Shown here: positions 1 to 64,000 of the stretch, one piece after another
Numbering within the stretch: position 1 is the stretch's first letter
Layout: every line of letters begins with the position of its first letter
Assembly: GCF_030684315.1 (NCBI RefSeq)
Contig: NC_081387.1
Span: forward strand, 1,054,001-1,118,000
Direction: 5' to 3'
Source: Stegostoma tigrinum
Taxonomy: Eukaryota
Length of the DNA stretch: 64,000 nt
Position numbers and translations under genes: made by a program
Notes under the pieces: model-generated
What the model was told of the DNA's origin: nothing
The model's input: the letters and a program-made list of their open reading frames with translations, nothing else
The model's database searches: none

Positions 1-42
1 GGTACAAAGTGTCAATCTGGGAGTTGGTGAATGAGTGAAGAG

Positions 43-2707
43 AGATAATGGGAACTGCAGATGCTGGAGAATCCAAGATAACAAAGTGTGGAGCTGGAGG
101 AACACAGCAGGCCAAGCAGCATCTTAGGAGCACAAAAGCTGATGTTTCAGGCCTAGACCCTTCATCAGAGAGGGGGGTGGGGAGAGGGTTCTGGAATAAA
201 TAGGGAGAGAGGGGGAGGTGGACCGAAGATGGATAGAGGAGAAGATAGGTGGAGAGGGGAGTATAGGTGGGGAGGTGGAGAGGGGATAGGTCAGTCCAGT
301 GAGGACGGACAGATCAAAGAGGCAGCATGAGGTTGGTAGGTGGGAAATGGAGGTGCGGCTTGAGGTGGGAGGAAGGGATGGGTGAGAGGAAGACAGGTTA
401 GGGAGGCGGAGACAGGCTGGGCTGGTTTTGGGATGCAGTGGGGGAAGGGGAGATATCGAAGCCTTACAAAGGATTCCTGCACCTCCCACATCCCCAGCCT
501 GTCCCTGCCCCTCCCTCACCCTGTACCCGCCACCATTGACCATGAAGACACAGCCGGTGACCCCACCAATGACGTCACATCTGCCACGGCCGGGCACACC
601 ACTTCCAGGACCGCGAACACGGCCGCTGCTGCAGTCACCACCTCCACTTCCAGAACCAACACCACACATATCATCCTCACCGCTGCTGCTGCCGCCCACT
701 CCGCTCCGCCCACAGTCGACGCTGCACCACCCACTGCCAATGGAACCCCACCCACTGCTGACAACCTCATCGCTCCGCCCACAACCTCCACAGCCAGCAA
801 CCCCAGAGAAGACAGCCACACTGGGCCCCACCGCATCTTCACCATCCCCCCAGATCTCCCACGGACGGAGGACGAATGGTCAGTCCTTAGCAAGGGGCTC
901 ACATTTGTCCCCCTCCACCCACACATCAACGAATACCAGTCACATTTGGACATCGAGCAGTTTTACCGCCGCCTTCGCTTACTTCTTCAACCGGGAGCCC
1001 AACCCTACCTCCACTGACCCCTTCACCCTCCTCCACCACGAGTCCACATCATGGACACCACCCCCAGGCCTGCTACCCTCCCTGGACCTCTTCATCTCCA
1101 ACTGCCATAGAGACATTAACCGCCTCAACCCCTCCACCCCTCTCACCCACTCCAACCTCTCCCCTGCAGAACAGGCAGCCCTCCGCTCCCTCCGCTCCAA
1201 CCCCAACCTCACCACCAAACCCGCAGACAAGGGAGGGGCAGTGGAGGTATGGCGCACTGACCTCTACATCGCCGAGGCCAAACGCCAACTCTCCGACACC
1301 TCCTCCTACCTCCCCCTTGATCATGACCCCACCCCCAAGCACCAAACCATCATCTCCAATACCATCCATGACCTCATCACCTCAGGGGACCTCCCACCCA
1401 CAGCCTCCAACTTCACTGTTCCCCAACCCCGCACCACCCGTTTCTATCTCCTTCCCAAAATTCACAAACCCCCCTGCCCTGTCTGACCTATTGTCTCCAC
1501 CTGCTCCTGCCCCACTGAACTCATCTCCACCTATCTGGACTCCATTTTCTCCCCTCTGGTTCAGGAACTCCTCACCTACGTCTGTGACACCACCCACGCC
1601 CTCAACCTCCTCCAGAACTTCCAATTCCCTGGCCCCCTGCAATGGTCGAGAACGCCCTTTACCGTGTCTCCCGCATTTCCCGCAACACATCCCTCACACC
1701 CTGCACCTGCCACAATCGCCCCCAGAGGATCCCCCTCGTCCTCACATACCACCCCACCAACCTCCAGATACAACGCATCATCCTCCGACACTTCCGCCAT
1801 CTACAATCCGACCCCACCAACCGAGACATTTTTCCATCCCCACCCTTGTCTGCTTTCCGGAGAGACCACTCTCTCCGTGACTCCCTTGTCCGCTCCACAC
1901 TCCCCTCCAACCCCACCACACCCAGCACCTTCCACTGCAACCGCAGGAAGTGCGACACTTGCCCCCACACCTCCTCCCTCACCCTCATCCCAGGCCCCAA
2001 GATGACTTTCCATATTAAGCAGATGTTCACCTGCACATCTGCCAATGTAGTATTCTGTATCCACTATACCCGGTGTGGCTTCCTCTACATTGGGAAGCCA
2101 AGCAGAGGCTTGGGGATCGCTTTGCAGAACATCTCCGCTCGGTTTGCCATAAACAACTGCACCTCCCAGTCGCGAACCATTTTAACTCCCCCTCCCATTC
2201 CTTAGATGGCATGTCTATCATGGGTCTCCTGCAGTGCCACAATGATGCCACCCGAAGGTTGCAGGAACAGCAACTCATATTCCGCTTGGGAACCCTGCAG
2301 CCCAATGGTATCAATGTGGACTTCACAAGCGTCAAAATCTCCCCTTCCCCCACTGAATCCCAAAACCAGCCCAGCTCATCCCTGCCTCCCTAACCTGTTC
2401 TTCCTCTCACCTATCCCCTCCTCCCACCTCAAGCCGCACCTCTATTTCCTACTTACTAACCTCATCCCGCCCTCTTGACCTGTCCGTCCTCCCTGGACTG
2501 ACCTATCCCCTCCCCACCTATACTCTCCTCTCCACCTATCTTCTCCTCTATCCATCTTCAGTCCACCTCCCCCTCTCTCCCAATTTATTTCAGAACCCTC
2601 TCCCCATCCCCCTTTTCTGATGAAGGGTCTACGCCCGAAACGTCAGCTTTTGTGCTCCTAAGATGCTGCTTGGCCTGCTGTGTTCATCGAGCTCCACACT
2701 TCGTTAT
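43..2707 (+). mobile_element. Penelope-like retroelement (internally deleted RT + GIY-YIG) with inverted 5' terminal copy
   Basis: RT N-terminal motifs (KPADKGGAV, FYLLPKIHK) and frameshifted GIY-YIG (NVVFCIH...LYIG/KQRLGDRFAEH); 43-460 is the reverse complement of the 3' tail; 13-bp TSD AATGAGTGAAGAG at 30-42 and 2708-2720; RT catalytic core deleted near 1640. Confidence 0.9.
2617..2644 (+). ncRNA. Minimal hammerhead ribozyme motif in a PLE tail
   Basis: CTGATGA-A-GGGTCTACGCCC-GAAAC-GTC. Confidence 0.5.
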
Positions 2708-3782
2708 AATGAGTGAAGAGGTTTTGGTCTGACTACGAGACGGAGCCAGCGACCAACAATCAAACCCTCCTGAATGTCAAAAACATTCATACAATGAGTA
2801 AGATATTCTGTCTGTCTAAACAAGCATGGTGCTTTATCCAGCAGTAGGGAGATACAAACATTGAATTATATTTATAGCTAACTGGATAAATCAGTTAATT
2901 TACGTACAGATCATTATTGATCGATCATCCTAAACTTCTTAAATAGAACATGATAAAGTTGGCAACTGAGTTTCGAATCAGATCTGGAGTCTGAACTTAT
3001 CGTGCAGTAGGGAGGGATAAAGTTAGCTGGATATTTTGTTCCAGGAGGGAATCACACCAGTGAGGCTTCATGTACTTAATTTGGATTGTGGTCACAAGCA
3101 ACAGCATGTGACTGCCAGTGAGGTGGGCGTGGAGATGCAGAAGGTACCTCTGCTTTTAAATAGGCCACAACTATTTTCTGCTAAAGTCACGTGCACTCTC
3201 AGCTCTGAAATACTCTTCCTAAATATTTCTGCACCTCGGAGTGCTTTCCTGATTTTAGATGGTCAGTGTCATATTTTGGTTCATTAATGGACTGTGAAAC
3301 ATTTAGAGACATTTCATTGCGTTAAGGGCAAAGATGTAAATGTAAGTTGTTAATTGTGAGTGAACATGCAGATAAGTAGAAAGAGTTAGAGGTTCAAATA
3401 CAGAAAATTAGTGTCAGGTCCCACAGGAAGTGAGAAATCTGAATGGATTGGCCTTTATTTTGAAGACTTGAACAAATGAGAACTCAATCCCAAAGATGGG
3501 CTGGTTGCTCGGTTCTTTGATCCTGCTCTGCTGTTTGATAAAATCACAGCTAATCCAATGGCAACCTCGGCACGCTGTCCTGTCTGCCCCCATTAAGTCC
3601 CTTGTTGATCAAACATCAAACTCAGCCTTGAATTTATTCAAACACCCAGCCATTCCTGCTGTATGCAGAGGAGAATTTCCATCAGCCACGGACTCCCTGA
3701 AAGACAAAATTCTTCTCAGCTCCACCTTAAAAAGGAAGGCTCCTGCTTTGATATAGGAAACTGCTGAGCCAGGATTGTATCA

Positions 3783-3932
3783 GAGATAATGGGAACTGCA
3801 GATGCCGGAGAATCCAAGACAACAAAGTGTGGAGCTGGATGAACACAGCAGGCCAAGCAGCATCTCAGGAGCACAAAAGCTGACGTTTCGGGCCTAGACC
3901 CTTCATCAGAGACGGGGATGGGGAGAGGGTCC
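3783..3932 (-). mobile_element. Penelope-like element 3' tail fragment
   Basis: Near-identical to the tail at 43-190, including the hammerhead motif. Confidence 0.8.
3882..3909 (-). ncRNA. Minimal hammerhead ribozyme motif in a PLE tail
   Basis: Intact CTGATGA...GAAACGTC core on the minus strand. Confidence 0.55.
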
Positions 3933-4195
3933 AGGATTGTGTTGGAATTGGGAAGTTGAGAGTAAATGAAAGCTGGATGTCAGGAGGCTCCTGAGGCTGA
4001 GACAGGGGGTGGTGTCTGTCGATGTTGCAGAGGGGAAAATGCGATGTTACATTCTCCACTTTCTGGCTCTCTCTGATGTGATTCTTTTACCAATTCAAAT
4101 CCCTTGATGAGATCACCTTTTAGCTTCTATGTTGAAGCTTATACAACCTGTCCTCATGAGCTAAGCTGAGGCTGGTGCAGGCTAACATGTTCAGC

Positions 4196-4652
4196 AGAGA
4201 TAGTGGGAACTACAGATGCTGGAGAATCCGAGATACTAAAGTGTGAAGCTGGATGAACACAGCTGGCCAAGCAGCATCTCGGGAGCACAAAAGTTGATGT
4301 TTCGGGCCTAAACTCTTCATCAGAAAAGGGGGATGGGGAGAGGGTTCTGAAATAAATAGGGAGAGAGGGGGAGGCAGACCAAAGATGGATAGAGGAGAAG
4401 ATAGGTGGAGAGGAGAGTATAGGTGGGGAGGTGGGGAAACGATTGGTCTTTCCGGGGAGGACGGACAGGTCAAGGATGGGGTTAGTAGGTAGGAAATGGA
4501 GGTGCGGCTTGAGGTTGGAGGAGGGGATAGGTGAGAGGAAGAACAGGTTAGGGAGGCGGGGACGAGCTGGGCTGGTTTTGGGATGCAGTGGGGGGATGGG
4601 ACGAGCTGGGCTGGTTTTGGGATGATGTGGGGCAAGGGGAGATTTTGAAGCA
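4196..4652 (-). mobile_element. Penelope-like element 3' fragment
   Basis: Same tail family with a small internal duplication. Confidence 0.8.
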
Positions 4653-4769
4653 GCAATGTGTATCCTCCCTGAGGTGTGTTCTGTAAAGCTGTGTTCCTCA
4701 TTTACACAAACAGGTGGATTGTTTAGATAGTCGCATGATCACAATCAGACAGAAACAATGTGGTTTATT

Positions 4770-5060
4770 TCAAGGGGAAATCATGTTTGGTTAATTTGTT
4801 ATGGGATTTTTTGAGGAAATAACAACCAAGATGGACAAAGGGGAACATGTGGATGTGGTACTCTCGGATTTGCAAAAGGCATTGATAAAGGTGCCATGTC
4901 TAAGTATACAGCACACGAGATACCATGGGGATATGGCAGTTAAAATATCAGCAAGCAGAGCTGATTAGCTGGTAAACAGAAAACAAAAAGACTGGAGATT
5001 AATGTGTCTGATTGAGGATAACCACATGTAACTAATGCAGTGAGACAGGATCAGTGCTGA
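4770..5060 (+). mobile_element. Degenerate CR1/L2-clade LINE RT fragment
   Basis: Relics of GKSCL, VDVV.D.QKAFDKV and ..QGSVLG motifs. Confidence 0.65.
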
Positions 5061-6295
5061 GTCTCGGTGATTTATAATGTTACTAATGCAGTGAGGTCGG
5101 GATCAGTGCTGGGTCTCAGTGATTTATAATGTTACTAATGCAGTGAGACAGGGATCAGTGCTGGGTCTCGGTGATTTATAACGTTACTAATGCAGTGAGA
5201 CAGGGATAAATGCTGGATCTCGGTGATTTATAATGTTACTAATGCAGTGAGACAGGGATCATTGCTGGGTCTCAGTGATTTATAATGTTACTAATGCAGT
5301 GAGACAGGGATCAGTGCTGGGTCTCGGTGATTTATAACGTTACTAATGCAGTGAGACAGGGATAAATGCTGGATCTCGGTGATTTATAATGTTACTAATG
5401 CAGTGACACAGGGATCATTGCTGGGTCTCAGTGATTTATAATGTTACTAATGCAGTGAGACAGGGATCAGTGCTGGGTCTCGGTGATTTATAACGTTACT
5501 AATGCAGTGAGACAGGGATAAATGCTGGATCTCGGTGATTTATAATGTTACTAATGCAGTGACACAGGGATCATTGCTGGGTCTCAGTGATTTATAATGT
5601 TACTAATGCAGTGACACAGGGATCATTGCTGGGTCTCAGTGATTTATAATGTTACTAATGCAGTGAGACAGGGATCAGTGCTGGGTCTCGGTGATTTATA
5701 ATGTAACTAATGCAGTGAGACAGGGATAAATGCTGGATCTCGGTGATTTATAATGTTACTAATGCAGTGAGACAGGGATCAGTGCTGGGTCTCGGTGATT
5801 TATAATGTAACTAAAGCAGTGAGACAGGGATAAATGCTGGGTCTCAGTGATTTATAATGTAACTAATGCAGTGAGACAGGGATCAGTGCTGGGTCTCGGT
5901 GATTTATAATGTAACTAAAGCAGTGAGACAGGGACAAATGCTGGGTCTCAGTGATTTATAATGTAACTAAAGCAGTGAGACAGGGACAAATGCTGGGTCT
6001 CTGTGATTTATAATGTAACTAATGCAGTGAGACAGGGATCAGTGCTGGGTCTCTGATTTATAATGTTACTAATGCAGTGAGACAGGGATCAGTGCTGGGT
6101 CTCGGTGATTTATAATGTAACTAATGCAGTGAGATCGGGATCAGTGCTGGCTCTCGGTGATTTATAATGTTACTAATACAGTGAGACAGGGATCAGTGCT
6201 GGGTCTCGGTGATTTATAATGTAACTAATGTAGTGAGACAGGGATCAGAGCTGGCTCTCGGTGATTTATAATGTGACTAATGCAATGAGACAGGG
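5028..6295 (+). repeat. 52-bp minisatellite, about 24 copies
   Basis: Unit GTTACTAATGCAGTGAGACAGGGATCAGTGCTGGGTCTCGGTGATTTATAAT; period 52 (e.g. 5131 and 5183). Confidence 0.95.
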
Positions 6296-7384
6296 TAACC
6301 CTGAACCGCCAACTTTCCTGTTCCTCTGATGCTGTTCCTCCAGCTCCACACTGTATCATTTTAACATCTCATTCTAGATTGCCCCATGTGAGGAAACATT
6401 CTCTCCAGCCCTACTTTGTACATCTGCCTTAGCATATAATTTGATTTTCCCTCATCCTTCTAAATTTTATCGAGTAGAGGCCTGTTTTGCTCAATCTCTC
6501 CTTATAAGAAAAGACTATCATCTCTGGAATTAATCGAGTGAACCTCATCTGACTTGGCTCCAATAAAATTTATATCTGAGAGCTTTTTTTTTCCCAATGG
6601 AGGAGGCACTGTAATGCAGTGCTAAAGGTATCTAAATATCCTCACTGGCTGTGCTGTCATTTTGTTTGACTGTGATTTAAATGTGACTTGCTGACTTTTG
6701 TTTTAAAAATGTATTTGGCTGCTGAAAACTTTAAATCAACTACTTCCCTCCCTCCCACAGAACAGTGTGTTGTTTAGACTGCTGTAACCATCATCATGCT
6801 TAACAGATTTCAGAAGCAAATAGGTTTCAACAGAGCTCATCTAAAAATGAGAGAGTTTCAAAATGTTATCATATTGCCCCTGATGTGGTTTCCTGTGTTT
6901 TCTTGTTGGTACAAGACACGTTGTGTCAACATCAGGGAACTCCCTGCATAACAGCATCGTGTTTTTACCCACATTCCAGGCACCATGATTTGAGAAGGCA
7001 GCTCACCACCACCTTCTCAAGGGCAGTGAGGAATGCGCAGTAAATGCTGGTTCAGCCAGCAACGCCTACATTCTAGAAATGAATAACAAACTTGTTAATT
7101 GCATTATAAATCACACAGGGCTTTTTTACACATGGCAGAATTTTACCCTCCTCAAAAATGAGAGGGAGGTTTTTTTGTGAGTTTTTTTTCAAGTGAAAGG
7201 CAAAACATTTTCTCCTGATATTGTATGTAATCTGAGTATGTAACTTTGTAATGTATTCCTGTAATTGTACAGAGAGCATCCCAAATGAGTGGCCTTGCAG
7301 ACCACGTCAGGGGCTTAGAGATGGCAGTGGGATATCAGGGTTGGGAAGGCTACATAAGAGAATTTGTTTGTGTTTTTTTGTTTC

Positions 7385-7740
7385 ATTATTCATTAACAGT
7401 ATGAGGGTATCTCTGGCTCGGCCAGCATTTATTGCCCACCCCTGACTGTCCAGAGGGCAATTAAGAGTGAACCACATCACTATGGGTCTGGAGTCACATG
7501 TGGTCAGACTAGGTAAGGATGGCAGTTTCCTTCCCCAAAGGACATTAGTGAATGAAATGGGTTTTTCCAACAATTGACAATGGATTCATGGTCACCAGTA
7601 GCTTCTTCATTCCAGATATTTATTGAATTCAAATTCCACCATCTACTATGGTAGGATTCAAACTCAGGTTCCCCGAATGTTACCTGGGTCTCTGGATTAA
7701 CAGTCCAGTGATAATACCACGAGGTCATCACCTCCCCATT
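7385..7740 (-). mobile_element. tRNA-derived SINE
   Basis: tRNA-like head with A/B-box remnants on the minus strand; related copies at about 15135-15385 (+) and 63735-64000 (-). Confidence 0.7.
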
Positions 7741-7875
7741 GGAGGTGAGGGGCGAGGTTTACAGGAAATGATGGAGCATTATGTTGGAGAATAGAAGCTG
7801 ACTTTCTAACTGACCTGACTCAGATCTTCATGAGCACAGTTCACAAAACTGCGCTGTGAGCCTGACCGCAGGTAA

Positions 7876-8172
7876 GGGCGGCACAGTGGCTCAGTGATTA
7901 GCATAGCTGCCTCACAGCCCCAGAGGCCCGAGTTTCAATCCACCCTTGGGTGACTTTGCACATTCTCCCCGTGTCTGCGTGGGTTTCCTCCGAGTGCTCC
8001 GGTTTCCTCCCACAGTCCAAAGATGTGCAGGCTAGGTGGATTGGCCATGCTAAATTGCCCGTAGCGTTCAGGGGTGTGTGGTATCGAGGGATGGCTTCTG
8101 GGTGGGATGCTCTGAGGGTTGGCGTGGACTTGTTGGGCTGAAGGGCCTGTTTCCATACTGTAGGGATTCTAT
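7876..8172 (+). mobile_element. HE1-like V-SINE
   Basis: GGGCGGCACAGTGGCTCAGTG head; V-domain CACATTCTCCCCGTGTCTGCGTGGGTTTCCTCC..GTGCTCCGGTTTCCTCCCACAGTCC; LINE-like tail. Confidence 0.8.
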
Positions 8173-8754
8173 GACAGTTTCAAAAGACAGGAATGACATG
8201 TAGTTACACAGAGTTAGTGTGTGCGAGCTGTGAATGTTTGCAGCTTGGGCTTTCTGAATCCCAGAGGAAGGCTGGAGCTGGAGATTTCAAAAACCAGCAA
8301 TCCTGCTGAAAACTTATAAAATACTGTTTTGTCCCTGGATGGAGGATTGTGTTCTATGCTGGACCCCCAACGTCAGGAGATTGTGAAAGCCTCACCGAGG
8401 GTGTGAGCAATCATTAGGATGGTACACTGAGTGACGAATATACTTCTCATCATTACACTGAAGGGGGCACAGGAAGATTTATAGAGGATAGTGTCAGCAC
8501 AGGAGAATGTTAACAATTAGGGAAGATTTACATTAGAACAGAGGAGACTAATGGGAGATTTATTGAGGCTTATAAAGTCAAGACGGGTCTGAGCTGAGTG
8601 GATTAGAAGGACCTATTTCCCTGAGCTCAATAACCAGGGAAGCAGAGACTTAAAGTCATCAATGCCTGGATTAGAGGGGAGTTGAAGTGTAGCATTTACA
8701 GCTCACCCTTAGTAAGGGACTGGAACTCACTGTTTGAAAAGGTGATCACAAAGA

Positions 8755-9075
8755 TGCACACAATACTCTAGCTGTGGCCTAATCAAAGTCCCGTACCGTT
8801 CCAACATAACTTCCCCACTCCTATAATCTATGCCTCAACTGATAAAGGTAAATGTTCCAAATGCCTTCTTCACTACCCTATTAACCTGACCTCCCTCCTT
8901 CAGGGATCTATGGACAAGTACCCAAGATCCCTCAGCCCAGGATCCCACTGTCCCTCTGAGCTTCCTGGTAGTGCACCATTCATTGAGGACTCCCTTGTCT
9001 TGTTCTCTTTTCCAAAGTGCATCAGTTCACATTTATCAGGGTTAAACTCCATCTGCTACTGGTCTGCCCATCTGA
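8755..9075 (-). mobile_element. CR1-like LINE fragment
   Basis: Similar to the 11400-11700 part of the larger LINE copy. Confidence 0.6.
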
Positions 9076-9623
9076 AATTAAAGCAAAGTCCTCACTGACG
9101 GCATGCAAATAATCTCTTTCTTAACTTTGTAATGTATTCCTGGCAACAAAACAACAATGAATCACTGCTCATAAGCACAAGTTACTGACAGTTTTTATTA
9201 GTTCATTGGCTGTGGCCATTGCTGGGTGTGTTGGTATTATTACACATCCTAGATGTTCCAGAGGAAGTGGTGATGAGTTGTCATGTTGAACTGCTGTCGT
9301 CCTTGGGGACTATGTACAGACACTATACATATATACTCCACAGGCCCAAATATAAAATAGGAGCATAAAATATATTTTCACCTCTGCAGATCTCCATCAG
9401 AGTTGTCATTTATGTGATCTTTGTAATTTTGCTTTTGCAAAGTTGAGAAGCCAGAATAAGCAGGCTGGCTGGGTAGTGGTTCATTCAAGGGATCTCCTAT
9501 CAGCAGGCAAGGTGAAAGCTGGAGGTGACAGAGGGAGGAGAAAGAGAATGAGGCTGGAATGGGGTAGAGAGATAGAGAGAGAGAAAGCTGAAGCTGGGAG
9601 ACAAAAGAAGGGAGAAAGAGTGA

Positions 9624-10237
9624 ATAAAGTGTGGAGCTGGATGAACACAGCAGGCCCAGCAACATCTCAGGAGCTCAAAAGCTGACGTTTCGGCCCTAGA
9701 CCCTTCATCAGAGAGGGGGATGGGGAGAGGGAACTGGAATAAATAGGGAGAGAGGGGGAGGCGGACCGAAGATGGAGAGAAAACAAGATAGGTAGAGAAG
9801 AGAGTATAGGTGGGGAGGTAGGGAGGGGATAGGTCAGTCCAGGGAAGATGGACAGGTCAAGGAGGTGGGATGAAGTTAGTAGGTAGGAGATGGAGGTGCA
9901 GCTTGAGGTGGGAGGAAGGGATAGGTGAGAGGAAGAATAGGTTAGGGAGGCAGGGACGAGCTGGGCTGGTTTTGGGATGCAGTGGGGGGAGGGAGGATTT
10001 TGAAGCTGGTGAAATCCACATTGATACCATTGGGCTGCAGGGTTCCCAAGCGGAATATGAGTTGCTGTTCCTGCAACCTACGGGTGGCATCATTGTGGCA
10101 CTGCAGGAGGCCCAGGATGGACATGTCGTCTGAGGAATGGGAGGGGGAGTTGAAATGGCTCACGACTGGGAGGTGCAGTTGTTTATTGCGAACCGAGCAT
10201 AGGTGTCCCGCAAAGCGGTCCCCAAGCCTCTGCTTGG
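9624..10237 (-). mobile_element. 5'-truncated Penelope-like element (GIY-YIG C-terminus + tail)
   Basis: TKQRLGDRFAGHL...EQQLIFRLGTLQPNGINVDF followed by the tail. Confidence 0.88.
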
Positions 10238-10892
10238 TATCCTTATTTCTTGTAGTTGGGGGATATGAGGGGGCTGTGAGGTTGGGAAGTGAAAATTGCC
10301 GTGCCCAGTGTACGAGGCCAGCCATACACCTGAGAGATTCTGCCAAGTGTGAACCCAAACCTGATGGTGAAGGGAAATTAAATTACAAGGATAACAAGAC
10401 CAGAGATTGACATTTCAATTCATCTGAACCTGGTCGCATTTTGAGAACTGTGTCAGTGCCAGTACTTTTAACTGGATTGTGGGGGGAGGAGGGGGGGAAT
10501 GTTTCTCGCTGTGAGGGTGAGTGAGGTTTCTCACACTATTGACCCAAACACTCCTCATTAACTCCCTATCCCAACCATCTGATGTTAACCTGATTCTCAC
10601 ACACACCTAGTCAGAACTCACCACTACTGGGACATCCCAGAACAGACCAACCTCCCTGTCACCTGTATCATCTTTAAAAGTGTAGCCAGGTACGCAGTGC
10701 CAGTCTGGAGCTGGCCTGCACAGTTCCTGATGTTTGCCTCCATTGATGCAGACCAGGGGAAGTTGGGGCCCCATACTGCAGAACGAGACCTGGGGGTCCT
10801 GGAGGATGGATGGTGCAGGCCAGTGAGGTCCTTTTCCCCCAGGACCAGCAGGGAAGGCCACAACTTCAGACCACAACCAGCACAGTGCGGGG

Positions 10893-11890
10893 GTAGAACA
10901 TCAAACACTACAGCGCAGCACAGGCCCTTCGACCCTCGATGTTGCACTGACCTGTGAAACCAATCTGAAGCCCATCTAACCTACACTATTCCATTACCAT
11001 CCATATGTTTATCCAATGACCATTGAAATGCCCTTAAACTTGACGAGTCTACTACTGTTGCAGGCAGGGCATTCCACACCCTTACTGCTCTCTGAGTAAA
11101 GAACCTACCTCTGACATCTGTCCTATATCTATCACCCCTCAATTTAAAGCTATACCTCCTCGTGATAGCCAATGCCATCCAAGGAAAAAGCCTCTCACTG
11201 TACCCCCATCTAATCCTCTGATCATCTTGTATGTCTCTATTAAGTCACCTCTTAACCACCTTCTCTTTAACAAAAACAGCCTCAAGTCCCTCAGCCTTTC
11301 CTCATAAGACCTTCCCTCCATACCAGGCAACATCCTGGTAAATCTCCTCTACACCCTTTCCAATGCTTCCACATCCTTCCTATAATGCGGTGACCAGAAC
11401 TGTACGCAATATTCCAAGTGCGGCCGCACTAGAGTTTTGTACAGCTTCAACATGACCTAATGGCTCCAAAACTCAATCTCTCTACCAATAAAACCTAACA
11501 CACTGTATGCCTTCTTAATAACCCTAGCAACCTGGGAGGCAACTTTCAGGGATCTATGTACATGGACACTGAGATCCCTCTGCTTATCTACACTACCAAG
11601 AATCTTACCATTAGCCCAGAGCACTGTATTCCAATTACTGCTTCCAAAGTGAATCACCTCACACTTTTCCACATTAAACTCCATTTGCCACCTCTCAGCC
11701 CATCTCTGCAACTTATCTACGTCCCTCTGTAACCTGTAAACCTCCTTCCGCACTATCCACAACTCCTCCGACTTCAGTGTCATCTGCAAATTTACTAACA
11801 CATCCTTCTACGCCCTCATCCAGGTCATTTATAAAAGTACTGAACGGCATTGGCCCCAAAACAGATCCTTGCAGGACACCACTAGTCACT
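10893..11890 (-). mobile_element. 5'-truncated CR1-clade LINE (HER1-like)
   Basis: [53 protein letters not shown] motifs with frameshifts, plus 3' tail. Confidence 0.9.
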
Positions 11891-12465
11891 ACAGTCTCAG
11901 TTGGGAATGGCCAGTACCCTCCCCGCGGAGACCAGTGTTCAACGTCACTGGCTTCTCTCTGCAAGCTCACACTCACTGTCTCTGAAACAGCACCCACCTC
12001 CCACGAAGGCTCACTCCCTTTCACAATCACTATTGCCTGCAAATAAATACCTTCTCTCACTCACCCTCACCAACCCCAACGCCCCCGGGTGTGAGTGAGG
12101 GGCGGTGTGAGCGAGAGAAGGTGTCAGCGAGTAAGGGAGGAAGGATGTTGTGAGGGACGTAGGAGAGCATGAGGCAGCAAGGAGGGAGGGAGGATGAGAG
12201 TGAATGGCGGAAGTAGGGTGTGAGGTAGTTGGGAAGGAGTGAGAGAGAAGGGAGGGTGTGAGGGGTGGTATGAGGGTGTCTGGAGGGTGTGAGGGAGGAG
12301 GGACTGTGTGAGGGATGGTGTGAGGGTGTATGGAGGGTGAGAGGTAGTTGGAACGAAGGACGGAGCATGTTGGGAAGGCTGTGAGTGGGTGGAGAAGAAG
12401 GGTGTGAGTTGGGTGGGAGTGAGGGTGGACAAAGGGTGTGGAGGAGGGTGTAAGGTCGGATGGAG

Positions 12466-12690
12466 GGTGTGAGGGAGGATGGATGGAGTGAGGGAGGATG
12501 GATGGAGTGAGGGAGGATGGATGGAGTGAGGGAGGATGGATGGAGTGAGGGAGGATGGATGGAGTGAGGGAGGATGGATGGAGTGAGGGAGGATGGATGG
12601 AGTGAGGGAGGATGGATGGAGTGAGGGAGGATGGATGGAGTGAGGGAGGATGGATGGAGTGAGGGAGGATGGATGGAGTGAGGGAGGATG
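12466..12690 (+). repeat. 19-bp purine-rich minisatellite within a low-complexity region
   Basis: GGATGGAGTGAGGGAGGAT, about 12 copies. Confidence 0.9.
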
Positions 12691-12829
12691 GAGGGTTTGT
12701 GGGAAGATGGAGGGTTTGTGGGAAGATGGAGGGAGTGAGGGAGGATGGAGGCAGTGAGGGAGGATGGAGGCAGTGAGGGAGGGAGGATGGGGATGGGGAT
12801 TGAGGTACACTAGATGAGGGGGGTATTGG

Positions 12830-13792
12830 GGGGGAAGGAGGTGCACCAGGACAGAGGGCAGTGGTGGGGGAATGAGGTGCAGGTCAGGGGGCAGTGGTGA
12901 GGGAATGAGGTGCACCAGGACAGCGGGCAGTGGGGGGAATGAGGTGCAGCAGGACAGCGGGCAGTGGGGGGGAATGAGGTGCAGCAGGACAGCGGGCAGT
13001 GGGGCGGAATGAGGTGCAGCAGGACAGGGGGCAGTGGGAGGGAATGAGGTGCAGCAGGACAGTGGGGGGAATGAGGTGCAGCAGGTCGGGGGCAGTAGTG
13101 GGGGAATGAGGTGCACCAGGACAGGAGGCAGTGGGCGGGGAATGAGGTGAAGCAGGACAGGGGGCAGTGGGGGGGAATGAGGTGCAGCAGGACAGGGGGC
13201 AGTGGGGGGGAATGAGGTGCAGCAGGACAGGGGGCAGTGGGAGGGAATGAGGTGCACCAGGACAGGGGGCAGTGGGAGGGGGGAATGAGGTGCAGGTCAG
13301 GGGGCAGTGGGAGGGGGGAATGAGGTGCAGCAAGACAGGAGGCAGTTGGGGGGGAATGAGGTGCAGCAGGTCGGGGGCAGTGGGGGGGGGGAATGAGGTG
13401 CAGCAAGACAGGGGGCAGTGGGGGGGGGGGATGAGGTGCAGCAAGACAGGGGGCAGTGGGGGGGGGAATGAGGTGCAGCAAGACAGGGGGCAGTGGGGGG
13501 GGGGGATGAGGTGCAGCAAGACAGGGGGCAGTGGGGGGGGGAATGAGGTGCAGCAGGTCGGGGGCAGTGGGGGGGGGGGATGAGGTGCAGCAAGACAGGG
13601 GGCAGTGGGGGGGGGAATGAGGTGCAGCAAGACAGGGGGCAGTGGGGGGGGGAATGAGGTGCAGCAGGACAGGGGGCAGTGGGGGGGGGGAATGAGGTGC
13701 AGCAAGACAGGGGGCAGTGGGGGGGGGGGGGGGATGAGGTGCAGCAAGACAGGGGGCAGTGGGGGGGGGGGGGATGAGGTGCAGCAAGACAG
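12830..13792 (+). repeat. G-rich minisatellite, about 35-40-bp unit
   Basis: GnAATGAGGTGCAGCAAGACAGGGGGCAGT repeated about 25 times with variable G-tracts. Confidence 0.9.
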
Positions 13793-14046
13793 CGGTCTAT
13801 GGGGCCCTGGACTCACTGTCTCTGTACAATTTCCCCTGCACCACCACCCTCCAGCCCAGTTGTTGTTGTAAAGCGGCCCCCGCCATGTGAGGACCCTCCC
13901 TGAGGGGACAGTGACGCCAGCCCTGAGCCCCTTCCCCACTCACCCCACCTCCCGACACCCTCATTCTCCAGCGCAGACCCTCCTGCAGATCCTCTACGTC
14001 CACAGGGCGGCAGCAGAGACCTTCCCTCTGCTCCCAGACTGGAACC

Positions 14047-14114
14047 AAAACCTGAATTCGCAGACTCCACCCGGCAACAAGTGACGTCAGGCGACAGGTC
14101 TTTATTGTGATTGG
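14047..14114 (+). promoter_or_regulatory. Second S-X-Y-like module with a perfect CRE as X2
   Basis: AAAACCT, 16 bp, CCCGGCAAC-AAG-TGACGTCA, then GTGATTGG; S heptamer and S-X spacing identical to the class I promoter module. Confidence 0.6.
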
Positions 14115-16889
14115 TGGGGAGGTAAGCGGTGAGACTGGCACAGAGAGCCTGCAGGATGTGATTGAAATGGCAGGGATGCAGAGAAGGGTCACCAGGAGGT
14201 TGTGTGGGATAGAGAGACACTGACTCAGCCTGGGTTGTGTTTTTTTAGAGGTGTATCAGATTATGAGGGGGAGAATGGAAAGCAGCAGTACCCCTTGGTT
14301 GAAGGGAGGGACGTTTTTAAAGGGAGTGGCTGAGGTTTAGAGAGGATTGACTGAAGAAAATTATTTTGGACATTGTGTGTCAGGATGGATATTGGCTGCT
14401 CACATTGTGTGTGTGAAAGAGCTACAGGGGAAGTGCTGAATGTGCCTCGAAATATATCTCTCCTGCTTTAAAAAAGAGGGAGAGTGAGTGTGGATTGAGG
14501 CTGGGGGTGGAGGTGGTGAGGTGTGGTGGGTGGGGTGCAGTGGGTGGGGGTGGGGAGGGGGTTGTGATGTGGGTTTGATGCAGCCGGTAGGGGTGGTGCA
14601 GTGGGTGGGGGTGGTGTGGGGAGGGGGTTGTAGTGTGGCGGGTGGGGTGTGGTGGGTGGGGGTGGTGTGGAGTTGTGGGGTAGTGGGGTGTGGAGTGGAG
14701 GGTGGGGGTGCAGCGGGTGGGGGTGGTGTGGGTGGGGGTGATGCGGGGTAGTGGGGTGCAGTGGGTCGGGGTGATGCGGGGTAGTGGGGGTGGTGTGGTG
14801 GGTGTCAGGGGGAGGGGCAGAAATAAACAGAGGCCGAGGAGAGAGAAAAACATTTACTGAGGCCACATCTGGAGGTCGCTGTGCAGTTCCAGAATCTGGA
14901 ATGTGAGAAGGAAAAAGCAAGCAAGGAAAAAGGAAAGAAAATTCTAAAGCGTAGAAGTAAGGATAGAGACTGTGGTTATGGCACAGGGGAGAATGTTTAA
15001 GAGAAGAGCGGGAGAAAAAGTTACCACAACTTACATTTATATAGCACCTTTCGCACAGACAAACCTCCAAATACATGGGAGAGTTATCAAACAAAGTTCG
15101 ACATTGAGCTGACAGAGCAATCCCTCAAACACCTAACTCAGAGGTGAGGGTGGAATTTGAATTCTAATTTTTAAAATGTCTCAGTTTAAGACTGTAAGGA
15201 TGATCATGAAACCACTGCTACTCGTTGGAAAACCCATTTGGTTCATTAATGTCCTTTAGGGAATGAAACTGCCATCCTTACCCGGTCTGGGTTACACGTG
15301 ACTCCAGACCCACAGCAATGTGATTGACTCTGAGCTGCCCTCTGAGACAATAAATACTGGCCCAGCCAGCAACACCCACATTCTGAGAATGTACTTTTTT
15401 GCTAACAGGCACAAAAGTAAAATGTCAGGTGGAGAATGATTTCCTTTTTGAATGGAGAGAAAGTTGGAGTCCAGAGAGATTTGAAGACAAGGCACAGACA
15501 GTAAATTGTCACTTAGTGTTCTGCAGAACGGGGGTAAATTAATGCTGCTGCAATTATACAGGGCTTTGCTGGGACCAGGTCTCTGTTTAGCTCTGACATT
15601 GCCCTATCAATTTTACACTGAATGGTGGTTACACAGAAGGCTCACTCAAGTTCTCCCTGGAATTAAGGGTTGGCCCTATGATGGCAGGCAGAATAATTTA
15701 GGCTAAAGTTCTCCAAAGTTTAGCAGAGTCAGAAGCAATTTCGTTCGAACATCGGGGATTGTGGGAACACCACCACCTCCAAGTTCCCCTCCAAGTCACT
15801 CACCATCCTGACTTGGAAATATATCGCCGTTCCTCCACTGTCACTGGGTCAAAATCCTAGATTTCCCTCCCTAAGGGCATTGTTTTACAACCCATAGCAG
15901 GAGGACTGCAGCTGTTCAAGAAGGCAGCACACCACCACCTTCTCAAGGGGGCAACTAGGGATGGACAATATAGGCTGGCCAACCAGCAACACCCACATCC
16001 CACAAATGAATTTAAAAAAAACTTGACAGAGTGGACAGCCTGTACCCCCCAGGCTGGGCAATCTATAACATAGGGTACAGCCTTGGGATGAAGGCCTAAT
16101 CATTTAGAACTGCCCTGAGGAGGAATTACCTCACTGAATGGGCCATGGGTTTTGTGAAATCTCAAACCCACCCCCACCCCCAGCAATGTGGAATGCCTGT
16201 CGCTGAACATAGTGAACGCTGTGATCAGACAGTCAGTTCTGTGCACCCTGCCTCAGGTTGGATGTATGGGCCTTAGAATGAGAGCACTGCAGTTTAACTA
16301 GAATATCCTTAGAAGGGTGAAATACCGAGGGCAGGTTACACATTGTAATCCCTTGTGATGCCCAAACAATGGGAAGGGCTCTTGGGGTAGGGTGGCAGTA
16401 TTCCTGCCTCTGAGCCAGGAGGTCTGACTCCAATCCCATCTGCTCCTAGGATGTGTGATAGCACTGATGAACAGGTTGAGTGGATTGAGGTGTTTAAAAT
16501 GATGAATGGAATTGACTGGGTCAATGCAGAAAGACTAATGCCTCTGGTGGGGGAGGCAGCACACAACAAGGCAACAAAACCTTGTCAGGCCATTCAGTGG
16601 GATATCAGAAAACAAGTCTTCAGAAAGACGGATTGGGAACACTGTACCCCATCCCCACAAGAGGGTTACCAATACTGAAGCCAGTGCAAATTCCTAAACG
16701 GAGATGGTGCTGTTTTTATTATTATCAGGGAAGTAGATGAACAGCCAAACTGGTGATTCAAATGAAGTTAGGTTACAGTTCTGTAAGAAGCAGTTAGAAT
16801 GATGCAACACACTATAGGGGCTGAATGGCTTCCTGTTCTTCCCATTCTCTACATCTCTCCTTTTGGATTTCTCTCTTTGACTCCTGAGC

Positions 16890-18080
16890 CTCTATCAGCT
16901 TCCCAATTCCTCTGCCTCCGTTGCATCTGCTATGACGAGGAGACGTTCCACACCCGAGCATCCTGGGTGTCTGTGATAATGGGAACTACAGATGCTGGAG
17001 AATCCAAGATAACAAAGTGTGAAGCTGGATGAACACAGCAGGCCAAGCAGCATATCAGGATGAAGGGTCTAGGCCCGAAACGTCAGCTTTTGTGCTCCTG
17101 AGATGCTGCTTGGCCTGCTGTGTTCATCCAGCTTCACACTTTGTCATCCTGGGTGTCTGCCTTGTTCAGACAACGCTCATCCAGACAACCCTCCACTGTA
17201 CCTCCTACATTCCCCACTCCACATCTCTTATCCACCACCCTGCCCAAACATAGTAATGATAGAGCCCCCCCTTGTCCTCACTTCCCACGCCACCACCCTC
17301 TGCATCCAATGTATCATCCTCAAACACATCTGCCGACACTAATTAGACCCCACCACCCTAAACATCTTCCACTGCCCACCGTTCTCTGCCTTCTGCAAGG
17401 ACCATTGCCTTCATCACTGCTTAGTTCGCGCCACACTCCCCACCAACCGGTCCGGTACCTTCCCCTGTAACTGTAAAAAATGCAACCCCTCCCACACACC
17501 ACCTCCCTCACCTCGTTCAGAGTTCTAAATGGCCCTTCCAAGTGAGACTGACCTTCACCTGCATCTCCTCCAACTTGGTTTATTGAATCCGGTGCTCCCG
17601 ATGCGGTATTCTCTATGTCGGTGAGACTAAACACGGACTCGGTGACTGTTTGGCCGAGCACCTCCTCCTGCCCCTTAATGACCAACCTAACGTCCCGGTC
17701 ACTGTCCATTTCAGCTCCCCGTCCCACTCCGGCATATCCATCCTCGGTATCCTCCAGGGTCGCAACGATTCGGAACACAACGTTGAAGAACAACACCTTA
17801 TCTTCCGCTTGGGCACCCTACAGCGTGGAGGACTAACACTGAGTTCTCCAATTATAAATAACCTTCCCACCCATTTCCCTGTCTCCCTTCCAGCGACCAA
17901 CCAGATTCATCCTTCCCATTAACCAACCACCAATGTCCCACCTATCACCACCATGTCACTTCCCCCCTCCTTTATCTGCAGCTCCCCCGACCCCCATTTC
18001 CAATCCTGAATGAGGGTAATGCCCAAATGTGACTGCTTCCTTGCTCCAGATGCTGCCTGGCCTGCTGTGTTCTCCCAGCT
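16890..18080 (+). mobile_element. Older Penelope-like element, interrupted twice; its tail resumes at 20787-20822
   Basis: SQFLCLRCIC...; LYVGET; EQHLIFRLGTLQ; degenerate tail. Confidence 0.8.
16974..17144. mobile_element. 171-bp fold-back insertion made only of two opposed Penelope tails
   Basis: 15-bp TSD CATCCTGGGTGTCTG at 16959-16973 and 17145-17159. Confidence 0.88.
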
Positions 18081-18177
18081 GATACTGGGAACTGCAGATG
18101 CTGGAGAATCCAAGATAATAAAGTGTGAAGCTGGATGAACACAGCAGGCCCAGCAGCATCTCAGGAGCACAAAAGCT

Positions 18178-18205
18178 GACGTTTCGGGCCTAGGCCCTTC
18201 ATCAG
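18178..18205 (-). ncRNA. Minimal hammerhead ribozyme motif in a PLE tail
   Basis: CTGATGA-A-GGGCCTAGGCCC-GAAAC-GTC on the minus strand. Confidence 0.6.
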
Positions 18206-20678
18206 ACAGGGGGATGGGGTGAGGGTTCTGGAATAAATAGGGAGAGAGGGGGAGGTGGACCGAAGATGGAGAGAAAAGAAGATAGGTGGAGAGGAGAGTA
18301 TAGGTGGGGAGGTAGGGAAGGGATAGGTCAGTCCAGGGAAGACGGACAGGTCAAGGTGGTGGGATGAGGTTAGTAGGTAGGAGATAGAGGTGCGGCTTGG
18401 GATGGGAGGAAGGGATGGGTGAGAGGAAGAACAGGTTAGGGAGGCTGAGACAGGCTGGACTGGTTTTGGGATGCAGTGGGTGGAGGGGAAGAGCTGGGCT
18501 GGTTTTGGGATGTGGTGGGGGAAGGGGAGATTTTGAAGCTGGTGAAGTCCACATTGATACCATCGGGCTGCAGGGTTCCCAAGCGGAATATGAGTTGCTG
18601 TTCCTGCAACCTTCGGGTGGCATCATTGTGGCACTGCAGGAGGCCCATGATGGACATGTCATCTAAAGAATGGGAGGGGCAGTGGAAATGGTTTGTGACT
18701 GGGAGGTGCAGTTGTTTGTTGCGAACCGAGCGGAGGTGTTCTGCAAAGCGGTCCCCAAGCCTCCGCTTGGTTTCCCCAATGTAGAGGAAGCCACACCGGG
18801 TACAATGGATGCAGTATACCACATTGGCAGATGTGCGGGTGAACCTCTGCTTAATATGGAAAGTCATCTTGGGGCCTGGGATGGGGGTGAGGGAGGAGGT
18901 GTGGGGGCAAGTGTAGCATTTCCTGCGGTTGCAGGGGAAGGTGCCGGGTGTGGTGGGGTTGGAGGGCAGTGTGGAGCGAACAAGGGAGTCACGGAGAGAG
19001 TGGTCTCTCCGGAAAGCAGACAGGGGTGGGGATGGAAAAATGTCTTGGGTGGTGGGGTCGGATTGTAGATGGCGGAAGTGTCGGAGGATGATGCGTTGTA
19101 TCCGTAGGTTGGTAGGGTGGTGTGTGAGAATGAGGGGGATCCTCTTTGTTGCAGTTGTGGCGGGGACGGGGTGTGAGGGATGTGTTGCGGGAAATGCGGG
19201 AGACACGGTCTTCCTCTTCCGCACCTACACAGGCCCCAAACCCCACCTCTTCCTCCGTTACATTGATGACTGTATCGGTGCCGCCTCTTGCTCCCCAGAG
19301 GAGCTCGAACAGTTCATCCACTTCACCAACACCTTCCACCCCAACCTTCAGTTCACCTGGGCCATCTCCAGCACATCCCTCACCTTCCTGGACCTCTCAG
19401 TCTCCATCTCAGGCAACCAGCTTGTAACTGATGTCCATTTCAAGCCCACCGACTCCCACAGCTACCTAGAATACACCTCCTCCCACCCACCCTCCTGCAA
19501 AAATTCCATCCCATATTTCCAATTCCTCCGCCTCCGCCACATCTGCTCCCATGATGAGGCATTCCACTTCCGCACATCCCAGATGCCCAAGTTCTTCAAG
19601 GACCGCAACTTTCCCCCCACAGTGGTCGAGAACGCCCTTGACCGCGTCTCCTGCATTTCCCACAACACATCCCTCACACCCCGCCCCCGCCACAACCGCC
19701 CAAAGAGGATCCCCCTCATTCTCACACACCACCCCACCAACCTCCGGATACAACGCATCATCCTCCGACGCTTCCGCCATCTACAATCCGACCCCACCAC
19801 CCAAGACATTTTTCCATCCCACCCCTGTCTGCTTTCCGGAGAGACCACTCTCTCCGTGACTCCCTTGTTCGCTCCACACTGCCCTCCAACCCCACACCTG
19901 GCACCTTCCCCTGCAACCGCAGGAAATGCTACACTTGCCCCCACACCTCCTCCCTCACCCCCATCCCAGGCTCCAAAGATGACTTTCCATATTAAGCAGA
20001 GGTTCACCTGCACATCTGCCAATGTGGTATACTGCATCCATTGTACCCGGTGTGGCTTCCTCTACATTGGGGAAACCAAGCAGAGGCTTGGGGACCGCTT
20101 TGCAGAATACCTCCGCTCGGTTCGCAATAAACAACTGCATCTCCCAGTCGCAAACCATTTCCACTCCCCCTCCCATTCTTTAGATGACATGTCCATCATG
20201 GGCCTCCTACAGTGCCACAATGATGCCACCCGAAGGTTGCAGGAACAGCAACTCATATTCCGCTTGGGAACCCTGCAGCCCAATGGTATCAATGTGGACT
20301 TCACCAGCTTCAAAACCTCCCCTTCCCCCACCGCATCCCAAAACCAGCCCAGTTTGTCCCTCCCCCCACTGCACCACACAACCAGCCCAGCTCTTCCCCT
20401 CCACCCACTGCATCCCAAAATCAGTCCAACCTGTCTCTGCCTCCCTAACCTGTTCTTCCTCTCACCCATCCCTTCCTCCCACCCCAAGCCGCACCTCCAT
20501 CTCCTACCTACTAACCTCATCCCACCTCCTTGACCTGTCCATCTTCCCTGGACTGACCTATCCCCTCCCAACCTCCCCACCTATACTCTCCTCTCCACCT
20601 ATCTTCTTTTTTCTCCATCTTCAATCTGCCTCCCCCTCTCTCCCTATTTATTCCAGTTCCCTCTCCCCATCCCCCTCT

Positions 20679-20706
20679 CTGATGAAGGGTCTAGGCCCGA
20701 AACGTC
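20679..20706 (+). ncRNA. Minimal hammerhead ribozyme motif in a PLE tail
   Basis: CTGATGA-A-GGGTCTAGGCCC-GAAAC-GTC. Confidence 0.6.
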
Positions 20707-20934
20707 AGCTTTTGTGCTCCTGAGATGCTGCTGGGCCTGCTGTGTTCATCCGGCCTCACATTGTATCATCTTGTGTTCTCCCAGCTTCCTGTTTGTCTGC
20801 CTTGGATTCCAGCATCTGCAGGTTTTTTTTTGTCTCTAAGTCCTTCACTGATCTCTGTCTCTGTTTCACTCTGCCGTCTCTTTGCATCCCACTCATTTAG
20901 CTCCTTGTACAGGAAACCCGCTGACTCTAGATTT

Positions 20935-20998
20935 GAAACATCACTCACATATTCTGCCTGGTAACAGCGAGGTAATGCTGACTCCAGCTACTGATTGG
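20935..20998 (+). promoter_or_regulatory. Third S-X-Y-like module
   Basis: GAAACAT, 15 bp, CCTGGTAACAG, then CTGATTGG; GTAAC-to-ATTGG offset 33 bp; ETS-like ACTTCCGG about 35 bp downstream. Confidence 0.6.
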
Positions 20999-21570
20999 TG
21001 CAAATCACACCTTGCTATTGAACCACAATGGAAACTTCCGGTCACTGGTTTGCCCAAATATTCTTCTATATATTTCTAGCCTTTCCTTCAAGTCATATTA
21101 TAAGCAGGGGCATGACTCTCTCTGTTCACAGTTCCTCACATTGAAATTGTAGTATTTAATCTGTACGATCACCGCTCGGTCTTCCCCGTAAAATTTAGCT
21201 CAGTATACTTTTCTGTAATGAATTTCATTTGCTGTGCGTTTACTGAGCCACCTTCAGTAATCCTTTTGTAGTCTGTTCCTCACCGCTACAACGTTTCCAA
21301 GTGCTATCTTGACAGTATGCCCTGAACCTCTAAGTTCAAGTTATTGATGTACATTGAAAACAGCGGCGGTCTCAGTGCGAAATCATAGACAACTCCCTCT
21401 GTTCAGTCAAACTGTATGAAATAAAATGAAAAGCATCTCTGTTCGACACATTTTTTCTGACACTTCCTGATTTCCGCATAAAATCGAAAATCGTTCCGAG
21501 AGCTGGCTGTTTTGCTTTCATACAAGTGCCAGGGAATGACCATCTCCAACAAGAGGGGAATAAAAACCAC

Positions 21571-23670
21571 AAGAATGTAGATGCTGTAAGTCTGAAACAA
21601 AACAGAAATTGCTGAAAAAGCTCAGAAGGTCTGGCAGCATCTGTGAGGAGAAAATCAGAGTTAATGTTTCGGGCTCACTGACCCTTCCTCAGTAACTGAT
21701 GGTGGCTCGGAAAACGTTGGTTTATATGCAGAAAATAGGGAGGGGGATGGAGTAGGGAATGAACGATAGGATAGAGCCTGAAGAGAGAGAAGAGCAAGGT
21801 GTGAAGCTGGAGGAACACAGCAGGCCAGGCAGCATCAGAGGAGCAGGAAAACATTTTTGAAGAAGGATCCAGAGCCAAAACATCAGCATTCCTGCTCTTC
21901 TGATGCTGCCTGGCCTGCTGTGTTCCCCCAGCTCCACATTGTGTCATCTCAGACTCCAGCATCAGCAGTTCCCACTATCTCAGAGAGAAGAGCGGTAGGA
22001 CAAAGGAGTTGCTGACGATCAGGCTGGGACGGTGAATAGTTGTTATTGGGGACTGTTCGTGACTAATAACAGGGGGTGTGTAGTGGCGGGCTACGTGGTA
22101 ACAAGGCCCGGTGTGTGGGGTAGGGGGCTGGGACATGGCAGAGTTTAGGCCTTAAAATTATTGAACTCAATATTGACTCTGGAGGGCTGTAGGGTCCCCA
22201 AACGGAAAATGATGTGTTGTTCCTCCAGCTTGCACTGGGCTTCACTGGAACACTGTAGCAAGCCGGAGACAGAGATGTTGGCCAGGGAGCAGGGTGGTGC
22301 ATTGAAGTGGCAGGCAACGGGTAGTTCAGGGTCTTTATTGTGAGCAGAATATAGAAGTTCTGTGATGCCATTGCTAAGTCTACGCTTAGTTTCTCCAACG
22401 CAGAGGAGACCACACTGTGAGCAGCGAATGCAGTAGACGAGGTTCTGGGACTGTGCAGGTGAAGTGTTGCTTCACCTGGAAGGAATGTTTGTATCTTTGG
22501 ATAGTGGGGAGGGAGGAGGTAAATGGGCAGGTGTTGCACCTTCGCCGGTTACAGGGGAATGTGCCGTTGGTCTGTGGGGAGGTGTTGGGGATGAAGGAAG
22601 TGTGGACCAGAGTGCCCCGTGGGGAATGGTCCCTGCAGAAGGTAGACAGGGGAGGGGAGGGGAGGGGAGGGAATATGTGTGTGGTGGTGGCACCTTGCTG
22701 GAGGTGACAGAAATGGCGTCTGATGATCTTCAGGACGTGGATGCTGGTGGGATGGTGGGTGAAGATAAGGGGAACCCTATTGCTGTTGCGGCGGGGTGGG
22801 GAAGAGGAGGGGTGAGATCGGAAGTGCAGGAGATGGGTTGGACCTGGTTGAGGGCCCTGTCAACAACGGAGCTAGCGAATCCTTGATTGAGAAAGAAGGT
22901 GAACATTTCAGAGGCTTCCTTGTCAAAGTTGGCCTCAAATGAACATATGTGACGGAGACGGAGGAATGAGAGAATGGGATGGAGGAAGCAGGGTGTGAGG
23001 ATGTATAGTCCAGATAGCTGCAGGAGTCGGTGGGTTTGTAACGGATATTAGAGGCCAGTCTATCCCCAAAAATGGAAACAGAAATGTCGAGCAAGGGAAG
23101 GGAAGGGAGGAGTCAGAGATAGACGAGGTGAACGTGAGGGCAGGTTGGAAATTGGAGGCGAACTTGATGTAGTTTTTAAATTCCGGATGAGAGAGAGAAG
23201 CAACACCAATGATATCATTGATATATCAGAGGAAGAGTTGTGAGTGGGGGCCAGAATTGGATTGGAACAAGGAATGTTCCATGTACCCCACAAAGAGACA
23301 GGCATAACCAGGGCCCATGTGGCTATCCAGCCATCCCTCTGAACTGAAGAAGATGACAGGAGTTAAAAGAGAAGCTGTTGAGGGTGAGGACGAACTTGGC
23401 CAAGTGGAGGAGGGTAGTGGTTCAGGTCTTTGCTCAAAGAAGGAACAGAGAGCCCTAAGACCTATCATTTACTCCTGATCCCTTACCCTGACCCTATCTT
23501 CTGCATAGAAGTCAACATTTCCCTAGCTACCATCCATTCTGAGGAAGGGTCACCAGACCAATAACGTTAACTCTGATCTCTCTCCACAGATCCTGCCAGA
23601 CCTGCTGAGATTTTCCAGTAATTTCTGGTTTTGTTCCTGATTTCCAGCATCTGCAGTTTAACCAGTTTTT
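21571..23670 (-). mobile_element. Penelope-like element of a second family, with tails in opposite orientation at both ends
   Basis: MGPGYACLFVGYME, LDISVSI..YKPTDSCSYLDY relics; related tails at 21577-21700 (-) and 23530-23656 (+); possible short TSD AAAACCA. Confidence 0.82.
21796..21981. mobile_element. 186-bp fold-back Penelope tail insertion nested in another PLE
   Basis: 12-bp TSD AGAGAGAAGAGC at 21784-21795 and 21982-21993. Confidence 0.8.
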
Positions 23671-24084
23671 TTTTAAAACCAGGCTGCTGCCCTGGGCTGA
23701 GAAGCAGGCTGCTCTGTCCGAAAGGGAGATTGCTCCGGTTCGAGTTCCGAATGCTGCACACCTCCATCAGCTCCAGCTCCAGCTCCGAAAGTGCAACCAA
23801 AAGAAATTGCAAATCCGAAACAACGCCATCACAACGGATCACACCAGGATAGGGTTCACACCGGGTTACAACAGATTACACCATAACAATGGACTGGATT
23901 GAGTCAGAGCACACCATGACAAAAGGTGTGACACTGGATCAAAGTGGAACAGGAGATCATACCAGATTACATCAGGACAGAGGATGTTACTGGAATAACA
24001 GCATCATATCATTCATTTTCACAATGCAAAATTGGGGGTCACACCAAGAAAGGGGGATCAAATTGAGATGGGAGACTGAGGGGC

Positions 24085-24610
24085 TCAGATTGGGATTGGA
24101 CGGAATGAGGGGATCAGATTGGATTGGGGGGGAATGAGGCGATCAGATTGGATTGGGGGGGGATGAGGCGATCAGATTGGATTGGGGGGGGATGAGGCGA
24201 TCAGATTGGATTGGGGGGGGGAAATGAGGCAATCAGATTGGATTGGGGGGGGAAATGAGGCAATCAGATTGGATTGGGGGGGGAAATGAGGCAATCAGAT
24301 TGGATTGGGGGGGAATGAGGCGATCAGATTGGATTGGGGGGGAAATGAGGTGATCAGATTGGATTGGGGGGGAAATGAGGCGATCAGATTGGATTGGGGG
24401 GGGAATGAGGCGATCAGATTGGATTGGGGGGGATGAGGGAAACAGATTAGATTAGATTGGATTGGATTGGATTGGATTGGATTGGATTGGATTGGGGGGA
24501 ATGAGGGAAACGGATTGGATTGAATTGGGGGGAATGAGGGAAACAGATTGGATTGGATCGGATTAGATCAGATCAGATCGAATGAGGGAAAGAGATTGGA
24601 TTGGGGGGGA
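24085..24610 (+). repeat. About 31-bp minisatellite grading into (GATTG)n
   Basis: GAGGCGATCAGATTGGATTGGnAAT repeats. Confidence 0.9.
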
Positions 24611-25349
24611 ATAAGGGGTCTGAATTCAACGATACATTATGAGCTCTCACTGCTAGTACCTCTGGCTCCAACTTCCCTTAACCTGAGTATTCGACCTGGA
24701 ATTCTGGGCACATTCCCCTCCCAGACCATCCTGGTCTGAACTAACACAGCCTAATGATCAAAAATCAGCTGAATAATTCCCAAAAGTCCTATTGCTTCCA
24801 AACTTAGGGAATTGTCTTTGATTCTAACATTGAACACTGAGCAATCTCTCTTTTTAATTAACTGTAATGCACTCAGACCCAGTGGGACGTCAGTGCTTGT
24901 GCTACATCAGTAATCTCTGGGGAATGTCTCACTGCAGGTTCCTCACTCTGTATCTGTCCATTTGGACAATCAGGCAGTTTATATGGAGCACAGATAGTGA
25001 CACTATCTGAGTCAGATAGTCTGAGTTCAAGTCCCATCTGCACCAGAGGTATGTTACCACATCCCCGAACAGGTTAACTTGAACATAGCTACAAAGATCA
25101 GATTACAACCAGGCTCACAAATTGCTAAACAATAGTGTGTTCACATGGTAAATTCAAATTTCACTAAAATCAATGTTAGTAATTTTATCAAATTAGTAGG
25201 ATTTCATTCAAGTGCGTGTTCATTTCAGTTCCTGGGAGTGACAGAACCTGTTTAGATACAGAATAAAATTCCAGAAATATGCCAGCACAGGAAGTGGTAG
25301 AGGTGGGTACAATTACAACAGATAAACTTCCACTACAGGGTCAGCACCG

Positions 25350-26130
25350 TGAAGCAGGATGAGACAAACTTGTGTTCCTTCTTCCAGAAGGTGCACAGGG
25401 AGGGCTCTGTGCTCAGCATCCTGAAGGAAGATGATGGCTCAGGAACATCATCTCAGTCTGGCATCCTAAGGATCAACAAATCCTTTTGTGCCAGAGAGAC
25501 ACGAAGCCCACAGACAGCGGGGCCTCCCAGACATTCCTGTTCTTTATCACGGACATGTTAGACAACATGTGGGAGAGGCTTGACCAGCTGCTATGTCTGG
25601 ATGAGCTAACCAAGGCCCCTGGTCCTTAGAATAAAACTCCTGGAAGCAACAGCTACCAGGCGAGTTGTATTGGAATGTGCCTTTGTGAAGGAGGTTTGGA
25701 GAAAGGTGCAATGGTTTTTGTTGAGGTTCATCCCAAGCAGCTCCGTAGCACAGGACTGTGCTCTACAGTCTGTTCCCTGGGATGTATAAAGAGACAACCA
25801 TCAACTGTGCCTGGAGGACCATCAATGCAGTCAAAGATGCTCTGTGGTCTGCCCGAAACTTGTTGGTCTTCCTGAGTTAGGATTAGACCTTGACCGAGTG
25901 TTGCAGCCTGGCACACTCCAAGGTTCAGGACTATGTGTGAAAAGACAATTAAACCCTGGAGCAGCTACTACCAAGGTGCAGTAGGGAAAGAACACCATCT
26001 CAGGACGCTCTGTCAAAAGTGAAATTGGGCTCCACTCAGTAATCAGACCCTCCCAGTGCCTCAAACAGATGTAAATAGTATCTTACATAAGTACAAAATG
26101 CCTCGGGTTTGTTGGGACTGTCAGTAAAAT
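25350..26130 (+). mobile_element. Degenerate Tx1/L1-like LINE 3' fragment
   Basis: Relics of LLE-CAF..EVW and INAVKDALWSARNLLVF C-terminal motifs. Confidence 0.5.
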
Positions 26131-26434
26131 CACATTCCAATGTTTGTTTGTTTTGCTAATGCAAAGATTCGGTAGAACCAGAGAAGGCAACATCCTGGAT
26201 TCTGCTCAGACTGAAGCCGAGCTGGGCAGAACGCAGTACATTGGAAAAAGAATATACGGAAGAAAACAGTCCACAGCATGCAGGGAAATCGGAGGGATAA
26301 AGGCTCGAACTTCAACAAATTAAAAGTTTATTGCAAACTTGTGGAAAGCAGAGACACCGTGATTGGATATCTGGGACTTTTCTTGTTATAGACTGTAACT
26401 CTCCTCACCCTAAGATACAACACTGGCACAGACA

Positions 26435-26856
26435 CGGTGTGGAGTCCAAACCCAATTTATTGTTTAAATTTAGGAATCATTTTATTATACATGGAGATAT
26501 AATGTATAACGAAGCTTCTCCCTTCACCCATCATCAAAAAATAATAAATCCCATCATCTTCCCCTCCTCCCAACCCCCAAATAATCAAACACTTCCCTCT
26601 GACCCTGAACAATTACACAAAGCAGGCTCTATCAGCTACAGCCCCCCATCGACTGGGAATGAAGGTCTCAGGACTACCCCTGTCCCCCATCTGGGGGAAC
26701 AGGCCCACGAAGGGCTGGTTGGATTGAGTGAACATGAACCTCCAGAACCAGGGAATATATTTGACATTGCAGCCAGAACATGAGTGAGCTGGAGCTCAGG
26801 TTCATTCTCCCGTCGAGTCCCTTCCCTTCAGCCTAATGATCATGAAAGAGCTTTAC
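26435..26856 (-). other. UAA: Probable non-coding 3'UTR exon 8 of the MHC class I gene with poly(A) signals
   Basis: Acceptor TTGTAACAG with AG at 26858-26857; AATAAA (minus strand) at 26486-26481 and 26461-26456 followed by GT-rich sequence; 3' end approximate. Confidence 0.6.
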
Positions 26857-27279
26857 CTGTTACAATACAACAATGAAAACAAGCCCCAGATTGAAGTGAC
26901 TAGATGAAGCTATATCCCAGAGTCAGTACAGAGATCAGTGCAAATCAAAGCTTAAATCAGCAGGTTTGCTAAATAGAGCAAACAAATTTACAATTAAGAT
27001 TCTCCCACTCTCTTATTCACGTAAACCCCCCACCCCCCACCCCCAAACTCCCCAAATCTTCATCAATTCCTCTTGCCAACTTGTTGACTGAAATCCCAGG
27101 AATACGTGTGGGACAATGAGAAGCTGCTGCGGAGGAGATACAAAGGAGATGGTTACAGAGTGAGGCCACGGGGTTAGAGACAGAAAACCCAGCAGAGCCT
27201 CCCAGAGACAATAAACTCCATCAGACATCACCCTCACCACCCCCCAAACCAGCAAATCCATCAGACCCTCCATCCCACA

Positions 27280-27890
27280 GATTTATACAGTGCAGAAATG
27301 GCCCGAGTCTGTACTGATAGAACTACCACTAAGAAAGTGTGCGAATCCCAATTTCCTGCACTTGTCCCATATCCTTGGATGTTTGATATTTAAAAGGTTT
27401 TAAGTCTTCCAGCCTCCGCTACCTTGCAGTGCGTTCCCGATTCCCACCAACCACTGAGTGAAAATATCTTTTATCCCTCCCAAATCCTTTCTGAATCTCC
27501 CGCCCCTTAGTCAAAAACTATGCCTTCTCAGGACTGATCGCTTAACCAAGGGAAACAGCTGCTCTCTATTTACCCTGTCAATGTTCCTCATAATCTTATA
27601 GACTTCAATCACATGACCCCTCCCAGTCTTCTCTGCTCGAAAGAAAACAATCCAAGTCTATCTACTCTCTCTATATAGATCAATTTCTCCGTCCCAGGCA
27701 ACATCTGTGTCCCCTCTAATGCTGTCACTTCCCTCCTGTAGTGAGGTGACTAGGCCTGCACACAATATCCCAGCGGTGTCCCGACCTACGCTCTGTACAG
27801 CTCCAACATTACCTCCTTGCAACGACTGATGGAAGGAAGTGTTCCATGTGCCTTCTTAACTATCCTATTCACGTGCTCTGCTGCCTTATC
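27280..27890 (-). mobile_element. Degenerate CR1-like LINE 3' fragment in MHC intron 7
   Basis: Similarity to the 3' portion of the 10893-11890 LINE. Confidence 0.6.
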
Positions 27891-28327
27891 CCAAGATTGT
27901 TCTGGCCCAAACTCCAACAGCCCCCTCCCCCAACACTGGCCCAGGCCCAGCAGCCCCCTCCCTCAACACCGGCCCACACCCAGCAGCCCCCTCCCTCTCT
28001 GAATCCCAGTCAGACTGGCTCGCAGGGATGGCAGCAGGAAAGCCCAGGGGCATTAAAAGGAGCAGCCAACAGGAGGCCACATCCTGGATGAGATGCTCCA
28101 ATATCTGCTTCCCCCAACACATCCTGCTCTCCACCGTAACCCACTATCTCCAGGGTCAGCAGGAGGAGGACAGACTTGAAGCTCAGTGGGGAATTGTGTG
28201 AGCTGTTGTTTCACACACAGTCAGACAGTGAGTGGGAGAAGCAGACACTGGGCTCGGATTCCACCCTGGGATTGTACAGGAACCTCCCTCTCCCCAGCAT
28301 CTTCTACTCCCAGAAAGAGTCCTACCT

Positions 28328-28374
28328 CTAAGCAGTGGCAGAGGAGCTTGAAGAGGCGTCGCCTCTATCAGAAG
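28328..28374 (-). CDS. UAA: MHC class I exon 7 coding part (TSDRGDASSSSSATA-stop); exon ends at 28326
   Basis: AACAG acceptor; SD/Ser-rich class I tail; TAG at 28330-28328 followed 2 nt later by a GTAGG donor; the repaired CDS totals 1029 nt (342 aa). Confidence 0.88.
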
Positions 28375-28638
28375 CTGTTAATGGAAAGAAACATATTTAA
28401 AAATTGTTTACCATCAGGGAACACAGACAGGGTCACATGGTGGGAGGCGGGGTCAACATGGACAGAGGAGATATAGAGACAAATAAAGGGGGTTTGACAC
28501 AGTCTGACACATACAAACACACAGAGACAGCAGAAGTATCAGTCAGAAATGAAGACAGTGTAATAAAGGGCTCAATGCACATACAGAAAGAAGAATGCTG
28601 TTTCATTCAATAACAAACAGTGACTGGGGTAAACTTAC

Positions 28639-28671
28639 TTTTTGCTGGATTGTAGCCAGTCTTCTGGCCTG
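28639..28671 (-). CDS. UAA: MHC class I exon 6 (cytoplasmic, AGQKTGYNPAK)
   Basis: 33 bp, phase 1-1, TACAG acceptor and GTAAGT donor; contains the class I YxxA motif. Confidence 0.88.
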
Positions 28672-29469
28672 CTGTAAAACAAAGAAAGCTTAGTTACTGA
28701 CCACACCCCCACAGTCAGGGCAGAGATGTGGGAGGCTGAGACTGTTTACTCCCAGCCAGCCACATCACCCAAAAGTAGTTCTTACTGACAGCTGAGTAGA
28801 GGGGTAAGAGGGGGCCAGTGCACAAAACTGCGCCCCCCCCCACCCTGCTTGCCATCCGCCCCCTCCCCCGCAGCCCGAGCCTGTCCGACATCCCCCCATC
28901 CTCTCAAGAGTCTGAAATCCTTCTCGATTTCTTCATGCTACCCATGAAATCTCCACTGGCCATTCGCCTCTCAATTACTCTCTCTTATTACTACATTGTC
29001 ATCATCATTAATCCCCAAGGCTATGCCTCCCTCATGACCATTACTGAGTAGATGTAGCCCCTGGTCTAGATCGAGCAGCCCTGTATACTGTCTCCTATCC
29101 TCCACACTCAACTTTCCATCTGTACAATTTGTTCCCCACGCTCCACATGTTTGTGTGAAGAAAGCTCATTTGATTCACAGTTTCTAATCTGTCCTCCTAC
29201 TCTAACATGACACTCTCACTTTCAAATTTTACTCTCACTATTTAATTATTTCACATCTTTTAAGTTCTCCTGTAACTGAAAGTTCCCAAATATCCAACTT
29301 CCCACTCTCCTCCCACTGAACCCTGACGTTAACACTTCTTCATCCGCATTGCCAGCCCATTCCCATTCAATCTTACCCCCTCACTCTCCAACACAACTGC
29401 CCTATCTCTCCCCACACCCAGAGTCCGCTCCCACAGTATATACCTGCCCATTCTCACCCAAACTCCTAC

Positions 29470-29571
29470 CTCTCTTTTTGTACCAGATAAGCCCACCGAC
29501 GGCCGCAAGAATCAGCAAGAGGGCAACGACAACACCAATTATAATCGGGAGCATGGAGCTGGTCTTTAGCT
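29470..29571 (-). CDS. UAA: MHC class I exon 5 (connecting peptide/transmembrane), 102 bp
   Basis: ELKTSSMLPIIIGVVVALLLILAAVGGLIWYKKR; T-tract CAG acceptor, GTAGGA donor; phase 1-1. Confidence 0.92.
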
Positions 29572-32500
29572 CTGAAAAAAATAAACCGACAAAAAGGTCA
29601 GCAATACAAGACAGAACACAGGCGAACAGGGGCACACTGTCCCAGCCCCTGGCTGCTAAAACACCAATTGATTGCTAACTTGACTAAATAGCAAGGGATG
29701 CTGGGTACGTAGGCCAAGTAAAACTCTGAAGTCGCAAAACCCACAGACCAGATACACTGCAAACACAGCAGCCAGAGAGGAAGAAGGCAGCTCTGCAGAC
29801 CCAGAGCAACTACGTACATCTACAAGAGACTCGGGAAGTGTTGTAAAGCTTAAGGAGCCAAATTGGATTGGAGAAAATATGCTTAGTGTTGAAGATTATT
29901 GTAACTTTATAATTGATAAAGTTGAGATTGTTTTGCATTGTTACTGGCTTCTGTTCATATTGATTTGACCGCTTCATTACTGTGGGACACCTGGGCAAAT
30001 TCATTCATAACATTCAGGTCAGAGGTATCTGAGCTGTTTAAGGGGGAATGAGACAATATTTGGCATCCTGGGGTGGTTTTTGTTAAGAAGTGACCATCAG
30101 GTCCTCTGAAGTTGTACCTATCAGCCTGATATCCTCACAATTCAGGCAGAGCTGTTATTAACAAGATAAAAATCCGATGTGAAAGCCAGAGTTCAAGTGA
30201 GTAACTGAGGATATAGGCAGCTGGCGAGAAATTGACCCATCAGCCAGGAGACCTATTGCCAAAGTGAGGAAAGTATGAGCTGGAAAAGGGTGATGGGGTA
30301 CAGAGGGTCTCTGAGGAAGGCAGCCTGGAGGGAGATAGATGTTTGTCTCGTCTAGAGAAGCCTTGGGGACATATTGGACTCCGTGAACAAAACAAGGAAG
30401 CTTTTATTTTAACCTCCTGTTGTCCCTGTCCCAGAAATGTTTGATGGGAGCTTTATTTTACTTACTTTCAGTTCCAAAGAGTAGAAGAGATTTCCATTTG
30501 AATTGTAAACTCTAGTTGTCCCTGACCTGGGAGTGTTCCACGGCGACAGAGCTGACTGGGTATGGTTTTCGGTTTACTTTGAGTTTGAATAAGTAGAGGA
30601 AAGTTTACTCTGTATTTCAAGCCCTGTCCCTACCCCAGAAGTGTCTGGTAGGGACAGGGTCAAAGGAACTTTATTTTGAGTTCAACAGAGTTGACAGACC
30701 TTGGAGTTCCAAAGGTTGGAGGAAATGTTACTTTACTGTTTAAAAGGAGCAGAGACATTGGCAGCTGTTGGCGGCCCTACCTACTCTACTAACCCGATCA
30801 AAATGACTGCTAGGTGTTTTAAACAGTACCTGGCAGACAGTGGGTCAGAAACCCAGGGCCAGGCATGGGAAACTCTACAGTCAGGCAACGAGAAGGGGTT
30901 AAAGACCTATCACTGTTTAGAGTTAGAAAGGGTCACTGTGCTCTAGTTCCACACATCCAAGACTTCAGGGAGCTGTACCAAGAATTTAGCTAAAGCCTTA
31001 TCCCAACGGCAGCCACTTCCCATAACACAGAAGAGAAACCCAGTAAAGGACGCAGCAATAACCTCCTTGCTACAAAATTGGGAAAAATATTCCATTGTCT
31101 GATATGGAACGACACTCTCAGACAATACCTTTCTTTTTAAAAATGGCCCAAATGGATAGAATTCTGTAGCAGCCAGAGTGACCCAGGACCATGGGGACCA
31201 TAGGCCACGGCATATGGCAAGAAACACATAGGAAATAAGGAACAATAGGAAATAAGGAACAATAGGAAATAAGGAACAACAGGGACCAGGATAACCACAG
31301 CAACAGCGTGGCATGTAGCCTTGGGGATTACTGCAGCTGACCAGCTGGGATTAAGGTCGCTATGGGGTGATTAGAAATCATTCGTGACGAATTGGAAAAG
31401 TTAATACCTGTAGTTAAACCGCAGGGCACCAGAATACAGGAAAGCCTAACTCACGTGGGACAGTTCCAGTCACAATTCAAAGGAGCCTATTTTAGTGAGA
31501 AGTGGACCATTGGGGACCAGAAGGCCAGCCTCAGCATACACTGACAAGTTGGAACAGTGTCGGGAGCTTCAAGCAGCTGTAAAGTTTTCCCAGCCTGCAT
31601 CGCACAGCAAGGTCGCAATATGGAGCAAAGTGCCAGGGGAACAAATACAATCTCCAGTGAACCAGCTCCGAGCCCAGAATGACAGTGTGTGCCTTTGGGG
31701 TCCTACCTCTGCAGGAAACAAGAGACCCCACACTGACACATCCACATGCAATCTGCCTTCACCCCACTGATCGGGGACCCTTCTATATCTCCCAGGTTAA
31801 CGGAGCTTTCAACTGCCCCATCCCCGACCCACAGTCCATGAATGCTGTGACCACCCAGTGTCACACAGGTACACAACACCCATCGCGGCCATCCAGCTGG
31901 TGGATGTCACCAAAAAGGTGACACTGTTTACTTCCTCTGCAGACCCAAACACTGGTATGTTATTTGGATGAACCAAGCCTGTACTGACTGTTAGTTATAT
32001 ACAGGCTGGATGCAGTCCATCCCCCGAGGACCAGCAACCGGGGAGGGGGAGCCCTGGATGAGATGAAGGTGCCGTAGGGCAGGATAATGCCCAATAGTTG
32101 CTCCCACATAAATACAGTGTCACCTTTTTGGTGACATCCACCAGCTGGATGGCTGCCATGGGTGTTGTGTACGTGTGAGACACTGGGTGGTCTCCCCGAC
32201 CCTTAGTGTTCACTAACTGCACTCCCTGATCTCTGCCCTCACTGTCTTATTCCCTCGATAAAACTCCCCCCACTGCCATGCCCATCGAACACACTCCATA
32301 CCCCGACCACAAAACCTGTCTGGTGCCCAAATCGTCTTCTCTCACACTCACAAACTCCTCCACTCTCTCTCATACACTCAATCTCTCACTTCACCCCCTC
32401 TCTCTCATTCAACTTCACAATCTCATTTCTACCATGAAACACTCTCGTTTTCTCCTTTCCTCTCTGTGCTTCCCTCCCTTTCACTCATGCTCTCACTCAG

Positions 32501-32630
32501 CCTGCCTCTCTCCCACTCTCTCCCTCGTACGTCTCTCTGGGCCAGCCTGTCTCGGCCTGCCTGCTTCCTGAGCTGTCATTCTGTCTTGCTCACTCTCTCA
32601 GCTTGTCTGTTTCTCTGTCTACCTCACTCT

Positions 32631-32832
32631 CCCAGTCCGTCTGTCCCCACCGCTCGCCCGGCCTGCCCGCCCCAGTCCGTCTGTCCCCACCGCTCGCCCG
32701 GCCTGCCCGCCCCAGTCCGTCTGTCCCCCTCGCTCGCCCGGCCTGCCCGCCCCAGTCCGTCTGTCCCCCTCGCTCGCCCGGCCTGCCCGCCCCAGTCCGT
32801 CTGTCCCCCTCGCTCGCCCGGCCTGCCCGCCC
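32631..32832 (+). repeat. 40-bp GC-rich minisatellite, 5 copies
   Basis: CCCAGTCCGTCTGTCCCC(A/C)(C/T)CGCTCGCCCGGCCTGCCCGC at an exact 40-bp period. Confidence 0.95.
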
Positions 32833-32839
32833 ACTCATG

Positions 32840-34230
32840 AATACCGACAACAAAGGGGAACATCCCAACAGCTTTGCCCAGAGACTCTGGATCCAATTTG
32901 TCTGGGATTTCAGGGAACTGACCCACACCTCTCTTACCACCAAACAATAGAAAAAAAACTGGGTGTGCACCCTTATCTCCCCGCCTCAGAAAGAGGGAGG
33001 GACGCACGTCTAGGATTTGACCTCCTCGGACACTCCTGTAATACGGCTTGGGTCCTCTGCAAATTAATCACTATATGGGAAACGGAGTTAAGGGCGCAGT
33101 AATCATCCAGAAAATCAGTTTGCATAAGCAGGGTCCGGACTTGGAGGAATGGAAGAAGGAATACACTAAGGAATACCACACAGACTCCCCCTCCACAGGG
33201 CTTCCCTGCTCCTAGAAAAAAGGGAACTCCCAAAAACAAACTTTAAGCCGAATATGTGGTATAACTGAGGCCGAACTGGCCATTTCATTTGGGACTGCCA
33301 GGCGTCTAGGATTCCAACCTGGCCCTGGGAAATTCGGAAAAAGGGGCTGACGCCCAGAGTACCACGCTGGCAGCAACAGATGGAGCGAAAACAGGCCTTG
33401 ACTTATACATGGAGGATGATTGGGGCAACCCCATAATTCCTTTAAAGGTCCTGAGTGCACAAGCTGGCCTACGGGGCACATTTATTCTATTGGCCTTTTC
33501 TGGTTTTCTTAACAAATGGGGTGAGGACAGAAACGGGGTGATATTTGGACCATTTGTCAAGTTTAAAATATTACACAGAACACTGTCAGATACCAGACAA
33601 AGATATTTTCAGAAATTACTCTTGTTCTCTTTTTAAGAAGCACACCAGAGCGGCGACTGCAAGACAGCAATGTGACTCTTACAGAGTGTTTACTGTGCAT
33701 GATGTAAAAATGTAACACGAGCACAAGGGAAACTGATGTATCCAGGATACCTGCGCCGTGACCCACCATGGAGTGTGTCAATGGGACTTTCTGCATCCAC
33801 CCTGGGAAGTCAGTGATATATGGGTGGAACCATCAGCTCGTGGTGTACAGGAAGCCCAAGGGGAATTGCACACCAATGTGGGCTTCTCAGAGAATGGGTG
33901 CAGGTCAGTAGGATGCTGACTACATGGATTATGTAACTAATCCCAGCCATAATGGATGTATCGGGGATACAGTTATCGGAGTGATGTCCTTCCCCATTGA
34001 AAACAAACATTCTGTTCCCACCTGGCAAAGGGATGAGGGGCAGGGAAATAAGGGGAAAAACACAGAGCAGCACTCACCCTGATATACCTCAGAACGCTGA
34101 ATATTGACATTGCAGGCCGGGAAAGACGGATATCCCATCGGATCAGTATGGGCTCCATAAATAATATGCGCACACACACAGCAGCTACATGATAGTGATA
34201 ACCCTGAGATACCAGTCTATTTTCACTTCT
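32840..34230 (+). mobile_element. Highly degenerate LTR-retroelement/ERV-like relic in MHC intron 4
   Basis: Decayed Gag zinc knuckle W-Y-N-*-G-R-T-G-H-F-I-W-D-C (CX2CX4HX4C) at 33257-33298; boundaries uncertain. Confidence 0.45.
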
Positions 34231-34746
34231 GTTTGTTCGAGTTACTGAACTTTGTCCATGTTGGGTACATAGGCCAAGTAAAACACCGAAATCAGAAAAC
34301 CTGCAGAACAGATACACTGCAAACACAGCAGCCTGGTGCTAATGATATGAGCATCATATAAAAGGCAGCAGTGTTCCTGAGTAGACATTTCTATAGTCAC
34401 CCAGCATTCCCTACACCTACCAGTCTTACCTGTCATCCTAACAGGAACATATTGTCCTGGCACCGGGGAGGCAACGCACCATTCTCATGTCTTGCTGTTG
34501 GCTGCAGAAATGTCTGTCTGTGCCTCTGGACAGACGGTCCCCGATCACAATCATTCACTTGGAGCCTGACATACCCCTCGTGACAGTAGAGACAGTCCCA
34601 GTACCAGAAACACGGCGATGCTATACCGAGAGACTGTGAACCCCTACATTTTCCAAACCACCGTTCGGGTTCGGGATCGGGGATCGGGGATCGGGACCGC
34701 CTGCTGGAAACACACCGTATCTTCACACTTTGAGGGAGATCCTTAC

Positions 34747-35010
34747 CATAAAACACAACCAGCTTCTGCCCCAATCCGTTGTGATCCACCTCACAGGAGT
34801 ACTTGGCCTGGGAATTCGGGTCAAACTCCATCCATCTGTGGATCTGGTAGGATCCATCGTGATTGGGTCGGACTCCAGTGGATTCTGTCTCATCGACCTT
34901 CACACCGTCTCGGAACAGGTTTACTTCAATGGACTGAGGGTAGAACCCAGTGGCGACACAGGAGAGCTGTTTATTATCCCTCACAGAGGTAAACGTCACG
35001 GAGGGTTTCA
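34747..35010 (-). CDS. UAA: MHC class I exon 4 (alpha3, C1-set Ig domain), 264 bp
   Basis: VKPSVTF...LSCVATGFYPQSIEV...VRPNHDGSYQ...YSCEVDHNGL; C1-set motifs; CGCAG acceptor, GTAAGG donor. Confidence 0.96.
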
Positions 35011-35593
35011 CTGCGAGAGAGTGAGGGAGGTTAGATGGGGAGGGGAGACAGAGACTACACACAGCGACTCTCACCCTCAGCCCCAGCCTCTCCTATCACC
35101 CACCAAAACACTCCCAGCAACGCCCAACCTCAGTCTCTCCTCCCCAACTCACTGTCTCAGCCCAACAACCACCCCACCCACAGCGTTCACAGCTTGCACT
35201 CCCGGACCCCTACCCTCAGTGTCTCACTCTAACACGCCCCCGACCCTCGGTGTGCACTAACTGCACTCCCCGACCTCTGTCCTCACTGTCTCATTCCCTC
35301 GAAAAAACTCCCCCCACACTCCATACCCCGACCACAAAACCTGTCCGTGCCCCAATCGTCTTCTCTCACACTCACAAACTCCTCCACACGTTCTCTCACA
35401 CTCTCCTTTTCTCCTTTCCTCCTCGGTGCTTCCCTCCCTCTCACTCTCGCTCCCTCGACCTGTCCGTCCCTGTCCGCCTGTCCCTCGTGCGCGCTCACTC
35501 TGCTTGTCCCTGTCCATCCCACTCGCTCGCTCCACCCGTCAGTCCATCTGTCCCTCTCCCCTCCCTCACTTGCTCCACTTTTCTCTACCTGCC

Positions 35594-38500
35594 AGTCCGT
35601 CCGTCCGTCCCCATCACCGCTCCCCCGTCCCGGCCCGGCCCGTCCGTCCGTCCGTCCCCATCACCGCTCCCCCGTCCCGGCCCGGCCCGTCCGTCCGTCC
35701 GTCCCCATCACCGCTCCCCCGTCCCGGCCCGGCCCGTCCGTCCGTCCGTCCCCGTCACCGCTCCCCCGTCCCGGCCCGGCCCGTCCGTCCGTCCCCGTCA
35801 CCGCTCCCCCGTCCCGGCCCGGCCCGTCCGTCCGTCCCCGTCACCGCTCCCCCGTCCCGGCCCGGCCCGTCCGTCCGTCCCCGGCCCGGCCCGTCCGTCC
35901 CCGTCACCGCTCCCCCGTCCCGTCCCGGCCTGTCCGTCCGTCCGTCCGTCCCCATCACCGCTCCCCCGTCCCGTCCCGGCCTGTCCGTCCGTCCGTCCCC
36001 GTCACTGCTCCCCCGGCCCGTCCGTCCGTCCCCGTCACCGCTCCCCCGTCCCGGCCCGGCCCATCCGTCCGTCACCGTCACCGCTCCCCCGGCCCGGCCT
36101 GGCCCGTCCGTCCGTCCCCGTCACCGCTCCCCCTTCCCGGCCTGGCCTAGCCCGGCCCGTCCGTCCGTCCCCGTCACCGCTCCCCCGGCCCGGCCCGGCC
36201 CGTCCGTCCGTCCCCGTCACCGCTCCCCCGTCCCGGCCCGGCCTGGCCCGTCCGTCCGTCCCCGTCACCGCTCCCCCGTCCTGGCCCGGCCCGGCCCGTC
36301 CGTCCGTCCCCGTCACCGCTCCCCCGTCCCGTCCCGGCCCGGCCTGGCCCGTCCGTCCGTCCCCGTCACCGCTCCCCCGTCCCGGCCCGGCCTGGCCCGT
36401 CCGTCCGTCCCCGTCACCGCTCCCCCGTCCCGGCCCGGCCTGTCCGTCCGTCCCCCTCACCGCTCCCCCGGCCCGGCCCGTCCGTCCGTCCCCGTCACCG
36501 CTCCCCCGTCCCATCCCGGCCCGTCCGTCCACCTCACCACTCCCCCGGCCCGGCCCGGCCCGTCCGTCCGTCCCCGTCACCGCTCCCCCGTCCCGGCCCG
36601 GCCCGTCCTTCCGTCCCCGTCCCGGCCCGGCCCGTCCGTCCCCTTCACCGCTCCCCCGTCCCGGCCTGTCCGTCCGTCCGTCCCCGTCACCGCTCCCCCG
36701 GCCCGTCCGTCCGTCCCCGTCACCGCTCCCCCGTCCCGGCCCGGCCCATCCGTCCGTCCGTCCCCGTCACCGCTCCCCCGTCCCGGCCCGGCCCGTCCGT
36801 CCGTCCCCGTCACCGCTCCCCCGTCCCGGCCCGGCCCGTCCGTCCGTCCCCGTCACCGCTCCCCCGTCCCGGCCCGGCCCGTCCGTCCGTCCCCGTCACC
36901 GCTCCCCCGGCCCGGCCCGGCCCGTCCGTCCGTCCCCGTCACCGCTCCCCCGTCCCGGCCCGGCCCGTCCTTCCGTCCCCGTCCCGGCCCGGCCCGTCCG
37001 TCCCCTTCACCGCTCCCCCGTCCCGGCCCGGCCCATCCGTCCGTCCCCCTCACCGCTCCCCCGGCCCGGCCCGGCCCGTCCGTCCGTCCCCGTCACCGCT
37101 CCCCCGTCCCGGCCCGGCCCGTCCTTCCGTCCCCAACACCGCTCCCCCGTCCCGGCCCGGCCCATCCGTCCGTCACCGTCACCGCTCCCCCGTCCCGGCC
37201 CGGCCCATCCGTCCGTCACCGTCACCGCTCCCCCGTCCCGGCCCATCCGTCCGTCACCGTCACCGCTCCCCCGTCCCGGCCCATCCGTCCGTCACCGTCA
37301 CCGCTCCCCCGTCCCGGCCCGGCCCGTACGTCCGTCCCCATCACCGCTCCCCCGTCCCGGCCCGGCCTGGCCCGTCCGTCCGTCCCCCTCACCGCTCCCC
37401 CGTCCCGTCCGTCCCCGTCACCGCTCCCCCGTCCCGTCCCGGCCCGGCCCGGCCCATCCTTCCGTCCCCGTCACCGCTCCCCCTTCCCGGCCTGGCCCGG
37501 CCCGTCCGTCCGTCCCCGTCACCGCTCCCCCGTCCCATCCCGGCCCGTCCGTCCGTCCCCGTCACCGCTCCCCCGTCCCATCCCGGCCCGTCCGTCCCCG
37601 TCACCGCTCCCCCGTCCCGGCCTGTCCGTCCGTCCGTCCCCGTCACTGCTCCCCCGGCCCGTCCGTCCGTCCCCGTCACCGCTCCCCCTTCCCGGCCTGG
37701 CCCGGCCCGGCCCATCCGTCCGTCCCCCTCACCGCTCCCCCGTCCCATCCCGGCCCGTCCGTCCGTCCCCGTCACCGCTCCCCCGTCCCGTCCCGGCCCG
37801 GCCCGGCCCGGCCCATCCGTCCGTCCCCCTCACCGCTCCCCCGTCCCATCCCGGCCCGTCCGTCCCCGTCACCGCTCCCCCTTCCCGGCCTAGCCCGGCC
37901 TGGCCCGTCCGTCCGTCCCCGGCACCGCTCCCCCGTCCCGGCCAGGCCCATCCGTCCGTCCCCGTCACCGCTCCCCCTTCCCGGCCCGGCCCATCCGTCC
38001 GTCCCCCTCACCGCTCCCCCGTCCCATCCCGGCCCGTCCGTCCGTCCCCGTCACCGCTCCCCCGTCCCATCCCGGCCCGTCCGTCCCCGTCACCGCTCCC
38101 CCGTCCCGTGCCGGCCCGTCCGTCCGTCCCCGTCACCGCTCCCCCGTCCCGTCCCATCCCGGCCCGTCCGTCCGTCCCCGTCACCGCTCCCCCTTCCCGG
38201 CCCGTCCGTCCGTCCCCGTCACCGCTCCCCCTTCCCGGCCCGGCCCATCCGTCCGTCCCCCTCACCGCTCCCCCGTCCCATCCCGGCCCGTCCGTCCGTC
38301 CCCGTCACCGCTCCCCCGTCCCATCCCGGCCCGTCCGTCCCCGTCACCGCTCCCCCGTCCCGTGCCGGCCCGTCCGTCCGTCCCCGTCACCGCTCCCCCG
38401 TCCCATCCCGGCCCGTCCGTCCCCGTCACCGCTCCCCCGTCCCGTGCCGGCCCGTCCGTCCGTCCCCGTCACCGCTCCCCCTTCCCGGCCCGTCCGTCCG

Positions 38501-41500
38501 TCCCCGTCACCGCTCCCCCTTCCCGGCCTGGCCCAGCCCGGCCCGTCCGTCCGTCCCCGTCACCGCTCCCCCGTCCCGGCCCGGCCCATCCGTCCGTCCC
38601 CGTCACCGCTCCCCCGTCCCGGCCCGGCCCGGCCCGTCCGTCCGTCCCCGTCACCGCTCCCCCGTCCCGGCCCGTCCGTCCGTCCCCGTCACCGCTCCCC
38701 CGTCCCGGCCCGGCCCGGCCCGTCCGTCCGTCCCCGTCACCGCTCCCCCGTCCCGGCCCGTCCGTCCGTCCCCGTCACCGCTCCCCCGTCCCGGCCCGGC
38801 CCGGCCCGTCCGTCCGTCCCCGTCACCGCTCCCCCGTCCCGGCCCGGCCCGTCCGTCCGTCCGTCCCCGTCACCGCTCCCCCGTCCCGGCCCGGCCCGTC
38901 CGTCCGTCCCCGTCACCGCTCCCCCGTCCCGGCCCGGCCCGGTCCGTCCGTCCGTCCCCGTCACCGCTCCCCCGTCCCGGCCCGTCCGTCCGTCCCCGGC
39001 ACCGCTCCCCCGTCCCGGCCCGGCCCGTCCGTCCGTCCCCGTAACCGCTCCCCCGTCCCGGCCCGTCCCGGCCCGTCCGTCCGTCCCCGTCACCGCTCCC
39101 CCTTCCCGGCCCGTCCGTCCGTCCCCGTCACCGCTCCCCCTTCCCGGCCTGGCCCAGCCCGGCCCGTCCGTCCGTCCCCGTCACCGCTCCCCCGTCCCGG
39201 CCCGGCCCATCCGTCCGTCCCCGTCACCGCTCCCCCGTCCCGGCCCGGCCCGGCCCGTCCGTCCGTCCCCGTCACCGCTCCCCCGTCCCGGCCCGTCCGT
39301 CCGTCCCCGTCACCGCTCCCCCGTCCCGGCCCGTCCGTCCGTCCCCGTCACCGCTCCCCCGTCCCGGCCCGTCCGTCCGTCCCCGTCACCGCTCCCCCGT
39401 CCCGGCCCGTCCGTCCGTCCCCGTCACCGCTCCCCCGTCCCGGCCCGGCCTGGCCCGTCCGTCCGTCCCCGTCACCGCTCCCCCGTCCCGGCCCGGCCTG
39501 GCCCGTCCGTCCGTCCCCATCACCGCTCCCCCTTCCCGGCCCGGCCTGGCCCGTCCGTCCGTCCCCGTCACCGCTCCCCCTTCCCGGCCTGGCCCGGCCC
39601 GGCCCATCCGTCCGTCCCCGTCATCGCTCCCCCGTCCCATCCCGGCCCGTCCGTCCCCGTCACCGCTCCCCCGTCCCATCCCGGCCCATCCGTCCGTCCC
39701 CGTCACCTCTCCCCCGTCCCATCCCGGCCTGGCCCGTCCGTCCGTCCCCGTCACCGCTCCCCCGTCCCGGCCCGTCCGTCCGTCCCCGTCCCCGCTCCCC
39801 CATCCCGGCCCGGCCTGGCCCGTCCGTCCCCGTCACCGCTCCCCGTCCCATCCCGGCCCGTCCGTCCCCGTCACCGCTCCCCCGTCCCATCCCGTCCGTC
39901 CGTCCCCGTCACCGCTCCCCCTTCCCGGCCTGGCCCGGCCTGGCCCGTCCGTCCGTCCCCGTCACCGCTCCCCCGTCCCGTCCCGGCCCGTCCGTCCGTC
40001 CCCGTCACCGCTCCCCCGTCCCGGCCCGTCCGTCCGTCCCCGTCACCGCTCCCCCGTCCCGGCCCGGCCCGGCCCGTCCGTCCGTCCCCGTCACCGCTCC
40101 CCCGTCCCGGCCCGTCCGTCCGTCCCCGTCACCGCTCCCCCGTCCCGGCCCGTCCGTCCGTCCCCGTCACCGCTCCCCCGTCCCGGCCCGGCCCGGCCCG
40201 TCCGTCCGTCCCCGTCACCGCTCCCCCGTCCCGGCCCGTCCGTCCGTCCCCGTCACCGCTCCCCCGTCCCGGCCCGGCCCGGCCGTCCGTCCCCGTCACC
40301 GCTCCCCCGTCCCGGCCCGTCCGTCCGTCCCCGTCACCGCTCCCCCGTCCCATCCCGGCCCGTCCGTCCCCGTCACCGCTCCTCCGTCCCGGCCCGGCCT
40401 GGCCCGTCCCCGTCACCGCTCCCCCGTCCCGGCCCGGCCCGGCCCGTCCGTCCGTCCCCGTCACCGCTCCCCCGGCCCGGCCCGTCCGTCCGTCCCCGTC
40501 ACCGCTCCCCCGTCCCGGCCCGGCCTGGCCCGTCCCCGTCACCGCTCCCCCGTCCCGGCCCGGCCCGGCCCGTCCGTCCGTCCCCGTCACCGCTCCCCCG
40601 TCCTGGCCCGGCCCGGCCCGTCCGTCCGTCCGTCCGTCCCCAACACCGCTCCCCCGTCCCGGCCCGGCCCGTCCGTCCGTCCCCCTCACCGCTCCCCAGG
40701 CCCGGCCCGTCCGTCCGTCCCCGTCACCGCTCCCCCGTCCCATCCCGGCCCGTCCGTCCCCGTCACCGCTCCTCCGTCCCGGCCCGGCCTGGCCCGTCCC
40801 CGTCACCGCTCCCCCGTCCCGGCCCGGCCTGGCCCGTCCGTCCGTCCCCGTCACCGCTCCCCCGTCCCATCCCGGCCCGTCCGTCCCCGTCACCGCTCCT
40901 CCGTCCCGGCCCGGCCTGGCCCGTCCGTCCGTCCCCGTCACCGCTCCCCCGTCCCGGCCCGTCCGTCCGTCCCCGTCACCGCTCCCCCGTCCCGGCCCGT
41001 CCGTCCGTCCCCGTCACCGCTCCCCCGTCCCGGCCCGTCCGTCCGTCCCCGTCACCGCTCCCCCGTCCCGGCCCGGCCTGGCCCGTCCCCGTCACCGCTC
41101 CCCCGTCCCGGCCCGGCCCGGCCCGTCCGTCCGTCCCCGTCACCGCTCCCCCGGCCCGGCCCGGCCCGTCCGTCCGTCCCCGTCACCGCTCCCCCGTCCC
41201 GGACCGGCCTGGCCCGTCCCCGTCACCGCTCCCCCTTCCCGGCCCGGCCCGTCCGTCCGTCCCCGTCACCGCTCCCCCTTCCCGGCCCGGCCCGTCCGTC
41301 CGTCCCCGTCACCGCTCCCCCTTCCCGGCCCGGCCCGTCCGTCCGTCCCCGTCACCGCTCCCCCTTCCCGGCCCGGCCCGTCCGTCCGTCCCCATCACCG
41401 CTCCCCCGTCCCGGCCCGGCCTGGCCCATCCGTCCGTCCCCGTCACCGCTCCCCCGTCCCATCCCGGCCCGTCCGTCCCCGTCACCGCTCCCCCTTCCCG

Positions 41501-44290
41501 GCCTGGCCCGGCCTGGCCCGTCCGTCTGTCCCCGTCACCGCTCCCCAGGCCGGGCCCGTCCGTCCGTCCCCGTCACCGCTCCCCCGTCCCGGCCCGTCCG
41601 TCCGTCCCCGTCACCGCTCCCCCGTCCCAGCCCGTCCGTCCGTCCCCAACACCACTCCCCCGGCCGGAACCGTCCGTCCGTCGCCGTCACCGCTCCCCCG
41701 TCCCGGCCCGGCCCGGCCCGTCCGTCCGTCGCCCTCACCGCTCCCCCGTCCCGGCCCGGCCTGGCCCGGCCCGTCCCCGTCACCGCTCCCCCGTCCCGGC
41801 CCGGCCTGGCCCGTCCGTCCGTCCCCGTCACCGCTCCCCCGTCCTGGCCCGGCCCGGCCCGTCCGTCCGTCCGTCCGTCCCCAACACCGCTCCCCCGTCC
41901 CGGCCCGGCCCATCCGTCCGTCCCCGTCACCACTCCCCCTTCCCGGCCCGGCCTGGCCCATCCGTCCGTCCCCGTCACCGCTCCCCCGTCCCGGCCCGGC
42001 CTGGCCCGTCCGTCCGTCCCCGTCACCGCTCCCCCGTCCTGGCCCGGCCCGGCCCGTCCGTCCGTCCGTCCGTCCCCAACACCGCTCCCCCGTCCCGGCC
42101 CGGCCCATCCGTCCGTCCCCGTCACCACTCCCCCTTCCCGGCCCGGCCTGGCCCATCCGTCCGTCCCCGTCACCGCTCCCCCGTCCCATCCCGGCCTGTC
42201 CGTCCGTCCCCGTCACCGCTCCCCCGTCCCATCCCGGCCCGTCCGTCCCCGTCACCGCTCCCCCGTCCCATCCCGGCCCGTCCGTCCCCGTCACCGCTCC
42301 CCCTTCCCGGCCTGGCCCGTCCGTCCGTCCCCGTCACCGCTCCCCCTTCCCGGCCTGGCCCGGCCTGGCCCGTCCGTCCGTCCCCGTCACCGCTCCCCCG
42401 TCCCGGCCCGTCCGTCCGTCCCCGTCACCGCTCCCCCGTCCCGGCCCGTCCGTCCGTCCCCGTCACCGCTCCCCCGTCCCGTCCCGTCCCGGCCCGTCCG
42501 TCCGTCCCCGTCACCGCTCCCCCGTCCCAGCCCGTCCGTCCGTCCCCAACACCGCTCCCCCGTCCCGGCCCGGCCTGGCCCGTCCCCGTCACCGCTCCCC
42601 CGTCCCGGCCCGGCCCATCCGTCCGTCACCGTCACCGCTCCCCCGTCCCGTCCCGGCCCGTCCGTCCGTCCCCCTCACCGCTCCCCCGTCCCGGCCCGTC
42701 CGTCCGTCCCCGTCACCGCTCCCCCGTCCCGGCCAGGCCCGTCCGTCCGTCCCCGTCACCGCTCCCCCGTCCCGGCCCGGCCTGGCCCGTCCCCGTCACC
42801 GCTCCCCCGTCCCGGCCCGGCCTGGCCCGTCCGTCCGTCCCCGTCACCGCTCCCCCGTCCTGGCCCGGCCCGGCCCGTCCGTCCGTCCGTCCGTCCCCAA
42901 CACCGCTCCCCCGTCCCGGCCCGGCCCATCCGTCCGTCACCGTCACCGCTCCCCCGTCCCGGCCCGGCCCGTCCGTCCGTCCCCCTCACCGCTCCCCCGG
43001 CCCGGCCCGTCCGTCCGTCCCCGTCACCGCTCCCCCGTCCCGGCCCGGCCCGGCCCGGCCCGTCCGTCCGTCCCCGTCACCGCTCCCCCGTCCCGGCCCG
43101 TCCGTCCGTCCCCGTCACCGCTCCCCCGTCCCGGCCCGGCCCGGCCCGTCCGTCCGTCCCCGTCACCGCTCCCCCGTCCCGGCCCGGCCCGGCCCGTCCG
43201 TCCGTCCCCGTCACCGCTCCCCCGTCCCGGCCCGGCCCGGCCCGTCCGTCCGTCCCCGTCACCGCTCCCCCGGCCCGGCCCGGCCCGTCCGTCCGATCCC
43301 GTCACCGCTCCCCCGTCCTGGCCCGGCCCGGCCCGTCCGTCCGTCCGTCCGTCCCCAACACAGCTCCCCCGTCCCGGCCCGGCCCGTCCGTCCGTCCCCG
43401 TCACCGCTCCCCCGTCCCGGCCCGGCCTGGCCCGTCCGTCCGTCCCCGTCACCGCTCCCCCGTCCCGGCCTGGCCCGGCCCGTCCGTCCGTCCCCGTCAC
43501 CGCTCCCCCGTCCCATCCCGGCCCGTCCGTCCCCGTCACCGCTCCTCCGTCCCGGCCCGGCCTGGCCCGTCCGTCCGTCCCCGTCACCGCTCCCCCGTCC
43601 CGGCCTGGCCCGGCCCGTCCGTCCGTCCCCGTCACCGCTCCCCCGTCCCATCCCGGCCCGTCCGTCCCCGTCACCGCTCCTCCGTCCCGGCCCGGCCTGG
43701 CCCGTCCGTCCGTCCCCGTCACCGCTCCCCCGTCCTGGCCCGGCCCGGCCCGTCCGTCCGTCCGTCCGTCCCCAACACCGCTCCCCCGGCCCGGCCCGGC
43801 CCATCCGTCCGTCACCGTCACCGCTCCCCCGTCCCGGCCAGGCCCGTCCGTCCGTCCCCGTCACCGCTCCCCCGTCCCGGCCCGTCCGTCCGTCCCCGTC
43901 ACCGCTCCCCCGTCCCGGCCCGGCCCGGCCCGTCCGTCCGTCCCCGTCACCGCTCCCCCGTCCCGGCCCGGCCCGGCCCGTCCGTCCGTCCCCGTCACTG
44001 CTCCCCCGTCCCGGCCCGTCCGTCCGTCCCCGTCACCGCTCCCCCGTCCCGGCCCGGCCCGGCCCGTCCGTCCGTCCCCGTCACTGCTCTCCCGTCCCGG
44101 CCCGTCCGTCCGTCCCCGTCACCGCTCCCCCGTCCCATCCCGGCCCGTCCGTCCCCGTCACCGCTCCTCCGTCCCGTCCCGGCCCTGCCTGGCCCGTCCC
44201 CGTCACCGCTCCCCCGTCCCGGCCCGGCCTGGCCCGTCCCCGTCACCGCTCCCCCGTCCCGGCCCGGCCTGGCCCGTCCGTCCGTCCCCC
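35594..44290 (+). repeat. 8.7-kb GC-rich modular satellite filling MHC intron 3
   Basis: Core CCCCGTCACCGCTCCCCC joined to variable numbers of (GGCCC) and (GTCC) modules; extreme C/G strand skew. Confidence 0.97.
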
Positions 44291-44351
44291 TCTCTGCTCC
44301 CCCTGTCCCCGCTGTCCCCCACACAGTGTCCCCCCCCTGTCTCACACTGAC

Positions 44352-44624
44352 CTGGTCTCAGTTCTGTCTCTCCGTGTCTGAGGTATCTCTTCAGCCACTC
44401 GATACACGTTCCCTCCAGGTAACCCTTTTTCCGCTGGTTTAGTCCCTGATCCTGCTCCCACTTGTTCTTGGTGATCTGCCCCGCAGTGACCGGGGTGGCC
44501 CACACCATCCTGTCCTTGTCGAAGCTGATGAAGTCCTTGTAGTCCCAGCCGAACTGATAAAACCCCGCGGTGCTGCCGCCGTCCCGGAGCTCACAGCCGT
44601 ACACCAGCTGCCACGAGTGGATCC
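44352..44624 (-). CDS. UAA: MHC class I exon 3 (alpha2 domain), 273 bp
   Basis: GIHSWQLVYGCELRDGG...DFISFDKDRMVW...ITKNKWEQ...GYLEGTCIEWLKRYL; two Cys plus F123, T143, K146, W147, Y159, Y171 equivalents; CCACAG acceptor, GTCAGT donor. Confidence 0.96.
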
Positions 44625-44646
44625 CTGTGGGTCACAGAGAGAGACA

Positions 44647-44778
44647 GCCAATCACAGGGAGGGATCGCACGGGGCGGCCAATCACAGGGAGGGATCGCAC
44701 GGGGCGGCCAATGACAGGGAGGGATCGCACGAGGCGGCCAATGACAGGGAGGGATCGCACGGGGGCGGCCAATGACAG
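44647..44778 (+). repeat. 30-bp tandem repeat (about 4.4 copies) in MHC intron 2
   Basis: GCCAAT(C/G)ACAGGGAGGGATCGCACGGGGCG. Confidence 0.93.
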
Positions 44779-44825
44779 CCCCGCCCCGGCCCGGGCCCGA
44801 TCCCCGCGGATCCCCTCTCACTTAC

Positions 44826-45085
44826 CCCCGGTCTGGTTGGTCCGTTCGCTCAGGATCTGGATCGCGGTCTTTCCCCCGACTCCCAGCCCCGCAGGTTCTG
44901 TGTCTCTCTGTCCCAATAATCCGGCCCCTCACGCTCCGCCATCCAGCGCTGCCGGGGGATGTCCCTCCGGATCTCGCTGTCGTAGTAATCAATCGGTTTC
45001 TCATCCACGTACCCGACCGCCACAAACTCCGGGACTCCCGGCAGGGGGGTGGTCCAGGTGTGAACATACCGGAGACTGTGAGACC
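44826..45085 (-). CDS. UAA: MHC class I exon 2 (alpha1 domain); 260 bp with an apparent 1-nt deletion at the G-run 44873-44877
   Basis: Manual translation GSHSLRYVHTWTTPLPGVPEFVAVGYVDEKPIDYYDSEIRRDIPRQRWMAEREGPDYWDRETQNLRGWESG/(G)KTAIQILSERTNQTG; Y7, Y59, R84 and the N86 glycosylation sequon NQT are present; acceptor TTCAG, donor GTAAG. Confidence 0.93.
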
Positions 45086-45132
45086 CTGAAACACAGAGAC
45101 AGAGAGATCAGGGGGCGATCCCGCCGGGAGAC

Positions 45133-45570
45133 ACCCCCCACAGCCCGGTCTCACCCCCCCCCCCCACACAGCCCGGTCTCACACCCCCCCCCACAGCCCG
45201 GTCTCACCCCCCCCCCCACAGCCCGGTCTCACCCCCCCCCCCACAGCCCGGTCTCACCCCCCCCCCCCCACAGCCCGGTCTCACACCCCCCCCCCCCCAC
45301 AGCCCGGTCTCACACCCCCCCCCCCCACAGCCCGGTCTCACCCCCCCCCCCCCCCACAGCCCGGTCTCACCCCCCCCCCCCCCCACAGCCCGGTCTCACC
45401 CCCCCCCCCCCTCCCCACAGCCCGGTCTCACACCCCCCCCCCCCACAGCCCGGTCTCACACCCCCCCCCCCCCCCCCACAGCCCGGTCTCACCCCCCCCC
45501 CCCACAGCCCGGTCTCACCCCCCCACCCCACAGCCCGGTCTCACACCCCCCCCTCCCCGCACAGCCCGGG
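45133..45570 (+). repeat. C-tract minisatellite (CACAGCCCGGTCTCAC-Cn) at the 3' end of intron 1
   Basis: About 16 copies with variable poly-C. Confidence 0.92.
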
Positions 45571-45682
45571 TGCCCGTCCCGCCGGCCCCCGGAACCGAGA
45601 CACAGCGATCAGATCAAACCCGCCAACGCAATCTCAGAACCACCTCCAGCTGCTGGCACAGACACCGCGAAATAACGTAAAA

Positions 45683-48600
45683 CCCCCTGTAAATAACCAC
45701 TAAATCACACAGAGCCCCCTGTAAATAATCACTAAATCACACAGAGCCCCCTGTAAATAATCCCTAAATCACACAGAGCCCCCTGTAAATAAACCCTAAA
45801 TCACACAGAGCCCCCTGTAAATAATCTCTAAAACACACAAAGCCTCCTGTAAATAATCTCTAAATCACACAGAGCCCCCTGTAAATAAACATTAAATCAC
45901 ACAGAGCCTCCTGTAAATAATCTCTAAATCACACAGAGCCCCCTGTAAATAATCCCTAAATCACACAGAGCCTCCTGTAAATAATCTCTAAATCACACAG
46001 AGCCCCCTGTAAATAAACATTAAATCACACAGAGCCCCCTGTAAATAATCCCTAAATCACACAGAGCCTCCTGTAAATAATCTCTAAATCACACAGAGCC
46101 CCCTGTAAATAAACATTAAATCACACAGAGCCTCCTGTAAATAATCTCTAAATCACACAGAGCCCCCTGTAAATAAACATTAAATCACACAGAGCCCCCT
46201 GTAAATAATCCCTAAATCACACAGAGCCCCCTGTAAATAATCCCTAAATCACACAGAGCCCCCTGTAAATAATCTCTAAAACACACAGAGCCCCCTGTAA
46301 ATAATCTCTAAAACACACAGAGCCCCCTGTAAATAAACATTAAATCACACAGAGCCCACTGTAAATAATCTCTAAATCACACAGAGCCCCCTGTAAATAA
46401 ACATTAAATCACACAGAGCCCCCTGTAAATAAACACTAAATCACACAGAGCCCCCTGTAAATAAACCCTAAATCACACAGAGCCCCCTGTAAATAATCTC
46501 TAAAACACACAGAGCCCCCTGTAAATAAACATTAAATCACCCAGAGCCCCCTGTAAATAATCACTAAATCACACAGAGCCCCCTGTAAATAAACACTAAA
46601 TCACACAGAGCCCCCTGTAAATAATCCCTAAATCACACAGAGCCCCCTGTAAATAATCACTAAATCACACAGAGCCCCCTGTAAATAATCCCTAAATCAC
46701 ACAGAGCCCCCTGTAAATAATCCCTAAATCACACAGAGCCTCCTGTAAATAATCTCTAAATCACACAGAGCCCCCTATAAATAAACATTAAATCACACAG
46801 AGCCTCCTGTAAATAATCTCTAAATCACACAGAGCCCCCTGTAAATAAACATTAAATCACACAGAGCCCCCTGTAAATAATCCCTAAATCACACAGAGCC
46901 CCCTGTAAATAATCCCTAAATCACACAGAGCCCCCTGTAAATAATCTCTAAAACACACAGAGCCCCCTGTAAATAATCTCTAAAACACACAGAGCCCCCT
47001 GTAAATAAACATTAAATCACACAGAGCCCCCTGTAAATAATCATTAAATCACACAGAGCCCCCTGTAAATAATCTCTAAAACACACAGAGCCCCCTGTAA
47101 ATAAACATTAAATCACACAGAGCCTCCTGTAAATAATCCCCAAATCACACAGAGCCCCCTGTAAATAATCACTAAATCACACAGAGCCCCCTGTAAATAA
47201 TCCCTAAATCACACAGAGCCCCCTGTAAATAATCACTAAATCACACAGAGCCCCCTGTAAATAATCCCTAAATCACACAGAGCCCCCTGTAAATAAACAT
47301 TAAATCACACAGAGCGCCCTGTAAATAATCCCTAAATCACACAGAGCCTCCTGTAAATAATCTCTAAATCACACAGAGCCCCCTGTAAATAAACATTAAA
47401 TCACACAGAGCCCCCTGTAAATAAACACTAAATCACACAGAGCCCCCTGTAAATAATCACTAAATCACACAGAGCCCCCTGTAAATAAACCCTAAATCAC
47501 ACAGAGCCCCCTGTAAATAATCTCTAAAACACACAGAGCCCCCTGTAAATAAACATTAAATCACACAGAGCCCCCTGTAAATAATCACTCAATCACACAG
47601 AGCCCCCTGTAAATAAACACTAAATCACACAGAGCCCCCTGTAAATAATCCCTAAATCACACAGAGCCCCCTGTAAATAATCACTAAATCACACAGAGCC
47701 CCCTGTAAATAATCCCTAAATCACACAGAGCCCCCTGTAAATAATCCCCAAATCACACAGAGCCTCCTGTAAATAATCTCTAAATCACACAGAGCCCCCT
47801 GTAAATAAACATTAAATCACACAGAGCCCCCTGTAAATAATCCCTAAATCACACAGAGCCTCCTGTAAATAATCTCTAAATCACACAGAGCCCCCTGTAA
47901 ATAATCACTAAATCACACAGAGCCCCCTGTAAATAATCCCTAAATCACACAGAGCCTCCTGTAAATAATCTCTAAATCACACAGAGCCCCCTGTAAATAA
48001 TCCCTAAATCACACACAGCCCCCTGTAAATAATCCCTAAATCACACAGAGCCCCCTGTAAATAATCACTAAATCACACAGAGCCTCCTGTAAATAATCCC
48101 TAAATCACACAGAGCCTCCTGTAAATAATCTCTAAAACACACAGAGCCTCCTGTAAATAATCTCTAAAACACACAGAGCCCCCTGTAAATAAACATTAAA
48201 TCACACAGAGCCCCCTGTAAATAATCACTAAATCACACAGAGCCCCCTGTAAATAATCCCTAAATCACACAGAGCCCCCTGTAAATAATCTCTAAAACAC
48301 ACAGAGCCCCCTGTAAATAATCACTAAAACACACAGAGCCCCCTGTAAATAATCACTAAATCACACAGAGCCTCCTGTAAATAATCTCTAAAACACACAG
48401 AGCCCCCTGTAAATAAACATTAAATCACACAGAGCCCCCTGTAAATAATCACTAAATCACAGAGCCTCCTGTAAATAATCTCTAAAACACACAGAGCCCC
48501 TGTAAATAAACATTAAATCACACAGAGCCCACTGCAAATAATCCCTAAATCACACAGAGCCTCCTGTAAATAATCCCCAAATCACAACAGAGCCCCCTGT

Positions 48601-51600
48601 AAATAATCACTAAACCACACAGAGCCCCCTGTAAATAATCCCTAAATCACACAGAGCCTCCTGTAAATAATCTCTAAAACACACAGAGCCCCCTGTAAAT
48701 AAACATTAAATCACACAGAGCCCACTGCAAATAATCCCTAAATCACACAGAGCCTCCTGTAAATAATCCCTAAATCACACAGAGACCCCTGTAAATAATC
48801 CCCAAATCACAACAGAGCCCCCTGTAAATAAACATTAAATCACACAGAGCCCACTGTAATTAATCCCTAAATCACACAAAGCCCCCTGTAAATAATCCCT
48901 AAATCACACAGAGCCCCCTGTAAATAATCCCTAAATCACACAGAGCCTCCTGTAAATAATCTCTAAAACACACAGAGCCCCTGTAAATAAACATTAAATC
49001 ACACAGAGCCCACTGCAAATAATCCCTAAATCACACAGAGCCTCCTGTAAATAATCCCTAAATCACACAGAGCCCCCTGTAAATAATCCCTAAATCACAC
49101 AGAGACCCCTGTAAATAATCACTAAATCACACAGAGCCGACTGTAAATAAGCCCTGAAACACACAGAGCCCCCTGTAAATAAACCCTAAAACACACAGAG
49201 CCCCCTGTAAATAATCCCTGAAACACACAGAGCCCCCTGTAAATAATCCCTAAATCACACAGAGCCCCCTGTAAATAAACCCTAAATCACACAGAGCCCC
49301 CTGTAAATAATCCCTAAATCACACAAAGCCCTCTGTAAATAATCACTAAAACACACAGAGCCCCCTGTAAATAATCACTAAATCACACAGAGCCCCATGT
49401 AAATAATCCCTAAATCACACAGAGCCCCCTGTAAATAATCTCTAAAACACACAGAGCCCCCTGTAAATAATCACTAAAACACACAGAGCCCACTGTAAAT
49501 AATCACTAAATCACACAGAGCCCCCTGTAAATAATCCCTAAATCACACAGAGCCTCCTGTAAATAATCTCTAAAACACACAGAGCCCCCTGTAAATAAAC
49601 ATTAAATCACACAGAGCCCCCTGTAAATAATCACTAAATCACAGAGCCTCCTGTAAATAATCTCTAAAACACACAGAGCCCCTGTAAATAAACATTAAAT
49701 CACACAGAGCCCACTGCAAAAATCCCTAAATCACACAGAGCCTCCTGTAAATAATCCCTAAATCACACAGAGACCCCTGTAAATAATCCCCAAATCACAA
49801 CAGAGCCCCCTGTAAATAAACATTAAATCACACAGAGCCCACTGTAATTAATCCCTAAATCACACAAAGCCCCCTGTAAATAATCCCTAAATCACACAGA
49901 GCCCCCTGTAAATAATCCCTAAATCACACAGAGCCTCCTGTAAATAATCTCTAAAACACACAGAGCCCCTGTAAATAAACATTAAATCACACAGAGCCCA
50001 CTGCAAATTATCCCTAAATCACACAGAGCCTCCTGTAAATAATCCCTAAATCACACAGAGCCCCCTGTAAATAATCCCTAAATCACACAGAGACCCCTGT
50101 AAATAATCCCTAAATCACACAGAGCCCACTGTAAATAATCACTAAATCACACAGAGCCCACTGTAAATAAGCCCTGAAACACACAGAGCCCCCTGTAAAT
50201 AAACCCTAAAACACACAGAGCCCCCTGTAAATAATCCCTAAAACACAGAGAGCCCCCTGTAAATAAACATTAAATCACACATAGACCCCTGAAAATAAGC
50301 CCTGAAACACACAGAGCCCGCTCTAAATAATCCCTAAATCACACAGAGCCCCCTGTAAATAATCCCTGAAACACACAGAGCCCCCTGTAAGTAATCACTA
50401 AATCACACAGAGCCCCCTGCAAATAATCCCTAAATCACACAGAGCCTCCTGTAAATAATCTCTAAAACACACAGAGCCCCCTGTAAATAAACATTAAATC
50501 ACACAGAGCCCACTGTAAATAATCCCTAAATCACACAGAGTCCCCTGTAAATAATCCCTAAATCACACAGAGCCCCCTCTAAATAATCATTAAATCACAC
50601 AGAGCTTCCTGTAAATAATCTCTAAAACACACAGAGCCCCCGTAAATAATCTCTAAAACACACAGAGCCCCCTGTAAATAAACATTAAATCACACAGAGC
50701 CCCCTGTAAATAATCTCTAAATCACACAGAGCCCCCTGTAAATAATCCCTGAAACACACAGAGCCCCCTGTAAATAATCACTAAATCACACAGAGCCCCC
50801 TGTAAATAAACCCTAAATCACACAGAGCCCCCTGTAAATAATCCCTAAATCACACAAAGCCCTCTGTAAATAATCACTAAAACACACAGAGCCCCCTGTA
50901 AATAAACATTAAATTACACAGAGCCCCCTGTAAATAATCCCTAAAACACACAGAGCCCCCTGTAAATAAACATTAAATTACACAGAGCTGCCTGTAAATA
51001 ATCTCTAAAACACACAGAGCCCCCTATAAATAATCTCTAAAACACACAGAGCCCCCTGTAAATAAACATTAAATCACACATAGCCCCCTGTAAATAATCC
51101 CTAAAACACAGAGAGCCCCCTGTAAAAAAATCCCTAAAACGCACAGAGCCCCCTGTAAATAAACATTAAATCACACATAACCCCCTGTAAATAACCCCTA
51201 AATCACACACAGCCTCCTGTAAATAATCACTAAAACACACAGAGCCTCCTGTAAATAATCCCTAAAACACACAGAGCCCACTGTAAATAATCCCTAAATC
51301 ACACAGAGCCCACTGTAAATAATCCCTAAATCACACAGAGCCCACTGTAAATAATCACTAAATCACACAGAGCCCACTGTAAAAATCCCTAAAACACACA
51401 GAGCCCCCTGTAAATAATCCCTGAAACACACACAGCCCCCTCTAAATAATCCCTAAATCACACAGAGCCCCCTGTAAATAATCCCTAAATCACACAGAGC
51501 ACCCTGTAAATAAACATTAAATCACACAGATTCTCCTGTAAATAAACTCTGAAGCACAGAGCCCCCAGTAAATAAATCCTAAAACACAAAGCCCCCAGTA

Positions 51601-52110
51601 AATAAATCCTAAAACACAGAGACCGCTGTAAATAAACCCTAAAACACAGAGCCCCTGGTAAATAATCCCTAAAGCACACAGAGCCTCCTGTAAATAAACA
51701 CTAAATCACAGAGGCCCCTGTAAATAACCTGAAAACGCAGAGCCTCCTGTAAATAATCCCTAAAACACACAAGGCCCACTATAAATAATCCTTCAAACAC
51801 ACACAACCCCCTGTAAATAAACCCTAAAACACACAGAACACCCTGTAAATAATCCCGGAAACACACATAGCCCCCTGTAAATAATCCCTAAAACACACAG
51901 AACACCCTGCAACTAGACCATCAAACAGAGCCCCTGTAAATAATCTCTAAAACAGAGCCCCCTGTAAATAAATCCTAAAACACAGAGGGCCCTCTACATA
52001 AATCCTAAAACACAGAGCCCCGGTAAATAAATCCTAAAACATAGAGCCTCCTGTAAATAAACCCTAAAACACAGAGGGCCCTGTAAATAAACCCTAAAAC
52101 AGAGAGAGCC
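45683..52110 (+). repeat. 6.4-kb 32-bp satellite (about 200 copies) in MHC intron 1
   Basis: Unit AGAGCCCCCTGTAAATAATCCCTAAATCACAC with recurring variants; degenerates toward 52.1 kb. Confidence 0.97.
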
Positions 52111-54794
52111 CGAGACCGCGTACACAGGCCTGTGGCGCGAAGCAGGGTTGCCAGCGATCAGTGGCCCAGTGTGAAGTGTGGCAGAAGCCAGCTGTCAGAG
52201 TATGTGAAGACTCCTGTGCTGATCTGCTGCAGATAACCCTCAGAGAGAGACTCTGATGTTGGCATTTTAAGATTGCTTCTTGTTTTTCTGACCGAGGGTT
52301 ATACTGTGTACAGCTGTAATGTATCCTTGCTTCCTTCATTTCTGTCGCTTACTGTGCCTAAGATGGCGCCATCTGTTGTTCATTCTGTTACACTGTAACT
52401 AATCTGTAAGCGAAGAATCTTTACTCCGGTACCTTTGCACCCAAGGTGGTGCTGTAAGTGATGACTTATCAACTTCACACATAGTCATTTGAGTACGTTA
52501 CAATAAAGCTAATCCAATTCAATTCAATTATCAGTATTCAATTCAATATTCATCCAGAGACTCTCGTAATGTTCTGGGGATCTGGGTACAAATCCATAGA
52601 ATCTGGAATTAAGAGTTGAACAATGACCATGAATCAATTCTCAGGAAATCTACCATCCTTACCTGATCTACAAGTGACCTCAGACCCACACCAATGTGGT
52701 TTACTCAGCTAGCCTAGTCAGACACACCCACATTCTGTGAGTGAATATGATTATTTAATAAAAGTCATGTTTTCAAAAATATTATTACAAATATGAAATG
52801 ACCCCTGTGAAATTCAGACCCCTTCAAGCGATCGCAGTGTGTGAAATAGGTTTAAAATCGTGAATAGTCAGAAATCACTGAGTTGGGCAGAATCTGAAAA
52901 TACGTCTGTGCTCACAATCATGACAGTGCATATTTTCCAGTGGATTTGAAACATTAATGTATTTGAGTTCCAAGGAAGGGTCCAAAATGTTAACTCTGAT
53001 TTCTGTTCACAGATGCTGCCAGACTTTCTGAACTTTTCCAACAATTTTTCTGTTTTTGTTATTAATGCATTTGATCCTTCTTTAGCTTGCAGCATGCACA
53101 ATGTTGCAAACCTCTCTTGTCAGTCATAACCAGAATAAATATGAGTAAATTTGACATTTATGAGCAACCAATTCAGCTGAAATAAGTGTGTGTACCAGAG
53201 AACTGTTTGTAAAGTATGCCTTGTTAATGAAAAGGTTGAGAACACTGTCCTAATAAAATGGCATTATTTATCTCCAGGGCTAGAATACAAGGGGATGGAG
53301 TTACATTCCATCTGTACAGACCCTTTTTAGACTTGAGCTGGAGAACTGTGTTCAGTTTTGGACAGAGCACATAGGTAAAAATATATTGGCCTGGGATGGA
53401 ATGCAGCATACAGTCACCATGGTGTGCCAGGAGATTAAACAGTTAAATTCGGAGATGAGATTATTTTAACATGACCTGTATTCTTTTCATTTAGAAGATT
53501 AAGGGTTGCTACATTGAAGTGTTTACAATATAAATTAATCCATATTCCAAAAATGAAGTTGTGAAACAACTGACTGTGTCACTCCAATTCAACTTTACTC
53601 CATCTCAGCTCCATCTGTTGCTGAAACCTTCATTCGCGAGACAACTATGCCAATGGGTTCCTGATGGAAATCATATGTTCTACCCTTGAATTCGCCCCAA
53701 AATCCGGTCTGAATTCCTGCCGAATCCCTGCTCACTGATTCCCCATCAAGGAACATCTATATTTCATATTTCTGATCCCTGATTTTAAATCTCTCCATGA
53801 TGTTTCCCCTCCCAATCTCCATCATCTCTTACACACCCACAGCCGTCCAACATACCTCTTCAGCATCTCCCATTTGACTGGTCGCAACTTCAGCTGTCAA
53901 GTCCCCAGCCTCTGGAATTCCCGTCCTAAACCTCTCCATCTCTACACCTCACCCTCCTCCTTTCACACCCTCCATAGAACTGCTCTCTTTGATCTGGTGT
54001 TTGTTTATTTCTTTATCTCCTCATGTGTCTCAGTGTCAGACTTTATGACAATTCTGTGAGGGACCTTCAATAGGGATTTCAGGGCCAGAGAAATTGCTCC
54101 CCCTGCTGGGAGAATCACAAACCACTGACATGATCTGAACATGAAACCTTTACTGTTCAGGAGGGAAACCAGGAAACAGTTTCTCACACACAAGGGGAGT
54201 GAAAATCCAGAGAACACTCTCCTCATAAAGCTGCAGATATTGGGCAATAATTGCAGTTATTCACACAGAGAGACATAGACTTTTAGAAAAACAAGATACT
54301 GTGGATTCTGGAAATCTGAATACAAACTGAAAGTGCTAGAAATCCCCAGCAGCTGTGTCAATCCCTGTGGAGAGAAACAGTTAGTGTTTCTTGGCAATGA
54401 TCGGTGATCAGTCTGTGACCTCTGTTCCTCAGTCTATAGACAGCTGTGTTCAGTGAAGGGGTCACAGCAGATCGAGCAAACTTAGGGAAAGAGGGGCACA
54501 TTATCTGTCATCTAATTGGTCATTGATGGAACTGACTGGAGGGGATGAACCACTGCTGCGTTCTCCTCTCACCAATCTCACCTTGCTAATCCGAACATCT
54601 CTGTTTCTACAATCTCGTCACCCTAACCTAAGACCCTTATACACACCATCTCTCTCTCCCTCCAGCCTCATCACTCTAAACTTCAGTCACCCACACCGTC
54701 TCCCAGTCTCTCTCCGCAGCCCCTTATCCCAGTCCCATCTTTCCCTGGCCCGTTCTGATCGTTGGTCTCCTTCCCCACTGAGACTAACTGAGGA

Positions 54795-55077
54795 TTAATG
54801 CCCAATACAGAGCCTGGCACTGAGACCCTCCCTGATCAGGAGTTAATGCTCCAATACCCAGGCTGGCACTGAGACCCTCTCTATCAGGGGTTAATGCTCC
54901 AATACCCAGGCTGGCACTGAGACCCTCTCTATCAGGGGTTAATGCTCCAATACCCAGGCTGGCACTGAGACCCTCTCTGATCAGGGGTTAATGCTCTAAT
55001 ACCCAGGCTGGCACTGAGATCCTCTCTGATCAGGGGTTAATACTCCAATACCCAGGCTGGCACTGAGATCCTCTCTG
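54795..55077 (+). repeat. 48/49-bp VNTR (about 6 copies) adjacent to the exon 1 donor
   Basis: CCAATACCCAGGCTGGCACTGAGACCCTCTCT(G)ATCAGGGGTTAATGCT at 54851, 54899, 54947 and onward. Confidence 0.92.
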
Positions 55078-55091
55078 TGCCCATTACCCAC

Positions 55092-55140
55092 CTGCAGATG
55101 CCCCTCCACACAGGAGGCCGAGTAGTATAAGTCTGAACAT
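55092..55140 (-). CDS. UAA: MHC class I heavy chain exon 1 (signal peptide MFRLILLGLLCGGASA)
   Basis: ATG at 55140; 16 hydrophobic codons ending A-S-A; phase-1 donor G|GTGGGT at 55091; joins in frame to GG TCT CAC (GSH) of alpha1; lies about 310 bp downstream of an S-X-Y module. Confidence 0.9.
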
Positions 55141-55319
55141 TGCCTTCTGCCCTCGCAGAGTTTGAGAAATGGTCTGTAGTCGCTGCTTTTGGAACAGATG
55201 ATCTTGCACTGGAGAGATCCTGATAGTGTCCTACTCTGGATCTGTCTGAATATGCTCTGACCCAGGGCCGGTGAAAGTAACATCAAATCCCTCCTTACTG
55301 ATCATCAAATCCCTCCTTA

Positions 55320-55351
55320 CTGATTGGACACTGCTTACACACTGAGCCAAT
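55320..55351. promoter_or_regulatory. Two proximal CCAAT boxes in opposite orientations
   Basis: CTGATTGG at 55320-55327 and CCAAT at 55347-55351 on the + strand, between the SXY module and the ATG. Confidence 0.55.
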
Positions 55352-55449
55352 GAGAATAGGAACAGTATATGAGTTGGCAGTTTCTGGGTAGAACATTACT
55401 GGACAGGTTGAGTCGTCTCCAAATAAATTAGAAAATTACAGTGAACCAC

Positions 55450-55540
55450 CCAATCAGAGAGATACTGTAAAGACACACCATCGGTTACCAGGGAGAATAA
55501 ACTGCAGCAGGTTTTCAGAATCAAAGGAGAAAGTGAAAGT
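55450..55540 (-). promoter_or_regulatory. MHC class I promoter: ISRE + S-X-Y module
   Basis: Sense strand reads ACTTTCACTTTCTC (ISRE, 55540-55527), AAAACCT (S, 55515-55509), 16-bp spacer, CCTGGTAACCGATG (X1/RFX, 55492-55479), CTGATTGG (Y/NF-Y, 55457-55450); order and spacing match mammalian MHC SXY modules. Confidence 0.85.
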
Positions 55541-55696
55541 GATTTGATGCAGAACATGAACAGGGGGGAAACATTAGGAACATTCAAGCTGGCTGCTCAA
55601 TGTGTCTGCAACATTTACCCATCTTTATTCAAAGTCCCCTCAAACCCTAACCTCAAAAATTATTTCCACTCAGATATCCAATCTCCCTCTGTCCCA

Positions 55697-56247
55697 CGAT
55701 AACAAAGTGTGGAGTTGGATGAACCCAGCAGGCCAAGCAGCATCTCAGGACCACAAAAGCTGGCGTTTCGGGCCTAGACCCTTCATCAGAAAAGGGGGAT
55801 GGGGAGACGGTTCTGAACTAAATAGGGAGAGAGGGGAAGGCGGACCGAAGATGGATGGAGGAGAAGATAGGTGGAGAGGAGTGCATAGATGGGGAGGTGG
55901 GGAGGGGATAGGTCAGTCTGGGGAGGATGGACAGGTCAAGGGGGTGGGATGAGGTTAGTAGGTAGGAAATGGAGGTGCGGCTTGAGGTGGGAGGAAGGGA
56001 TGGGTGAGAGGAAGAACAGGTTAGGAAGGCAGAGACAGGCTGGGCTGGTTTTGGGATGCAGTGGGGGAAGGGGAGATTTTGAAGCTTGTGAAGTCTACAT
56101 TGATACCATTGGGCTGCAGGGTTCCCAAGTGGAATATGAGTTGCTGTTCCTGCAATCTGCTTGGCCTGCTGTGTTCATCCAGCTTCACACTTTGTTATCT
56201 TGGATTCTCCAGCATCTGCAGTTCCCATTATCTGTGATCACAATTTT
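55697..56247 (-). mobile_element. Fold-back Penelope-like insertion about 160 bp upstream of the ISRE
   Basis: Minus-strand 3' fragment followed by a plus-strand tail; 13-bp TSD TCCCTCTGTCCCA at 55684-55696 and 56248-56260. Confidence 0.87.
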
Positions 56248-57248
56248 TCCCTCTGTCCCAATGTGCTCAGTCTCCCGAGGGGGAGAGAGTGATTAATTTC
56301 TACTCTCCGGGTGTGAAAATACTGTGTCCATCTCTACCTAATTGAATCCAAGTGAACATTATAGACACCTAGATTAGATCACCCTTGACAGTCCATGCTC
56401 TGAGAAACTGAGTTTATACTTTATAATGTGAGACAGATATTGCAAAAACGAGGAAGTCCTGCTGAACTTTATAAAATATTGTTTTGTCCCTGTCTGAAGG
56501 ACTGCTGTATTCTGGACCGTCCCACTACAGGACAGTGTAAAAATCTTACAGACAACTATTAAGATGGCACACTGGATGAAGAATACATTTCCCATCATAC
56601 TCAGCAAGGTGGTGATCCCATTGGACAGGGAGATTGAAAGATGATGGTGTCAAGACAATGTTAACATTTAGAATGTTAACATTGAGGAAAGATTAACATT
56701 AGACCAGAGGAGACAAATGGGAGATTTACTTGGCGGTTATAAAATCAGAATGAGATATGAGTAGGGAGGGACGAAGGACAGACATATAGACAAATTGGAG
56801 TTGGCCATTCCACTCCTTATGCCTGTTCCACCATTCAATAAGATCATGGCTGATCTGATTAGCCTTTGGTCCTGCCTTCCCTTGTAACCTTTCACTCCCT
56901 CTTCAATCAAGAATCTATTCACTGCCGCCTTGTAAAGACTCAGCAATGTTGCTCCTACCACCTTTTGAGGAAAAGAGTTCCAAAGACACGGGGCCTTCAA
57001 TGAAACCAGTTTTCACCTGATCTATGTCTTAAATGGATGGTCTGTTATCTGACCCTGAGATTCTCCCAGAAGGGGAAACACCCTCTCCACGGCCTGCCCT
57101 GTCATTCCCTTCAGGTTCTTACAGTGTTTCAGCAAAGTTGTCTCATTTTTCTAAACTCCACAAGATACAAGCCCAACCTGTCCACCACTTCCTCATATGG
57201 CAACCTACTAATCCCACAGAAACATTGAAGATAGGAAGAGGAATGGGC

Positions 57249-57920
57249 AGATAATAAAGTGTGGAGCTGGATGAACACAGCAGGCCGAGCAGCATCTTAG
57301 AAGCACAAAAGCTGGCGTTTCGGGCCTAGGCCCTTCATCAGAGAGGGGGATGGTGAAAGGGTTCTGAAATAAGTAGGGAGAGAGGGAGAGGCGGACCGAA
57401 GATGGATAGAGGAGAAGATAGGTGGAGAGGAGAGTATAGGTGGGGAGGTAGGGAAAGGATAGGTCAGTCCGGGGAGGACGGACAGGCCAAGAGGGCGGGG
57501 TGAGGCTAGTAGGTAGGAAATGGAGGTGCGGCTTGAGGTGGGAGGAGGGGATAGGTGAGAGGAAGAGCAGGTTAGGGAGGCAGGGACAAGCTGGGCTGGT
57601 TTTCGGATGCAGCGGGGGAGGGGAGATTTTGAAGCTTCTGAAGTCCATATTAATGCCATTGGGCTGCAGGGTTCCCAAGCGTAATATGACTTGCTAATCC
57701 TGCAACCTATGGGTGGCATCATTATGGCACAGCAGGAGGTCCATGATAGACATGTCGTCTAAGGAATGGGAGGGGGAGTTAAAATGGCTCACGACTGGGA
57801 GGTTCAGTTATTGCGAACCGAGTGGAGGTGTTTTGCAAAGCAGTCCTGAAGCCTCTGCTTGCTTTCCCCAATGTAGAGGAAGCCACACCGGGTACAGCGG
57901 ATGCAGTAAACCACATTAAC
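57249..57920 (-). mobile_element. 5'-truncated Penelope-like element
   Basis: GIY-YIG C-terminal region (GTLQPNGINMDF) and tail. Confidence 0.85.
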
Positions 57921-58859
57921 AGGAATGGGCAATTTGGCACCTCAAGCCTGTTCTGCCTTCAACACGATCATGGTTAATCAGTTAAATCAATGCTCTAATC
58001 CCACCACCACCCCCCACCTCCACATTCTTTTTAGCCACAAGAGCTCCTTCTTAAAAACACATGATACTTTGTCCAAACTGCTTTCAGCAGTAGTGAAGGT
58101 GACAGGCTGACCAGCCTCTAGATGCTGCCAATTCTGTGAGGAACCCTCAATACAGATTTCAGATCTAGAGAGCAGGAGCACACCACAACTTTGAACTCTC
58201 CTGCCATGATTTACTCCTTTAAATTAATTGGTTTCGAGTTTAGTGAACCTTGATCTGAATTGCTTCCAATATTTTAAGATGTAAGCTTTCCTGCCACATC
58301 TCGCCCATTCCAGAAGTACGGGAGTGCAGTGAAAAGTGAACAATGACACCAAACATGGAATTATCCTAGGTACAAAACTTAGGTACAAATAGTAGTACAA
58401 GAGAAACAAAATTATAAATAAATCATTACTATTGTTCTTAGTATGTGTAGAAAAATAAAGAAATAAAGTTAAAAGTTAACGAGCGGAAAACTAGAACTTG
58501 GTCTCCTCCACTTTGGCCCATTCTCCAGGAGACTTTGGGATTTCTGCTCTGAATGCCGCACATGCCTGGCACCTCCCTCAACAACACACTGGACCCACTC
58601 TAACCACGTTGGGCTGAGGCCCACAGCTGCTTCCACACACTGACCTCCAGCTGGCACCACTCAGGACTCACATCTGCTGCTACATGAAGAATGATGCCTT
58701 TGCCATGGCTGTGTCTCTGTCCAGAAGTCCAGAAGGTAAGTAACAAAAAGACAAGATAGAGAGAGAAGGAAAAGAAAGAATGCAGCCAGCCTGGAACGGC
58801 CATCTTGAACAGCTGGCTCAATCTCAGTGTATTCACATTTCTCTTGAAATAAGATGAAC

Positions 58860-59640
58860 AATACTGTGCTCAGTACTGCAAATGTGGTCTTAGCGTTACC
58901 TTGTATGACAGAAACCCTATTTTATTTGCAATTCCCCTGCGAAAAGCTGTATTTATCTAACTATTTGCCTTGTCTGCATAATGTAACTTTGTGAGTTATG
59001 TACAAGGAAACCCTGATCTCTGTACATCACGGAGCTGGGCAACACTTCACCATTTGGACACAGTGCTTCCTTTAGTATTTTGTTCTGCCAAAACGGAATT
59101 TGTACATTTTCTGCTTTGTTGCCCAGTCACGTAACCACTGCAGTCCCATTGTCGCTTCCTTCTGTCCTTTTCACAACTTAATAAATTACCCATCATTGTA
59201 GCATCATCATATTTTGTGACAGTGCCTTCCAAGTAATTTCTATTGTTCGTAACGGCTGAGGGCACACCGCTGCTTCATGTGGCACTCCAGTTATTACACC
59301 TTGCCAACTTAAAAGTGGCCCATATATTCCTACCTGCTGATTCATGTCAGGCAGCCAATCTTCTACCAGGCCAATCTGTTACTGCCTGCACCATGATCTA
59401 TTATTTTTTCAATAACCTTTGATGTGGCTTCATATCAAATGCCTTTTGAAAATCTAGGTATAGTTCATTCACTTAGTTCACCTTTATTCACAGCAGGTCT
59501 TTAATATTAAGCTTGAACATTTCCCCATGTAAGATGTAAGCTGACTGGCTTTCTGCTTTCTGTGTCTCTCCTTTACCCGAATAAAGGACACAAATGTGCT
59601 CTCTTACAATCGATTAGGGCTTCCCAAAATCTAGTAAATT
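58860..59640 (-). mobile_element. Old CR1/L2-like LINE fragment
   Basis: YLDFQKAFD and YDDAT(FADDT)-like relics on the minus strand. Confidence 0.55.
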
Positions 59641-59749
59641 TTAGAAAATGAAAATCAACGAAGTAAAACAAAACACAGGATGAAAATCTAATACAAACAC
59701 AGAAATTGATGTAGAAACTCAACAAGTCTGCCAGCATCTTGTGGCGAGA

Positions 59750-60990
59750 GGCCTGTGGCCCTGACCCAAATTGTTAATTCCTCTCTGGTTACAGGAGAGG
59801 TGCTGGAGGGCTGGAGGATGGTGAATATAGTTCCTCTTTACAAGAAGGTTCGTACAGATAGACCTGGGAACTATAGACCAGTGAGAATAACATCAGTGTT
59901 AGGGAAACTATTGGAGAAAATAGTGAAGGAGAAAATTAATCTCCATTTAGAGAGGCAAGGTTTGATCAGGGAGGGTCAGCATGGGGCTTTGTCAGAGGGA
60001 GGTCATGGCAAACAAATAGGGTGGAATTTTCCGTGGAGGTGACCAAGATGCAGATGAGGGTAGGGTAGCTGATGTAGTTTATATAGATGTCAGCAAAGTC
60101 CCACATGGGAGTCTGATAAAGAAGGTGAAAGGTTACAGCAACTTAGCAAGATGGATCCAAAATTGGCTTAGTGATTGGATACAGAGGGTGGTGGTAGAGA
60201 TCTGTTTGTGTGCAGCGGTATAACACGGGGACCAATGCTGGGTCCATTATTGTTTGTGGTATGCATCAATGATGACTGGGGGATAGGGAAGGGGAGCTGA
60301 TGTTATGGACCATACCAGACCCCTTCAAAATATAATAAGAAGGGAGCCTAGACCCCAACCTTTTCTTATTTTAAAGGCAAGTGCCAGGCGGTATGTTCCG
60401 GATGCAGTTCAATTGATCAGACTACCAGGCTTAAACGAAACACACTTTATTCATACACTGTAGTTAAAATACAACAAGTAAAAGAATTGGAATGACTTAA
60501 CTCTATTGGATAACTTAACACATTAATATATTATTTAACCACTAAATATTAACTGTTCCAACACAGTAACATCCTGTAAACACAGCCTAGGAAAGGCAAA
60601 CTCAGTAAAATAGATTGTCTCACATACAATTCTAGCAGCTCTGACCACACCCTTCCAGGCTACTTCTAATGTTCCAAGCTGTTAGTTTATTGGCTTTGAG
60701 CAGACTGCTCTGTCTCAATGATTCTTCATTTAAAAAAAGGACAAGGTACACCTCTTAAAGCCATAGTATTGTCACAAAAATAAGTTAGTTTGCAGATGAC
60801 AGGAAGATGGTTGACAGTGAGGAGGAAGGTAATAGGTTACAGGAGATTAAGGATTGGTCAGATCGGCAGATCAGTGGCAGATGAAATTTGACCCTGCAAA
60901 ATGTGACTGTGGCATCTTGGAAGAAGGAACAAGACAAGGGAGTACTCAATGAATAGTAGGACACCAAGAAGCTGAGGAAGAAAGGGATTT
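59750..60990 (+). mobile_element. CR1-like LINE RT fragment interrupted by an LTR-like insertion
   Basis: WRMVNIVPLYKK..PGNYRPVRITSVLGKLLEKI; FADD resumes at about 60790. Confidence 0.8.
60301..60776. mobile_element. Solo-LTR-like insertion (TG...CA)
   Basis: 476-bp AT-rich block starting TGTTA and ending TCACA that splits a LINE RT; no clean TSD. Confidence 0.45.
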
Positions 60991-62959
60991 TGGGTTCTTG
61001 TCTCTGCCGATCTGACCAATCATTAATCTCCTGTCACCTATTATCTTCCTCCTCACTGTCAACCACCTTTGTGTTGTCTGCAAACTAACTCATTTTTGAG
61101 ACAGTACTTTGTCTTTAAGAGGTGTACTTTGTCCTTTTTTTTAAATGAAGAGTTGTTGAGATAGGATAGTTAAGTAGGTATATGGGATTCTTGTCTTTAT
61201 CAGTCAGGACATAGATTATAGGAATAGGAAGGTTGTGTTCGAGTGTCAGAATTTTGGTGAGGCCACAAAACAAAAACAGAAGTTCCCCTAACAGAAGTCC
61301 CTTACTCAAGAAGAATGTTTTTTCTACTGGCTTCATACTCAACGGACATATTCAAGAACTTTGCTCCCACCATTGTTTCAGGAAGAGAGTTCTAAACATG
61401 CATGGCCCTCAGATGGGAAATTTTGCCTTATCTATGTTTTGAATGGGCAAGTACTTATTTTTAAACAGCGGCTCCCTATTTCTAGATTCTCCCACATTGG
61501 GAACATCCTCCCTGCATCTACTTTCTCCAGACCCTGCTGTGTTCATCCAGCTCCACACTTTTTGATAAGTGATCCACGACCATTTGTGGAAGAGAGTTCC
61601 AAACCTCTCCCACCATTTTTGTGTATAGAAATGCTTCCTAACATCTCTCCTGAGCAGTCTCGCGCTAAATATCTGACTGTGCTGTCAGTTCAAGAATCCC
61701 CTACCAATGGAAATGGTTTATCTTTATCACACCTGTTTTATCTAAACTATCTTTTCCTGTTAATATCTTGAAGACTTTCATTGGATTGCCTCTTCAATTT
61801 CTAAATATTGGAAAAAACAAGCCTAATTTGATTTAATTTATTTGTTGTCACGTGTATCAAGTTACAAATTACAGTGAAGAATGTTGTACAGTGTCGCCAT
61901 TCACTGGCCCCATCTTAACCCAAACTCTAGAATATAAAGGCAGAATAAAAATAAAAAAGAATTGAAGTTCAACTTTACAGACCTGCTTGTTAAGTGTACA
62001 GCCATTGGCCTGGAGGGGCTAGCCACGAGTCTCCTCACTTGGCTGCCCAAACAAGAGTTGCCACTCTCTAGTATCATCTCGTCTCCTCCAACTCTGCCAC
62101 CACCATGAGCCCTCACTGGACCTTGCCAATGCAGCTGCCACTAATGCCGCCAGGTCCTGCACTCTACTGTGCCGCAGCCATGAGTTATCTCCGGGCCTCC
62201 CTCGCCACTACAGCCACTGCCGTGTCTGTGGGTCTCGGACTGGGCCCAAACTCATCTCCACTGCCACCTCCATAAAACTGTGCTGGACAAAGATGCTGCA
62301 GGAGGATCCAAACTCACCTCCACCACAACAGCCATCCGTCAGCGCTGGGCCCACCCCGTATAACCTCTGCTCATAACTCAGCACCCTGAAGTTCAGGTAT
62401 TGTCTTGAGAACATACCTTGTACTTTCTCCAAAGCTACCATATCCTGTCTGAACTACTTTCAACGTATCTACATACCTCCCCTAACAAAGTGAGCCATAC
62501 TGTGTACAGTATTCCAGAAGTGGTCTACCCAGTGCCCTGTCTATTTGGAGCATAATCCACAGGAATACTATTGTATTCAGTTCCCTTCACAGTAAGTGAT
62601 TACATTCAATGGGCTTTTGTACTAGACCTACACACCAACATTCAGTGCTTCAGCACAACGACATGCTGCAATCTCTCACCGTTTACATACTGTACTCTCT
62701 ATTTACTCTTCCTGCCAAAATGGACAATCGCACATTTTCCCACATTTTGATCCTGTTCCCTCCTATTACTGATTTACAGTGATATTTATGATGTTATTTG
62801 TGTCCTGTGTTGTGAAAACAGGTACAAAATAGGAAGAAAATATGGAGGAAGAAACATTTTGAAATTGAAATGCTTGCCGGACCTGCTGAGCTTCTCCAGT
62901 GTTGTCCGTTTTCAAACACTTCACTTCAAAATGTCTATTCAGTTCATCTGCTTTCTCTT

Positions 62960-63735
62960 TAATTAGGAATCTGGAAGTTCTGATAAAGCACCCGGAGTGG
63001 ATACACTCTACCCAGAGTTCTGAAGGAGATAGTTAAGGAGATTTTAGAGGCATTGTCAGTGATCTTTCAGAAATCAATCAAGGAGGGTTCCAGAGGACTA
63101 GGAAATGGGCAAATGTAACACCCCAGCCTAAGAAGGAAGGGAGGCAGAAGACCGGAAACTATCGGCTAGTTAGCCTGACTTTAGTCATTAGTGAGGTTTC
63201 AGAATCCATTAGAAAAGATGAGATTGCTGAGCACTTGGAAGTGCATGATAAAACTGGGCTGAGTCTGCCTGGATTCATCAAAAGGACACCATGAAAAACA
63301 AATATGTTAGAATTCCCTGAGCAGGTAACAAGGAAGTTAGACAAAGGACAGCGAGTGGAAATGATCTATTTGTATTTCCAGAAGGCATTTGATAATGAAT
63401 AAGATATCAGCTCATGGTGTTAGGGGCAAGGTACTGGTATGGATAGAGGATTGGCTGACTGGCAGAAGGCAGGGAATGGGGATAAGGGGATCTTTTTCAG
63501 GATTGCAGCCAGTGACCAGTGGAGTTCCACAGGAGTTAATGTTGAGTTCATAAGTATTCACACCATTATATTATTAGTCTGGATGAGTGAACTACGGCAC
63601 TGTAGCTATGTTTGGTGATGATACAAAGATGGACACAGTGACAGGTAGTTGAGGAAGCAGGGACGCTGCTGAAGGACTTGGACAGGCGAGGAGAGAGGAT
63701 AAAGCTGTGGTAGATGGAATACAATGTGGGAAGGT
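62960..63735 (+). mobile_element. Degenerate CR1-like LINE RT fragment
   Basis: GNYRLVSLT, IYLYFQKAFD, VTSGVPQ, FGDDTK relics. Confidence 0.75.
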
Positions 63736-64000
63736 TTTCTTTTTATTCATTCACGCATTGCAGGCATTGCTGGCCAGGCCAGGCAACATTTATTGCCCAT
63801 CCCTAATTGCCCAGAGGCTAGTAAAGAATCAACCACCTTGTTGTGGGTCTGGAGTCACAGGTAGGCCAGACCAGGTAAGGATGGCAGTCTCCTTCCCTAA
63901 AGGACATCAGTGAACCAGGTGGGTTTTCCCGACAATTGGCAATGGATTCACAGTCATCATTAGACTCTTAATTCCAGACATTTTATTGAATTCAAATTCC
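63736..64000 (-). mobile_element. SINE 3' part (same family as 7385-7740), cut by the window edge
   Basis: Direct similarity to 7385-7640. Confidence 0.75.

Follow-up and report, generated by a model that had tools for sequence, protein, structure and literature searches.

A candidate distal S-X-Y enhancer among four modules around a shark MHC class I gene

Four S-X-Y modules surround a single MHC class I gene in the 64,000-nucleotide stretch of shark DNA analysed here (the window), and it is this layout that is directly shown and new. The parts of the SXY system are known; their arrangement around a shark class I gene is unexpected. The module at 14047-14114, which is an SXY (W/S-X1-X2-Y) module by its sequence, is read here, at about even odds (roughly 0.5), as a distal class Ia-region enhancer on which RFX, CREB/ATF and NF-Y would assemble and which would recruit NLRC5 or CIITA and act at a distance. 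Judged by their sequences, this module and a second one at 20936-20998, also on the 3' side of the gene, are likely long-range enhancers. No study of shark SXY modules or shark MHC promoters was found in the literature searched, which covered few subscription papers and hence does not show absence from print.

The S-X-Y module at 14047-14114

All boxes lie on the plus strand, where an earlier note on this DNA had placed them:

14047-14054, plus strand: S box, identical in 8 of 8 bases to the S box in the distal module of the class I promoter
14070-14078, plus strand: X1 box, a predicted RFX site, 15 nt past S
between X1 and X2, plus strand: AAG
14082-14089, plus strand: X2 box, a perfect CRE palindrome
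14107-14114, plus strand: Y box (inverted CCAAT), 17 nt after the CRE

The module spans 68 bp, and the order and orientation of S, X1, X2 and Y, together with this length, fit an SXY module (~59-68 bp, a size range given in the accessible part of PMC4243378). Its X2 is the best among the four modules of the window and one of two perfect CREs there. The S box also carries AACCT, which we take to be the core of the mammalian NLRC5-type S box.

The earlier note had compared this module with that of the class I promoter. The module used for this comparison is the more distal of two at that promoter (55515-55450, minus strand). Besides the S box, 7 of 9 bases of X1 and 7 of 8 of Y are identical between the two, giving 22 of 25 box bases in common, whereas the S-X spacers (4/15 identical) and the 177 nt upstream (34/177) are unrelated, as had been claimed for the spacers. 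Equal S-X spacing was likewise borne out, but with the box limits given in the note it measures 15 nt in either module, and to reach the 16 bp reported before, one base of a box has to be assigned to the spacer. Similarly, the 2-nt difference in X-Y offset stands while the figures do not: from X1 start to Y start the distance is 37 here and 35 at the promoter, in place of 36 and 34. Measured from X1 start to ATTGG, it is 40 nt against 37-38 in the other three modules; if X is assumed to be 20 nt long, the gap from X to ATTGG is 20 against 18, 17 and 17. The orientation is indeed opposite to that of the gene's own module. Further, the distance of 41 kb holds (41,026 bp to the class I ATG), but the module faces the gene from past its 3' end, 12.2 kb from the likely polyadenylation signal.

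The class I gene

The class I gene is the only gene recognised in the window:

26327-55140, minus strand: MHC class I gene of the UAA lineage
from the ATG at 55140, minus strand: leader
~45085-44826, minus strand: alpha1 exon, one base short in a G run
44624-44352, minus strand: alpha2 exon
35010-34747, minus strand: alpha3 exon
29571-29470, minus strand: transmembrane exon
near 28670 and 28370, minus strand: two tail exons
26332-26327, minus strand: likely polyadenylation signal

Alpha1 and alpha2 match the Pfam family MHC_I and alpha3 matches C1-set. The closest relatives of alpha2 are shark class I proteins (68-72%), and alpha3 is 80-83% identical to three class I proteins of bamboo and epaulette sharks, which are carpet sharks. 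The exon translations contain the peptide-anchoring residues Y7, Y59, R84, T143, K146, W147, Y159 and Y171 as well as a UAA-type tail. By its sequence the gene is thus of the UAA lineage, either as the classical locus or as an Ia-like copy, and probably that of a carpet shark, and the shark class I context proposed in the earlier note is confirmed by the Pfam matches, the relatives and the anchoring residues. In the G run of alpha1 (~44885, minus strand) the missing base shifts the frame for the last ~20 codons and is probably an assembly error. Introns of 9-10 kb occur in the gene.

Four modules around one class I gene

A matrix scan with the module at 55515-55450 as template found four modules in the window. 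By position of X1, they score 32.8 bits (55492, minus strand, the template), 32.5 (14070, plus), 25.8 (20957, plus) and 22.3 (55388, minus), and all four exceed the maxima of 200 Markov controls (top control 21.8 bits); the next site, one-base shifts set aside, scores 11.9. The score of 32.5 is somewhat generous because two degeneracies allowed in X1 also fit the 14047 module. The module is therefore not an orphan, as it had been called, but has three companions in the window, which are listed here with their surroundings:

55450-55515, minus strand: distal promoter module, with a weak X2
55347-55411, minus strand: proximal promoter module (S 55411-55404, 15-nt spacer, X1 55388-55380, Y 55354-55347)
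55327-55323, minus strand: forward CCAAT, 19 nt past the Y box of the proximal promoter module
55529-55538: ISRE, just upstream of the distal promoter module
20936-20998, plus strand: second 3' module (degenerate S 20936-20942, X1 20957-20965, Y 20991-20998)
21001-21500: CpG-retaining stretch with two ETS sites, a kB-like site and IRF-like and TATA-like motifs

The two promoter modules stand in tandem, 104 bp or about ten helical turns apart, with 38 of 104 bases in common. The two 3' modules lie ~5 kb (20936-20998) and ~12 kb (14047-14114) past the end of the gene and point alike, opposite to the promoter pair. The S-X gap is 15 nt in three of the four modules and 14 nt in the one with the degenerate S box, whose X1 (9/9) and Y (8/8) are nevertheless identical to those of the distal promoter module. 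Next to it, the CpG ratio (observed/expected) of 0.93 at 21101-21500 ranks second among 416 windows of 400 bp. The ETS, kB-like and IRF-like motifs of this stretch were called from consensus sequences and are weak evidence. From its sequence, 20936-21500 is a stronger promoter candidate than the 14047 module, at which no ISRE, ETS site or CpG island was found.

Outside the boxes the modules have little in common. In pairwise comparisons among the four, 4-8 of 15 spacer bases and 0-5 of 12 bases in the X2-Y gap are alike. The non-repeat flanks, upstream and downstream, align no better than controls, 87, 326 and 403 of 500 controls scoring as high. One similarity upstream of the promoter and 20957 modules (score 42) proved to come from the 3' end of a repeat that matches 15 times in the window, and it disappears when this is removed. 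Shared boxes amid unrelated spacers and flanks point to selection on the boxes, and they argue that the modules are neither recent duplicates nor evenly decaying relics. The view of the earlier note that selection on the boxes is at work rather than recent duplication is hence supported.

Chance matches, copy number and assembly

The number of matches expected by chance to a pattern of exact S, 15 nt, X1 (at most 2 mismatches) and Y (at most 1 mismatch) is 1.0e-5 per window under an order-3 Markov model of the non-tandem part of the window. The matrix score of the 14047 module was reached by none of the 200 Markov controls. The full pattern in relaxed form has three matches in the window, which are three of the four modules, a count that none of 100 shuffles reached; in an entire collection of viral contigs the relaxed pattern matched 2 stretches. 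A search for orthologues in metagenome contigs gave 0 matches and 1 match. The stretches L001-L003 lack similarity to the window, L003 is dense in open reading frames (ORFs), and they are put down to chance.

The stretch 13806-14141 is covered by a single contig with zero differences from the window in each of four DNA contig sets, all of which come from one sample that is possibly the source of the window itself. A second copy at 80% identity was found in none of these four sets, and no self-match of the module was found within the window. The module is thus single-copy at 80% identity and not part of a young mobile family, and both observations speak against a transposon-borne motif. In the contigs of the same sample, one base is omitted at 14240 (4/4 runs) and T is replaced by G at 14352 (3/4); these differences are either small assembly errors or another haplotype.

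Flanks of the module and the search for a gene to promote

The surroundings of the module contain the following:

13806-14046: GC-rich single-copy flank on the S side, ~240 bp
14005-14010: GC box in this flank
13943 and 13816, minus strand: donor-like sites in this flank
14152-14214 and ~14249-14306, plus strand: scraps of a multi-copy repeat that begin 38 bp past the Y box, presumably a CR1-type LINE

The space available to a plus-strand gene served by the module is that between 14.1 and 26.3 kb. There appears to be nothing to promote in this direction, given the repeats 38 bp past Y, the lack of any CCAAT or TATA within 200 nt past the Y box and the lack of any ORF that passes Pfam. The latter was judged on 315 ORFs of at least 28 aa in unique sequence of 1-27.2 kb, of which 261 were scanned; none passed the curated cut-off, whereas the class I exons did pass, and the sole interpretable match was a reverse-transcriptase scrap. 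The scan left out ORFs below 28 aa and the remaining 54 of the 315, mostly derived from repeats or from the class I 3' untranslated region, which counts against the enhancer reading; an exon of fewer than 28 codons may lie here, as may a non-coding first exon. A search of 150 ORFs against NCBIfam, a library that presumably includes a TAP model, gave 3 weak matches far below cut-off. No coding exon was recognised in 1-26 kb, and Rfam had 0 matches on 1-35500. A tblastn search with 21 class I proteins found no class I pseudogene relic left of 26 kb (best E 0.099).

On the S side, the flank has a CpG ratio of ~0.4 and no TATA was found in it. The stretch 13806-14084 is partly open in two minus-strand frames and one plus-strand frame, and a 222-nt stretch is open on the minus strand between acceptor-like and donor-like sites. 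The three-base GC periodicity at 13806-14045 is weak, 99 of 5000 shuffles and 105 of 1345 window stretches scoring as high. Word searches of the frames near the module returned 55 and 98 candidates, all of them with E above 1, and the short ATG frames at 13964 and 13886 had no homologue. A full HMMER scan gave 2 matches (P0001 and P0002), which were rejected as bacterial-type repeat proteins at ~30% by summed repeats. As no homologue of the adjoining frames was found by word search, HMMER, Pfam, NCBIfam or Atlas, coding-exon readings of 13806-14084 were rejected.

Enhancer, promoter or relic

By analogy with mammals, RFX would bind X1 of the 14047 module, CREB/ATF would bind X2 and NF-Y would bind Y, and this assembly would open chromatin and serve as a platform for NLRC5 or CIITA. 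The module would then act, by looping, on the class I promoter, on the next antigen-processing gene or on both. Action at a distance is suggested by the lack of a start site in the direction in which the module points. The enhancer reading is favoured because the matches lie far beyond chance, because the locus collects several modules (four), as the human class II region does, and because the S-X gap of 15 nt equals that of NLRC5-type S boxes in the part of PMC7753138 available. Several points count against it, among them the longer distance to ATTGG and the lack of an ISRE, ETS site or CpG island at the module. In the available text of PMC4374748, the NLRC5-bound modules of the mouse are all promoter-proximal, and in that of PMC7573153 the enhanceosome may not drive interferon induction in salmon cells. 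Further, the order UAA then TAP2 in the white shark makes a neighbour's non-coding first exon plausible, which would be invisible to ORF scans. The interpretation given in the earlier note is partly supported: its proposal of an enhancer system is strengthened by two additional modules, and of its two readings a distal enhancer is somewhat more probable than the promoter of a neighbour.

The main rival reading, which we consider somewhat unlikely, makes the module the reversed promoter module of a leftward, minus-strand neighbour; TAP2, starting with a short exon that is non-coding, is the best candidate for this neighbour. The flank 13806-14046 would then be the candidate for this exon, which would run ~14040-13944 or to 13817 and be followed by a first intron of more than 13.8 kb, and the 20957 module would be an upstream enhancer or an alternative promoter. 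According to the excerpts of PMC10751288, white shark UAA is followed by TAP2 on the same strand 31 kb away (TAP2, spanning 119 kb, starts there after a partial annotated UAA), and in the catshark TAP2 is preceded on its own strand, at a distance of 347 kb, by a partial class Ia gene; however, in the same source gene order varies among elasmobranchs. The 240 bp of GC-rich single-copy DNA, with their GC box and pair of donor-like sites, also fit such an exon, although donor-like sites occur by chance at 1.8 per kb per strand, and introns of 9-10 kb have a parallel in the class I gene of the window. As regards direction, Tap1 and Psmb9 of the mouse, which are read from opposite strands, have one common NLRC5 peak (PMC4374748, in part), so that one of the two is driven against the direction of the module. 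However, the accessible part of that paper gives 11 mouse genes with an SXY match in the promoter, and Tap2 is not one of them. Moreover, the 13.8 kb left of the module yielded no recognisable coding exon, and the module lacks a CpG island. TAP1, PSMB8 and PSMB9 have coding first exons, and these genes, as well as a leader exon, are argued against by the missing homologues of the ATG frames at 13964 and 13886.

It is improbable that the module once served as promoter of a class I or processing gene that has since been deleted, or that it drives a non-coding RNA towards the 3' end of the class I gene, other genes being hardly affected or not at all. Class I regions of elasmobranchs gain and lose genes, with extra class Ia-like genes occurring (PMC10751288, in the part available), both 3' modules point alike, the 20957 module combines a decayed S box with promoter-like CpG and TATA-like features, and a drift of 2-3 nt is seen in the X-Y gap of the 14047 module. 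Nevertheless, no similarity to the class I gene in leader, exon or flank was seen; nor would neutral decay leave 22 of 25 box bases matching next to spacers at chance level. It is very improbable that the boxes are a by-product, whether of chance or of the edge of a coding exon. The weak three-base periodicity and the 222-nt open stretch would suit a coding edge, but no homologue came from word search, HMMER, Pfam or Atlas, and the chance expectation of 1e-5 tells against coincidence. The distal enhancer remains the best reading, at the even odds given at the outset.

Comparison with known SXY systems

In the mouse, RFX mediates the recruitment of NLRC5 to SXY modules whose S box is distinct and which, by the convention of PMC4374748, have an S-X spacing of 16 and an X-Y spacing of 20-22 (available part of the paper). 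PMC7753138, likewise in excerpt, places the NLRC5-type S box 15 bp upstream of X and ATTGG usually 17-18 bp from X, and notes that position and orientation of Y matter; the accessible text of a review (PMC7922096) holds X-Y spacing to be more relaxed for NLRC5. The NLRC5-type modules of mammalian class I genes, B2m and Tap1-Psmb9 described in these excerpts (PMC4374748, PMC7753138) resemble the 14047 module in the order S-X1-X2-Y, the 15-nt S-X gap and the inverted CCAAT of the Y box, and they too are situated in the class I region. However, the mouse modules lie upstream of the start site, with none intergenic in the MHC in the excerpted data, whereas the 14047 module lies on the 3' side of the class I gene, 41 kb away from its start. 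Its X-Y gap is also 2-3 nt longer than usual for mammalian modules, and the shark class I promoter, unlike mammalian NLRC5-type promoters, has two modules in tandem.

The human class II region contains distal CIITA/RFX5/CREB/NF-Y modules, one of them 50.9 kb from HLA-DQA2 (PMC4243378; the distal modules also in PMC1904273; both in part). Like the shark locus, it has several complete modules, with boxes conserved and flanks not; some of its modules lie tens of kb from any start site, as the 14047 module may. In contrast to the shark modules, which surround a class I gene, the class II modules recruit CIITA among class II genes, and binding and enhancer activity have been shown for them, whereas both are predictions for the 14047 module, which, unlike them, bears the S box of a class I promoter. 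Since no gene other than the class I gene was recognised in the window, the module is not counted as a member of the class II S'-Y' family, though it may work in the same way. The accessible text of PMC2278383 reports S-Y modules at the promoters of a few CIITA targets outside the MHC (RAB4B, TRIM26, ZNF672 and others), which together with BTN3A (PMC7753138, in part) illustrate that modules can serve neighbours or unrelated genes, and that in some of them Y is displaced or the S box is unclear, as the latter is at 20957. However, these sit at annotated start sites, and no gene start was found at 14047. SXY motifs also occur in teleost and opossum class I promoters (PMC7573153, PMC1351924, PMC7281430, PMC6523485; in the parts available). 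In teleosts the same motif family (W/S, X2, Y) is accompanied by an ISRE, but the excerpt of PMC7573153 describes promoter motifs only and mentions no distal modules comparable with the 3' modules found here. According to the available part of PMC10751288, elasmobranch class Ia genes are linked to TAP1, TAP2, PSMB8 and PSMB9.

Among mammals, a multi-module distal layout is known from class II and not from class I genes. The distal S'-Y' modules of mammalian class II are inverted, and their original description is reportedly that of Krawczyk (2004). A bolder and rather doubtful proposal is that shark class Ia is governed by a multi-module SXY system of the locus-control type, in which a tandem promoter pair and reversed distal modules couple class I to linked TAP and PSMB genes through NLRC5. 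If true, both MHC classes would have started out with long-range SXY control, which mammalian class II retained and mammalian class I lost on parting from the processing genes. Should the 3' modules prove to be enhancers, they would represent intergenic class I elements of a sort that ChIP of mouse NLRC5 did not find, and would offer short targets for the co-regulation of class I and tightly linked TAP and PSMB genes in an ancestral MHC. Should the 14047 module be the promoter of TAP2, the result would be a smaller one, a shark processing gene under SXY control. At the least, the 15-nt S-X grammar of mammalian class I control, and probably its S box, recur several times in a shark class I locus.

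Repeats in the window

Repeats are found both within the class I gene and around the modules. Intron 1 contains a minisatellite of ~202 copies of a 32-nt unit (45683-52111) and intron 3 one of ~198 copies of a 43-48 nt unit with 81% GC (35597-44309), so that the two arrays flank the polymorphic alpha1 and alpha2 exons. Intron 2 has 4.4 copies of a 30-nt unit (44647-44778), each with a CCAAT/ATTGG-type box. Another tandem array (24053-24558), made of 29-30 nt units with many CCAAT/ATTGG pentamers, lies 1.8 kb past the 3' end of the gene. Directly left of the unique flank of the 14047 module, a G-rich tandem array of 35-37 nt units (12819-13805) forms with 12458-12790 a strand-skewed repeat of 1.3 kb. 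Long LINE-like copies occupy 386-2400, 18036-20782 and 21985-23250, with frames partly open in both orientations, and it is the 3' end of this family that matches 15 times in the window.

Follow-up and report, generated by a model that had tools for sequence, protein, structure and literature searches.

Do copies of an MHC class I promoter's regulatory boxes that lie kilobases beyond the 3′ end of the gene act as distal enhancers? The question arises at a locus in shark DNA, of which we analysed a stretch of 64,000 nucleotides (the window). One host protein-coding gene was detected in it, an MHC class I gene, and two reversed copies of that gene's promoter motif set lie 5 and 12 kb beyond its 3′ end. 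Our main subject is the closer copy, the 21-kb module, in which an S-like, an X, an X2-like and a Y box follow one another in that order on the + strand (Table 1). Among living lineages with an MHC, that of the sharks is the oldest.

Anatomy of the 21-kb module

The motifs named in the original prediction, TGTTTCACTCT, GAAACAT, CCTGGTAAC, CTGATTGG and ACTTCCGG, are all present where it placed them. It had also described the X box 9-mer CCTGGTAAC as identical to that of the class I promoter, and the window indeed holds exactly two exact copies, at 20957-65 (+) and in the class I promoter at 55492-84 (-). The X box that begins at 20957 is a putative RFX-type site. The Y box CTGATTGG follows as foreseen, at a measured offset of 34 rather than 33 bp; the same distance, from the start of X to the start of Y, is 35 in the class I promoter. 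With an X box length of 14 bp, an offset of 34 leaves a gap of 20 bp between X and Y.

The S-like box is weak and shifted: GAAACAT matches the promoter's AAAACCT at five of seven positions, stands one base closer to X than the promoter's 16 bp and occurs 13 times in 43 kb. Among four local modules, two at the promoter and two distal, the X and Y boxes are best in the 21-kb module, and its S is the weakest. We take TGTTTCACTCT at 20862-72 to be ISRE-like, the X2-like CGAGGTAA to be CRE-like, and other sites of the surrounding island to be kB-like, ETS-like or IRF-like. TTTCACT[CT]T sites number three in 43 kb, and TGACG does not occur in the island that holds the module. The ETS-like ACTTCCGG at 21034-41 is the sole copy in 43 kb; the other kB-, ETS- and IRF-like motifs of the island are each individually common.

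Table 1 Features of the locus, in window coordinates
Feature	Position	Strand	Details
Distal module at 14 kb	14047..14114	+	S AAAACCT 14047-53; X CCCGGCAAC 14070-78; CRE TGACGTCA 14082-89; Y GTGATTGG 14107-14, offset 37
Penelope-like element, left neighbour of island	18917..20781	+	weak GIY-YIG match, below Pfam cut-off, E 0.011
Low-copy island core with 21-kb module	20848..21518		671 bp; from self-BLAST and sequencing runs
ISRE-like TGTTTCACTCT	20862..20872	+	weak; sequence match
S-like GAAACAT	20935..20941	+	15 bp before X
X box (putative RFX-type)	20957..20970	+	first nine bases CCTGGTAAC (20957-65) as in promoter
X2-like CGAGGTAA	20968..20975	+	both related versions read TGAGGTAA
Y box CTGATTGG (reversed CCAAT, ATTGG core)	20991..20998	+	offset 34, counted from start of X
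Overlapping kB-like GGAAACTTCC and ETS-like ACTTCCGG (21034-41)	21030..21041	+	sequence match
CpG-rich, AT-rich half of island	21128..21498		second ETS-like site, two IRF-like sites
Diverged relative of left element, right neighbour of island	22103..23270		tblastn pieces, 47-50% identity
MHC class Ia-like gene	26327..55140	-	ATG 55140; exons 55140-092, 45085-44826, 44624-352, 35010-34747, 29571-470, 28671-639, 28374-326, 27126 to poly(A) signal 26332-27
Class I promoter module P2	55347..55411	-	S-like TCAACCT; X CCCAGAAAC at 55388; Y CTCATTGG, offset 34
Class I promoter module P1	55450..55515	-	S AAAACCT; X CCTGGTAAC; Y CTGATTGG, offset 35; IRF site 55529-38

A low-copy island between repeats

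The module had been placed in an island of roughly 750 bp between two Penelope-like elements, about 5.5 kb past the class I poly(A) site. The flanking holds, with an element on the left and its diverged relative on the right; the self-BLAST-unique stretch of the window measures 794 bp (20782-21575), its low-copy core 671 bp, and the poly(A) signal at 26332-27 puts the distance at 5.3 kb. The left element has many copies in the window, both island ends are high-copy repeat fragments (thousands of repeat contigs in the sequencing runs), and short repeat fragments separate the island from its right neighbour at 22103-23270. The core itself is not a repeat, judged by its depth in the sequencing runs, to which run X2 contributes two versions and runs X5/X6 a single one. 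At 21795-21984 there is an inverted transposon-tail pair, a long hairpin that several miRNA models matched below threshold, and similar pairs occur at 17028-17128 and 18034-18177.

Between 21128 and 21498 the CpG observed/expected ratio is 1.05 at 40% GC. Across 367 comparison windows from the remaining self-BLAST-unique DNA, the ratio has a median of 0.27 and does not exceed 0.57; this CpG-rich half suggests that the copy in the window escaped germline methylation.

We searched the same region for genes. In self-BLAST-unique DNA from 2.7 to 26.3 kb, none of 174 frames of at least 35 aa matched a domain at the Pfam cut-off, which two class I control exons did reach; four matches were sub-threshold (E 0.017-0.048). 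A Pfam-detectable coding exon under either distal module was rejected on this result, though a first exon without coding sequence may lie there. The open frame over the 14-kb module matched two repetitive bacterial-type proteins at about 30% identity, with a score summed over repeats, which we attribute to chance. Rfam gave 19 matches below gathering score in 13-27 kb and none in the island core, and a repeat search returned only short chance-level pairs. A metagenome match to the 20-base stretch over the Y box, at one locus (L001; 23 shared bases, 58% GC), was likewise discarded as chance.

The class I gene and the other local modules

The alpha2 and alpha3 exons of the gene match Pfam MHC_I and C1-set. 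Its closest relatives among 22 that were fetched are P0025 of the whale shark (77% identity over part of alpha1, 90% over alpha3) and P0007 of the nurse shark, named non-classical (86% over alpha3), and on this closeness, measured as sequence identity rather than on a tree, we label it class Ia-like. Exon 2 (44826-45085, -) contains a frame change in a G run, then a stop, with both frames matching relatives; the gene may be a pseudogene, or the assembly may be wrong at this point. Introns 2 and 1 are taken up by very long tandem arrays (35400-44350, about 9 kb, 80% GC; 45700-52110, about 6 kb, 40% GC), and shorter arrays lie at 5030-6295, 12050-13805 and 24060-24620. Four ray class I-like proteins (P0002-P0005; 476-1391 aa) gave scores two to four times that of a single match, which suggests repeated alpha1/alpha2 domains or merged gene models. 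Elasmobranchs are reported to carry Ia-like genes, in numbers that vary, close to the true Ia gene and amid zinc-finger genes (PMC10751288).

Two modules stand at the promoter. About 100 bp downstream of P1 is the tandem S-X-Y-like module P2, after which comes a direct CCAAT at 55327; P2 scores 18 of 24 in the scan described below, a level that chance yields about once per window. Of the distal modules, the one at 14 kb is the most complete, with the promoter's S heptamer in full (7/7), 16 bp before X as in the promoter, and a perfect CRE. AAAACCT has 13 copies in the window on both strands. The 14-kb module and this shared S heptamer are better leads than the 21-kb module. Just left of the 14-kb module, 13815-13905 (-) has acceptor-like and donor-like flanks (GTGAGT near 13817) and an ATG near 13886; it could be the first or a non-coding exon of a - strand gene, and a search for a protein match to it found none.

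The boxes and their spacing exceed chance

Taken singly, the boxes are unremarkable in the window: the X 9-mer has 12 matches with at most one mismatch against 17.7 expected, and there are 3 Y boxes against 4.0 expected. For the pair we trained an order-3 Markov model on the non-tandem DNA of the window and took offsets of 33-36. Under this model the exact X 9-mer and Y 8-mer are expected together 5e-5 times per 64 kb, which makes about three chance occurrences in an assumed genome of 3.5 Gb. Allowing one X mismatch raises the expectation to 1.5e-3 per 64 kb, and a loose pair (two mismatches and ATTGG) is common, at 1.3 per 64 kb. The objection that spaced matches of this quality might be common genome-wide thus fails for exact matches, as extrapolated from the window model.

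We also scanned every position on both strands (about 128,000) with only the promoter's S, X and Y boxes as template, using spacings (S 15-17, Y 33-37) that were chosen after the hits had been seen and that favour those hits somewhat. The promoter scores 24 of 24. The 21-kb module reaches 22, the 14-kb module 21 and the best independent site after these 18, and among 20 million null positions none reached 21 and three reached 20. The predicted array of distal S-X-Y-type sites is borne out in that the 21-kb and 14-kb sites are the two best non-self positions of the scan. The 21-kb module is real, is not a product of chance and is part of a small array.

The likeness between the 21-kb module and the promoter is confined to the boxes, with flanks and spacers that do not match (combined p 0.51) and a local alignment score that was reached by 36 of 300 shuffles. 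A recent promoter duplication was rejected as the module's source, there being no significant likeness outside the boxes, and similarities seen by eye in pairwise alignments were lost after shuffling. The two distal modules are weakly alike outside their boxes (p 0.013, best of six pairs, uncorrected).

Related versions of the module

Twelve sequencing runs were listed, of which six, from two organisms, contain the stretch or part of it, with no RNA run among those that do; four of the twelve were compared, one of which, the bisulfite run X7, contributed a single read, on the repeat end. Run X2, a second sample of the same species, contains both an identical version and a second version about 87-89% alike, at similar depths (21-27). 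Contigs of the run from unrelated repeat-flanked places have depths of 18-27, a likeness that favours two loci over two alleles, but depth is a poor guide and the second version is possibly a deeply diverged haplotype. Runs X5 and X6, from one sample of a related species, contain one version, about 92% alike. Among the 40 differences listed, of 116, 38 are common to the second version and the related species.

The X box differs in both related versions at three of its 14 bases (20961, 20967 and 20968, among the listed differences; p ~0.04 for that many changes). In both, the X 9-mer reads CCTGTTAAC, the changed base being the G of the GTAAC half-site, so that the identity of the 9-mer with the promoter is peculiar to the window's version. 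The first base of the S-like box is also changed in both versions, as is 21040 in the ETS-like box, where the ACTTCC core is kept, and the second version in run X2 has a base inserted behind 20867, in the ISRE-like site. From the ends of contigs 4, 6, 7 and 8, and assuming that the contigs were built with 31-letter words, the second version would have other bases at 21033 and at 20998, where the Y box ends, and that box is probably broken. For the related species, 13 unlisted differences in 20920-21403 give a chance of 0.13 that the ATTGG core is hit, and the Y box is probably intact there.

The module had been called preserved, a description that the comparison does not bear out: the 43 motif bases together have three changes against 2.5 expected, as often as the rest (from the 38 listed shared differences; a low-power test with three sequences and no outgroup). 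The 180-bp stretch singled out in the original prediction has 11 of the listed shared changes, compared with 27 in the other 483 bp. None falls between 20969 and 21039 (longest gap, p 0.39), and a candidate conserved block from X2 to a TATA-like box (two changes in 140 bp) was rejected because its scan statistic is not significant (p 0.15). To call the site unconserved would nevertheless be only half right: the island is present in the related species, and it is the motif bases that carry no extra constraint. Ten CpGs of the window copy are absent in both other versions, and two differ in the opposite way (p 0.04; listed shared differences). Three sequences without an outgroup leave two readings of the perfect X box in the window: it may be ancestral, with the others decayed, or newly arisen.

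Possible roles of the module

We favour, with somewhat less than even confidence, the explanation that the 21-kb module is a distal RFX/NF-Y enhancer of the class Ia-like cluster. The basis for this is the motifs, their spacing, their non-chance occurrence and the low copy number, together with the lack of a detectable coding exon; moreover, boxes that match the promoter amid flanks and spacers that do not are the pattern that selection on the boxes would leave. By analogy with mammalian class II S′-Y′ elements, X would be bound by RFX, X2 by a CREB/ATF factor and the Y box by NF-Y, and the bound module would recruit CIITA or NLRC5. Neighbouring kB-, ETS- and IRF-like sites might add inducible input. 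The complex would then loop to a promoter of the class I cluster, either that of this gene, 34 kb away, or that of a gene left of the window, in which case the modules would be upstream. Factor binding, enhancer activity and target gene are all steps that we infer. The factor assignments of such modules are established (PMC7866136, PMC7753138), and the whale shark has CIITA and NLRC5 orthologs (PMC8455134).

In favour of an enhancer we count the second distal module, which has the same orientation, the promoter S heptamer and a perfect CRE, as well as the island's being kept in a related species and the CpGs kept by the window copy. Against it we count motif bases that show no sign of constraint, the changes in the X box, the probable Y break in the second version, the weak and shifted S, the frame change of the linked gene and the lack of an intergenic NLRC5-bound enhancer in the mouse MHC. 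Because the low-power conservation test did not reveal constraint, and because S, X2 and the RFX match are less clear than order, orientation and spacing, we classify the element by its anatomy, as an S-X-Y-type module for which a function is plausible, and not as a functional distal enhancer. A locus-control role, as the original prediction suggested, would mean that linked genes are expressed independently of position and according to copy number.

The module may instead be a promoter, which we think unlikely, belonging to an unannotated + strand transcript, one that would be non-coding and point at the 3′ end of the class I gene, or left orphaned among transposons by a lost gene. The + strand order would suit this, since S, X, Y and kB/ETS sites are followed by a TATA-like TATATA at 21067 and then by the CpG-rich 370 bp, and in mammals S-Y modules are found 50-100 bp ahead of the start site (PMC2677874). 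Intergenic transcripts flank distal S′-Y′ elements (PMC1904273), and shark Ia-like genes are reported amid zinc-finger genes (PMC10751288). However, coding exons were absent from both strands in the frames tested, the module itself contains the core's sole strong + strand donor pattern (20969), and the class I promoter is itself CpG-poor (0.20), a standard by which the CpG-rich half is not promoter-like.

We also regard as improbable that the module is a once-functional relic, copied with class Ia-like gene blocks and now decaying without function. That one species has two versions, with a likeness of about 87-89%, and that changes are even over motifs and flanks speaks for decay, as do the probable Y-box loss and altered ISRE-like site of the second version, the weak S and the linked gene's frame change, and the weak likeness of the distal modules outside their boxes (p 0.013) would fit an old duplication. 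Yet in the window copy the X 9-mer and the Y 8-mer are both perfect, despite flanks that have lost all detectable likeness to the promoter, and this copy has more CpGs than the other versions, which, with three sequences and no outgroup, may be the decaying ones.

Finally, a chance match, or motifs brought by a transposon, is very improbable and largely refuted: loose X and ATTGG pairs do occur about 1.3 times per 64 kb, the spacing windows were chosen after the hits were seen and the exact 9-mer is missing from both related versions, but a pair with even one X mismatch is expected only 1.5e-3 times per window, two independent sites score at least 21 where none of 20 million null positions does, and in neither species is the core of the island a repeat.

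If the distal modules are enhancers, a wider claim follows that we consider doubtful, namely that shark class I clusters are under an array of distal S-X-Y enhancers, an arrangement described until now for mammalian class II genes only. Were it true, long-range enhanceosome control and the shared S heptamer AAAACCT would predate the class I/class II regulatory split, and modules would duplicate and die together with Ia-like gene copies. If the modules are inactive, they record how regulatory modules turn over while a class I cluster duplicates, a modest result. The four modules at one locus also provide a first local consensus for S, X, Y and their spacing.

Comparison with known S-X-Y systems

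With a 20-bp X-Y gap, for an X box of 14 bp, and an S-like box 15 bp before X, the 21-kb module falls within the spacing of mouse targets. In these, X and Y are 20-22 bp apart and S lies up to 16 bp from X (PMC4374748). The order, orientation and spacing of the S-X-Y module given in PMC4374748 and PMC5437515 are those found here. Conserved promoter motifs have been reported for teleost genes of both class I and class II (PMC6523485). In the literature searched, which left most subscription journals outside its scope, we found no shark S-X-Y element and no distal S-Y enhancer for class I or for sharks, and the words 'promoter' and 'enhancer' do not occur in the available text of PMC10751288.

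S-Y modules also exist outside the MHC, at RAB4B, ZNF672 and TPP1 among others (PMC1802633, PMC2278383). They show that a well-spaced module can act for genes other than those of the MHC, a zinc-finger gene among them, although these modules are at annotated promoters. The atypical module of BTN3A has only its Y box reversed, at a shorter distance (PMC7753138), whereas the shark module is reversed as a whole.

At mammalian class II loci, distal S-Y enhancers are bound by RFX and CIITA (PMC1802633, PMC2677874, PMC7866136). They include the S′-Y′ element of HLA-DRA at -2.3 kb, S′-Y′ and Y″-S″ of Ii, and elements #2, #4, #6 and #8 (PMC1802633 Table 1), and distal S′-Y′ class II enhancers are also treated in PMC2677874, PMC1904273 and PMC2278383. 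Like them, the shark distal modules have promoter-like spacing and number several to a locus, and they are putatively intergenic, candidate full-length S-X-X2-Y arrangements. The distal element of HLA-DRA is inverted, and the shark modules are similarly reversed relative to their gene. Unlike the class II elements, they belong to a shark, lie 3′ of the gene and have a class Ia-like gene as their nearest, and any binding or activity of theirs is predicted.

The NLRC5-bound mouse modules reported in PMC4374748 are all promoter-associated, and no intergenic one was found there in the MHC. The shark modules resemble these class I modules in their S-X and X-Y distances, which are in range, and in their class I context; they differ in being putatively intergenic, and the likeness covers the spacing, not the distinctive S box that decides NLRC5 use. 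If the distal modules prove active, distal enhanceosome control would not be a speciality of mammalian class II genes, in contrast to the NLRC5 result in the mouse.
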